Source: Magallana gigas
Lineage: Eukaryota
DNA: 64,000 nt
Direction of reading: 5' to 3'
NCBI RefSeq assembly: GCF_963853765.1
Contig: NC_088853.1
Location: forward strand, 16,306,001-16,370,000
Both the position numbers and the translations under genes were made by a program. Shown piece by piece: positions 1-64,000 of the stretch (position 1 is its first letter; each line of letters opens with the position of its first letter). The notes under the pieces were generated by a model. That model saw only the letters and a program-made list of their open reading frames with translations. It did no database searches and had not been told where the DNA came from.

Positions 1-2640
1 TTTAATTCACTCTTTATAAGGCCAATCACCAATTTCTGAAGAAAATTACTAGTCAAAACCTGTAAAAATCTCTACATACTGGTTTTTATGAGATTTCGAC
101 CACTTCTTTTTTTGCTAATTTTTCATGATTTTTCAGCGTTTTAGACCTCCCTCAGGTAATTCCCTGCAGAGGGTTGACCTTCCGTACCGCGTGCATGTTG
201 CACTATCACATGTCAAAAACTTACCGGTGTATAGTTTACAATGTCCCATCCACCTACTTTTCGTGTTATTTTACCTCCTGTCTGTAACTTGCAATTTCAC
301 TGTGTAAAGTCAACACAACAGTCATATCCGCAGGTTTCGTATTTTACTTCTGATTCTCGTGTACCTAAGATATGAAGCCTACATATTGCATATCAATTTC
401 AACAAAAGACACCCCTCTAACTAATGATAATCATTAAAAATCATTTCATGAATTTTAGCAACACTCATAAGCCTTCAAGTCAGCAACTCTCAATTTTACA
501 AAAATATTGACGGGTACTTTATTCGAAACCGTCCCTTGCTACCTTAGGCATGGTGAATTTATATCCAAGTGCTATATGTATGAAAGAATCAGTCATGTAA
601 GATATCATATTATATGATAGAATGTTTGATGACTTTAAACAAAAAGTTGTTCATGTTATATGCAATGCATCAAAATGTATATTGTATCAACATGTTGTTG
701 ACTACTTTTGTTTGCAACTTTATCTAAAGAAATCAATTCATGTAAAATATCGTAAATAAATTATGGTTGTATTCACATGACTTAAAGATTGAAACAGGGA
801 GGTGTGATAATTTAACACGTGACTTTTGCAACTTAACTGAGATTGAAGATGAATTAATTTTGTTTTACTTATTTGTCAATCTTTTCGTAGTTTAAGAGAA
901 AAGTATATTAAAAAATACTACTCCCGGAAACCAAGTATCTAGTATAAAGTTAAACAGTTACTATCTACATATACTTCAAATACCAAAGAACTGTGTAATT
1001 TATAAATCTTGGAATAAAGAACTTGAACATGCAAGATAATCAGTTTTGGGCAGAGTAAACATGCTGCCTTAAGATATTACTATGAAAACAATTTATGAAA
1101 ATAATGAAATCACCTACCAGTATACAGATTTGTATGAATAAAAAAAATATAAAATAAAATGGATCGCATTTCAACACATGGAACGCTAAGTTAAACAATG
1201 ACTAAAGTATTCAAGGATTAAAAAAAAATACTTTTTAAAGGATTAAATGTTTCCGAATTGTTAAAAACATTTTAAGTACATACTTAAGCAGTATTGTAAA
1301 CTCTGGTTCTAGGAATATATGGCGACACATAGGCCATTTCGACATCTGTTTGCACGAACCAATCACCAGGTAGAAAATACAGAGCAGTCATTGGCGTTTA
1401 AGGAACGTTTATAGTAAATAAAAATATCGTATTAATGTATTTATTTACTATTTTAATTATCTTTTGTGTTTTTATTGGTAAATACACCGAACGCATCTCC
1501 GAGCACACCGGCTTCCTTTCACATTAAAGACCCCCTCGCGCTGACACCCTGCTTAAAAAAAATGTACAACTTGTTTGTCGATTGTTGGATAATGATGCAT
1601 GAATAAAAAATAATTGCTTCGCAACTGAACTTAAATTTGACATGAATTCATAAAACTCATTTGGTCGCCATATTTTTTTTGATCGCTCTTCAATTGCTAC
1701 TGACGTTTAAACATGCACACCTGTCTCGAACGTTACGGCTTTAATTTTGATCGCGGCATTCAGGTTGCAAGAACTTCTAAATGCATGAATAACACATTAA
1801 AGGGTTTATTACACATGGGTAGGCGAATTTTTTGTTTACAACACAGGTGCTTGAGGACAAGATCGCCCCCAACCCCTCAACCCCCCAACCCTTCCACCCC
1901 ACCCCCAAGTATAAATACCCCGGTATTTTACTCTTTTTAAAAATTAAATTATATTATATTATGACATATTTCTAATCTAATTTATTCATTTATTGCCCCA
2001 ATATTACCTAAAACAAAAATTTTAGAAAAATAGACGCTCTCTATATATAATACAAGCATTCTGAGAGTATTGCATAAGCAATACACCTCCCCTACCGGTT
2101 TGTAGAAATTTGCGAAAATAATGCACTGTTATGAATATCTTCTGTACCCCGAATCAACAGACCAGCACAATAACGAATCCGATTGTAATAATTCAAAAAA
2201 ACCATCGATTAAATTTACAACACAAGGCTTGACACTATTTTACAGATATAATTTGTTTGTTAGAAACAATACAAGGAATGGTCCAAATAATGCACGATAT
2301 TATTACTGACTACATACTATTCTCGTTTATTCAAAACACACCGAACCCGATAACGAACCCGAACATAAACAATTGGAATATAAAAAATTAATTTTCGGAC
2401 AGACGGACTGACGGACGCAGAGGAAAGCTATAGTCCCCTCCGGTGAAAACCGGTAGGGGACTAACAAGAAGGTTGCTAACTTCGTCTGCAAGCCGAGAGG
2501 CACTGCCAATGAATATTTGTTGAAAAAAATGATAAAATAATATACTTCAGGAACAATTAAGTATATAAATAAAAGGCGAATGTGTGTAACAAATACAAAA
2601 ACCTTCCTGATAGTTTAGAGTTATCAAACATTGCTGAGGA
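1..2640 (+). repeat. Segmental duplication block A, copy 1 (partner 45676-48610)
   Basis: Collinear near-identity from tttaattcac... to ...ttgctgagga. Short ORFs 125..307 and 45804..45986 differ at only 4 of 60 aa. Several indels. Confidence 0.95.
2052..2463 (-). mobile_element. Helentron/HINE-like non-autonomous element, internally deleted
   Basis: Reverse complement of 3045-3896: end palindrome tagtcccctccggtgaaaaccggtaggggacta, (GGAC/AGAC)n, subterminal IR tcccctaccggttt, hairpin gtattgc-ataa-gcaatac. Structure matches DINE-1/pearl(CvA)-type elements. Confidence 0.8.
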
Positions 2641-3044
2641 TCGAAGATTCTATAGTATGGCTTTCTATAGGGCGGAAAACCCAAAGAAAGACAATAAAGG
2701 AATAAAATTTCGTCCCCATTTCTTTCCTATTTGATATGAACACTACTTCACAAATAATTTCTTTGACTAGTGTGTGCTTATGCATTTTCTACGCTATAAG
2801 AGTAAAATGTAGATTATTTTCTAAGGCACAGTATCTATTTCAAAGTATTCTCTGAAGCAATCATGTGTTAAATACACAAAACACTGTCATAACGTTTTAC
2901 CCGTGTGATCATTTGCATTCATTATTCGACCATTCAAATTGAATGAATAATATAAAACATGCTTAATGTGACTCCAATAAGCAAAGCAGAAAAAGACATT
3001 TTTCTTAATAAACTTACAGAAAGATAGATTAAACACTGAATTAT

Positions 3045-3896
3045 TAGTCCCCTACCGGTTTCACCGGAGGGGACTATAGCTTTCCTCTGCGTCCGTCAGT
3101 CCGTCTGTCCGTCTGTCCGTCCGTCCGTCCGTCCGTCTGTCTGTCCGTCCGTCCGTCAGTCCGTCTGTCTGTCCCACTTCAGTTTTCCACACTTTTTTTC
3201 TTTATGCATTTGGGGAATAATATGAAACTTGCTGAACAGCTTCAAAATGTCAAACTACAGATCAAGTTTACACTTTTGTAGCGTCTGATTGACATATTTT
3301 CGAGAAAATTAATTTTTTATATTCCAATTTTTTAATGTTCGGGTTCGTTATCGGGTTCGGTGTGTAACTGAATAAACGAGGTCAGTATGTAGTCAGTAAT
3401 AATATCGTGCGTTACTTGTACCATTCCTTTTCCTGTACCATTCCTTTTATCATTTCTAACAAACAAATAAATTCTATAAAATAGTGTCAAGCATTGTGTT
3501 GTAAATTTAATCGGCAGGGTTTTTTTGTATTATTACAATCGGGTTCGTTGTCGGGTTGGGCTGTTTAACTGTTTGGTTTGATTCGGGGTACAGAAGACGG
3601 TAAGAAATGATATTGTGCATAACAGTGCATTGTTTTTACAAATTTTTACCAGCGAATACAGAATAGACTTGGCGAAATTACAGGAGATGAAATGAAGAGT
3701 ATTATTTTGCCTATTTCCTATTTAATTTCTATATCAACTATATAGTTTTAATTTCCTCTGTTCTTTTATCTCTGATTAAAGCATGACTTCTCGTTTACAA
3801 TTGCTCTGAAATAGTTGGGTGCTTGGAAGCTTTCATAGAATAATACAAACCGGTAGGGGACGTGTATTGCTTATGCAATACTCTCAGAATGCTTGT
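3045..3896 (+). mobile_element. Helentron/HINE-like non-autonomous element, apparently complete
   Basis: 5' palindrome tagtcccct-accggt-ttc-accgg-aggggacta, (GTCC/GTCT)n microsatellite, subterminal IR aaaccggtagggga (3848-3860), 3' hairpin gtattgc-ttat-gcaatac. T-rich insertion site, no TSD. Empty site at ~5072. Confidence 0.85.
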
Positions 3897-4244
3897 TTAT
3901 ATGAATTTATACAAGCTTCTCCACGCTTTATATATGTAGCTGACAAACTTAATTTCGTTCTAAAATATGTATGATTACAGCACTTAGTTTATTCAATAGA
4001 ACTTTCATTTTGTTTTTTTAATGTAATGTACTGCATGTTATCATTGTTATAGTTCCATTCAAAATAAAAGAACTACAATATAATAAACAAAACCAATAGA
4101 ACAGTTCAATTTTGGAACCTATATAAATATTGTACAAATAATGTTGTTAATTCTAGGGATTAAAAACATTTTGTTTGTGAATTGTACGACTTGTGCTTTG
4201 ACTAATAAGCAGACACCAAAACCATTCGTGTCAATTTTAAACAT

Positions 4245-4310
4245 ACAAGAAATACACGTCCCCTACCTGTTTGTAGAAATTTGTGAAAATAATGCACTGT
4301 TATGAATATC
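4245..4310 (-). mobile_element. 3'-end fragment of the same HINE family
   Basis: aatacacgtcccctacctgtttgtagaaatttgtgaaaataatgcactgttatgaatatc matches 2080-2140 and 47880-47940. Confidence 0.75.
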
Positions 4311-4369
4311 AAGTCGACTTACAATATAAATGATAATTTTCTTTAAACTAGTGGCCATATTATTTTTTC

Positions 4370-4702
4370 TATCAGATAATTATGTTAACTTGTCAGATCT
4401 TTATGTTGACTTGGCAGATGATTATGTAAACTTGTCCGATCTTTATGTCGACTTGTCAGATGATTATGTAAACTTGTCAGATATTTATGTCGACTTATAT
4501 GATATTATGATGACAAGTAAATGGCAGTTTGTGGCACTAACACGCTTTGGCAACAAAATATTGAGTTTCTAGTTACTATGGTTATTTTCTGACAAGTCAA
4601 CAGAAAGATCTGACAAGTTGACATAAAGATCTGAAAAGTCGACATTATCATATGAAAAGTTAACATAATTATCTGACAATTGGTGGCAGATCTATGCCAC
4701 CA
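4370..4702. repeat. Inverted (fold-back) arrays of a 21-bp minisatellite with a terminal hairpin
   Basis: Unit ~ttatgtcgacttgtcagatct forward at ~4372-4505 and inverted at ~4589-4680. Hairpin tggtggca-gatcta-tgccacca at 4681-4702. Confidence 0.8.
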
Positions 4703-5488
4703 TAGAAAACCCAAAGAAAGACAATAAAGGAATAAAATTTCGTCCCCATTTTTTTCCTATTTGATATGAACACTACTTCACAAAATATTTCTTTGACTAG
4801 TGTGTGCTTATGCATTTTCTACGCTATAAGAGTAAACTGTAGATTATTTTCTAAGGCGCAGAATCTATTTCAAAGTATTCTCTGAAGCAATCATGTGTTA
4901 AATACACAAAACACTGTCATAACGTTTTACCCGTGTGATCATTTGCATTCATTATTCGACCATTCAAAAAATGAATAATATAAAACATGCTTAATGTGAC
5001 CCAAATAAGCAAAGCAGAAAAAGACATTTTACTTAATAAACTTACAGAAAGATGGATTAAACACTGAATTATTTATATTAATTCATACAAGCTTCTCTAC
5101 GCTTTGTATATGTAGCTGAGAAACTTAATGTCGTTCTAAAATATGTATGATTACACCGCTTAGTTTATTCAATAGAACTTTAATTTTGTTTTTTTAATGT
5201 ACTGCATGTTATCATTGTTATAGTCCCATTCAAAATAACAGAACTACAATATAATATATATTAAACATATCCAATATAACAGTTCAATTTTGGAACCTAT
5301 ATAAATATTGTACAGATAATGTTGTTAATTCTAGAGATTAAAAACATTTTGTTTGTGAATTGTGCGACTTGTGCTTTGACTAATAAGCAGACACCAAAAC
5401 CATTCGTGTCAATTTTAAACATGTTTGTGAAAACGAAACGCTATACTTTTTGATAAATTTCTTAAATGATTAGGTTATCGTACCCTTT

Positions 5489-5620
5489 GGGCCCGTTTCA
5501 CAAAGCATACTTAGGACTAAGTTATATCTTAGGAAAGAACCTTTTCCTAAGTTCATTACTTATCCGTTTACACTATTCCAGTCTTATCTTATGGACTTCC
5601 TAAGATATGTCTTAACTTTA
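5489..5620 (+). mobile_element. PIF/Harbinger-like terminal fragment
   Basis: Starts gggcccgtttcacaaagc followed by cttag/ctaag-rich subterminal repeats. The other end was not found. Confidence 0.4.
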
Positions 5621-5622
5621 TA

Positions 5623-6044
5623 TTATGCATATGCATGGATATTTCAAGGTCATTATTAATGATATATTGATAAAGCTATATAGAGGTACTTATATGTAAT
5701 TATGATGCATGTGTGCAACTTCGCTGGATTATGTTAGGTTTATAATTGATATATTAGGGGAGGTAACTCCATTTGCAACATGTATATTATCTCATTTGGT
5801 TGTCTAGAGTTATGCCTCTTTGTTTACATTTTTCTGTCGCCAAACTTTGCTAGAGCATTTCAGATTTATGTATCTAGATGCATATCTTATTGTGATTAAT
5901 TGAATTAGGTTATACTGATATATCTGATAGTCATACGTTTCATCATTGTCAACCATATATTTACTAGGATGAATTTGTATGTGTGTGTTTTTTGAATTAG
6001 TTTATTTACAATATTTTTTCTCTATTTTTTGTAGTAAATCGTCA
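5623..6044 (+). repeat. 422-bp direct repeat, left copy (HINE-like sequence, not the BEL LTR)
   Basis: Matches 11349-11776 with 5 substitutions and one 6-bp indel. Ends ...gtagtaaatcgtca directly against BEL gag. Confidence 0.9.
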
Positions 6045-7104
6045 AGAGGATACCTACAAGCTTTAGATGAACTTAAGGATCGATATGGTGATCCGGATGT
6101 TGTAGCTCATACTTACGTCAAGAAGGCGTTGGATTGGCCAGCAATTCAACCAGACAATTCGAAGGCATTAGACTCTTATGCAATATTCTTAACCGAGTGT
6201 CAATTTGCTGTGAATAACGTAAACAGTGCTCGAATTCTTGAATACTCAGAAAATATGAAACTTCTAATTAGGAAGCTACCATTCTACTTACAAGAAAAGT
6301 GGCGAAATGTGGTGTATGAGCTTAAGGACAGAAAAGAAGCTGTTACATTTCAAAACTTGGTAAACTTCGTCCGCAAAGAAGCTAAAAAGGCGAATGACCC
6401 TATCTATGAAAAAAGAAGTCATGAATTCTAGTTCAAGTGCACCAAAACGACAGAATGAAAAAGTGAACACATTTTCAAGACCGAGCCTGAACTTTGCTAC
6501 AAAATCTATGGAGTCCCATTCATCTACAGAAAATCGCACAGCTGCTGTTCAATACAAACCAAAATGTTGTGCCTTTGTGAAACCATGCATCTATTGTGAA
6601 GGTTCGTCACATTCCTTGGAAGAGTGCAAGAACATTATGAAACTTCCTCTGAAAGACAGATATGCAGTTTTACAAAAGAAAGGACTGTGCTTTTCTTGTT
6701 TAAAATCTGGACACCAGAAGGGAGTTTGTCAACGCAAGTCATATTGTATTCATTGTAAGAGATTTCATCCTTCTATACTCCACTTCGATCCTCGACAGAG
6801 CTTTGAACCTCCGGACCAGAACAACAACAGATTGTCTGTACCGTCAGCATCTGTGTCTTCGGCAGCGCATATGGGGGCTGGGGAACTTGTGAGGCAAGCG
6901 CTTCCCATTATACCAGTGCGACTGAAATCAAGAAACAGTGACAAATACATTAATACATATGCTTTCTTGGATTCAGGGAGTACAGCAACATTTTGTACAG
7001 AGAAAATAGCAAACTTACTTCACGTTGAAGGCAAAAAGACTTTGTTAAATCTGACAACCATGGGACAACAGAAAATTGTTATATTCTCTCTGGACTCGAA
7101 ATAA
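6045..7104 (+). pseudogene. gag: BEL gag (DUF1759-like) + zinc knuckles + aspartic protease, frameshifted
   Basis: ORF 5979..6431 (RGYLQALDELKDRYG...) shifts frame near 6400-6420 into 6394..7104 (CIYC..H..C, CFSC..GH...C, CIHC..H, FLDSGS). Confidence 0.9.
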
Positions 7105-10100
7105 CTGACGTGAATGGTGACAATCCAATAGATCTTCCTCCTATTTACACACAACCAGAATTACCTGTGTCCAGGAAAGACATAATTTCACTGGAGGACC
7201 TTCAAAGATGGCCGCATTTAAGTGACATTCACATTGACAGAATACCAATAGATAGTGATATCGGTTTGTTAATTGGTGTCAATGTTCCTAAAGCAATGGA
7301 ACCATGGGACATAATTCCTAGTAAAGACAATGGTCCATTCGCTATGAAGACTATCCTTGGATGGGTAATCAATGGACCAATCGACACAGTTCCAGAAAAT
7401 GGCATTTTCAACACATTCGTCACGGTCAATCGCATTGATGCAAGATTAGAAGAACAGATAAGATACCAGTTTAATCATGACTTTTGTGAGCGGACGATCG
7501 ATGATGTTCCAGAGCCGTCAAAGGAAGATAAAACTTTCCTAGAATTGGTAAAAAAGTCAGTTCATTTTGAGGATGGACATTATATCATTGACTTACCTTT
7601 CAAATCTAAAACTGTTACAATGCCTAACAACAGAAAACAAGCAGAACAGAGACTGATTTCATTATCCCGAAAATTTGAGAACAACATTGAATTTTGTGAC
7701 AGTTATAAAGCATTTATGGACAAAATTATCAGCGAAGGTTACGCACAGCAAGTTCCTACTGAGAACCTACAACAAAATGATGGACGTGTGTGGTATTTGC
7801 CGCATCATGGTGTATTTCATCCCAAGAAGAATAAACTGCGTGTTGTATTTGATTGTGCAGCCAAGTTCAAGGGAACTTCACTAAATGATCAGTTGTTACA
7901 AGGCCCTAACTTGACAAACACACTTATTGGAACTCTGATCAGATTTCGGGAAGATGAAATAGCTGTAATGGGTGATATTGACAGCATGTTCTACCAAGTG
8001 CGTGTACCTCTCCAGGATGCTTCATTTCTTCGATTCCTATTGTGGAAAGATGGAGATCCTTCGAAAAGTGTAACTGAATACCAAATGGTTGTGCATTTGT
8101 TTGGTGCAACATCTTCACCTAGTTGTGCCAACCTTTGTCTTCGAAAAACAGCTCAGGATTGGAAAGGATATTTCAGTGAAGAGACTGTTAACACCGTTCT
8201 CAAAAACTTCTATGTAGATGATTGTCTTAAGTCTGTCAAATCTGTGAACGAGGCTGTAATCTTAGTGAAAGACTTACAAAGACTTTTAGACAAAGGTGGT
8301 TTTCACATTTCAAAGTGGATAAGCAACAGTCGAGATGTCATGAACTCAATACCTGTGTCAGAGAGAGCTAAAGAAGTAAAGACTTTAGATCTAGATTATG
8401 ATACTTTGCCGATTGAAAGAGCCCTTGGAGTCCAGTGGTGCGTCGAGTCTGATTTCTTTCACTTCAAGCTGGAATTGAACGAACAACCGCTTACCAGACG
8501 AGGAATTCCGTCGATGGTCAGTAGTGTATATGACCCTTTAGGATTTTTGGCTCCATTCGTACTCAAGGCCAAATGTATCCTTCAAGAACTTTGCAAGATG
8601 CAATTAGGATGGGACGATAGAATTCCAGATGACCTCGTAATTCAGTGGAATCATTGGTACCAGGACCTCCAGAAACTAGAAGACTTCAAAGTGAACAGGG
8701 GTATCAAGCCCTTTGGATTCGATCCAGTCATTACGCAGTTACATCACTTCTCTGACGCAAGCGAAACAGGGTATGGCACAGTGTCCTACTTACTACTGGA
8801 GAATACAGACGGAGAACGTCATTGTTCCTTCATCATGGGAAAATCTCGTGTTACACCACTTAAACAGACAACCATTCCAAGACTGGAGTTGACGGCAGCT
8901 ACAATAGCCGTCAAAACCAACAAGTTGTTACTGACCGAGCTAGACATGCCCATCGATCACGTTATATTCTGGACCGACAGTATGGCAGTATTACGTTATA
9001 TTCAGAACAGAACAGCAAGATTTCATACTTTCGTTGCTAACAGACTAGCAGTGATACATGAAGGATCGCAGCCAAGCAATTGGAGATACATTAACACGAA
9101 AGTCAACCCAGCTGATTACGCATCAAGAGGTATATCAGCCAACAGCCTTATCATGCAAGAAAACTGGATCAAGGCCCCAAGTTTTTTTTATTGGGATCAG
9201 TGGCCCAAACATTCAATGGAGATCGCTGATACAGAATTATTGGACAATGACCCAGAGGTGAAAAGAGTTACCGTCAGAGCAGTCATCGCAGAGCAACAGA
9301 ATTCAGACAATTCTACAGAGTGTGTTAACAAGTTGATTCAACATTATTCTTCGTGGTACTTGTTGAAACGAACAGTGGCATGGATTCTGAAAGTGCGGAA
9401 AGAATTGTTAAGGCGTGTGAACATGAAAAGACTCAATTCTAGTCCAATATTACAAGAATCATATGATAAGAGTGTTCTATCGCACCAAGACCTTAAAGAG
9501 GCAGAGAAGTCAATACTGAAATTTGTTCAACAACAAGAATTTGACACAGAAATCAATGCTATTGTTTCAGGAAACTCTCATGTGAATCGTAGAAGTCGAA
9601 TCAGGAACTTGGATCCATTTTTGGATGATGGAATCTTACGTGTCAGCGGTCGACTACACCAGTCAAGTATTCCAGCAGAGATGAAACTTCCAGTTATTCT
9701 ATCCACAGATCATCATGTGTCAACAATCATTCTTAGACAAATTCACCAAGAACTGATGCATAGTGGTAGAAACCATATGTTGGCAAAGTTAAGAGAAATG
9801 TATTGGATTATTCATGCTCCGTCAGCCATCAGGAAGCTGATATCAAGATGTGTTACATGTTGACGATTCAAGTCGAAAGTTGAAGAGCAGAAGATGGCAA
9901 ATCTACCAAAGGATCGTATCGTTCCAGATGAACCACCATTTAGCAGAGTAGGAGTCGATTACTTTGGACCGTTCGAAGTAAAACAAAAGAGAAGTCGTGT
10001 GAAACGTTATGGCGTAATATTCACCTGCTTGGCAAGTCGAGCTGTACATTTGGAAGTAGCAGCTTCATTGGACACTGATTCTTACATAAATGCCTTGCGA

Positions 10101-10835
10101 CGCTTTATTGCCAGAAGGGGACAAGGTACGAAGATACGTTCTGATAATGGAACTAATTTTGTTGGTGCCGAACGTGAACTTGCCCGATCCATACAGGAAT
10201 GGAATCAACACCAGATTCAAAATTCAATGTTACAGAAGAATGTAAACTGGCAATTTAACCCACCAGCTGGATCACATCATGGTGGAGTGTGGGAAAGAAT
10301 CATTCGAATTATTCGCAAGGCCATGAACAGCGTTCTAAGGGAACAGACCTTGGACGACGAAGGACTTAATACCCTGATGTGTGAAATCGAATAGATGATC
10401 AACGATCGACCGATCACGAAGAATACAGATCACCACTCTGATTTGGAACCACTTACACCAAACCATTTGCTCTTAATGAAGCGGAAGCAGAACCTGCCTC
10501 CAGGAGTTTTTGATAAGGACGACATCTATCACAGGAGACGGTGGAGACAAGTTCAATATATGGCAAACCTGTTTTAGCATAGATGGGTACGGGAATACCT
10601 ACCGCTTTTACAAGAAAGACAGAAGTGGCAAGAAAGCAAACGGAACTTGCAAATTGGTGATGTTGTGTTAATAGTCGATTCTAATTCTCCGAGAAACTCG
10701 TGGCCTATGGGCATTATTTGTGAAACTATACCGGACTGCAATGGACTTGTGCGACAAGTTAAAGTTAAAACTGCGACAAATATTCTGATCCGCCCCGTTG
10801 ATAAACTCTGCCGGATTCTAGAAGGAGATTGTTAG
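7085..10835 (+). pseudogene. pol: BEL pol (RT, RNase H, integrase) with frameshift and premature stops
   Basis: Frameshift at ~7085. In-frame stops at 9861-9863, 10392-10394 and 10575-10577. ORFs 7110..9863, 9894..10394, 10395..10577 and 10647..10835 are collinear pieces. Confidence 0.95.
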
Positions 10836-11037
10836 AACTGTTTGATTATTACGAACTCGTGTAAATTTCTGTATTATTATTTGTGATCATTGAATGTTTG
10901 TTCATTGTTGACATTTTCTAGGAACAATTGCTAGTCAAGACACAAATTTGATAAAAACTAGGTTGTTTGTAACTTAATGATGTAGAGTATTTTCGACGTA
11001 ATTGTGTCATATTCATTCCACAATTAGGGGGCTGGGT

Positions 11038-11348
11038 TGTTGCCGCCAATACTGCAATTAGTCATATCTATGCTGGTACTGCAGTTAGTCATACCTGATC
11101 TGACGTCATCAGTTTTTGAGCTCAATATTTTTTTTGTGTAGAGCCCGTGAACTTGTGTTAGGCGGGCTCATGTTTACATTTCTTTTGTACTGAATGTACT
11201 TTTCTCTGGAGGAAACTACTTAATTGGTGAGTGTTATAATATGTATATTGTTAGAATGTTTTCCAATGCATATGTACATTGTGCAGTAGAATTATATTAC
11301 AGTACATTTGATAATTTTCATACTTTAGTGTAGGTATAAAGTTACTAT
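11038..11348 (+). repeat. Probable true BEL 3' LTR, 3'-truncated
   Basis: Begins TGT immediately after the polypurine tract. No matching 5' copy exists in the window. Confidence 0.6.
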
Positions 11349-12200
11349 TTATGCATATGCATGGATATTTCAAGGTCATTATTAATGATATATTGATAAA
11401 GCTATATATAGGTACTTATATGTAATTATGAGGCATGTGTGCAACTTTGCTGGATTATGTTAGGTTTATAATTGATATATTAGGGGAGGTAACTCCATTT
11501 GCAACATGTATATTACATGTATCTCATTTGGTTGTCTAGAGTTATGCCTCTTTGTTTACATTTTTCTGTCGCCAAACTTTGCTAGAGCATTTCAGATTTA
11601 TGTTTCTAGATGCATATCTTATTGTGATTAATTGAATTAGGTTATACTGATATATCTGATAGTCATATGTTTCATCATTGTCAACCATATATTTACTAGG
11701 ATGAATTTGTATGTGTGTGTTTTTTGAATTAGTTTATTTACAATATTTTTTCTCTATTTTTTGTAGTAAATCGTCATTCGTCATTCGTCATTCGTCATAC
11801 ATCTTACATGTTTTGTCACCCTCCAAAATAAAATAAAAACGCATTTACAAAAGTGACCAAAGTTTCCTCATTTCACTGGCCAGTACAGACACCCTGCCAT
11901 TCATCTTGATGAGTGATTTAACTCCTTTATACATATTTGTAATATATTCAAGCAGTTTTATATTTATACACGTACATAATTCATTTTCTATTGATGTGGA
12001 AAAAACTTTGCAGACCAGCAATATTTTTTTCAACAAGGCAATTTTATTAATCATTGATGCACAATAAAAACAAAAAGGTGATGCAAATTTTTTAAACATA
12101 CCATGTCGTTCATAAATGTAGCTCGTACACAAGCGCAGTTAATTGATATAATTGAAAAAGCTATTCAACATAAAAATTCACATGTTCAATTTTAGCCAAA
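11349..12200 (-). mobile_element. HINE-like element whose first 428 bp is the right direct repeat
   Basis: 11349-11776 matches 5623-6044 and continues into (TTCGTCA)n and gtcaccctccaaaat. Related motifs (ttatgcctctttgtttacattt ... tagtaaat) recur at 27430-27680. Right boundary approximate. Confidence 0.6.
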
Positions 12201-12316
12201 CAGTTACAGAGTATATTAGTTTTTTAAACCCAGTATATGGTTTGAGAGTAATGATATGTGGCCCGACATTTGATTGATTCAATAAACTAAGAGTACCAAC
12301 TACATGTACCCAAATG

Positions 12317-12318
<2 letters not shown>

Positions 12319-12350
<32 letters not shown>
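12319..12350. repeat. (CT)n microsatellite
   Basis: Direct reading. Confidence 0.95.
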
Positions 12351-12354
<4 letters not shown>

Positions 12355-12357
12355 TAA

Positions 12358-23626: not shown

Positions 23627-26600
23627 CTTTAAATAATTAATTTTAAGTGTCTGTCAACCATTTGTTTTGAACATCATCAAAATGTTCATATATCGTTTTC
23701 ACTTTAAACATAGGATTGAGATTTTAATAATGTATATTTGTTTTCAATGGATCAGTTATTAAGGTGGAATAACACATTATCACAAAATGGCTGACTGCTT
23801 ATCGAAACAACATTTCGGTTTAATGAAAGGGTTTTATCGACTGCAACATGTAACTTTTTCATAGACGAGTGGATAAAGTGTCTGTCTTGTGATCCGTACA
23901 TCGCGGATATAAAACGATGGGTATTGACAAGTATTCGGCTGCGAAGAAAATTAGCCATTAGAAAATCACGTGATTCTTATAATCATTGCTCATTAAGGAA
24001 CGTCTATACAATGAGATATTCAATTATTTGTTAATAATCATTTTTTTAATCAGTACAATGAATCATATGCTTTAATATTTAAGTTTAATATTGCCTATCA
24101 GCTCTACACCCCCCCCCCCCCCCCCGTTCACAAAAGACATTCAAAGTTTTTGTAATTAACAAAAACCCATAATTATTTATCAACAGATTTTAATATTGTG
24201 ATATATGTATCTAAAACTGTTAATTTATTGTAATGAAATCATTTTATTAAATACTAGCAAAGCTACATATGCGAATGAAATGCCGGTATAAAGTCAATAC
24301 TGTAACTTTTGCACCACTCTGTATCAATCGAAACTTTTGGTACATACTATACGTGATATAGATCTATATTTAGCACTTGTGAATACACTGTGTAGCATAA
24401 GACTTAAATATCCTCATCGTACATAATTTTGATATGATAAATATGATGAGATAAATTGATTCAAGTTTCCAACAAAGAGTCACGCAGACGATAGTTTCTA
24501 CTTGTCATATTTGCATATTGCAGGCTTGAAATTGAAAGCATTTTATCGTTATAAAAAAATAATACTTCACTACAATCATTTACAGAAAATAAAGAAATCA
24601 ATTACCTTCTTCTTGCTCCGGCAAATTGATAAAATATCATACAGTTTTAGGGCCTATATAGTTGTTGGGTGTCTGAGCGTTATTGATAGATACATAACGT
24701 TATATCCTTTAAATAATAATACAAACGTTGCAAAGATAGAATGATTCTATGATTTATAAAAACCAAGTTACCTAGCTGCTAATTTTCTGCAATTTCCATG
24801 AATCGTTGATTGTGTTTTTATTAATGTGTTAATTAACAGATAAAAATGCTCTTACACAAAAAACAAATGGATATTTTTGATTATTGACCAAAATCTGATC
24901 TCAGTTTCTCTTCTATAGACGAAATACGCGAAGTGGTTACTCCAAATTGCATTACGATAAGAGACGATCTAAAACTAAAATTGATATTTGAACCCTTCCG
25001 ACAACGTCGCCTGGGACAACACTTTCAGGATAAGTACACCTTGCAATTAACTATTCTTGTACAGAAAATCGTCCCGGGCGACGAGGTCGGAGGTGTTTAA
25101 TTTTACTCATTTACATCAGATTGACCAGCAACAAGGCCATAAAATGGCATATCGACGTTACTTTGATGGATCATTTTCAACGCATGCGCATGATTGTGCC
25201 TATTCTAACATGGTATTACAAGTTATTATGACCTCCTCTTCATATTATATGCGGACAACTTATCGGAATCGCAAGATATTTTTTCCCATAAAACCGTGCA
25301 AATTCTTAAGGAAACCGTACCTAATTCTTTATCAAACACTCAAAGTTTGATATTTATCTCTATTGTGCACATAATATACAAACCATTGAACTGACAGTGA
25401 CTTATTAACCTGAAAACTATTGAATAAGTTATCTAGACAAACGATGCAGCATGGACGAAATAGAATATAAAACGTACTAAGTTAAATGAAAAATCCGGCG
25501 TTCGTGAGTTTATCTTCTAGCAATCTGCATAGAAATAAGGAATTTTTCATCATCGAATAGTACGCTCAACTTATCGACATTTACATTTTTTTAACTGGTT
25601 TGCATAAATCTTTATGTATTTTGTTACGTCTAAAAAAAGAAAAGAGGTCACAGCAGAGTCCTCTTAAATGCTTTTTTATGGCAATTTTAATAGCTCTACG
25701 AAAGTGTAAGGGTTTGTAATAAATATAAATTTTAACTGTTATATACACAGTGATTTATGTGCACGTGGGATAATTCTCTTCCCTATATATTGATATACGA
25801 ACTTCAACAGATCGGTTCTGTTAAAAGATACGCAGTGTATTCCAATTAATGTCATCTACAACAATTTATCTAATTCGTGCAGTTCATACTTTACGGACCT
25901 TTCCGGCACATTCTTCTAAGTTTCTTCTGTTCTATTTTTAAGCTATGTCATTGCATTTAATAATTTCGAGCTCACATATCCTGAAGTGTATTAATGTCTA
26001 GTTTTATTTTTTTTAAAAAGGGGGGGGGGGGGTAATTGTCACCTGCGTAATACATTTGAGGTGGATTTTTTTCAAGCTCTATCGGAAAGGCCCAAATAGT
26101 TCCGGTTGTCATCACCTGTTTTCAGTGTCTGATCATGTAGTAAGTTTATTAAAAGCACAAAAATCTATCATTCTTATTTAATTTTTTTATTGAACATAAT
26201 GTGTCCTTAACCTTGAACACTGACAGACAATTTTCAAAATCTAAATGCTAACATTAAAAGATAAGCAGAACGTAACGAACAAACTCTATACAAAAGTATT
26301 GTCTACCCTCATGATGGCAATACTATATAGAAAAATGTAGACGGTGTATCGCAATGGTTAGAACCAGATGTACGAGTCTCGGAATTTCAGCAGGACGTTA
26401 TAATTAATTTCTTGTGTCAGGACAATTAAAAAGATGACGCTGTTTATAAGCCGTGTTTATACACCGATGTCGTAGTCTTAACTCAAAAGCCAGATAAATC
26501 TTGTTGATTTCAACAACCATAGCTAAAAGGTCAATTATGAAATAGACATGCCTATGTCACATTACTATCCGAAGTTCTAGCTCTTGTTAAAATGGTTATA

Positions 26601-27279
26601 AACTATAATTGAAACTCAAAATTTAAATACAAACGTGATAGATGGCCATCCCTGAAAAAAAATCACATCAGTGTTATTTCAGATTTGAGATTATGCCACT
26701 CTCTCTATCTCTTGAATTCTTGGAAAATTATTTTCACCTTTAACATTGGCGGCAGGTTTGGCTGTAGACAAAATAAAAAAAATTTAAAATAGTTATAATA
26801 ATAGAAAAGCAATCAATTCAATTCCAAGGTTAATGTGGTTTGGTCTGACGTTGATGTATAGGCGGATTGACGAACGAAAAGGAGACACAGATCTGTACAT
26901 TGGCATTTTGTATGTGGATGGAACTGTAGCTTTAAGTAAAGTCAATCCGAATTTCCTGTGGAGCTATTTTTCTGCATCTACATTCAAAATCATAAACATT
27001 TTAATAAAATTATTTGTTAAAGTTCATTCGACAAAACCGTTATCGAAAGTCGCATGTCTTTGATCAAAACAGTTATATTTTATGTAGCATATTTTATATT
27101 ATTTTTATTTATAAATACATGTGTACCTCGATTATAAAACGATGTTCATTAAACAGTATGAAAATAACTGAGCAATTGTTGGATAAAAAGTTAGCAACGT
27201 TCTTCAACTTTCTTTGTTAAGTCAGATAAAATTGTGGAAGAAAAGTTCTCTTACATTCAGCTTTTTAGCTTAAAAACCA

Positions 27280-27850
27280 ATCGGAATGATACCTCAATGT
27301 ATGAAATATCTTAAATCAATTTAAGGATTGTTTGTTCATATTACGATCACGGGTTGCATGTTTACAGGACCTCAGACGTAAACATATATTACACAGAGGA
27401 AAATCTGGATTTAAATTTAACTTCATTTTTCTAGAATTATGCCTCTTTGTTTACATTTGTCAATTGTCAAACATAATAGACCCTGCTTTGGTAATTCAGA
27501 TTTCCATGTATAGTAAATGCATATCTCATTATGACTAGCTGAAGAAGTTAAACTGATAATTATGGCATTCATACATTTCATTCTGATTTGCATGTGCTTG
27601 CTACAGTGAATTATTGTGTGTTTTGAATAGGTTTTTGTACAAGATTTTTTTCTTTATTTTTATAGTAAATTGTCTAACGTCTAGGACTTTTGTCTAACAT
27701 ATATCATTATATATATATATATATATTATCAATTTATCTTGCCTTCAATTGCGTGTCTGTACCCCCTCAAAATTAAAATTTACAATGTACAAGAATACAT
27801 TTTCCTTTATATGCCAGTACATCCAATGTATATCAAGTTTTATCAACAAA
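27280..27850. mobile_element. Degenerate HINE-like element related to 5623-6044/11349-12200
   Basis: Shares ttatgcctctttgtttacattt, atgcatatct and tagtaaat..gtc motifs. Boundaries approximate. Confidence 0.45.
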
Positions 27851-28091
27851 ATGTAAAATAAACAGCACGTTTCTTTAATTATTTTTAACCAGTGTGGCCG
27901 ATCAACAGGGGATGCTTACTCCTCCTTATAAGGTAAAAAGAAAAGTTTACTGTTTCTAGCTGATGTTGCTTAGGTTTCTAGTTTATCTGAATTTGAACAA
28001 CGCGTTCAAAACAAATGAGTGTAATATATTTGTTCTTTGCTACAATTAAACGTACATTTTTGTATAATGTTTTTGTACGTTGAATACTCAC

Positions 28092-28760
28092 GCTCAGGGA
28101 AATTCATTATCATCGTCCATGTTATTGAGCTATAAATATCCTGATATGACTTTCCCCATCGTGCTCGAGGAATTGCAGCGGTATATCTTTTCTCCGACCC
28201 CAATCCAGTGCAAGCTGCTTGCGCAATTGTACGCTCCTCCCCAATTGCTAGAACCGTAGTGCCAATTGCTGCCAAAATAGATTGTCTTTTAACATTAGTT
28301 TTTAACACAATATTAGTTTTCTTTTTATATTATGCCATAATTATATAAATTATAAATATTTTGAAAATGTGTTGAATAAGTCTATATCCGTTTGCTGGCA
28401 ATATGAAATGTTCAAGGTTTTTTTTTAAATCTTTGAATTCTAAAAACGTGCTAGCGCTGGAAATAAACACATGAAGATTTTAGGCATTATTGAAATATTT
28501 GATATTTTTAATGACAATTTAGAACGATTGTATATACATGTATGATATTTTTTTATACCAGAGTATGCAAAAGAGCATAAAGTTTGATATCAGTCAAAAT
28601 AATACTGCTAACGTTTTGAAGTCATGTGTTTTAGAATATATATTTTTATACCGAGACAGCTTTTCAGTGACGTTACAAAAAAAAACCATACGTTTCACAG
28701 TACTTATCTTTCATAAAACCAACAAAAATCTTTGAAATCAGCTGACAAACTGTGTCCGAA
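28092..28760 (-). pseudogene. Pseudogenised paralog of the secreted Cys-rich (CGPNFCCC) gene
   Basis: Exon-2 homolog 28268-28092 (IGTTVLAIGEERTIAQAACTGLGSEKRYTAAIPR) with AG acceptor and GTGAGT donor, 177 nt versus 187 nt (frameshift), two Cys->Tyr. Exon-1 remnant at ~28708-28740 lacks the ATG and has a GT->AT donor. Confidence 0.85.
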
Positions 28761-29220
28761 AAAACAGGAATATACATCTCACGGATATATTAACATTTCT
28801 TGAGATATGCCCTTGTTTTCCGTCAAAAAATGAATACGTTAGCATATTTGCACATCTTGTTATTAATAATGGCAGCTGTCGAGCCAAATCAATCATTTAA
28901 TTATAGTTAAAATTTTTCATAAATATGTGAATATGTTGCATTCGTTTTAAGCACGAGTTACTATTGATTTCTAATGGGTGGGATAGTGCCCCTTTATGTA
29001 AATAACGATCACCTGAAAGGATTGGTAACTATTTCATAATGTTATGTGTAGTCATTCCTTACAGATATTACATTGGTTAACATAAGGATAACAACGTCTT
29101 AATACGTTTTTTTTAATAATTTGACATAGTGATTTAAGCTGAAGTAGCAAGGAACATTTTATATAAAGTAGTCGTCAGTATTTAAGACAGGCATACCCTT
29201 GCTCTAGTAAAATGTAAAAA

Positions 29221-29767
29221 CAAGTGAAAAGATGTAAATGTGACAGCAAACCAGGTTAAACTTTCCTTTTATGTGAACAGTATCCATTATCCATGTCAAC
29301 CCTGAATTGATAAACACTACCTACCGTATCCAGTGAAATGGAGTACCTTATATGCAATATTTTGCCAAAAATGACTAAGTTGAAAAGCTGGTATTTTTTT
29401 TTTTTTTATAAATTATCAAAAATCAAAATCCTAGCAATAAGTACAGCTCTGATATATGTACAATTGATCTGCAAAAGAACAACTTCCTATCATGAAAATT
29501 GTAGGAGGAGTTATCCGTACATTGAGGGTACCCTACGTGCAATATTTTGCTGGTATTTTTTTCATAAATTATCAGAAATCAAAATCTTAGCAATATGCTC
29601 ACCTCTGATACATGTACAATTAATCTGCTAAGAAACCAACTTCCTATCTTGAAAACTGTAGGAGGAGTTACACGTACAATAAGGGAACCCTTTTGGCAGC
29701 CGCCTGCCCGCCCGCCCGCCATTTTCATCACTTTAATAACCGGATTTTTCCGTTGGAAAACCCGGTT
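29221..29767 (+). mobile_element. HINE/pearl-like element with two tandem core repeats
   Basis: Core of ~160-185 bp repeated (gctggtatttt...aggaggagtt), (CCCG)n microsatellite, terminal hairpin aaccggatttttc-cgttg-gaaaacccggtt. Confidence 0.75.
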
Positions 29768-31009
29768 AGAAAATCATTATCCCGCTCCATCGCCAAGCCT
29801 ACATGATATACTACATGCAAGAAAATATTTGCTTATGTTTAATTTGTGTCCCTTCGAAATCTTTGTCACGGGCAAATTCAATACAGGGCCAATATTGACG
29901 TCTTTAATTATCTCTCTCTAAATACTGTTCATAGGCAAATTCAAGGTTGTCCGAAATTGCTTTAAAGTGTAGAAGGGCGAACATTGCAAGGGGCGAAAGT
30001 AACCAAGTTTACAGTATTTAGAATAATTTAAAGAGTAGATTGTACAATTAGAAATATGTTTGGGGGGTGGGGATTGAATTTTGTTTTTGTTGTTGTTGGT
30101 ATCTATACAATTTAATTGCAATATAATAAAGGAAGGGGGAGGGGTAATTCCTTCTTAAATATGTAGAATACGTTTAAAGTAAACTTAAAGTACATACATC
30201 CTCCCTTGATGATAAACAAAGATTTAAGGAGCCCTATTTTGGGCTTTTTGCGTAAACAAAAAACCAACAGCAAAACCTTGTATTCTCTAACCCTTTGTAA
30301 AACATCTTTAAAAATATGCCTACCGCTTCTATTTAACTTCATTCCATTTTCAGTTGGCCGAATTGCATAGCTTCAAACTGTGTCTAATTCCAGTATTAAA
30401 TCGTATTATTTATAGACATATTTACATTTTTTTTGCATGTAAGGTGTGTTGAAAGATACTGCAGTACATAAAGAGTATATTACGGTTAAAATGATGAGTG
30501 TTCTTACAACGCCACAAATGTTGAACGCTGTAAAATACAACATTACCAGCAAAGGTCAAATCTTTGCTTGTAATTGTAATAGTAGCTCTTCCATTCATAT
30601 AAACTGAACCTTTGTATAAAATAGGGTTTTTAACGTATAAATCACTTTTGCATACAATGCAAGAAGTTAAAAAATAAGCATTTAATTTTTTTTTTATATA
30701 GTCACATAACTGCAGCGGTGTGTGAATACAAATTTCAATATTTCGCTAACGTGGATAACTCAATACCTGTGCACACATTGCTGCAATTAGGAGACTATAT
30801 CTTTCAAGCAAAATGATTCAATGCTTAATTAGAATTTAGTGTACATATTATTCATCCTATTAGTCATGGGATTTATATTTTTAATTTCAATTTAGGCAAT
30901 GGTACTTGGAATGTTAGGGGGTAAATTGTTTTGGTTGTAACAATGTTAAACGATACACACATTTTCAGATTTGAAAGAAATTAAAGAGAGAGATATATAT
31001 ATATATATT

Positions 31010-31300
31010 TTTATTGCTGGTGACACAAAGCCGCCCGTCAATGTATACGTAGAGGATATCTCTCACAAGCTTCACTCGATGACGGGTCTTTCTGGCCTTT
31101 CTCTTAAGAGGGTATAATGTCTTTCTCTTCTCCTTATCTCTGGTGGGAACTGCTCATTAACCCAGATGTTGGATCCTTTTAGTTTCTTGGGTGCTTGGAA
31201 ACATACCAGTTTTCTATCCCTGAAGAATAAGAATTTAGCCACAATTTTTATTTGTTTCGTTCGAAATTCGTCTTTTTTCCCATCCTGTGCACTCGTTTGA
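31010..31300 (-). mobile_element. Fragment of a LINE ORF1 (L1-type RRM/CTD)
   Basis: IVAKFLFFRDR..KLKGSNIWVNEQFPPEI, then after a frameshift LVRDILY.IDGRL. Confidence 0.7.
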
Positions 31301-32757
31301 ACGAGATGTCCTGTGCAGCCAAATTGAAGATCGGTAATGACTTTATTCATGCACTAATTTAAAGGCAATACATCCAGTCTGAAATTCATTTACATCATAA
31401 CGATTTTTTAATATCACATATTGTCTATTATGCTAGAGTCAAATAGTGCAGAGCGATGTTTGATGAGGCAAACTATTTTTGGCAAGTTATTTCCTGTGTA
31501 TATTGACAATGTCATTATTATGTAGCTCACTTGTTCCCATGCTAATCCGATAAATAACAGATGGTACAATATCTTTTATGAAATGAAACTGCGAAGTAAT
31601 GTGTTATTAAAGTAAAATTATCTCCCCCTTATAATGCTTTTCAAATGAAAGTATGTTTGTTTCGTAAACTTACTTTACCATGTCAAACGAGTTTTTCTAA
31701 GAGAAGGTAGATAACTGAGACACCAGTCTCAGTTTGCAGCCACTAACAGCAGCCAATTAGCCTGTAGAAACTAGCAGCAAACGAGAAAAATTATCAAAGT
31801 ACTGAGAAAACTCGAACATAGAGCCATATTTGACTTTATCTTTGGAATACTTTAATAAACATTAAGACGATTAATGCATCAATAATCTGTGCTAGTATTG
31901 ATAACTGCAGAGATAGTAAATCTCTCTTGGACAAGAGTTATAAAATAAGTCTGCATTATAGAAGTTAAATCATTATTAATCTTTGTATATACGGGTAATA
32001 AGTTATAAAAAGAAGTGTTCTTGAAGATGTAGTGTAATTAAAAAAGGGAAAAAATTAGAATCATCGCATAAAGTAATATAAAAATAAGTGATAATATATA
32101 AGACATATGTTTTCGTTTAAAAGGTTATCCTTTCTTCTTTTTTAATCTTTTCATATCCTTGGAAACAACATGAATCGACAAATAAAAAAGAATCACTATT
32201 ATTACTGTTATCGGGCAATTTGATATCTAACATTGTGATTTTATTCCTCGCAGTCGAGAATTTTAAGGTTAAATTGGTATAACTTTAATTTAGGATATTG
32301 TTTTTATATACAGATTACTGCAACCAGTGTGTCCGTCAAAAATATTCAGAGTTACTTTATATTAAATGTCCTTGTTACCTCGGCCTAGTTGTTGAATTAT
32401 AGAAAGGCTTATTTAGACATTGTTAATTTTATGTTCAGAAATATAGAACGGATAAATACAATATTTATTACAAATGATTCCATTGATGCTTAGCGCACCC
32501 ACATGTTAATATGAAATATGTTACTATTCTATTGTTAACCAATTCTTTTAAATTATCATTATTTTGATGAACAAACACTATCCCACCCTTTGTGAATAAT
32601 AGCAACATGCGCTTTAATCGAAGACAACGTGTTTAAGTATCAATAACAAATTAAAACTATAATCAAACGATTGATTTGGATTGCAAGCTGTCATTTTTAT
32701 TAACAAGATGTGCAAATATGCGTTTGTGTTCAAATGAGACACTCCCTGAAAATTGAG

Positions 32758-32790
32758 TATAAAAGATATATATATCCATGTTTGTTCAGA
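32758..32790 (+). promoter_or_regulatory. TATA box + Inr-like motif of the Cys-rich gene
   Basis: TATAAAA at 32758-32764. The A of TCAGAC is 30 bp downstream (32788). ATG at 32841. Confidence 0.55.
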
Positions 32791-32840
32791 CACAGTTTGT
32801 CAGCTGATTAAAATATAGCTATAAGAAGCAACTGTTCAAC

Positions 32841-35800
32841 ATGGTTTCAAACATTTTTGTTGGTTTCATGATAGGTGAGTACTGTAAATTTATGGTAAAG
32901 GAATAATGTTAAGAGAAATATTTTATAGTACTAAATGTATGTCTTTGTTTCATTTGTATCCTATATTTTTTGAAAGGCGGTTGAATAGTAATTTAAGTCC
33001 GGAAGTTTCAATTTCAGGAAACACTGAATATGTTTAATGCAGGATTCATTCTTTTCCAAAGGTTATAGCTCTATTTAAGGTGGGTCGCAGGTTTACCCCA
33101 TAACAAATCTCACGACAAACGTGCCCTGAAAATTTGTTTAATCGTTATTTAGGATAAACAGATCATTATATATATTTTTGATCAAATTTGCCTACGATTT
33201 TTTATGCAATGCCGCTCTAAACTTTGTTTGTGGTGCTGTTTTGACGCTCTTCTAAGGAAATATATAGGAAAGATGAGCATATTTCTCTTTATATTCGAAA
33301 TCGAGTTATTTTGCGAAATTGCAAATATCCTCTAAAACTTATCAACTGTTTCTATGTGTACAGAAAACGTGATTTACAAATTATGTATGTAAAAAATCAT
33401 ATGTGTTCTGGCTAGATTTTATGTTTCTGATTATTCTACCAAACATTAGAGTAGCATGAGTTCGACGTCAACAATGTTAAACTGTTCCTATTACTCAGTG
33501 ATAGCAATCATTTAAACACTATATTCAGGACTTCTAAAGCTAAAACTTTTACCCATTTAATGTGCAAAGGACGATGCAGTTTCTTTTTACAAAACTATTT
33601 TCCACAGAACAAGAGAAAAGAGACAACTTTTTACTTACACGCACATATACCCATGTTCGAAAACATACCTTTGTAACAGTTCAAGTGACAATTTTCCTAG
33701 TGATTAGACCACCTACCGTCATAAAATTGCATATATACATATATTAAGACTTTTTAAGAATATGAAAGAGATTAAATATATTTTTATCATTATTTCAAAG
33801 TTTTTAATTGGGGCGCAGCCTCTCGTGTACCTCCGGTTTTATGTACATTAATTCATCTATTCAGTTGATATTGAAAAATATTCACAAGAAAAGTTAACTT
33901 TTACACTTTTATTCGAAATCAGATGATGCATTACATAATCTTCTAAATATCTTAAATCACGAAGAGAACGAAGGCATCAAATTTGTTAAGTGCAAGATTA
34001 TCCAGTTCACCTTTTCCATATTAATTTGCTCAGTCGGAATATAAGTTAAACATAATGTATATTGTAATCTTGAATCTAGAAAACGGATGATATTTGTAAG
34101 TTGTGGGCATTTATTTTGCTTATCAAGATCTTCACAACTAAGAAAATATAACTCGCCGACTGTACTCTTCCCAATTTTTCGGACAAAATGGTTACATGTA
34201 ATACTATAATAATATATTATTGATATATTATATGATATTATATTAATTCAACAACTAATCAATAATATTAGAAAATATAAATCCCCGCCTGTACTCTTCC
34301 CTTTTTTGGGATAAAATAGTTACATGTAATAATATAATAATATATCATTGATATATCATATCATTTTATATTAATTTATAGCTTTTGGCTTTAGAGTGTA
34401 ATGGGGAAACTTGAGATGTATCCGTTATGATGTCATAAACTAATGTTCACAAAAGGGCCATGCAAATTGTATAAATTGCGTACAGAATTTGATGACGAAA
34501 GCACACCCGCCGCCCATCTTAAGTGGGAACAATAAAACCTCTAAAAACGTTGCAATAGAAAACTCCATTTATTTAATCAAAGTACTGATAGTACTGAAAA
34601 GCGCTAACCCAGCTTCTGTTTGTAAAAGATATATGTATATAACATTTTAGTTTCTGTATACGCAATATATTTCCTCATCACTGCGTGGCAATGATGTATG
34701 TAAGCCCTGTACATCAAATTCACAGTAGCCCATACTAGCCCGTGCAGCTCCTGAAACTGGTTCCCTAACCAGTTTAAATGATGTAAACTTCTGCTCATAG
34801 GGGGCGGTTATTCCTTGCACCGGAAGTAGAAGTCTAACGACAATAAAGCGCTGAGCTATGCTTAGCGCTTTAAAAAGACTACATCTCAGATGAATTACTG
34901 ATTTGGTTACAATTAAATATTTTTTTAATCAAATATTATAATTAATTAATCTAATTAATCTAATCTAATCTAATTAATATCTTAATTAAATAAATTTTTA
35001 AATTAATAAGTTACCCTAAAAATTATATTGTTGTCTGAAACAAAATAAAAGAAAACATCAATACTTATAATATTATCGTTATCTCTCTTTGAACTCAATT
35101 TGTTGAGTTAAAATGCATTAAATTTGTGAAAGCAAGCATAGTGTTTAAACTATATTAAAAAAAAGATGTTGTCATTTCTGCTTTAACAGAGGTCAATACT
35201 CACAAGCGTCATTTATCGTTGAATAAACCCTTTAAGTTGGTATTTAGGGTGTTTACTATTTCCAACCTTTCGCATTAAAAAAAACATGGCCGTCAAATCT
35301 TAACAAAAAAGTTTGCTTGTTCTGCATCAAGGGGGTATCTTTTAGTCGTTTCGTCTAGCTTTTAAATTTCAGTAACTTCTCCGAGACTCAAACCAAAGCA
35401 AAACAGAATCAGATTAGGTGTAAATATAGAAAAGACATATTATCAAAGATGAAATAACCTAAAAATAGCATATCCTTTTAATTTGATTTGCCGTTCTAAA
35501 TTCATAAGAGTATTATAATTGAAGTGTTGGGAACGCAGATCATTGGAAGCATCGGCGATGATCATGCCATTGCAACATCTGCTTGCATTGGTCTATCATC
35601 AACTAGAAGATACACCGCCGCCATTCCCCGCGACTGTCATGGTGGGAAGTCGTGTAAAGATATCTGTTCATCTGTAAAAACCATGGATGAAAATAATGGC
35701 GGTTACGGAGCGTAAGNNNNNNNNNNNNNNNNNNNNNNNNNNNNNNNNNNNNNNNNNNNNNNNNNNNNNNNNNNNNNNNNNNNNNNNNNNNNNNNNNNNN

Positions 35801-36051
35801 NNNNNNNNNNNNNNNNNNNNNNNNNNNNNNNNNNNNNNNNNNNNNNNNNNNNNNNNAACAATAATATTGTACTTATCTCTCTTTTTTTTATTGGTAGCCC
35901 TCAATGCTTCAATGCTCTTCACATATATCCTGGTAATCGCGGCCCAAAAAACACTGCAAACACTAAATGGATCAACACATGGATCTATGGAGGCAATGAT
36001 GGGTGTACTCAAACACACTGCGGACCCAACTTCTGCTGTTGTTTATTGTAG
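32841..36051 (+). CDS. Uncharacterised small secreted cysteine-rich protein (124 aa, 10 Cys, C-terminal CGPNFCCC)
   Basis: Exons 32841-32874, 35525-35711, 35898-36051, phases 1 and 2, one frame: MVSNIFVGFMIVLGTQIIGSIGDDHAIATSACIGLSSTRRYTAAIPRDCHGGKSCKDICSSVKTMDENNGGYGAPQCFNALHIYPGNRGPKNTANTKWINTWIYGGNDGCTQTHCGPNFCCCLL*. AATAAA at 36062. An N gap lies inside intron 2. Confidence 0.85.
34141..34380. repeat. Tandem dimer of a ~129-bp unit
   Basis: agaaaatataa...tgtactcttccc...gttacatgtaata occurs twice. Confidence 0.8.
34598..34871 (+). mobile_element. Small HINE-like element (subterminal IR + hairpin)
   Basis: aaagcgctaa at 34598 is complementary to ttagcgcttt. Hairpin aaagcgctgagc-tat-gcttagcgcttt at 34845-34871. 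Confidence 0.4.
35717..35856. other. Assembly gap (140 N)
   Basis: Run of N, inside intron 2 of the Cys-rich gene. Confidence 1.
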
Positions 36052-37259
36052 TTAAATGAATAATAAACAGTTAGTCTGTCAATTTGGTCTTATTTCAGTT
36101 AAACATTTTCAGTACATCACTTCAAGAATTATAGCAGAAAGACAAACACAATGCTAGGCGTTAATCATCATATACAGTATAGACATTTTCCAGTACGGAG
36201 TAGTATTGTCGGTTTATTAAACTGGACAAGTAAAACATGAAAACAACACAGGAACTATTGCTCAAAGCCAAGCATAAGTTAAAGTATATCAGACCCTGTA
36301 CATTGAGTTATTACAAACAGTCCCATTAAATTCCCTGAAGCGGTAGGGAAGGTCAGACGGGTTAGAATTTTTATGTCTCAATCGAGTGCTCAGAAAGGTA
36401 TTGAATATGACGGTTTGTCAACTTAATTAATTACTGCATTAAATGCATCAAATTTTGTGCCTTTAATAGAATTTGAATGTATGGAATGACTGGTTCCAGG
36501 GTATTTACATAGAGGGAAGAATAGCATTCCGGTTTGAAGTCCAGCTGGTAGGGGACGACTTTGAAAACTTGTAATGCTTTTTGACGCCTTACCGGAATGT
36601 TATCCTTCCATCATTGGTGCGGAAGGCTAAAAAGGCCTTCTAAGTGTAATCTACCAAACCAATTGAGAGGACGGAATAATAAATCCGGAATAAGAAGGGT
36701 TTCAATCGAGCGCGCCCCCCTTAAACGATCCTTTAATGCTTTAAACATTTTCAGAAATATAGAATGTTAATTTGTTATTAAGAAAATCAATAATTTTGTA
36801 TTTAGAAAAAAACCAGTCATAACGGATTCCTAATACGCTTACTCTGACTCCTCGGTCAATGCAACGTTTTTCATTCATGAGCTTAACAATCTATAGGTTA
36901 TCTATTTGGTTAAACTGATGTTATGTGTTATGGCTTTGATCCACTTTGTTTTTATGAAAAAAGGGATACACAAGATTGAGATGCGTAGTAAATGGATAGG
37001 CGTTCAGTGACTGGCTTGAATAATAGTGATTTTGATTATATACTTTAAACAAAGCTGATTAGTCCGATTATGAAGCATATTTCGTATTTTATATGTATTT
37101 ATAAATGAATATTCTAATTGTTTCTTTGATTATTTTTTTTTTGTTTTTTTTTTTTTTTTGTAATGAATTTATTAATTTCATACAAGAACAGTTATATCAT
37201 AATGACAAAGCATGAAAGTTTTCAAAAAATGTTAAATGGCCTAAATTGAAAAAACTTGT

Positions 37260-37262
<3 letters not shown>

Positions 37263-37313
<51 letters not shown>
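37263..37313. repeat. (GA)n microsatellite in the LINE 3' UTR
   Basis: Direct reading. Confidence 0.95.
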
Positions 37314-37315
<2 letters not shown>

Positions 37316-37316
37316 A

Positions 37317-40300
37317 TTATGTAAATAAATGTTGCCATATTTCCCATCTGTTATTAAATTCATTCATTTTATTTTCCACACCTGCAGTGTATTTTATTGC
37401 CTTAATATATGATTCGATCTCATGTAGTACTCCAAGGACTGATAAGTTACTTTTAAAGCATCTGCTTCTGTATATGTATTGCTTAACTAGCATAAATATA
37501 ACATTGCTCTGTCTAATATTTTCTTTAGTTTTGTATTCTCCAAACATGAAAGTATCTTGATTCAGTTCAATATCTATATTCTTTATTTGACAAAAGTTTA
37601 TGAAGTTATTAAGAAGCTGCTGTACAGTTGGGCAATTCCACATTAGGTGGCAAATTGTTTCCTCTTCACTATGACATAGATTACATAATTTTGAATCAAC
37701 TTTCCCAATTTTAAACATAATACTATTTGTTGTTAAAATATTATGATTGATGCGATATTGTAGCCATTGTAACTTAGCACTATTGGTAGTAAAAAATGGG
37801 ATAGAATATATCTTTTTCCATTGTAAGTCAGTAATTTCAAAGATTTTCCCCCACTTTTCCTGTGCACCTGGCTTGACTTCTGATCTATTTAATACATCAT
37901 ACATAGCTTTTGATCCTTTTCTTGTTGTGACAAAAATCTGGATATTTATCGGAATAAAAGGTTTATCTAAACATACATCTCTGTATATATTACACTTTCT
38001 CATATCAGATATTATAGCCTGCTTGATTCCTAAAAAAGTTACATAGTTTGTTTTTATATTAAACTTCAATTTTAGTGTATCTAAAGATATAAAATTCCCC
38101 CGTTCATTCAGTAGGTCGTTGACATATATGATATTATTTTTATACCAAGATCTGTAAAAAACTGTTTCTTTCCCTATTTTAAATCTTTTATTATGCCACA
38201 AAGGCTGGCTAATATATTCTTTCCAATTACTAATTTGGTTTTTATCTTGAATGTCCTTGAACGCTATAAAAACATCTTTCCAAAAATCATTTTTAATATT
38301 CTCTTTTAGGCCAACTAAGTATTCAGTTCCTGTGCTTAATAAAAGTTCGATATCTACTATGTTTTGTAACAAGGTTTTCCACTTTGAATTGTTATTAAAA
38401 AGAATTCTTCTTATCCATGTAGATTTTAATCCTTTTATATAATTTTCTAAGTCAAGCATTTTCAGCCCTCCATGAGAATATTTTTGTGTAACAATCTTTC
38501 TTTTTACTTTATCAACATCAGAGTTCCATAGAAATCTAAAAATAATGCTATTTAGTTCTTTCGTTAGTATAGGTTGCGGGTTTGGTAAAGTTATAAATAA
38601 GTGGTTAAGTTGAGATATGATTAGAGATTTTATAAGAGTTATTCTTCCAATTGGTGTTAAGTTACGCTTTTTCCATTGTTCTATTATACTTTTTATTTTT
38701 ACCAGTTTTTTGTCATAATTCAATTTATTTATTCTTGTTAAGTCCACATCATAGTGAATGCCCAATAGTTTAAAGTTTGTTGTCCATTCGAAATTAATTT
38801 CTGTACAGATTTTGTCTTCTGAATATTTTTTACTTCCTATCCATACAATCTGGGTTTTTGCATTATTCATTTTAAGCCCTGACATGATATAAAACTTCTC
38901 CAACTCTTCCATTGTTGCATTTAATGACTTTTCTGATCCATCCAGAATTATAACTGTATCATCAGCATACTGTGATATTATATATTCATTATCGTTTATT
39001 TTTATACCTTTAATATCTTTGTTATGTTTTATATTTATTGACAATATTTCAGCACATAGCAAAAAAATGTATGGAGAAATAGGGTCTCCTTGTCTGCAGC
39101 CTCTTTCTAAATTAAAAAAATTAGATAAGATGCCTGCTTGAGTTACACATGACACAGACTTATTTTGAAAAGTTTTAACCCAATTTGAAATTGACGGGCC
39201 AAAATTGAAGTAGGATAGGACTTTATAAATGAATTTCCAAGACACCGAGTCAAAGGCTTTTTCAAAATCAATCATAGCTAGGACTCCAGGAATATTACAT
39301 ATTTCAGTGTAGTTCATTAAATCATATATTAATCTCGTATTTTCGCCAATATATCTGCCTGAAATGAAACCCGATTGGTCTGAACTTATTATTTTGTTTA
39401 AAGTGTGTTTAATCCTTCTAGCTATACATCCTGATCCAATTTTATAAACTGTATTAAGTAGAGTTATAGGTCTCCAATTTGCAATGTTAAATTTACTTTT
39501 ACCCTCTTTTGGTACACATGTTATTATCCCCTGTTTCTGTGTTGATGATAATTCTCCAATTTCATAACCCCAGTTTAAAGATCTTATAATGAAATATCCT
39601 AACTTGTTCCAAAACATTTTAAAAAATTCAGCTGTAAAGCCATCACTTCCAGGGCTTTTGTTATTTGACATGTTTTTTAATATTGTTAATGCTTCATCAT
39701 ATGTAATTTTTCCCTCTAATTTTTCACGTTCTGAGTCATTTAATTTCATAACATCTGTGAAAGTTATTCTATTCAAATCAAATTCCGCTGTATCTACATT
39801 TGTTTTTGCATTATATAAATTTTTATAGAAAATTGCTACTTCTTTTAAAATGTGTTCCTGTTTATTAATTTCTACATGTACATTGTTGTCCTGTTTTATA
39901 AGCTTAGGTATAATTTTATTTACATAATGTCTGTTTTCCAAATTTAAAAAGTAACTGGTAGGTTTTTCGCCTTCGCTTAGCCATTTCGCTCGTGATCTAA
40001 CTAAATTTCCCATTTGCTTATGCTTTCTTATGTTTTCTAGTTCTTGTTTCTTTTCATATATTATATCCATATTCATTTCATAGTCTTCCTCTAATGAGCC
40101 TATTTCTTCTATAAGTTTCTGTTCAGCAATTGATCTACTTTTTTTTAAATAGCTTGCAAATGAAATAGTTTTACCCCTGATTTCGATTAGCAGCGTTTCC
40201 AAAAATAGCTGGTCATTTATAAAAAATTGTATTTCAGGGTCTGGTAAATCTAAAATATTTTCCCTATTATATATAGGCAATGCATATTGTTTTTTAATTT

Positions 40301-41108
40301 CATCAATATGATTATTGATTGATTGTACATATTCAGGTATATTTAAAAGAGAGTTATTAAATTTCCATAGGCCTTTACCATGTTTGAATTCATTCAGTTT
40401 CAACAATATCATAATTGGTGAATGATCTGACCTATAGCTAGTTAATATGTCACATTTTTGAACTTGTGTTATCAATGAAGTTGATATCAGGAAAAAGTCT
40501 AGCCTTGCTTGTTTTAATGGATTAGATTTTCTCCAAGTATATCTTTCTATGTTTGGGTGAAATTCTCTATAAATATCTGCTAAATCAAAATAACTAATTA
40601 GCTCTAATAGTTTTCCTCTTGCTTTCGGGTTATTTACATGCAAATAATTAAAATAATCTTTGGATGTATCTATAACCATATTATAATCACCTACAATAAT
40701 TATTTCTTCATTATTTATTCTTGTTATTATGTCTGATAGTGTTTGATAAAAAGTGGGAGAATCTTCATTAGGTCCATATATGCATGCTAAAGTTAATCTC
40801 TTATTCTCAATTTTGATATCTAAAGCTAATAAATTCCCATTATCATCCTTCACACACTCATATATATTATATTCAAAATTACTGCTGAAAAGTATTGCAA
40901 TTCCTCTTGAATTAGATGCATAAGAGTTAAATACAACTTCAAAACCCCATTCGTTTCTGATATTGTTTTCAATTTCCTCTGTGAAATGAGTATCTATCAA
41001 ACAAAGAATGTTACAGTTTTGTTTTCTGTAATACTCGAAAACGTCTTTTCTTTTTTTATCGTCATTCAGTCCTTGACAGTTTACAGAAAGTATCTTAATG
41101 TCCGACAT
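37317..41108 (-). CDS. LINE ORF2p: APE endonuclease + reverse transcriptase + zf-RVT (1263 aa)
   Basis: SVNCQGLN, GDYN, RLDFFL, SDH; WRPITLLN.VYKI, DFEKAFD, RQGDPISP, QYADD; C-terminal CNLC..ETICHLMWNCP. No stops. Confidence 0.97.
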   Translation of the reverse strand: MSDIKILSVNCQGLNDDKKRKDVFEYYRKQNCNILCLIDTHFTEEIENNIRNEWGFEVVFNSYASNSRGIAILFSSNFEYNIYECVKDDNGNLLALDIKIENKRLTLACIYGPNEDSPTFYQTLSDIITRINNEEIIIVGDYNMVIDTSKDYFNYLHVNNPKARGKLLELISYFDLADIYREFHPNIERYTWRKSNPLKQARLDFFLISTSLITQVQKCDILTSYRSDHSPIMILLKLNEFKHGKGLWKFNNSLLNIPEYVQSINNHIDEIKKQYALPIYNRENILDLPDPEIQFFINDQLFLETLLIEIRGKTISFASYLKKSRSIAEQKLIEEIGSLEEDYEMNMDIIYEKKQELENIRKHKQMGNLVRSRAKWLSEGEKPTSYFLNLENRHYVNKIIPKLIKQDNNVHVEINKQEHILKEVAIFYKNLYNAKTNVDTAEFDLNRITFTDVMKLNDSEREKLEGKITYDEALTILKNMSNNKSPGSDGFTAEFFKMFWNKLGYFIIRSLNWGYEIGELSSTQKQGIITCVPKEGKSKFNIANWRPITLLNTVYKIGSGCIARRIKHTLNKIISSDQSGFISGRYIGENTRLIYDLMNYTEICNIPGVLAMIDFEKAFDSVSWKFIYKVLSYFNFGPSISNWVKTFQNKSVSCVTQAGILSNFFNLERGCRQGDPISPYIFLLCAEILSINIKHNKDIKGIKINDNEYIISQYADDTVIILDGSEKSLNATMEELEKFYIMSGLKMNNAKTQIVWIGSKKYSEDKICTEINFEWTTNFKLLGIHYDVDLTRINKLNYDKKLVKIKSIIEQWKKRNLTPIGRITLIKSLIISQLNHLFITLPNPQPILTKELNSIIFRFLWNSDVDKVKRKIVTQKYSHGGLKMLDLENYIKGLKSTWIRRILFNNNSKWKTLLQNIVDIELLLSTGTEYLVGLKENIKNDFWKDVFIAFKDIQDKNQISNWKEYISQPLWHNKRFKIGKETVFYRSWYKNNIIYVNDLLNERGNFISLDTLKLKFNIKTNYVTFLGIKQAIISDMRKCNIYRDVCLDKPFIPINIQIFVTTRKGSKAMYDVLNRSEVKPGAQEKWGKIFEITDLQWKKIYSIPFFTTNSAKLQWLQYRINHNILTTNSIMFKIGKVDSKLCNLCHSEEETICHLMWNCPTVQQLLNNFINFCQIKNIDIELNQDTFMFGEYKTKENIRQSNVIFMLVKQYIYRSRCFKSNLSVLGVLHEIESYIKAIKYTAGVENKMNEFNNRWEIWQHLFT

Positions 41109-41559
41109 GAGCCGATAGAAAGATTATTTTTAACTTACAATTAACATCGCAAACGTGGAAATTAATGAAGTAATTCAAACAAATAAAATTTTGGGTAAAC
41201 AGTAATGTCAAAGAGAGTGAAAGAAGAGAAAGTATGAAGAAGATAGAATACCTTTGTGTAGACATGCTCACTATAACTATGACACAAGGTAAACGTCAAC
41301 TTTTGCAATTTCAGTGTCCATAAACACAAACCGGATGTTTTATATGTGCAGTTAAAAAAAGAATGAAATAGTTGAACATAATAAATCCGGAAAAAAAAAT
41401 TAGGTGGAGTAACTGTACATTTGAAAGTTGGTATAATGTTCACACGTGTAAATAAATACATTGCACTTAACATTGTGCGAGAAAATTATGGAGTTTTTTT
41501 TTTAGATCCGATATAAATATTCGCAAGGATTCGCAATAGGTTTCGCAAGGAAACCTATT

Positions 41560-42801
41560 TTATAGGTTGTCCAGTAAGTTCGCAACATCGCACACATGTT
41601 CCTCCATAATATGGAATCTCTCGGGACCCAGTCGCGTGTGACCACTCCGCCGTGTAATGACCACCGCTATATTCTGCATTTGATTAGTTTTTATATAGTG
41701 TAGTAAACGCCTGCCCGCTCCATGCTCCCCATCGTCATAGTATCCTTCTTGGATCCTGCTTGAGGAGTCCGTGAAACGATATACAAGAATTCTGTGATCA
41801 GCTGATGCTGAAAATGGGTCCAAATTTACTTTTTGGTAAAGGTTTTGGACATCGCTAGATGATGATACTCTTGCTCCGCTTGCAAATATTTCCGACCCTT
41901 TTTTTTGAGTCGGGTCCGTTGAAACGGAATCTACTAGTTCCACATCTTGCGTCGCAATTTGTAATACATCAGAAGATTCCAGTTTTGGAATTGGTTCCTG
42001 GTACTTTTCGCCGTTTGGTAATACGATTCGGCCCCTCTCGACCTTTGTTCTGATATTCTGCGATCTTAACATATCTGAGATGGCGTAAAGGCGTTTTTTT
42101 TCCTCCACCATAACTGTGGGTTCCTGTGTTGTTATGAAAAAAGGGAGGGTTACCTTTGCCATTTTTTTAGATTTTTGAGCTTGTAGTAGCTCATCTTTCA
42201 TCTTTCGATCTACTAATTTCCCTGTAATTGACACTGGTTTGGAATTAACAACACCTTTTACGCTGTTTCTGTGGATTCTCACGAATTGGATATCGACTCC
42301 TAATGTGTCTTTAATTGTTTCGGGGATGATCTGCATTAAATTTTCGCCTTGTTTGTACGGAAAGTTGTGAATAAGAATGTTGTGTCTCATGGACCTTGCC
42401 CTCAAATCTGTTACCTCAGACTTCACATTTTCCATTTTTCTATCGAATTTGATCAGCATAGCCCTCATGAGATCGAGCTCCCTCCGCAATTGTGCGTTTT
42501 CTGCGCGGACAATATGAATTTCGTCGTAATTACTCTCTGCTTGTTCTCCAATATAATTGACAGTTTTTGATATCCCCATATCTGGATCTTCTAAAGTTTT
42601 TTTAATGGCCTGAATTTCACTGTATATCGGCTCATATCTCGAAAGTTTTTTACTTAAATCTTTTACTGTCTTTTGTAAGGATTGAAAATCCTTTAAAGGT
42701 ACCGTTACCTGTTTGTTTTCGTCAGCTGGCTTCGGTGAGTTCTCCTCCCCGGGCTTTTTGTTGAACATTTTTACAGGCCTTTGTTGTTTACCTGTTGACA
42801 T
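41560..42801 (-). CDS. LINE ORF1p: coiled coil + L1-type RRM/CTD + C-terminal IMPACT/UPF0029-like domain
   Basis: First ATG at 42801 (the track starts at GTG 42807). DLRARSMRHNILIHNFP and IQFVRIHR are L1 ORF1 motifs. aa ~301-410 contain ADHRILVYRF, DDGEHGAGRRLL, NIAVVITR and LGPERF. Confidence 0.9.
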   Translation of the reverse strand: MSTGKQQRPVKMFNKKPGEENSPKPADENKQVTVPLKDFQSLQKTVKDLSKKLSRYEPIYSEIQAIKKTLEDPDMGISKTVNYIGEQAESNYDEIHIVRAENAQLRRELDLMRAMLIKFDRKMENVKSEVTDLRARSMRHNILIHNFPYKQGENLMQIIPETIKDTLGVDIQFVRIHRNSVKGVVNSKPVSITGKLVDRKMKDELLQAQKSKKMAKVTLPFFITTQEPTVMVEEKKRLYAISDMLRSQNIRTKVERGRIVLPNGEKYQEPIPKLESSDVLQIATQDVELVDSVSTDPTQKKGSEIFASGARVSSSSDVQNLYQKVNLDPFSASADHRILVYRFTDSSSRIQEGYYDDGEHGAGRRLLHYIKTNQMQNIAVVITRRSGHTRLGPERFHIMEEHVCDVANLLDNL

Positions 42802-44019
42802 TTTCACTTAAATCCTTTGGTTTTTTTGCACTGAAAATTTTGCAGAATGCTCTACAAATGTATATTAACAGACGGGTATAAATACAATTTCACTAATCCC
42901 ACCGTAATTCACACTTTTCACCGAAATTGCCGGAGCCGAAATTTTTACCTGGCCATTGTTAGCACGTCACGTGACCTCTTTGTTTCTTTCTTTGATTATA
43001 AGAACATTGTTCTTAAGTTAAAAACGAGAAACAATCAAAACAAAACTCTCCGAAATTAAGTCTGAATATTTAACAGACAAGATCGCCTGACTTCCGATTT
43101 CACGATAAGACATGGGAACTGGGGTTAGTTACATCTGTATCATGGATGATTATCAAACTATTGGGTGTTTATTTCAAGAGATATATGTTAATATTAATAA
43201 CGGAAGTAAGCATTCTGCTTTTTAATAAGTGATTACATTGCATTTAAACCTATTAAATACGGTATATTGAGAACTGATGTCGTATTGTGAAAAATGACAA
43301 AGAAGGTAAATTAGACAATATGACGAATACGGCAGTTATAGATTAGACGTTATTTCTGTAATATTTTAATCATCATCGTCAACTGCTGGGGATTTTTATG
43401 GTAGAGGGAGACCTTGATCTGTCATCAGATCTAGATCTACAAGTGGACTCGGACGCGGACGGGGTAGACAGAAACGAAGAGATGTCAGATTTCACTGTCC
43501 TAAACAGACACAAAACAGAGAAGAGGTAGCAAAGGCAAATTAATGTATAAATAGAAGTTATATAAGACATTTTTTACGTCTAAAAAAAACTAAGTTTCAC
43601 GCGTACATGGAAGAATTGAAGTTTAAAATGTTTAATATTGTTTTATTCAATTAATTTATCATAGGTACTAGAACACATGTTATATGTTTTGGTTTTATAT
43701 ATTTAAACCTGTAGCCATTGGCTACTATTTATAGCGTATAACCTGTAGAACAGGTATTCAAGTTAAGCACGATTTTCACTCATTCGAAGGCTTTTCTTTG
43801 CTGCATTTGCACAGTCCCCACCCACCCACCCACTTATTTAGTGACATTTAAAAATCAAGGACTGTGCACTATGTAAAATGTTTTATTTCAGAAAGAAGTT
43901 TGAAGAATCTATATGTATTTGTACGTGTAAATAAATGCAGCAAAATAAGCGCTTCCTTCGCTAATCATGTGTTTTGTTATTATTGTAAATAATTTATGTT
44001 CGGTTGAGTGGAACGAATA

Positions 44020-44200
44020 AGAACATAAGAGACATTTTCAAAACATGACAGTGAACCTGTGTCAAAACATTTTAGTTCAAATAGCCAACAGATCTGGCAT
44101 TTTTATGTTGGACATTTTGGAGCAAACCCCTGCCTGAAACATCACAGCCACCTCAACCTGAATTTCCCTCTTGGTGCACTTGCACAGGTGCAATAATTAG
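44020..44200 (+). mobile_element. Possible Penelope-like GIY-YIG endonuclease remnant
   Basis: HDSEPVSKHFSSNS...FPLGALA resembles the PV..HF...H / LGTLAP C-terminus. Degraded. Confidence 0.3.
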
Positions 44201-44317
44201 CCAACTGAGGTGGAGAATTTAAGCACACTTAATCAAAATATCACACTGATGTGCATTAAATTGCAAAACCTAACGGACATTCAATGAAAGCATTTCCTTT
44301 GAAAGAATTCATCATAA

Positions 44318-44590
44318 AACAAGAGGCCCAAGGGCCACATCGCTCATCCTATAGTCTGTCCCAAGATATGTATGCAGCACATTTGGGCGATTTTTAATAA
44401 AAATATACATACCTGTGAAAGAAGTGCATTTGAAATAGTTGAAAGGGATACTTTCCAAGATAATTTCCTTGACACATTATCATCTTTCACTCGGTAAACT
44501 TCACAGGAACGAAAACAGATTCCTTACGTAGATTTATAATGGGGAATGTTTACATCCTTTATCCATTCTGAATACAATAGGAATGCATCG
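44318..44590 (+). mobile_element. HINE-like 5' fragment
   Basis: aacaagaggcccaagggccacatcgctca palindromic start. Family from recall; right boundary approximate. Confidence 0.55.
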
Positions 44591-45675
44591 CGCAATTTTT
44601 CAACGTTATCATACGGGCTTGCTGCAATACAAAATCCCCGTAGACATAACGTTTTTTAGCATTGTATTGACACCGGATAAACTAACAGGAGCGTTTCGAT
44701 TGAGAAATCTTGGAAATTTTTCATACTTTCGAGTGAACATCGTTTGAACCCTGAGGTATTTATAAACATCAAGCAATTGAGCCAAATGTGAATCCAGGAT
44801 ACCTTGGGACAGAGTATAGCAAAATTGGTCATAACTCTTCACAGCTAGCAGCAGCGTTTTGTGATAAGAACAGGCTACATAGTTGAATACAATCAATGGA
44901 ATATAAGTGCACGTTGTCAATCTTTTTATTTCAGCTTATTACAAGCCCTCAACATTTTCTAAGAACGAAGTTCTCGCTTATTCAATTTAGTTTAATTCAG
45001 TTTAATTAGTTTATTTGTGTTCCTAACAAACGAAACATCAAACTGGGGAAAATACAACTAACGACGCAAATCATTCTCTAGATATAAAGAAAAAATAAAC
45101 TAGTTTGCTGTCATTTATTATGGGTTTTTTTTTGCACTCGTAATCAATGACAGCAAACAAGCCTTTAACTACAATTCGTCACATTGTTATAACGAATTAC
45201 TGATAGAACGAAGTAAATTCGTTGGTCCCTAGGACTTCTCTATAACCGGATTAACTTTTATTATCAATATCTCTCTGTATCCATTTTTTTTCAAAGGTTG
45301 TACGCCGCTATGAACATTAACCGATTTATGTCGTTATGTTAAAACTTCTGTTTTATGTTTGTTTATATTGGGTATGTACTGAGAATCATATGATATCGTT
45401 GTGCTTGGTATTGTTTTGTAATTTAACAACATTCGACATTTTTCTTTATCACTAAAAAATTATAAGTATGTGCTTTTATTTATAGTAATTAAACAATTTT
45501 ATCGGATTACCGTACATAGTTGAAAAGTTCCGTTGCTGAGCATGCGTTATAATACAGAACATTTTATGTGTTGAAAGTTAAAATACTTTGTTGATATGCA
45601 TTTGAAAATAGAATATTTTTTTTCATTTGGCCAGTTAATGATTGTTTTTGTATGGTCCCATTCAGCACAAATACC

Positions 45676-48610
45676 TTTAATTCACTATTTATTTATAAGG
45701 CCAATCACCAATTTCTGAAGAAAATTACTAGTCAAAACCTGTAAAATTCTCTACATACTGGTTTTTATGAGATTTTGACCCTTTCATTTTTTGCTAATTT
45801 TTCATGATTTTTCAGCTTTTTAGACCTCCCTCAGCTAATTCCCTGCAGAGGGTTGACCTTCCGTACCGCCTGCATGTTGCACTATCACATGTCAGAAACT
45901 TACCGGTGTATAGTTTACAATGTCCCATCCACCTACTTTTCGTGTTATTTTACCTCCTGTCTGTAACTTGCAATTTCACTGTGTAAAGTCAACACAACAG
46001 TCATATCCGCAGGTTTCGCATATTACTTCTGATTCTCATGTACCTAACATATGAAGCCTACATATTGCATATCCATTTCAACAGGAGACACCCCTCCAAC
46101 TAATGATAATCATTAAATATCATTTCATGAATTTTAGCAACACTCATAAGCCTTCAAGTTAAGCAACTCTCAATTTTACAAAAATATTGACGGGTACTTT
46201 ATCCGAAACTGTCCCTTGCTACCTTAGGCATGGTGAATTAATATCCCAGTGCTATATGTATAAAAGAATCTGTCATGTAAGGTATCATATATAATAGAAT
46301 GTTTGATGACTTTAAACAAAAAGTTGTTCATGTTATATGCAATGCATCAAAATGTATATTGTATCAACATGTTGTTGACTACTTTTGTTTACAAGTTTAT
46401 CTAAAGCAATCAATTCATGTAAAATATCGTAAATTAATTATGGTTGTCTTCACATGACCTAAAGATTGAAACAGGGAGGTGTGATAATTTAACACGTGAC
46501 TTTTGCAACTTAACTGAGATTGAAGATAAATTCAATTTTTTTTACTGATTTGTCAATCTTTTCGTAGTTTAAAAGAAAAGTATATTAAAAAATACTACTC
46601 CAGAAAACCAAGTATCTATAAAGTTAAACAGTTACTATCTACATTTACTTCAAATACCAAAGAACTGTGTAATTTATTAATCTTGGAATAAAGAACTTGA
46701 ACTTGCAAGATAATCAATTTAGAGTAAACATGCTGACTTAAGATATTACTATGAAAACAATTTATGAAAATAATGAAATCACCTACCAGTATACAAATTT
46801 GTATGAAAAAAAAAATAATATCGATCACATTTAAACACATGTACAGGGAACGCTAAATTAAACAATGATTAAAGTATTCAAGGATTATAAAACAATACTT
46901 TTTAAAGGATTAAATGTTTCCGAATTGTTAAAAATTGTTTAAGTACATACTTAAGCAGTATTGTAAACTCTGGTTCAAGGAATATATGGCGACAAATAGA
47001 CCATTTCTACATCTGTTTGCACGAACCAATCACCAGATAGAAAATACAGCGCAGTCATTTACCGCGACTGTACCTGCGGAAAGTCATGCGCAGAAATCTG
47101 TGCCGATATGAATGAATTTGACGACGTTTCAGGAACGTTAGTAAATAAAACTATTGTATTTATGTATTTCAAACAAAACTATGGCAGGGTTTAATGTTTA
47201 TAGAAATCAGTTTTGATATATTTAATACCTGTGTAAGAATGCTTATTTACTATTTTGATTATCTTTTGTTGTGTTTTTATTGGTAAATACACCGAACGCA
47301 TCTCCAAACACGCCGCCTTCCTCTCACATTAAAGACCCTCTCGCGCTGACACCCTGCTTAAAAGTTGTATAACTTGTTTGTCGATTGTTGGAAAATAATG
47401 CATGAATAAAAAATAATTGCTTCACAACTGAACTTAAATTGAACATGAATTCATAAAAACATTTGGTCGTTATATTATTTTTGATCGCTCTTCAATTGCT
47501 ACTGACATTTAAATATGTACACCTGTCTCGAACGTTATGGCTTTAATTTTGATCGCGGCATTCAGGTTGCAAGGACTTCTAAATGCATGAATAACACATT
47601 AAAGGGTTTATTACACATGGGTAGGCGAATTTTCTGTTTACATCACAGGTGCTTGAGGACAAGATCACCCCCAACCCCCCCCCCCCCCCCAACCCTTCCA
47701 CCCCATCCCAAGTATAAAGACCCCGGCATTTTACTCTTTTTAAAAATTAAATTATCCTTTTATGACATATTTCTAATCTAATTTATTCATTCATTGCCCA
47801 AATTACCTAAAACAAAAATTTTAGAAAAAATAGACCCTCTCTATATATAATACAAGCATTCTGAGAGTATTGCATAAGCAATACACGTCCCCTACCGGTT
47901 TGTAGAAATTTGTGAAAATAATGCACTGTTATATGAATATCATTTCTTACAGTCTTCTGTACCCCGAATCAACAGACCAACACGATAACGAGTCCAATTG
48001 TAATAATACAAAAAACCCTGCCGATTAAATTTACAACACAATGCTTGACGCTATTTTACAGAACTAATGGGTTTGTTAGAAACAATACAAGGAGTGGTCC
48101 AAGTAATGCACGATATTATTACTGACTACATACTTTTCTCGTTTATTCAATACACACCGAACACGATAACGAACCCGAACATAAAAAAACGGAATATAAA
48201 AAATAATTTCCTCGAACATATGTCAACCAGACGCTACGAAAGTGTAAACTTGATCTGAAGTTTGACATTTTGAAGCTATTCAGCAAATTTCATATTATTC
48301 CTAAAACACTAAAAAGAAAAAAAGTGTGGAAAACTGAAGTGGGACAGACAGACGGACGGAAGGACAGACGGACGGACGGACGGACCCAGAGGAAAGCTAT
48401 AGTCCCCTCCGGTGAAAACAGGTAGGGGACTAACAAGAAGGTTGCTAACTTCGTCTGCAAGCGGAAAGGCACTGCCAATGAATATTTGTTACAAAAAAAA
48501 TGATAAAATTAAAACTTCAAGAATAATTAAGTATCTAAATAAAAGGCGGAAGTGTGTAACAAATACAAAAAACGTCCTGATAGTTTAGAGTTATCGAACA
48601 TTGCTGAGGA
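45676..48610 (+). repeat. Segmental duplication block A, copy 2
   Basis: Matches 1-2640. Extra segments at ~47060-47125, ~47170-47245 and ~48210-48340. Confidence 0.95.
47852..48432 (-). mobile_element. HINE-like element, counterpart of 2052-2463
   Basis: Same termini and flanks; retains a segment deleted in copy 1. Confidence 0.85.
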
Positions 48611-50039
48611 CCTGAGCAGTATAATGGTGAGATAATGGCATGCATAAAACAAAATAAACCATACAATCACGTATTCATAGGATTTATATTTTCCCTGCAA
48701 TAACTACAAATACTCCATGCCTGCGGTTGAGAGAAACCCCAGAAAGGAAAGAAACCAGAAAAAATCGTATCATCTATGATTTTCAGCGTGCACGATTTAT
48801 ATAGAAACATTAATTTCAAATACTTTTTTAAGATGGTTTAATTTAATTTAAGTAAAATTATTTGACAGCTTATGACAAATAACAATTTATAAAATTAATT
48901 GTCAAGAGCCTTGCGTTTGTTTCATTGTTAATCACAGACCCCTCAGTGAATCTGGCGTAGAAAATTGTGATCCTCTTTGTAGGATGTGTAAGGGAAAGTG
49001 AAGATGAAACAATTCCTTTTTTTCGTTTTCATCTTAATAATTATATCTTTTATAAAATACAATAGATGGTTTTTCATTATCATCAGTGGAATCTTTTTTT
49101 ATTTTGAGTAAACGTCATCCTTATTGTATTTCATACAATACTATGGCAGGGTTCAATGTTCATAGAAATCATTTTTGATATATTTAATACCTGTGTATGA
49201 ATGCTTATTTACTATTTTGATTATCTTTTGTTGTGTTTTTATTGGTAAATACACCGAACACACCGGCTTCATCTCACATTAAAGACCACCTCGCGCTGAC
49301 ACCCGTGCTTAAAAAATCGTATAATTTGCATTTCGATTGTTGTAAAATAATACATGAATAAAAGATATTTGCTTCAAAACTGAAATTAAATTTGACATGA
49401 ATTTATAAAAGCATTTGGTCGCCATATAATTTTTGATCGCTCTTCAATTACACCTGTCTCGAACGTTACGGTCGGTCGCTTTTATTTTGATCGCTGCATT
49501 CAGGCTGCAAGGACTTTTAAAAGCATTTAAAACACACCGTATGGTTTATAACTTATGGGTAGGCGAATTTTCTGTTGAAATAATTATGTTGCAGAGGACA
49601 AAAAAGGGTATATCCTACATGATTACATAATTTTTATATACATGGGTAAATATTTCAATTAATACATAGAGAATAATGCATACGCTTTCCCATATCACAG
49701 GCAGTATCCGCCTGAGAATCCAATATCAGCCCAAGGGCGAAAGACCGGAGAGATGATATTGGTCTCAGAATGTTTGTTTTGTTGTTTTTTTTTCTTCATA
49801 AAAATGTCATTTATCTTTAAAACTTTATAAATGATACAAAAAAAATTGATGGTATCCATGCACTTACAAAGTTATTGCAATTTTTGCAACGGTATATAAT
49901 GGAATAAATGCCGTATACATGAGATCAAATAAGAAAAAAAAGTCCGTAATAATGCATCGGTGACTTCAACCCCTTTAGTTCTAGGTTGTGGGCAGTAGAT
50001 CTCCGTGGAGCCACTCAGCCAATTAAGCAGATTTTTTCC

Positions 50040-50215
50040 CCGATTACGACAAAGAGCACACGGCGGATGTGACCGGTCAGCAGAGGATGTTTACTCCTCC
50101 TAGGCACCTGATCCTACCTCTATCTTTTTGAAGGTCCGTGTTGCTTTGCTTTGAATTTGTGTTTCGTATTATGGATTTTTGAGGTGGTTCACGGTTTGTT
50201 ATTGTCATTTTATCT
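50040..50215 (+). mobile_element. Retroelement-tail-like interspersed repeat
   Basis: gtgaccggtcagcagaggatgtttactcctcctaggcacctgatcc. Short related copy at ~27893-27930. Family not determined. Confidence 0.5.
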
Positions 50216-52117
50216 TTGTTGTAACGTTCTGCGTTATGTAAATACTTCAAGAATAATTAAGTATCTATATAAAAGGTGGATGTGTGTAACACATACAAAA
50301 ACGTCCTGATAGTTTAGAGTTATCGAACACTGCTGAGGATAAGAGATCGCTAATGTTAAGCCATGGACCTGAGCAGTATAATGCTGAGATAATGGCATGT
50401 ATAAAACAAAATAAACCACGCAGCACAGTTAAGGCCGTCAATAAATTCCGTTCAGACAAAAAGTACGAGAAATGTGCATAATGACAGCACAGTGTAGGCC
50501 ATTACAAACCTAGATAGTACTTATTAATTTATTACCGCAACGTTTTTCAAGATCTACGATATAACATTAAGTTATTTATAATTGACAGTTGTAAATTTTG
50601 ACATGGTATTGCCCTTGCAATATTAAATTCTTTAAATGACCTTATTGGTTTTAAAAAGAACATGCCAGTTGAATTAAAGTATATGTGTTTTCATCACAAA
50701 AAATGCCGATATTTTTATATGCCTCCTTAACTGTACTGTGCATGCAATCACGTATTCATAGGATTTATAGTTTCCCTGCGATAACTACAAAACCCCATGC
50801 CTGCGGTTGAGAGAAACCCCACAACGAAAAAAAAGGAAGAAATTGTTTCAGTCCAATGAAAAGATTTTCAACGTGCAGGATTTATTCAGAACTATCAATG
50901 TCAGATTCGTTTTTATGTATGGTTTAATTAATTTAAGTAAAATCATTTGACAGTTTATGACAAATAATCATTTATTAAAGTGATTGCCATAAGTCGTACG
51001 ATTGTTTCATTGGTAATCACAGACCCCTCAGTGAAACTGTATTTGAAAATTGTGATCCTCTTTGTAGGATGTGTAAGACCGGCTTGTTGGAGTTCAGAAG
51101 TCAGTGATATACAGAGGGTCAAGGTCTTACTTCTTGCAAAGTGAAAATGAAATATTTAAGTTCTCTCATTTTTTTCATTTTTTACATAATTTCTTTAAGT
51201 CGTTAACTATTGGGAAAAGATCCATCAAATCAATTAAATGAATTTTTTGAGTAATTGTAAGTATTCTGCTTCATTCTCATATACTTTGTTTCATCAAATA
51301 AAAAAATTACAACACGACTAGATATGCTTTACATTTTTCATGTAAAAGTAAAGTTTGCTACGAAGTTCAGGAGTCAAGATTTTAAAATACTCGCAAAATG
51401 ATTGAGTTTTTAATAGGTGGGCTGTTTGTTTATATAGTTTGTTTATTTTCTACCCGGTATTACTGATAAGAGCTACTGGCATTTAATGACCCCGTTATAT
51501 ACATAACATCTTAATATCATGAATAACCAAAAAAAATGTGCAAAACATGTTTATTTCAGCGAGACAAAATGAATATGAAAAGTTAAAAGATAAGTATATC
51601 AACTAAACTTAACATTAAATATATGAAACTGTGCATCTGAATATGTATAATACATATCTCCTGCATGTATCCTGTTGTATTAAAATGACGAATGCGGGAT
51701 TTTTATTTATCAAAGTAATGTTAAAATAAAAACCTAATAAACCACATTAGTTATGTAATATATTGGTAAAATTCTGCATAACATGATCATTTTAGACCAC
51801 GAACGATGAATTTAGGCAATTAACCGACTAATCACAAAATTTAATCAGACGATTTTGAAAGTTTATTTCATGTGTACATGAGATGAAGTTTAGAAAAAAT
51901 GTGTGCCTACCTTTTAATCGAAATATCAAGATGTTTACAAAACCTGATAGCGATACCCGTTTCGTTGTTTTAATACCCCATAAATTCATGACTACTCAGT
52001 AACTCAATTAGGCATCTGGTACATGCAGAACATAGTCACGTAGGAATTTGAGGCTTCCATTATATAACTATCAAATCTTCCATTTAGAGCCATTTTTAAC
52101 TCCGACGCCGTACCGAA

Positions 52118-55100
52118 ATGACGGGTTTCAGATGCACAGTAATATTTTGCGTAACAATTATTGCGCATGCTCAGGAAGTTCCGGTCCCACCTCGTCCCCA
52201 AGGGTACGTTTATGCTTACAGTCAATCCAACAATCTGACCGACCTGCAGCTTGACGCGTTTTTTGATCCGCTGTGTCCGGACAGCAAACAAGCCTTTCCT
52301 ACGCTGCTTCAAGTGGCAAATCACTATGGACCGGATGTGCTGACGCTTCGTCTTCATATGTTTCCGCTTCCGTACCATAGGAATTCTTTCCTTGCATCTA
52401 TGGTAAATATTAAATTATCTGTCATTTTTATTTATTAATGGACATATTTAGTTTGGTTTTACATTCGTCTTGTTGCTTTAAAAATTTTCATTATTGTTTT
52501 ATTGTATTTTTAAGTTTCGACAATACATTCGTCTTTTTTTGCAATACATAACATATAAAACTGTTTAATAGCCCCTTATAGTATTTATTCATACCCCGAT
52601 TTCTGATCACTTTTTTTTATTAAATCGATGATAAAATACTTATTCATCAAATGAATACTAGTATTTATACATCTTATTATTTATTTATTTATTTATTTAT
52701 TAACTTATGCTCTTTTTTATTTATTTATTTATTTATTCATTTATTTATTTACTCAATTATCTATTGATCGGTTAATCAATTTAACCATTTGTTCATTTAA
52801 TCATCCATTAATCTGTTTATTCAATTCTTCATTTGTTTGTTTAATTATTGTTATTTTGACAGGGAACCGAGGCGGTCTACCAGTTAGCATCGTCTCCAAG
52901 TGCTGTGTTTGACTGGGTTGCCAAAATCTATGACAACATCTACCCACTGTCCAATGCACCCACCAAACACATGTCTGAAACAGATGTCACTAAGTATATA
53001 TGTTCATTCTTCTCTTAATTCCACCATTAAGTCAATTATGTCGTCAAAATGCACCTAATTTTAAAACAAAAATTTGAGCCTTTTTATATTAATATATTTT
53101 AACGATAAATTCTAGTTTTGTTCATAATGTATGACTTGTACAAAAGTTGTTAGAAAAGTTCGCGGACAAAGTGATTTACGGCAAAATTATAGTGTACTTT
53201 GTAGGATGACGTATGTTTTGTTAGATGACTACCAGATGAAAAAAAGTATGCAAAAAATCATATCATTTTGAAGTTGTCTTCAAAAGATACAGCGATATTT
53301 ATTTTGCATGAATTGGATTAACGGAGCATCATTTCATATTCAACGACGTCAAGTGACGTCATGCTACCGAAAGGCAATTTAAACCTGTCACTCTTTTTCA
53401 AAGTAAACACCTTTAAGTTCACACACTCTTCAGGCCATTTAACCCATTTATAAAACGCATGTTCACATCATTATTTGTGAAATTTTTCGTATAATGTCTT
53501 TGTGTCATATTGTATATCAATTAGGTCCGAAAATCTCTGTCCACACAGTTTGGACTTCAGATAAGAAAATAAAGCGAAAGCCATTGTTGCAAAATCCGGG
53601 CTGTATGGGGGGGGGGTCGGGGTGCTGCAAGAGCTAAATATATCAGTATTTTCATTTTCAAACCTTCAATACCAAGTGTGTTTCCAATTGTAAACCTTTG
53701 TCCTCAAAAAATAGCAGCATCTAAGAACCTATTGGTATCCATCGGAGATTATTCTGCGTGCACACAAAATTTCATGACGACCAGGTGCTCCAAGGTATCG
53801 ATTTACGTTAACGTTTTTGACACATTTTTCTACCGTTGGTCGACCATATTTGGCGATAAAATGGTCAGAAATTCTTCAATTTAATTGAAACTTTCACCAA
53901 ATGACCTTCATAACTTTTGTGATATCATATGAAATATCGTTTATTTTTATGCGCTCAAACTGTACATTTTCTTAATTAGGAAATATGCGTACAAAATATA
54001 ACACAATTAAAAACTGACATGCTCCGTGAAGCACATCTTCTCAAAATAATTAATCTGTATATTTTTTAAGGTGCATTTATAATAAACAAATCTTTACATA
54101 TTTCTTAGAAAATACGTCAAGATTAAAGTTTCGCTGGTATCATGCGAATAGTCCGCTCACAATCGAACTTGTCCGCCAACTTTTTTAACAACCCTCGTAT
54201 GTCTGGTTTCCAAACAAAACATGTTTGTCATTATGAACGCATTTCAGTGAATTTATCTTTTGAAGCATGCTTGGAGACATCGCTGCGCAGTTGGGCATAC
54301 AAAAATCACAATTCTTACACAAGATGGCGGATGCATGGGTGGACATGAATATTCGAATGGATTGGAAGTACGGATGCACTCGTGAGTATTGAAAACTACC
54401 GAAAAAGGCATTGTGCATTAAGTGAAAATAAAAGTTGTACGAATAGATTAATCCGTAGGCGATGATTTTATCAATGCAATGAAATTTAATAGTTTGCACT
54501 CAAGTCGCCATCTTATTTTGTTATCAACTTAAAGTGCAATTACACACATGCAAAACATAACTCAAAATAACAGTAATTTTTTTTATTATGAAAGATACGA
54601 TGATAAATAAACTTTACATATGTCAAATAAGTGATAATATTTTAGTTTGGGGACAAAAAATAAATAACTAAAATTTAAATTACATTGATAAAACAAGCTT
54701 CCATACAGGATAATATTTAAAAAGGTTATATTACATCTTGTCAGACTTTTAATGGTTTTTGCGTTGTTGAAAACAAGACAATTCTTGTAATCGTGTTATC
54801 AAAATACTATTAGAGTCAGACCGTTACATGCACAGAATAAACGTGTGTCATTCAGTCAAATGAATGTTAACTAAAAGATCTAAAAAAAAGGAACCGAATG
54901 GCACTGTTCTGCAATCTTGTCAAATTTTAAATCTTCTTTTATGTACTTTTCATTCTTACATGTATTTGAGTAACTTTTTAATCTTCTTTCAGTAATTTTT
55001 TTTTCATTTACCTTACCTTTTTTTTGTCAGTCACCTTTCAGTTTTCTTTCAAACCTCTTTTTGCATTTTCCTTTTAGTCTACTTTTGATCCTTTTTTAGT

Positions 55101-57062
55101 CTTCTTACAGTCACTCTACAGTGTTCTTTAAGTCATTTTTCAGTCTGCCTCTTTCAGTAAACTTTACAGCTCCTATCAAGCACTTTTCAGTCTACTTTCA
55201 GTCAATTTTTAGTCCTCTTTCATTTACCTTTTAGTTATTTTAGTCACGTTTTAGTCTTTTTTCACTCACACTTCAGTTTTCTTTACACCACCTTTCAGTC
55301 CTTCCTTTTAAGTCAACCTTCTAGCTCCTTTGAAGCATTTTGCAGTCTACTTTCAATCACTTTCAGTTACCTTTCAGTCACCTTTTAGTCTCCTTTCAGT
55401 CTAATCTTAGTCACATTTCGGTCTTGTTACAGCTACCGTTTAGTCTTTTTCTTTTAGTATACTTTCCAGCCTCTCTCAGGCATCTTTCTTCTACAGTGCT
55501 GCTATCCTGAAAGTTGACAAGGATAGGATAGGATAGGATGCAGGATGCACGATACATGATAGAAATATAAAAGTTAAGTTCTATCCTATCCTATCCTATC
55601 CTGCATCCTGTAGCCAATCAGATTCGAGTATAAATTTCAGAGTTATTTTGCGAAACGAAAATTGGCTAAACAATGTATTTTCAATGTCAATTTAATACGT
55701 TATACAAGTTAAACCATTTAAGAATAAGTATTATATCAAGAACGCGGTGCATAACATTAATGCGCGCTAAAATGTCGGCGCTACATCTTTGTCAATTCGT
55801 ACGCAAGTACGGAGTTACTGCGAGAATTCGTTGCAACATTTGACAACGTCAGAAATAGATTTCTGTATTTACTTCATTTAAAGTCTGCAAATCAATAAAA
55901 GCTTGAATTTATAAACGACCAATTTGGCATTTTAAAAGATAAACATGTATACAAGAAACAGACATTGCTTCACGTTTCATATAATTTCTTCGATGCCCAA
56001 TAACAGGGACGCATATTTCTGTCCGATGTTAACCTGAACATATCGAATCAAAAAATATTAGCTAGCTATAAATGCTTAAGAATTTATACTTTAAAAATAA
56101 CTCCGAGTGGTTTAACTATAAACGATATAAACTTCCTAAAGGAATTATTTATTTTCAGATCGTGTTTACATTTATCGCCGAACGAATCGCTCGAATAATG
56201 AGAATTACGCTCAGTTATATGTGATAGGAAAATAATTTGATAAAAATATGTGGCTAAACAGTTCCTCAATAAGTGCATCGAAGTTATTTATCTGTTTTTT
56301 ATGCATAAATATAATTAAATCAAAAATCTAATCGCTTACCTGTTTGTTTACGTTATTGTGTCCATCCCGCGTACGATTTAATTTTATCGTAGCACGGGTA
56401 AGTAAGTTATCCCGCTCGATGAATATTCGGTTTTAAGATTTAATTATTCATTTTGAGTACTACATTAATTGATAAAATAATTTTATTTTTAAATTTCGTT
56501 TCATTTAACTTTCATTCCTATATTTTGAAAGTATGGGATAGGATAGGATAGGATAGAGCTTATTTGCAGGATAGGATGCAGGATACAGGATATAGGATAG
56601 GATAGGATAGTTTTGTCAACTTTCACGATAGCAGCACTGTACCTTCAGTCACCTTACAGTTAACTGATTTGCATTGTTTCATTCTGAGATATTTTTGAAT
56701 ACGATACAAATTTTTGAAATCCAGAGCAGTCAGTGTTTAATTTTTGCACTTTTATTTGATGTGGACTGTATTTCAGAGAAGTAAAGGGTTGGACACTGAT
56801 GCAACTGGTTAAATGATGTTTTAAACAGAGTCTGATTAATTAACTTCGTTTGGTAGTAACTTATGAAATTTAGTTTTGAATTTTGAATATTTTTTCTTAA
56901 TAATTAAATTATAACTTTTTTAAACGATTTTTTTTTTTTGCATATCCAGGTGGAGTGTCGGGCACACCGCTGTACGCCATTAATGGCGTTGTCAAGGTTA
57001 TTGACAAGGCGTGGTCTCTGACTGACTGGATTGGTGTCCTGGATCCGCTCGTTCATAAATCG
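52118..57062 (+). CDS. Secreted DsbA/thioredoxin-fold protein (Thioredoxin_4-like) with CxxS (CPDS) motif; 3' end uncertain
   Basis: Exons 52118-52402, 52863-52993, 54266-54381, 56950-57062, phases 0,2,1, one frame: signal-like N-terminus, DAFFDPLCPDS, FPLPYH, WKYGCTRGVSGTP..ING. A GTAAGT donor at 57063 implies a further exon that was not found. Confidence 0.85.
54960..55490. repeat. Degenerate pyrimidine-rich minisatellite (~cttttcagtca)
   Basis: Recurrent ttcagtc/tttagtc; resumes at 56640-56660 after the inserted MITE. Confidence 0.75.
55494..56639 (+). mobile_element. Tc1/mariner-like non-autonomous element (TA TSD)
   Basis: 26-bp TIR cagtgctgctatcctgaaagttgaca / tgtcaactttcacgatagcagcactg (1 mismatch), TA on both sides, subterminal (GGATA)n/(TATCC)n arrays. 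Confidence 0.85.
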
Positions 57063-57450
57063 GTAAGTCACGTTATTTTCAATGGAAATTACTTACCTAT
57101 CTGTCTTTAACAGATTTTGCCAAATGATATTTAGTATATATTCAAAATCATTAATTACATTTAGTTTTATCAGCAAACTCATCAAATGTACTTATTATCA
57201 ACATTTTGCAAATATATTGTATTCGTTCATTTTCACATTAAAAAAAATGATTATACACGGTTCTAAAAAGTACAAAGCTATTTCTTTTCAAAATTCGCTT
57301 TTATAAACATATGTTTTGATAAATATTCGGATTGAATCATCTATATATTGTTATTTTTTACATGATATTGAACTTTTATATTGACATCAATATTATCTGA
57401 ATAAGTTTTGTTGAATTTCTTGATTTGGAATGAATTTTGATTTAATTTAA

Positions 57451-58212
57451 GGTCAAAGTCTCGTAAATGAAAGGTGACCACAGGTTCATACAATTTAAGA
57501 TATAAATTCTTTCAGTGATGCTTCATAACAATAGCTTTGTGTGATACGGTATACCGGGGCTAAATGTTTGGTAAACACAATGAAAAATCCTGTTTCAAAC
57601 TGTCATTTTCAATGAAATATGAAGGAATTGAGGAAGAAATTTCGGAGTTTTGTCCATTTTTGACTAATAAGATATATCTAGAGTGCCTACAGTCTCTCCC
57701 AAAACGGAATTAAACACATCTTGACCTCCTCTTTAAAATGATGTCAAATCAAATATAGATATCGGGATTACTTTTCCCATGATTTAACATAGAAATTATT
57801 GTTTAATTTTCAACATACAGTTAAACTTCAGTATCTCGAACACCGAGATCTCCATTACCAAAGATATATCGAGGTATACCTGTGGTCCCGGCCATTTTTA
57901 CTATATAAATGATTTGAAAAAAACCCAGTATGTCGAACACGAAATTCCCGAATACCCCGCTTATCTCGAAGTAAATTTATGGCCCAAATCACTAAAAGAC
58001 ATGCGCTATCTCGAAGTCAAGTCAATTAAGCAACTCAAGAATTACACATTTCACATTTCTGTTACGCCGATTTTCCGGTCTATTGAACAGTATAGCACGT
58101 GCTATTCCTTTAAAGCCGTAAAGCACGGTAAAAAGATTTTTCAAATCAATTATGACGTCATATGGTTCTAGAACCAAAAAGAAACTCTGGAATTATTTAC
58201 TAGATCTTGACC
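57451..58212 (-). mobile_element. Kolobok-like TTAA MITE, same family as 15005-15488, with a nested MITE fragment (~57817-58020)
   Basis: ttaa|ggtcaaagtctcgtaaatga ... tttactagatcttgacc|ttaa. Interior is the reverse complement of the 15005 element. Nested ta|cagttaaacttcagtatctcgaa. Confidence 0.75.
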
Positions 58213-60138
58213 TTAACTGATTTTCAATTTTCCTATATTTTACTTTCCTTTTAATATGTCTTCCATGTTCCAAACTGACGTCATGTGCACAAAACCATTG
58301 ACAGATATGCCTGTAAATGTACATTTAAAGTAAGATAGAGATAAACAGCAATACATCATCTCTGAGTTTGTTTTATTTTTGTTTTTTGTTGATGTCCATT
58401 AAACGTTAAGGTTGTCAGTTTATTCGATAATGAATATACATGATTCACCAAGTACGGTAAATGATTTGAGAATGTTCAAAACAATTGTACCCACAGTACG
58501 ATTTTTTTTAAGTATTCGTAGACTTTCGCACGACACTCGCTCTGCACTCGTGCATATAGTCGCAATAAATCTTCGACATTCTTAGAAAAATCGCGAAACT
58601 TCGTAGAACTTACGTTGCTACGAATATTCTAAGATCTACCCCGAGTATTTTTCGAGTTTATGCGATTGTTTCTCAAGTCCTCCCCAAATGTTCTCCAAAT
58701 AAATGGGAATGTAGTTCGAATTACTGCGAATACTATACGAAAACAGGCGATCGGGGGCGATTGCAATACGAGAGTTCTGCGAGTGAACTACGAGTAAGTA
58801 CGAAAATACGAGCCAAGTCAGTGTTTCGTAATAGTACTCTTTTTTTGATCACTAAGTACATCGTCCAGTGACTATGCAAGTTACTTGCAGAACATTGTCT
58901 TTCAAAATTTTATATATAATTGTAATGTTTCATCTAACATTTTTTTTTCTTCATTAATAATTTTCATGGTATAAATCAAAAATTACTGCTGCCGCTTTCA
59001 TGATTATTAAATCATTTATGAACTATAACACACCAACGAACGATCTTCTTGTTCGTTTATAAATACAACAATTAATAAACGTCTGTCAGCAAACTATTAA
59101 AACATTTTTAGTCACAGTTGCAAACATTGTCTCAATATGGCATTCGTTGGTAATCTTAACCCACACTACGTGTACTTGTTTTCAATTTTTTTTATAATTC
59201 ATAGGAATATTACTCTGTATAATCTTCTGTTGTCAAATTAAAAAAAAAATAAATCCAGGTAAGTATTTTTCGCAAAAATGCAATTATTAATTTGTATAAT
59301 GATCACTTTATAAATTAACACACCACGCAGTTACATGTACATATTCGTATAAACTCTTTTCGTGGGAATATCGTGTATCAATCGTACAGTTTCGTACTCA
59401 TTCGTAAGAGTATCGTTTAAAAATCGTCTCCCATCTTTTCTGCTTGTACGAAGATCTCAAAGTGTGCGTTACTTAATCGTATATGCATCACCACAATTCG
59501 TCCTGTTATCGCACAAACATGGTACATAGTCGAGCAGACATCGTAGTCGAGTCGTACTAGATTCGAAAAAGCGCCGTCTGTAGAGTTATCGCAAGTCTTA
59601 CATGGCAAATAATGGTGTTTTTTAAACTTTTAGCAATTCGTGGGCAATTGTTGCATTAATCGTGACAGTACATGGGATTTAAAGTCCAACAAAAACGAAA
59701 TATGCAACACTTTGGGCTTTGTTGGATTTGATCACGCAAATGTACCCCATAATAATGCAAAGAATGTTAGATTCCTCAGATACATTGTAATTCATAAATA
59801 TCTGAAGCTGAGCCATCTAAATAATTTCATATAAATATTATTAATATAAACTATAAACCCGACAGTATATTTCGTGGACAGACAAAAACAAACAAAACAA
59901 GCTGCATACAATTGTTGTTTCAAAGGGACTCGTTTTCTCCAAACCTCTTTTTTAAATGTTAATTTGCATACTTTAAAAATCATTCATATATACAGGTCAC
60001 GACTGAGACACATATAGTATTGGTTGGATTTGACGATTAAATATTGAGGAATCTAGAAATCCATCTCGTTTTTTAAGTTAAAAATTAACGCAACGACTTG
60101 TTCAAAAACAGACGGTAAAGGGACACGCAGAAGAAAAC

Positions 60139-61922
60139 ATGTTCCAAACATCGCATTATGTTTTCGTCACTCTATTTCTTGAAGTTTTCTGTAAGCAGAG
60201 AAGTGTTTCTTACTCGGTACTGGACATCGAGGCGACTAACTACCCTTTAACGGTGTCTTATCCAAATTTTAGTATTTTGCAATGTGGAACGGTGTGCACA
60301 GAAGATAGCTTTTGCACAGAGTTTCTTTTCAACAAAACAAACAAACAGTGCAACGCAGTCCATTGCGTAAACAAGCCAGGCTACTCGTATCAGTTTTTGA
60401 GTTCGAAAAATGACCAAGTACTTCGTTTCCGAAAAGGTAAGAAATGAATTTACATCGAAACTCGTTCTGTTATATGGCCGGCGGTTATATTCAACTAAAC
60501 TTAATAAGAACCATTTCAACAAGACCTTGGACTTTCAGTATCTATACCTTGCGCCAGAACAAGTTAAAATGACGCGATTTCAAGTGAAATATGCACTGAT
60601 TACGTAGTCTTAGCCCAAAAGCCAGACAAATCTTGCTGATTTCAAAGAGCCATGGCTGAGTGGCTAGTAATGAAATAAACAGGCTTACGTCACATTGCTG
60701 TTTTGCATAACTACCCAAAGTCCAAGCTCTTGTTAAAATGGTTCTACCTTTTGACCCAGATTAAAGGAGCGTCTTTTTTATAAAAATTGTTTTTGTATTA
60801 ATGTTACCGGTAAGGTTAAAAAAAGTCGATTCACTACGCACATTCAATTTAGCTCAAAACGAGAGCAATTTGATTTTTAAAAAAAATTCAATGTACAGTA
60901 AAAATTATGTTATTATGAAAAATTGTTCTGCCATGTGACAATTTTTCCCTCTAGATTAAAATTTAGTAAAAGACAAACTGATTTAAGTAATCCTTTGATT
61001 AAGATTAAGCAAGATCATATTTGGTTTGATTTTTTTACCATGATCATATGCATAAAGTTTTTAATTTTTGATTTTCAAAGAAAAAAAAAACTTAGAGAAA
61101 ATAATCTGAATTTTGTAGAAGACCGGTAAAAGCTTCATCAATTTTTGTTTAAGTATGATTTTGTTTTTACCAAATGAGAGTAATTGATTAGCGATTTATA
61201 ATTTTAAATTAGTGTCCATGGTAATTAATTTCCTATTTACAAGTTTAATACTTACCGTAATTGTTAAATATTTAAATTTTGATTTTCAGTCCAGTCCTTT
61301 ATTAACTTTAAGCTGTACAACTTATCAGTGCAGATTTAGATGCTAATGGATATTTTTACAGATTTAAACTGGACGTACATGGGACATTATTATTATCATG
61401 TAGAAAAAACTGCCACTTGGGAAGAAGCCAAGGTAATTTGTAAAGGAAGACTAAAAAATGTTTGATAAAAATAATGTTGTTTTTTTTTTTATTATTATTA
61501 TCTTTGGGGGAGGGGGTTGTTTTTTTGTTGTTGTTTTTTTGGTTTTGTTGTTGTTAAATATATCTTATTTAAAGCAAATCAGCCACCACATTAAAGTAAA
61601 TAATTGTGCATATCTAAACTTGCATGAACATAGAAAAAAATAAAAGCAGTATTGGTTGGATCTATGAGATTTTCTTAAAATTAACACTGTTTATAGTACA
61701 GACATAAATACGTTGTACACATTGGTTATAAGGTGGAAAACTAATCTTCAGGTTTAGTAATGTTCATTATTTGTCTTCTTTTTTTTACATTTATTTCTAA
61801 AATTATACTAGTACTTATGATTATATATTAACAGTTGGAGTGTCAGAAGCTGTGCTCTTACCTTGTGGAGATCAACAGTAAAGAGGAATCCGATTGGCTG
61901 TCTGCTTCATTTTTCATGAAAG
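60139..61922 (+). CDS. PAN/Apple-like + C-type lectin protein, copy 2 (exons 1-3; exon 4 expected beyond the window)
   Basis: Exons 60139-60436, 61362-61432, 61835-61922, splice sites intact. 6 nonsynonymous and 2 synonymous differences from copy 1. Confidence 0.85.
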
Positions 61923-62203
61923 GTAATTGTTATTTGTTTGTTATCTCGCAGATGGAGGGGGGGGGGGTAGATGGTTATTTGTATTCGGGGATTTTGGTTA
62001 TCACAGACGATTATATGTATTTTTAAATGAATGTATACATTTTGCGTGTTTGCGTCATTTTTGGGTTGGGTGGTTTGCCTCTAATATTGTTTTAAATTCA
62101 CGTTGCTCAACTCATTTTTATGAGTGACACTATTTGCGGGATCTGCTACCTTTCATTATATCATCAGTCCAGCACGGATTTATACAGGTGTATAAATTAT
62201 ATC

Positions 62204-62633
62204 ATTAAGAAACAATTCTTTGTGTATGATGAGGTGATCAAATACGGTCGGGCGTGGTTAAAGATTTGATCAAAGATTTGATTACGCCCGACCGTATATT
62301 AATCACCCTATCATATTCAAAGACTTCCGTATCAATATTTAAAATAATTTTCAGCAATAGTTCAATTGAATATTAAATTCTTGATATTTTTAAGTTTCAT
62401 TTCGTATGGTTATGCAAAAAGCCCGCTTGCGTCCCAGCATTGCGTCATCGCTAAAATGTTTTGAACTATACGTTCCTATAGCAACTTTTCGGACGTTTCC
62501 GGCAAAGCTCGGAAAAACACCTCAAGAGCCGATTTCAGCTGGAACTCAATTAAGAACTCAGTTAAAGTCTATCCCAAAATATTTTTGCCGAATATGTTCT
62601 TTAATTTTTCGATATCTATAAATGCTTCTTAAT
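62204..62633 (+). mobile_element. Crypton-like element, uninterrupted copy
   Basis: Matches 16692-17790 minus the TTAA insert. Confidence 0.55.
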
Positions 62634-63379
62634 TCAGACGATGTTCATTCAATAGTATGAAAAAATCCCAAGATTTCTCTTTTGAAACGTCCCCTCTAGA
62701 TTTTCATGTTTCAATACACGGCTAGAAATAGAAAGTCCACTAGGATTTTGCATTGCATCAGCTATAATTAAGGTCGGACGAAAACGATAAAAAATTATGC
62801 AAGGTATTCCGAGTGACTTCCGAATGGAGAAAAGATGTCAACATTCTCCGTAATCTGTTTTAGTTCCTGTGAAATTTTTAGAGGAAAAATGACAATATGT
62901 GAATGAAGTTATCTTGGAAATTTTCCCTTTGATTTTAATTGCACGTTTTCCACAGGTATGTGTATTTTAATTAAAAATCGCCCAAATGTACAATAATAAA
63001 ACCAGAGGGGTCTCAGTAACCCGACTACCCTTCGGGCTTCACAGGATTTGATCACGTGACCAACCAAATTCATATCCCGGTGAACTTTAAAAATTGATGT
63101 TTATTTCTTAAATGAACTTTTTCGTGACGTCACAATGATCATAGCACGCGCTTATCGCTTTTCGCTTGGATTATTTTAAACATAAAATCTCGGTATTTTT
63201 AATAATTCTAAACTATTTGTCTTTTTCAAACGTAAATATAAGTAATAAACATCAATATTAAAAAGTTCAGAGGGAGATGAAGTTGGTTGGTACGTGATCA
63301 AACCTACTGAGAAGCCCTTCGGGCTTCACAGGATTCGATCATGTGACTAAACGACGTCATGTCCCAGTGAACCTTTTAA

Positions 63380-63832
63380 GGTCAGACGACACGTCTCTCG
63401 ATTTAATATAACTTTTTCCAGGAATTTGTTGATGGTTTACTCTAATTTTGACAAGCTTTCTTAGAAAAAATTAGGGTACCTTACCAGGCATTTCTTCAAA
63501 ATACTAGAGTATGCAATTTCCTATATAATCTTCTTAAAAATACACTTGAATTGCTGATATAAAAATAAATACATATACAGGACAGCAAAATTCACTATAT
63601 TGGAACTCTATCTCGGCCGGGGTGGGGCTTTGAACTCACGATCTCTAGAACCTATACGCTATTGGCAGTGAGCGGCAACGGTTCTAACCACTCGGCCATC
63701 TATCTAGACACACAACCACATACAATTAAATTTTTATCCTTTTTAAAATAATTATAAAATTAATATTTTTCATTTGAACTCTTTATTACGAGAAGATACA
63801 AAAAAGATTCTCGAGGAACGTGTCGTCTGACC
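63380..63832 (+). mobile_element. Kolobok-like TTAA MITE with a tRNA-like segment (63612-63700)
   Basis: TIR ggtcagacgacacg / cgtgtcgtctgacc, TTAA TSD. Counterpart of 18505-18959. Confidence 0.8.
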
Positions 63833-64000
63833 TTAAATTGCTGTTTATTTCTTAAATTAAAAAGCTGAAATAAGCAATGAACATCCTGTTATCAAGTTAG
63901 TTGGAATATGAACTTGGCTAGTCACGTGATTAATTCCTGTGAAACCGAAAGGGTTTTCCAAAAGATTTGATTTACCAATCAAGTTCATATCTAGGTGAAC

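What the first reader, a model, noticed from the sequence alone, without database searches (positions are those of the whole stretch)
32841..36051. Hidden 3-exon gene for a small secreted 10-Cys protein ending CGPNFCCC
Seen: three exons, not recovered as a gene by the ORF track, join in frame (phases 1 and 2) into a 124-aa protein. It has a hydrophobic N-terminus, TATA/Inr upstream and AATAAA downstream. The mature part has 10 Cys, ending CFNALHIY-x25-GC-x4-CGPNFCCC. It is not a defensin, C1q, FReD, CTLD or knottin pattern that I recognise. I recall similar unnamed CFN.LH.Y...CGPNYCCC tails in uncharacterised marine-invertebrate proteins, but this is unverified. Inference: a stand-alone member of an unnamed disulfide-rich domain family. 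Its small size, likely secretion, duplication/decay and proximity to a C-type lectin suggest an immune or mucosal effector.
Basis: partly seen in the sequence, partly recalled or inferred. Interest (0 to 1): 0.8.

Follow-up and report, generated by a model that had tools for sequence, protein, structure and literature searches.

The report
Oyster homologue of mussel antimicrobial myticusin
The three-exon gene is real, spliced and transcribed, and it encodes an oyster member of the myticusin family, a 10-cysteine secreted antimicrobial peptide so far characterised only in mussels; it is a new member of a known kind, not a new kind of gene.

Summary
Exons 32841-32874, 35525-35711 and 35898-36051 (+) join in frame to a 124-aa, 10-Cys protein. 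RNA contigs from four studies carry both junctions. The N gap (35717-35856) lies inside intron 2, and the mRNA joins 35711 directly to 35898, so the gap adds no exon and does not change the frame.

The family is not wholly unnamed. The nearly identical RefSeq protein, XP_034321919.1 of Crassostrea gigas ("uncharacterized"), differs from the window protein at 3 residues. It is 49% identical (E 1e-34) to myticusin-alpha of Mytilus coruscus and has the same cysteine spacing. Myticusin-1 is a purified 104-aa, 10-Cys antimicrobial peptide ending CGPNFCCCIS.

The gene is one of at least 17 copies in this genome. They lie in a tandem array whose repeat unit also carries a C-type lectin exon, and decayed relics of the gene are present in the window.

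Antimicrobial function is inferred from homology only. No paper in the library searched reports an oyster myticusin.

The parts
32758..32765 (+). TATA box (TATAAAAG)
   Evidence: Read. Invariant in the four near-identical copies. It lies about 35-42 nt upstream of the first base of the RNA contig that starts at 32800.
32800..32874 (+). Exon 1: 5' UTR from about 32800, CDS 32841-32874 (MVSNIFVGFMI + 1 nt), donor GTGAGT
   Evidence: RNA contigs of 4 runs cover 32800/32814/32823 to 32869. The X4 contig begins at 32800 right after adaptor letters. The last bases 32870-32871 differ in the RNA (ATATTAG against the window's ATGATAG), as in paralogues L040 and L041.
32875..35524 (+). Intron 1 (2650 nt, phase 1). 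It holds a dispersed repeat at about 34553-34926.
   Evidence: Skipped in contigs of all 4 runs (table 5). The stretch 34553-34926 is covered by many unrelated contigs with loose ends (tables 2, 7).
35525..35711 (+). Exon 2 (187 nt): end of the signal peptide, predicted cleavage ...GSIG|DDHA..., and Cys 1-4 of the mature peptide
   Evidence: Contigs in X10, X4 and X7 cover 35523-35711 with 0 other letters. This includes the copy-specific bases 35693A and 35698G. tblastn of myticusin-alpha against this exon gives E 1.8e-14.
35712..35897 (+). Intron 2 (phase 2, GT..AG), containing the assembly gap 35717-35856
   Evidence: The joint 35711->35898 occurs in contigs of X10 and X4 and in loose ends of X1, with no letters between. 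Paralogue introns are 151-162 nt without N. The gap's letters were not read or filled.
35898..36051 (+). Exon 3 coding part: Cys 5-10, CFNALHIY...GC-TQTH-CGPNFCCCLL, stop TAG
   Evidence: Contigs cover 35898-36009/36022. They stop at the paralogue-variable bases 36008-36012. Invariant family residues are C3, Y10, Y30, C36 and GPNFCCC.
36062..36067 (+). AATAAA polyadenylation signal, 11 nt after the stop
   Evidence: Read. The 3' end was not covered by the RNA contigs, so the signal is unverified.
28111..28281 (-). Decayed exon-2 relic of the 8-Cys subfamily, with Cys replaced (PRARWGKSYQDIYSSI) and no exon 3 nearby
   Evidence: tblastn: 77% identity to P0127, E 8e-22. A promoter-like fragment lies on the same strand at about 28736-28780 (L044).
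46928..47137 (+). Exon-2-like pseudogene fragment with in-frame stops
   Evidence: E 2e-12, stops inside the match.
1249..1392 (+). Exon-2-like pseudogene fragment with in-frame stops
   Evidence: E 1e-4, several stops.
19538..19735 (+). C-type lectin domain exon, part of the same segmental-duplication unit
   Evidence: PF00059, 41 bits, above the curated cut-off, at C1:16325538-16325735. The same exon recurs 16-19 kb upstream of six myticusin-like copies.

Best explanation
This is an intact, transcribed member of the myticusin gene family in a Crassostrea (Magallana) oyster.

The 124-aa precursor carries a 22-residue signal peptide. Cleavage is predicted after GSIG. This is the position that aligns with the N-terminus (TDHQ...) of the myticusin-1 sequence listed for mussel. 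It would release a 102-aa mature peptide of about 10.9 kDa, pI about 8.1 and net charge about +2.

The peptide is predicted to fold into a compact alpha/beta domain. Ten cysteines would form five disulfides. Co-loss of cysteines across the family points to C49-C115 and C77-C110. The remaining three bonds would link C32, C55 and C59 to the terminal CCC.

By homology with myticusin-1 and myticusin-beta, the peptide is most likely a secreted humoral or mucosal defence peptide that acts directly on microbes, more strongly on Gram-positive bacteria.

The peptide is only weakly cationic. The family also conserves a set of polar or aromatic residues (R47, H82, Y84, Y104, N118). I therefore infer binding to a specific envelope ligand rather than non-specific membrane lysis.

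The gene sits in a tandem array made by segmental duplication of a unit that also holds a C-type lectin gene. Some copies in the array are decaying.

Shown here: gene structure, splicing, transcription, family membership, array structure, absence of a known fold.
Inferred: cleavage site, disulfide pairs, antimicrobial activity, mode of action.
For: Gene structure and frame.

Splicing and transcription: both junctions occur in RNA contigs from four studies, and exon 2 matches this copy's own diagnostic bases.

Family membership:
- A profile of exon 3 finds P0018, the myticusin-alpha precursor AFJ04410.1, and P0002, XP_034321919.1 of C. gigas.
- P0002 differs from the window protein at 3 residues.
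- P0002 against myticusin-alpha is 49% identical over 108 residues, E 1e-34.
- The Cys spacings are 9,16,5,3,17,32,4,4,0,0,2 against 9,16,5,3,21,30,4,4,0,0,2.

Published properties of myticusin:
- Myticusin-beta is antibacterial and antiprotozoal (PMC10608444).

Structure and disulfides: the AF2 model has pLDDT 85.8 and pTM 0.77. Cys co-loss is seen for (77,110) three times and for (49,115) (and genome copies).
Against: - No functional test exists for any oyster member.
- Myticusin's own mechanism is unknown.
- The mature peptide is nearly neutral, which is unusual for membrane-active peptides.
- In Mytilus galloprovincialis, myticusin transcripts rose after sterile injury rather than after Vibrio infection (PMC6401078).
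- The domain also forms the C-terminus of large multidomain proteins, with C1q + H-lectin or in triple repeats. That fits a binding module as well as a killing one.
- The exon-1 end seen in the RNA matches two paralogues rather than this copy. Logan contigs can be chimeric among copies that are 96-98% identical.
- Tissue of expression and induction were not available, because the run metadata are coded.
Confidence: 0.8

Rival explanations
1. The protein belongs to the myticusin family, but its main role is not to kill microbes. It would be a recognition or signalling module instead: cytokine-like, wound-response, or ligand-binding as in a lectin.
For: - The same domain ends multidomain proteins that carry C1q and H-type lectin domains, coiled coils, or three tandem copies.
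- In M. galloprovincialis, myticusin transcripts are induced by injury and not by infection. The authors suggest roles in proliferation or chemotaxis (PMC6401078).
- The mature peptide is nearly neutral.
- Polar residues R47, H82, Y84, Y104 and N118 are conserved across phyla.
Against: Myticusin-1 was isolated as an antibacterial peptide, and myticusin-beta is reported to have antibacterial and antiprotozoal activity. The short stand-alone form with a signal peptide is the form that showed this activity.
Confidence: 0.2
2. The copy in the window is itself silent. The spliced RNA would come only from the near-identical paralogues at C1:16.27 and 16.49 Mb, or from alleles of them.
For: In all four runs the RNA contigs end exon 1 with ATATTAG, as paralogues L040 and L041 do, and not with the window's ATGATAG. 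De Bruijn contigs cannot phase variants that lie more than 31 nt apart.
Against: Contigs in three runs carry 35693A and 35698G with 0 other letters, and these bases distinguish this copy from L019 and L020. They lie within 19 nt of the exon 2-3 junction, so words of 31 letters link them to the spliced form. The copy's TATA box, ATG, splice sites and frame are all intact. C. angulata XP_052695472.1 shows that I10/L11 occurs as a natural variant.
Confidence: 0.1
3. The assembly gap hides a further exon, or marks a misjoin, so the true protein differs from the 124-aa model.
For: The gap's length is only an estimate. One contig (X7) continues from 35711 into other letters.
Against: The direct 35711/35898 joint is seen in three runs. 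Three paralogues have N-free introns of 151-162 nt at the same place. The annotated 124-aa orthologues align end to end. The X7 letters occur nowhere in this genome with up to 2 mismatches, so that contig is chimeric or foreign.
Confidence: 0.03

Closest known systems
Myticusin-1 / myticusin-alpha (Mytilus coruscus; AFJ04410.1; Liao et al. 2013, Fish Shellfish Immunol 34:610, cited via PMC5484132 and PMC10608444)
   Same: - A signal peptide followed by a mature peptide of about 102-104 aa.
- Ten Cys with the same spacing.
- 49% identity, E 1e-34.
- The same DH..A.SAC start and the same THCGPNFCCC end.
- Both are from bivalves.
   Different: - The host is an oyster, not a mussel.
- The loop between Cys 4 and Cys 5 is 4 residues shorter.
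- The loop between Cys 5 and Cys 6 is 2 residues longer.
- The predicted pI is higher (8.1 against 6.8).
- No activity data exist for the oyster protein.
- In the oyster the gene lies in a tandem array that also carries a C-type lectin gene.
Myticusin-beta (Mytilus coruscus; Oh et al. 2020, Fish Shellfish Immunol 99:342, cited via PMC10608444)
   Same: It bears the same family name. [quoted passage not shown]
Other cysteine-rich bivalve antimicrobial peptides (defensins, big defensins, mytimacins/macins, mytilins, myticins)
   Same: They are small, secreted, disulfide-rich peptides of hemocytes or mucosa, encoded by multigene families with copy-number variation.

Membership tests
Myticusin family | Precursor made of an N-terminal signal peptide and a mature peptide of about 104 aa, with no other domain | tested here: met
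   The precursor has 124 aa. Residues 1-22 are hydrophobic and end S-I-G (small residues at -3 and -1). The mature part has 102 aa. The predicted cut aligns with the first residue of the listed myticusin-1 sequence. No signal-peptide predictor was available.
Myticusin family | Ten cysteines in the mature peptide with the family spacing, ending CGPNFCCC | tested here: met
   Spacing is 9,16,5,3,17,32,4,4,0,0,2 against 9,16,5,3,21,30,4,4,0,0,2 in myticusin-alpha. All ten Cys columns are at least 90% conserved in 67 family sequences.
Myticusin family | Significant full-length sequence similarity to myticusin-1/alpha | tested here: met
   BLASTP of P0002 (3 differences from the window protein) against P0018: 49% identity over 108 residues, E 1e-34. 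tblastn of P0018 against the window: exon 2 E 1.8e-14, exon 3 E 7.4e-11.
Myticusin family | Antimicrobial activity of the mature peptide (Gram-positive stronger than Gram-negative or fungi) | not testable with these tools
   Activity is known only for the mussel peptides (PMC5484132, PMC10608444).
Myticusin family | Expression in hemocytes or mantle, and induction after challenge or injury | not tested
   Transcription and splicing are shown. The tissue and treatment of the runs are coded, and contigs give no expression levels.
CS-alpha-beta defensins / macins / knottins / C-type lectins (considered) | The characteristic fold or a Pfam profile match | tested here: not met
   - Pfam: no family for the exon peptides or for P0002.
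- PDB profile search: 0 hits at E<=10.
- Foldseek against PDB: best E 1.5.
- ESM Atlas by shape: TM <= 0.41.
- AFDB: matches only uncharacterised homologues.

The most novel reading that the evidence does not exclude
The myticusin domain would be an ancient, structurally new five-disulfide fold. It is spread from sponges and cnidarians to amphioxus, occurs in protist transcriptomes, and is found in at least one giant sulfur bacterium. It would act as a specific ligand-binding defence module. Oysters would have expanded it together with a C-type lectin as a two-gene recognition-plus-effector cassette, with diversification concentrated at residues 68-70 and 111-112.
Probability: 0.15. Interest if true: 0.6.

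Novelty: new member of a known kind. Interest (0 to 1): 0.35.

Why it matters
A review still lists myticusins as mussel peptides with 'no homologs among known AMPs' (PMC10608444). In the papers I could search, oysters have no myticusin on record.

This locus shows that Crassostrea carries an expressed myticusin array of many copies. That adds a peptide family to the oyster's immune repertoire, which is relevant to Vibrio and OsHV-1 disease in aquaculture.

The wider result is that the family is a domain of about 95 aa with a broad phyletic range, no Pfam model and no solved structural relative. This gives a clear target for building a family model and for structure determination.

For the genome scan, the lesson is that the finding is a correctly read but ordinary eukaryotic gene that RefSeq already predicts.

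Tried and rejected
- Alternative acceptors around 35525 all give stops or the wrong frame.
- The X7 contig runs from 35711 into 'CCCGCACGGG...'. These letters are absent from the window and from the whole genome, so I treated the contig as chimeric or foreign and not as an alternative exon.
- Pfam on the exon peptides and on nine family proteins gave nothing for the domain. It found only C1q and H_lectin elsewhere in P0093.
- A profile search against PDB sequences gave 0 hits.
- Foldseek against PDB, VIA-align wide and the ESM Atlas by shape gave no credible match.
- The ESM Atlas by features returned only unnamed mollusc clusters.
- A paper search for the RefSeq and UniProt accessions gave 0 papers. 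Searching for the motif found only the two reviews that print the myticusin-1 sequence.
- A crude WIGL/WxWxD motif scan missed the C-type lectin exon. The Pfam-based genome search found it.
They were inferred from Cys co-loss instead.
The exon peptides by reference, and the database protein P0002 (3 differences), served as proxies.
Full report
**1. The observation**

The region was read and the model recomputed.
- Exon 1 is 32841-32874 (34 nt, donor GTGAGT).
- Exon 2 is 35525-35711 (187 nt, donor GTAAG).
- Exon 3 is 35898-36051 (154 nt including the TAG stop). A long pyrimidine tract and TAG precede it.
- Together they give 375 nt, intron phases 1 and 2, and a 124-aa protein with 10 Cys.
- Every other AG acceptor near 35525 gives a stop or the wrong frame.
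- One small correction: the spacer between CFNALHIY and GC is 24 residues, not 25.
- TATAAAAG lies at 32758-32765 and AATAAA at 36062-36067.

The N run 35717-35856 begins 5 nt after the exon 2 donor and ends 41 nt before the exon 3 acceptor.

I laid Logan contigs from four runs of four studies on 31000-36600. X10 is on record as RNA. The others are guessed to be RNA.
- X10 and X4 each hold one contig that joins 35711 directly to 35898 (GT..AG, skipping 186) with no letters between.
- Loose ends in X1 show the same join from both sides.
- No intronless copy exists in the genome. Exons 2 and 3 are always separate hits. The joined form is therefore RNA.
- Three paralogues have an N-free intron 2 of 151, 155 and 162 nt with the same GTAAGT donor and TAG acceptor.

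Only lengths and splice sites of the paralogues were read. The gap is intronic and changes neither the continuity nor the frame of the mRNA.

One X7 contig leaves 35711 for other letters. These letters occur neither in the window nor anywhere in the genome. I treat that contig as chimeric or foreign.

**3. Transcription of this particular copy**

All four runs join exon 1 to exon 2. The aligner writes this as 32869->35523 with 'ATT' between. That is the predicted 32874/35525 junction with two base differences...CATATTAG in the RNA against ...CATGATAG in the window, which changes M10I and I11L.

The promoter and exon 1 of the four near-identical copies were aligned.
- The copies at C1:16.27 and 16.49 Mb carry ATATTAG.
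- The window copy carries ATGATAG with an intact GT donor.
- The copy at 16.445 Mb has its donor mutated to AT.

In exons 2 and 3, the window copy differs from its intact paralogues only at 35693 and 35698 (plus 35649 for one of them) and at 36008-36012.
- Contigs of X10, X4 and X7 cover 35523-35711 with no other letter. They therefore carry the window's own bases, which lie within 19 nt of the exon 2-3 junction.
- Contigs stop at 35692 or at 36009, where the paralogues diverge. This is expected when several copies are expressed.

I conclude that the window's type of exon 2 is transcribed and spliced. The exon 1 difference is either an allele or a contig chimera; C. angulata XP_052695472.1 has I10/L11. 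The X4 contig starts at 32800 directly after Illumina adaptor letters. This fits a start site about 35-40 nt downstream of the TATA box.

**4. What the protein is**

Pfam finds nothing in the exon peptides. I made a profile of exon 3 from 14 genomic copies and searched it against 1.84 billion representative proteins. It found 110 clusters at E<0.001. Two of them identify the protein.
- P0002 is XP_034321919.1 / A0A8W8P031, 'uncharacterized protein LOC117688208 [Crassostrea gigas]'. It has 124 aa and differs from the window protein at 3 residues. Its 90% cluster also holds two C. angulata proteins.
- P0018 is the myticusin-alpha precursor of Mytilus coruscus (AFJ04410.1).

BLASTP of P0002 against P0018 gives 49% identity over 108 residues, E 1e-34. 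The spacing of the ten cysteines is the same except for two loop lengths. tblastn of myticusin-alpha hits both coding exons of the window directly.

The literature describes the mussel peptides as follows.
- PMC10608444 lists myticusins as hemocyte peptides of 104 aa and 10 Cys with 'no homologs among known AMPs'. It reports antibacterial and antiprotozoal activity for myticusin-beta.
- The first residue of the listed myticusin-1 sequence aligns with D23 of the oyster protein (...GSIG|DDHA...). The predicted product is therefore 102 aa, about 10.9 kDa, pI about 8.1.

The organism is a Crassostrea/Magallana oyster. This is an inference from the nearest database proteins.

**5. The family in this genome and the neighbourhood**

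Exon 3 has 17 matches and exon 2 has 20.

| Group | Location | Identity to the window copy, and state |
|---|---|---|
| Four near-identical copies | C1:16.27-16.49 Mb | 96-98%; one is broken by a frameshift or stop in exon 2 and by a mutated exon 1 donor |
| Five copies, 8-Cys subfamily | C1:16.15-16.48 Mb | 60%; correspond to P0127; lack C49 and C115 |
| Two copies | C6 | about 75% |
| Six distant copies | C5 and C6 | about 40% |

The window itself holds three decayed exon-2 relics:
- 1249-1392 (+), with stops;
- 28111-28281 (-), with cysteines lost;
- 46928-47137 (+), with stops.

A Pfam search of the genome places a C-type lectin exon at window 19538-19735. The same exon lies 16-19 kb upstream of six myticusin-like copies. 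The lectin and the myticusin-like gene therefore belong to one segmentally duplicated unit.

Transposons flank the gene:
- a BEL/Pao element at 5979-10394;
- a LINE at 37317-42807 on the minus strand.

**6. The domain beyond oysters**

I aligned 67 family sequences and ran a second, profile-based search. Together with cluster look-ups and AFDB matches, these show the same domain of about 95 aa: AQAxCxA...AVRRxC...CxxIC...CFNALHxY...YRYxxC....CGPN[FY]CCC.

Taxa in which it was found:
- oysters, mussels, Dreissena, clams (Ruditapes, Mercenaria, Mya, Mactra);
- the brachiopod Lingula;
- cnidarians (Nematostella, Actinia, Xenia);
- the sponge Ephydatia;
- amphioxus;
- protist transcriptomes (Goniomonas, MMETSP).

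It occurs in three architectures:
- alone behind a signal peptide;
- at the C-terminus of longer proteins, one of which carries C1q and H-type lectin domains;
- as three tandem copies.

One member is encoded on a 23.8-kb contig of Candidatus Parabeggiatoa with bacterial neighbours. Apart from the myticusins, every named member is 'uncharacterized'.

**7. Fold**

AlphaFold2 with the 67-sequence alignment gives mean pLDDT 85.8 and pTM 0.77. After the signal helix, the model is an alpha/beta domain with helices at 24-35, 55-61 and 106-111 and strands at 42-46, 76-83, 101-103 and 119-123.

No solved relative was found.
- Foldseek against PDB: best E 1.5.
- HMM against PDB sequences: no hit.
- ESM Atlas by shape: TM <= 0.41.
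- AFDB clusters: only uncharacterised homologues.

These blanks do not prove a new fold, but no known fold is indicated.

Cysteine co-loss across the alignment suggests two of the five disulfides.
- C77 and C110 are lost together in three independent sequences.
- C49 and C115 are lost together in the 8-Cys subfamily.

**8. Mechanism and rivals**

The best reading is a secreted defence peptide stabilised by five disulfides that acts directly on microbes, as shown for the mussel peptides. The peptide is nearly neutral, and R47, H82, Y84, Y104 and N118 are conserved across phyla. I therefore favour binding to a specific envelope ligand over non-specific membrane disruption. This last step is inference only.

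The main rival is a binding or signalling role. It rests on the domain's presence in multidomain proteins and on induction by injury rather than by infection in M. galloprovincialis (PMC6401078).

Two minor rivals were considered: that only the paralogues are expressed, and that the gap hides an exon. The RNA evidence argues against both.

**9. Novelty and verdict**

The gene is a new member of a known kind.
- RefSeq already predicts it, as 'uncharacterized'.
- It belongs to a family with a characterised founder.
- No paper in the searched library reports an oyster myticusin or cites these accessions.
- The breadth of the domain and its lack of any profile or structure appear undescribed.

Interest is moderate to low for the locus itself. 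It is somewhat higher for the domain family.

Noticed in passing
window 19538-19735 (+); genome C1:16135562, 16173866, 16260406, 16297059, 16325538, 16432320, 16472415: A C-type lectin exon recurs 16-19 kb upstream of six of the myticusin-like copies. The array C1:16.13-16.52 Mb is therefore built from a duplicated lectin + myticusin unit. The lectin at 16297059 is followed only by a decayed relic and a BEL/Pao element.
   Followed up: partly
L047:8001-8423 (+) (GCA_030378085.1, contig JAUCGK010000403.1): A 140-aa homologue with a signal peptide and all ten Cys is encoded in a Candidatus Parabeggiatoa sp. HSG14 contig among bacterial genes (BrnA antitoxin, PIN, OmpA, FGE-sulfatase). It may be a transfer between a marine eukaryote and a giant sulfur bacterium, or a binning artefact.
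   Followed up: partly
window 34553-34926 (intron 1): This stretch is covered at high depth by many short RNA contigs with unrelated loose ends in all four runs. It behaves like a dispersed repeat (SINE/MITE-like) transcribed from many other loci, not like an exon of this gene.
   Followed up: no
residues 68-70 (35693-35698) and 111-112 (36008-36012) of the protein: All coding differences between the window copy and its two intact near-identical paralogues are non-synonymous and fall in these two spots. Database alleles show N/T/S at residue 68 and Q/K/N at residue 112. The numbers are too small for a test, but this hints at diversification or gene conversion.
   Followed up: partly
L007-L011 (C1:16.15-16.48 Mb) and protein P0127: This subfamily of five genomic copies has lost Cys 49 and Cys 115 together, leaving 8 Cys. 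Three unrelated family members have lost Cys 77 and Cys 110 together. This natural co-loss points to two of the five disulfide pairs.
   Followed up: yes
window 37317-41108 (-) and 41560-42807 (-): A LINE lies 1.3 kb downstream of the gene. Its ORF2 has endonuclease + reverse transcriptase domains, and its upstream ORF carries a UPF0029 (IMPACT/YigZ-like) domain (58.7 bits).
   Followed up: partly
window 5979-10394 (+): A BEL/Pao LTR retrotransposon (Peptidase_A17, RVT_1, integrase zinc finger, rve). Its pol region is split over several ORFs.
   Followed up: no
protein P0116 (Logan transcript contig, 146 aa): A transcript-derived protein of the same 90% cluster reads ...CCCLLQLNE. In that allele or copy the TAG stop is replaced by a Gln codon, and the protein runs 4 residues further to the next stop.
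   Followed up: no

Follow-up and report, generated by a model that had tools for sequence, protein, structure and literature searches.

The window analysed here, a 64,000-nt stretch of the Magallana gigas genome (assembly GCF_963853765.1, NC_088853.1, positions 16,306,001-16,370,000; all coordinates below are window positions), contains a complete, recently inserted LINE. With a probability of roughly 0.8, we interpret this element, which has the look of an active copy, as part of a bivalve clade of L1-like LINEs whose ORF1 protein (ORF1p), a type-II protein consisting of a coiled coil, an RRM and a CTD, carries a fourth module at its C-terminus, the UPF0029 or "ancient" domain otherwise found in IMPACT/Yih1 and bacterial YigZ.

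The element and its ORF1 protein

The insertion is delimited by comparison with an empty paralogous site (G000:C1:16276794-16278928) that is 100% identical and sets the boundaries of the element (Table 1). Together with the 13-bp target-site duplication (TSD), the 26-nt poly(A) tail and the presence in this genome of 5'-truncated copies, which are 94-99% identical, start at various 5' points and share a common 3' end, this site completes the hallmarks of target-primed insertion. Both reading frames are open, and the description of the element as an intact LINE in an earlier note, made from the sequence of this stretch, is thereby borne out. A search of the whole element against Rfam gave no RNA-family match. 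In ORF2, Pfam detects PF03372 (Exo_endo_phos, E = 3.8e-8) and PF00078 (RVT_1, E = 1.3e-33), and residues 2-894 match human L1 ORF2p with E = 5.5e-87; the zf-RVT match, which coincides with a Cys/His-rich stretch at residues 1103-1164, lies slightly below the cut-off (27.0 bits, E = 7.2e-6, against 27.5 bits). Judged by these sequence matches, the element can be classed as an L1-like APE-RT LINE.

Table 1. Features of the LINE, in window positions
Feature	Position	Strand	Basis or remark
Full-length LINE, L1-like, 5.85 kb	37134..42986	-	bounds from empty paralogous site
TSD, 5' copy, 13 bp, ATAATCAAAGAAA	42987..42999	-	filled and empty sites compared directly
5' UTR, ~185 nt	42802..42986	-	between 5' junction and ORF1 ATG
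ORF1, 413 aa + stop: coiled coil, RRM, CTD, UPF0029	41560..42801	-	Pfam, AF2 model, structure alignment
Coiled coil, aa 36-137	42391..42696	-	AF2 helices 36-71 and 77-137
RRM, aa 138-226	42124..42390	-	VIA-align against human L1 ORF1p central domain 2w7a
CTD, aa 227-296	41914..42123	-	structure alignment to 2ykp; A1 profile match to 2ldy
UPF0029/IMPACT "ancient" domain, aa 301-401 (Pfam envelope)	41599..41901	-	PF01205; structural domain reaches C-terminus at 41563
Inter-ORF spacer, 451 nt, T-rich	41109..41559	-	sequence differs between families
ORF2, 1263 aa, intact: APE endonuclease, RT, putative C-terminal zinc-binding region	37317..41108	-	Pfam; human L1 ORF2p match
(CT)n microsatellite, start of 3' UTR	37263..37314	-	read from sequence
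AATAAA signal	37168-37173	-	read from sequence
Poly(A) tail, 26 nt	37134-37159	-	read from sequence
TSD, 3' copy, 13 bp	37121..37133	-	filled and empty sites

The intact ORF1 frame (41560..42807, minus strand) comprises 415 aa when counted from a GTG and 413 aa from the ATG at 42801, residues 303-403 in the former numbering being aa 301-401 in the latter. In its N-terminal part, Pfam and single-sequence phmmer searches yield only coiled-coil noise, and Pfam Transposase_22 has no match in the window ORF1p or in its aligned relatives; single-sequence searches are blind to the kinship with L1 ORF1p, for which a family profile and structural comparison are needed. The profile built from the family alignment (A1) matches human L1 ORF1p at 2ldy (RRM-CTD, E = 2.4e-5) and 2yko (E = 5.8e-5). 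In the AF2 model (mean pLDDT 84.6, with a short linker of lower confidence between the CTD and the UPF0029 domain, pLDDT 74 over aa 281-290), the RRM aligns with 2w7a over 87 residues (Z 11.0, rmsd 2.5 Å; VIA-align) and residues 94-270 with the human L1 ORF1p trimer 2ykp (Z 10.7), and a Foldseek search with the model retrieves Yih1 (4e-6) as well as the human L1 ORF1p trimer (3e-7). The claim of a normal L1-type ORF1p is thus upheld by profile and structure.

As in mammalian L1 (2ykp/2yko, 2w7a, 2ldy), the coiled coil, RRM and CTD occur in the same order and with the same fold, ORF1 precedes an L1-like APE-RT ORF2, and the element is polyadenylated and TSD-flanked. In contrast to the mammalian protein, the oyster ORF1p has an additional C-terminal UPF0029 domain of ~115 aa and escapes detection by Transposase_22. 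The inter-ORF spacer of human L1 measures tens of bases, whereas that of the oyster families is 0.4-1 kb long (387-982 nt across the nine families that were compared), with no sequence or peptide conservation between families.

The oyster ORF1p is predicted to form a homotrimer through its coiled coil. The trimer model scores 0.78, against 0.00 for the best control, and passes a mark that, in a calibration with two copies rather than three, 21 of 30 proteins with a solved same-chain pair attained and none of 23 solved as single chains did; since the solved human L1 ORF1p trimer is a similar complex, this pass may reflect prior exposure of the predictor to that structure. The runs agree in at least 94% of contacts, with a partner pLDDT of at least 85. 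The modelled interface involves the heptad positions of aa 81-137, and contacts between aa 327-335 and aa 108-123 suggest that the UPF0029 domain may pack on the neighbouring coiled coil.

Identity and origin of the UPF0029 module

The C-terminal module has both the sequence and the fold of the UPF0029 family. PF01205 (UPF0029/Impact_N) is matched by ORF1p with E = 6.7e-16 (58.7 bits; gathering threshold 27) and by the 115-aa C-terminal piece alone with E = 4.1e-17; the match falls inside positions 41578-41907, to which the earlier note had assigned an IMPACT/YigZ-like domain. The four motifs that the note had read in order along this stretch are likewise aligned in the phmmer match to the "Protein IMPACT homolog" in the PDB (6bqi, E = 3e-10). 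The model of residues 290-413 superposes on TT1547 (2cve; Z 16.2, rmsd 2.2 Å) and YigZ (1vi7; Z 15.8), with 114-119 residues aligned at 2.2-2.4 Å in the two cases, and on Yih1 (6bqi) with Z 10.7, so that the profile and the structural comparisons that had been proposed as checks both returned matches. In agreement with the further statement that the RWD domain is absent, Pfam finds no match to PF05773 in ORF1p; neither is there a second domain of the DUF1949 type, the protein ending some 12 residues past the Pfam envelope.

IMPACT/Yih1 is a GCN2 inhibitor composed of an RWD and the ancient domain. The ancient domains of IMPACT/Yih1 (6bqi) and of the LINE protein are homologous and have the same signature residues, but the LINE protein lacks both the RWD and an IMPACT-type linker, and its domain is intronless, multi-copy, placed at the end of a transposon protein and a member of a separate clade. 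Genuine IMPACT proteins, the host's own included, possess an RWD, and by this criterion ORF1p falls outside the IMPACT/Yih1 family. With YigZ and TT1547, the LINE module shares the fold of the N-terminal domain, but in sequence it is far less like them (E = 0.074 and 1.7e-4, respectively), and the DUF1949 domain of the bacterial proteins is missing. The LINE family profile detects Yih1 with E = 7.6e-23, TTHA1053 with 1.7e-4 and YigZ with 0.074, and by sequence the LINE domains are far closer to eukaryotic RWD-IMPACT proteins than to bacterial YigZ.

The host IMPACT is a single spliced gene located elsewhere in the genome, with RWD exons and with the ancient domain spread over three exons, whereas the LINE-borne domains are intronless. 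Identity between LINE domains and the host IMPACT domain is 30-39% (five families compared), and the highest identity to any RWD-IMPACT protein of the set is 46% (the L036 lineage). In the domain tree, which the earlier note had called for, a single branch (SH-aLRT 99) separates 127 LINE sequences from 18 IMPACT-type sequences. Three candidate LINE members (P0122, P0260 and P0263) that grouped within the IMPACT clade were removed from the LINE set; one has a tandem UPF0029, one an N-terminus that by eye resembles an RWD, and the third is a longer protein other than an ORF1. In a tree of the ORF1 core from which the domain was left out, all domain-bearing lineages lie on one side, apart from domain-less L1-like ORF1s, with support of 81/85, which is moderate for a single capture.

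The combination of one well-supported LINE branch with nearness to eukaryotic IMPACT fits a single, old capture. One ancestral LINE would have taken up an intron-free stretch coding for the ancient domain, but not the RWD, of a eukaryotic IMPACT-type protein, likely from a processed mRNA during reverse transcription. The suggestion of a captured host domain stands with respect to the eukaryotic IMPACT affinity, the single LINE group and the lack of introns against three host exons.

The same observations bear on the proposition that the domain is a host-interference device, whereby an RWD-less ancient domain would compete for the partner of host IMPACT and shift signalling through GCN2 and the integrated stress response. 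Its derivation from the eukaryotic IMPACT lineage, the absence of the RWD and the retention of a single spliced IMPACT gene by the host are all compatible with such a role. Nevertheless, a decoy should keep pace with its target, whereas the LINE domains form a separate, old clade with the low identity to the host domain given above, and the known inhibitory activity of IMPACT requires the RWD (PMC7140605); we consider this role unlikely.

Breadth, conservation and expression

The M. gigas genome contains 86 PF01205 matches, at least 24 of which lie in intact ORF1-UPF0029 frames of 379-449 aa. The families with such frames are only 21-59% identical, and those at 59, 51, 38 and 25% identity each keep an intact fusion; PF01205 is matched by all 17 aligned members (best E = 1.9e-22). 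For all frames whose downstream DNA was examined, an APE-RT ORF2, or at least the beginning of one, comes next, and two distant members likewise have an APE-RT ORF2 behind them; where enough downstream DNA was examined, full-length ORF1 and ORF2 pairs are recovered (e.g., 429 + 1274, 424 + 1268 and 417 + 1269 aa). Thus, the question raised in the earlier note, whether "IMPACT-like" mollusc proteins lie 5' of APE-RT ORFs, is answered in the affirmative for those frames whose downstream DNA was examined. Homologues with named hosts come from Ostrea, Saccostrea, Crassostrea virginica, Pinctada and Tegillarca. A protein search at E <= 1e-30 produced 672 clusters at 50% identity, of which the best 150 are mostly full-length fused proteins; among 20 clusters looked up for their species, the only name obtained is Crassostrea virginica, and Atlas clusters are labelled "commonest Mollusca". 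Among AFDB clusters, only K1QFM4 and K1PVB6 ("IMPACT-like protein") match over both the ORF1 core and the domain, whereas in A0A6J8EPR8 and A0A8B6FQ47 the core is matched and the domain is not. Hence the ORF1-UPF0029 fusion is common to LINE families that have diverged to ~21-25% ORF1p identity and to several pteriomorph bivalve families, and a one-off fusion, which absence of the domain from other copies would have indicated, is ruled out.

The names "protein IMPACT homolog" and "IMPACT-like protein" in NCBI and UniProt would suggest that these frames are host genes, either IMPACT paralogues or domesticated ORF1 fusions, rather than transposon proteins. This is very improbable given that the window copy resides within an element with TSDs, a poly(A) tail and an empty site, that the frames are intronless, multi-copy and followed by ORF2 as described, and that the true host IMPACT, with its RWD and introns, is located elsewhere. 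Individual domesticated copies may nevertheless occur among the ORF1-UPF0029 frames.

At the sequence level, conservation within ORF1p is highest in the UPF0029 domain. Ten of the 16 invariant columns of A1 fall within this domain, and its mean pairwise identity is 0.44, against 0.34-0.36 for the coiled coil, RRM and CTD. The signature residues are invariant or almost so in A1, and the IMPACT-invariant residues (F; A.H; DDGE; R; G..RF) are retained in 83-98% of the 127 LINE representatives; at a single motif position the window copy deviates from its family, reading ITRRSG where the others have TRW.G. Within-family pairs are unsuited to dN/dS, being too similar and with post-insertion decay mixed in. 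The dN/dS analysis envisaged in the earlier note could be carried through in part: NG86 comparisons between families gave dN values of 0.18-0.73, but no omega is given because the dS estimate was absent in 38 of 40 family-pair/domain comparisons (the two obtained were 2.5 and 3.0), an absence that we read as saturation.

These data bear directly on the notion of a neutral passenger or a functionless read-through fusion, in favour of which there is only the general propensity of LINEs to transduce and acquire sequences. Persistence of the domain across the diverged families and several bivalve families, its rank as the most conserved part of ORF1p, and dN values confined to 0.18-0.73 where dS is mostly not estimable contradict this reading, to the point that it is scarcely credible. 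We infer instead that the domain came to be necessary for the propagation of its LINE lineage.

The family of the window LINE yields sense-strand poly(A) RNA. A total of 302 poly(A) RNA-seq reads align at >=97% identity, with coverage over ORF1, its UPF0029 domain and ORF2; the first mates over ORF1 are all on the plus strand, which is the LINE-sense orientation under the customary convention for stranded libraries, and sense-strand reads also cover the 5' UTR. The reads show fixed differences from the window copy and another 5' flank, so the copy transcribed in the sampled animal may be another locus or allele.

Possible functions and implications

With respect to function, the domain may act in translation or in the ribonucleoprotein (RNP). 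We tentatively propose a specific mechanism, conceding that the odds are somewhat against it in this form: the trimer would display three ancient domains which, through the conserved site shared with IMPACT and YigZ, would dock on a universally conserved partner in the translation machinery, namely the ribosome or an associated RNA or factor. Such docking would keep ORF1p, as it is being made, on the mRNA that encodes it (cis-loading), help ribosomes to reach ORF2 across the unusually long spacer, or do both. Lacking the RWD, the LINE domain cannot act via GCN1 as IMPACT does. Yih1 and IMPACT are located at the ribosome, and the function of the ancient domain is stated to be unknown (PMC11088878, PMC7140605, PMC4503747), as are its binding partners (PMC7140605, PMC4503747); the ribosome-binding determinant of Yih1, however, was mapped to a region overlapping the linker and not clearly to the ancient domain (PMC4503747), which counts against docking. 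The more general proposition, that UPF0029 has a translation- or RNA-linked activity of its own which the LINE clade has co-opted for RNP cis-loading or ORF2 translation, is possible but in our judgement doubtful.

Alternatively, the domain might act on nucleic acid inside the RNP, as an additional RNA- or nucleotide-binding module or as an unrecognised catalytic one (the DDGE/His/Arg cluster), serving the packaging, chaperoning or priming of LINE RNA. The conserved residues retained in the LINEs resemble a ligand-binding or active site, the domain follows the CTD, via a short linker, in a protein that is an RNA-binding chaperone, and the median pI of the LINE domains slightly exceeds that of IMPACT domains (8.9 versus 8.0, p 0.02). 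This difference in charge is small, however, and no such activity of any UPF0029 protein is reported in the sources consulted (PMC7140605, PMC4503747); we regard a nucleic-acid role as conceivable, with the balance clearly tipped against it.

As for precedent, modularity is shared with other LINE ORF1s that carry accessory domains, UPF0029 being the addition of the bivalve clade. The ORF1 proteins of LINEs are modular, with host-like gains that include esterase, PHD and zinc-knuckle domains; Khazina and Weichenrieder reportedly classed them into types I-V, and a modular ORF1 is said to have been described for the Jockey superfamily. A search confined to the full text of published papers found no description of UPF0029/Impact_N in any LINE ORF1. 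The claim that this architecture was undescribed therefore holds for the literature searched, but the sequences themselves are not new, the proteins having already been named automatically "protein IMPACT homolog" or "IMPACT-like protein" in public databases; what is new is the recognition of these entries as LINE ORF1p. Dozens of oyster gene models bearing such names represent LINE ORF1s and ought to be left out of any tally of IMPACT paralogues.

Of all LINE components, ORF1 proteins are the most poorly understood, and a clade-wide, fourth, strongly conserved module on an L1 ORF1p widens the range of known ORF1 architectures. For the biology of IMPACT and YigZ, an independent, selected and RWD-less use of the domain within a predicted RNA-binding trimer that would have to act at the ribosome on its own mRNA narrows the plausible functions, and the LINE proteins supply many natural sequence variants of the ancient domain for analysis. 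Furthermore, if the LINE clade has indeed co-opted a translation- or RNA-linked activity of UPF0029, the bivalve ORF1p would be the first context in which the function of the domain could be read by a simple phenotype, retrotransposition or RNP assembly, and would reveal the role of a domain that is conserved from bacteria to humans and has been without an assigned function for more than two decades.

A recent LINE insertion and its transcripts

The minus-strand element of the window is a complete L1-like LINE that was inserted recently (see table). Its two flanks are found joined, at 100% identity, in an empty site about 70 kb away (C1:16276794-16278928 in the same genome), as revealed by a DNA search of 564 Mb in which all matches fell on ten large chromosome-scale contigs (C1-C10). 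Besides this empty copy, the flanks recur nearby on the same chromosome at 84-97% identity (C1:16451000-16452640 and C1:16491300-16492830), a pattern that resembles segmental duplication on a local scale, or another haplotype retained as an assembly duplicate. Further copies of the element, at 94-99% identity, have varied 5' truncation points and one common 3' end; a second copy, 99% identical, is cut within ORF1 and still has an intact ORF2. The ORF2 protein matches Exo_endo_phos and RVT_1 in Pfam, with zf-RVT slightly under threshold, and aligns over residues 2-894 with human L1 ORF2p (E 5.5e-87).

Features of the LINE in the window
Feature	Position	Strand	Remarks
Full-length LINE, 5.85 kb	37134-42986	-	boundaries from filled versus empty sites
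ORF1 frame, 415 aa	41560..42807	-	413 aa from ATG at 42801
Inter-ORF spacer	41109-41559	-	
ORF2 frame, 1263 aa	37317..41108	-	Pfam
(CT)n run	directly past ORF2 stop		filled-site reading
Poly(A) tail, 26 nt	element 3' end		AATAAA ahead of tail; filled-site reading
Target-site duplication, 13 bp, ATAATCAAAGAAA	42987-42999 and 37121-37133		read from filled and empty sites

Raw poly(A) RNA-seq reads were sampled at about 1 in 100, and a single run yielded 302 reads at 97% identity or more, spread along the whole element including the UPF0029 (PF01205) domain of ORF1p. Over ORF1 the first mates all lie on the plus strand; under the usual stranded library convention, such reads derive from sense transcripts of the minus-strand LINE. 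At several positions (e.g., 42384 and 42423) all reads differ from the window copy, suggesting that the RNA comes from another full-length copy or allele in the sequenced animal, and at the 5' end of the element (42978) five reads run on into a flank foreign to the window, which suggests an insertion polymorphism. Given these fixed differences and the other 5' flank, transcription is shown for the LINE family and not for the window locus. Four poly(A) reads from run X21, with three start points, join 37562 to 41034 and omit 3471 nt, nearly the whole of ORF2; the junction ends are not canonical splice sites, and the reads probably stem from an internally deleted copy rather than from splicing.

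The UPF0029 domain of ORF1p

An earlier note, made from the sequence alone, had claimed that ORF1p combines an L1-type core with a C-terminal domain like that of IMPACT and YigZ, the RWD domain of IMPACT being absent. Pfam places UPF0029 at residues 303-403 of the 415-aa frame (E 6.7e-16; 58.7 bits, gathering score 27) and detects no RWD domain in ORF1p, and a phmmer search of PDB sequences retrieves the yeast IMPACT homologue Yih1 (6bqi; E 3e-10), with all four motifs named in the note aligned. The observation was therefore correct, and the match is far beyond chance.

An AlphaFold2 model built from an alignment of 17 ORF1p sequences (mean pLDDT 84.6) places a long coiled coil at residues 36-137, then a beta-alpha-beta-beta-alpha-beta domain (141-225), a small second domain to about 296 and, after a short linker of lower confidence, an alpha/beta domain (303-412). 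The top Foldseek match of this model is the human L1 ORF1p trimer (E 3.4e-7); Yih1, TT1547 and YigZ come next. With VIA-align, the C-terminal part matches TT1547 (2cve; residues 290-413, Z 16.2, rmsd 2.2 A, 114 residues aligned), YigZ (1vi7; 290-413, Z 15.8) and Yih1 (6bqi; 286-413, Z 10.7), so that the fold comparison proposed in the note supports the assignment. The L1-type core is recovered as well, by the RRM (2w7a; 137-226, Z 11.0) and the trimer (2ykp; 94-270, Z 10.7) of L1 ORF1p and, at the sequence level, by the profile of the 17 sequences (2ldy, 2.4e-5; 2yko, 5.8e-5). The architecture is a type-II ORF1p plus a fourth, captured domain. A search of the full-text literature for UPF0029, PF01205 or "Impact N-terminal" together with LINE or ORF1 found no description of it, in agreement with the note, and broader searches found no relevant paper; the sequences themselves are already public under IMPACT homologue names.

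Spread, conservation and origin of the fusion

The fusion is not a one-off. The ORF1p query matched 103 places in the genome, with intact frames spanning the whole query at 59%, 51%, 38% and about 25% identity. Each such ORF1 in the fetched loci is followed by an ORF2 that starts with an APE domain (429+1274, 424+1268 and 417+1269 aa, with full-length ORF2, where enough downstream DNA was available), and APE-RT ORF2s again lie downstream in two distant members, one from a metagenome and one from an SRA assembly. Of 86 genomic matches to PF01205, at least 24 sit within intact frames of 379-449 aa; the host IMPACT gene, which has RWD exons and an ancient domain spread over three exons, accounts for only two short matches, on C3. 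The domain was matched in all 17 aligned ORF1p sequences (best E 1.9e-22). Named homologues, usually annotated as "uncharacterized" or "protein IMPACT homolog", occur in Ostrea edulis, Saccostrea, Crassostrea virginica, C. angulata/gigas, Pinctada and Tegillarca, and an exhaustive profile search returned 672 clusters (50% identity) at E<=1e-30, the best 150 of which are mostly full-length fused proteins. Residues 19-188 of the AFDB entry K1R5Z8, "Putative gamma-glutamyltransferase ywrD", match ORF1p residues 224-389; this is probably a chimeric gene model including part of a LINE ORF1.

Ten of 16 invariant alignment columns fall in the UPF0029 domain, whose mean pairwise identity across eleven families is 0.44 (coiled coil, 0.34; RRM, 0.36; CTD, 0.35). 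Across 127 diverse LINE representatives, 83-98% retain the residues that never vary among RWD-IMPACT proteins (F, A.H, DDGE, R, G..RF). Such conservation is not what a passenger sequence would show. Between families, NG86 gave dN of 0.18-0.61 in the domain and 0.18-0.73 across all four regions; for 38 of the 40 family-pair/domain comparisons the method gave no dS, a result that we read as saturation, and the other two gave 2.5 and 3.0, so that no numerical omega was obtainable from these comparisons.

With respect to origin, a search with the family profile hits Yih1 at 7.6e-23, but TTHA1053 of Thermus only at 1.7e-4 and YigZ of E. coli at 0.074. Identity to RWD-IMPACT proteins reaches 46% in the L036 lineage. 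In a domain tree of 145 rows and 113 columns, a branch with SH-aLRT 99 parts 127 LINE sequences from 18 IMPACT-type sequences; the AU test (p 0.54) does not reject a tree in which the RWD-IMPACT proteins form one group. Closer inspection showed that three rows initially assigned to the LINE set are non-LINE proteins. Sister L1-like lineages, with ORF2s 43-45% identical to that of the window, have ORF1s of 344-352 aa without the domain, and a tree built from the ORF1 core, domain removed, has every domain-bearing lineage on one side (support 81/85). Together, the profile scores and both trees agree with a single, old capture of a eukaryotic ancient domain of IMPACT type, free of introns, and with the host-domain capture proposed in the note.

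The domain-less group (L053, L058, L060 and L061, upstream of the ORF2s at C1:41091592, C3:2081458, C4:51781450 and C4:16207174) has intact ORF1s ending in a conserved tail, W(Y/F)(Y/F)NGK(I/V)F(A/G)LD...(H/R)(K/R)FD(I/V)(L/F)D. Two of its intact ORF2s, in head-to-head orientation and separated by 2.7 kb (C4:13570288-13574073, minus; C4:13576741-13580526, plus), score equally against the query and are an inverted duplicate pair. The library protein P0122 (569 aa) has an acidic, repetitive N-terminus followed by three UPF0029 domains in tandem, which group with IMPACT-type and not with LINE domains.

A possible role on the translation apparatus

Published work locates Yih1 and IMPACT on ribosomes and attributes GCN2 inhibition to the RWD domain, and it assigns neither a function nor partners to the ancient domain (PMC7140605, PMC4503747, PMC11088878). 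In contrast to IMPACT, the LINE ORF1p has the ancient domain without RWD and therefore cannot act on GCN1 in the manner of IMPACT. Interference with the host IMPACT pathway is an alternative putative role that we consider improbable.

A homotrimer prediction for ORF1p residues 81-413 scored 0.78 (best control 0.00), with at least 94% contact agreement between runs and partner pLDDT of at least 85; among proteins solved as one-chain pairs 21 of 30 pass this mark, and none of 23 solved as single chains do. Because the calibration used two copies, not three, and a solved structure of a similar complex exists, the pass may show likeness only. In the predicted trimer, UPF0029 residues 327-335 touch the coiled coil of another subunit (108-123) with low expected error, a contact that would fix three domains around the stalk. 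A putative RNA- or nucleotide-directed, or catalytic, role of the domain inside the RNP is another alternative, which seems to us possible though unlikely. The inter-ORF spacers are unusually long (387-982 nt) and T-rich (33-46% T) in nine families (the window element, L005, L007, L010, L013, L016, L032, L036 and L038), with no sequence or peptide conservation seen between them.

We tentatively propose, with a probability of about 0.35, that the ORF1p trimer would present three ancient domains able to dock on a conserved part of the translation machinery, and that this docking would promote cis-loading, translation of ORF2 beyond the long spacers (T-rich and not conserved), or both. The domain-less sister group is a useful natural comparator.
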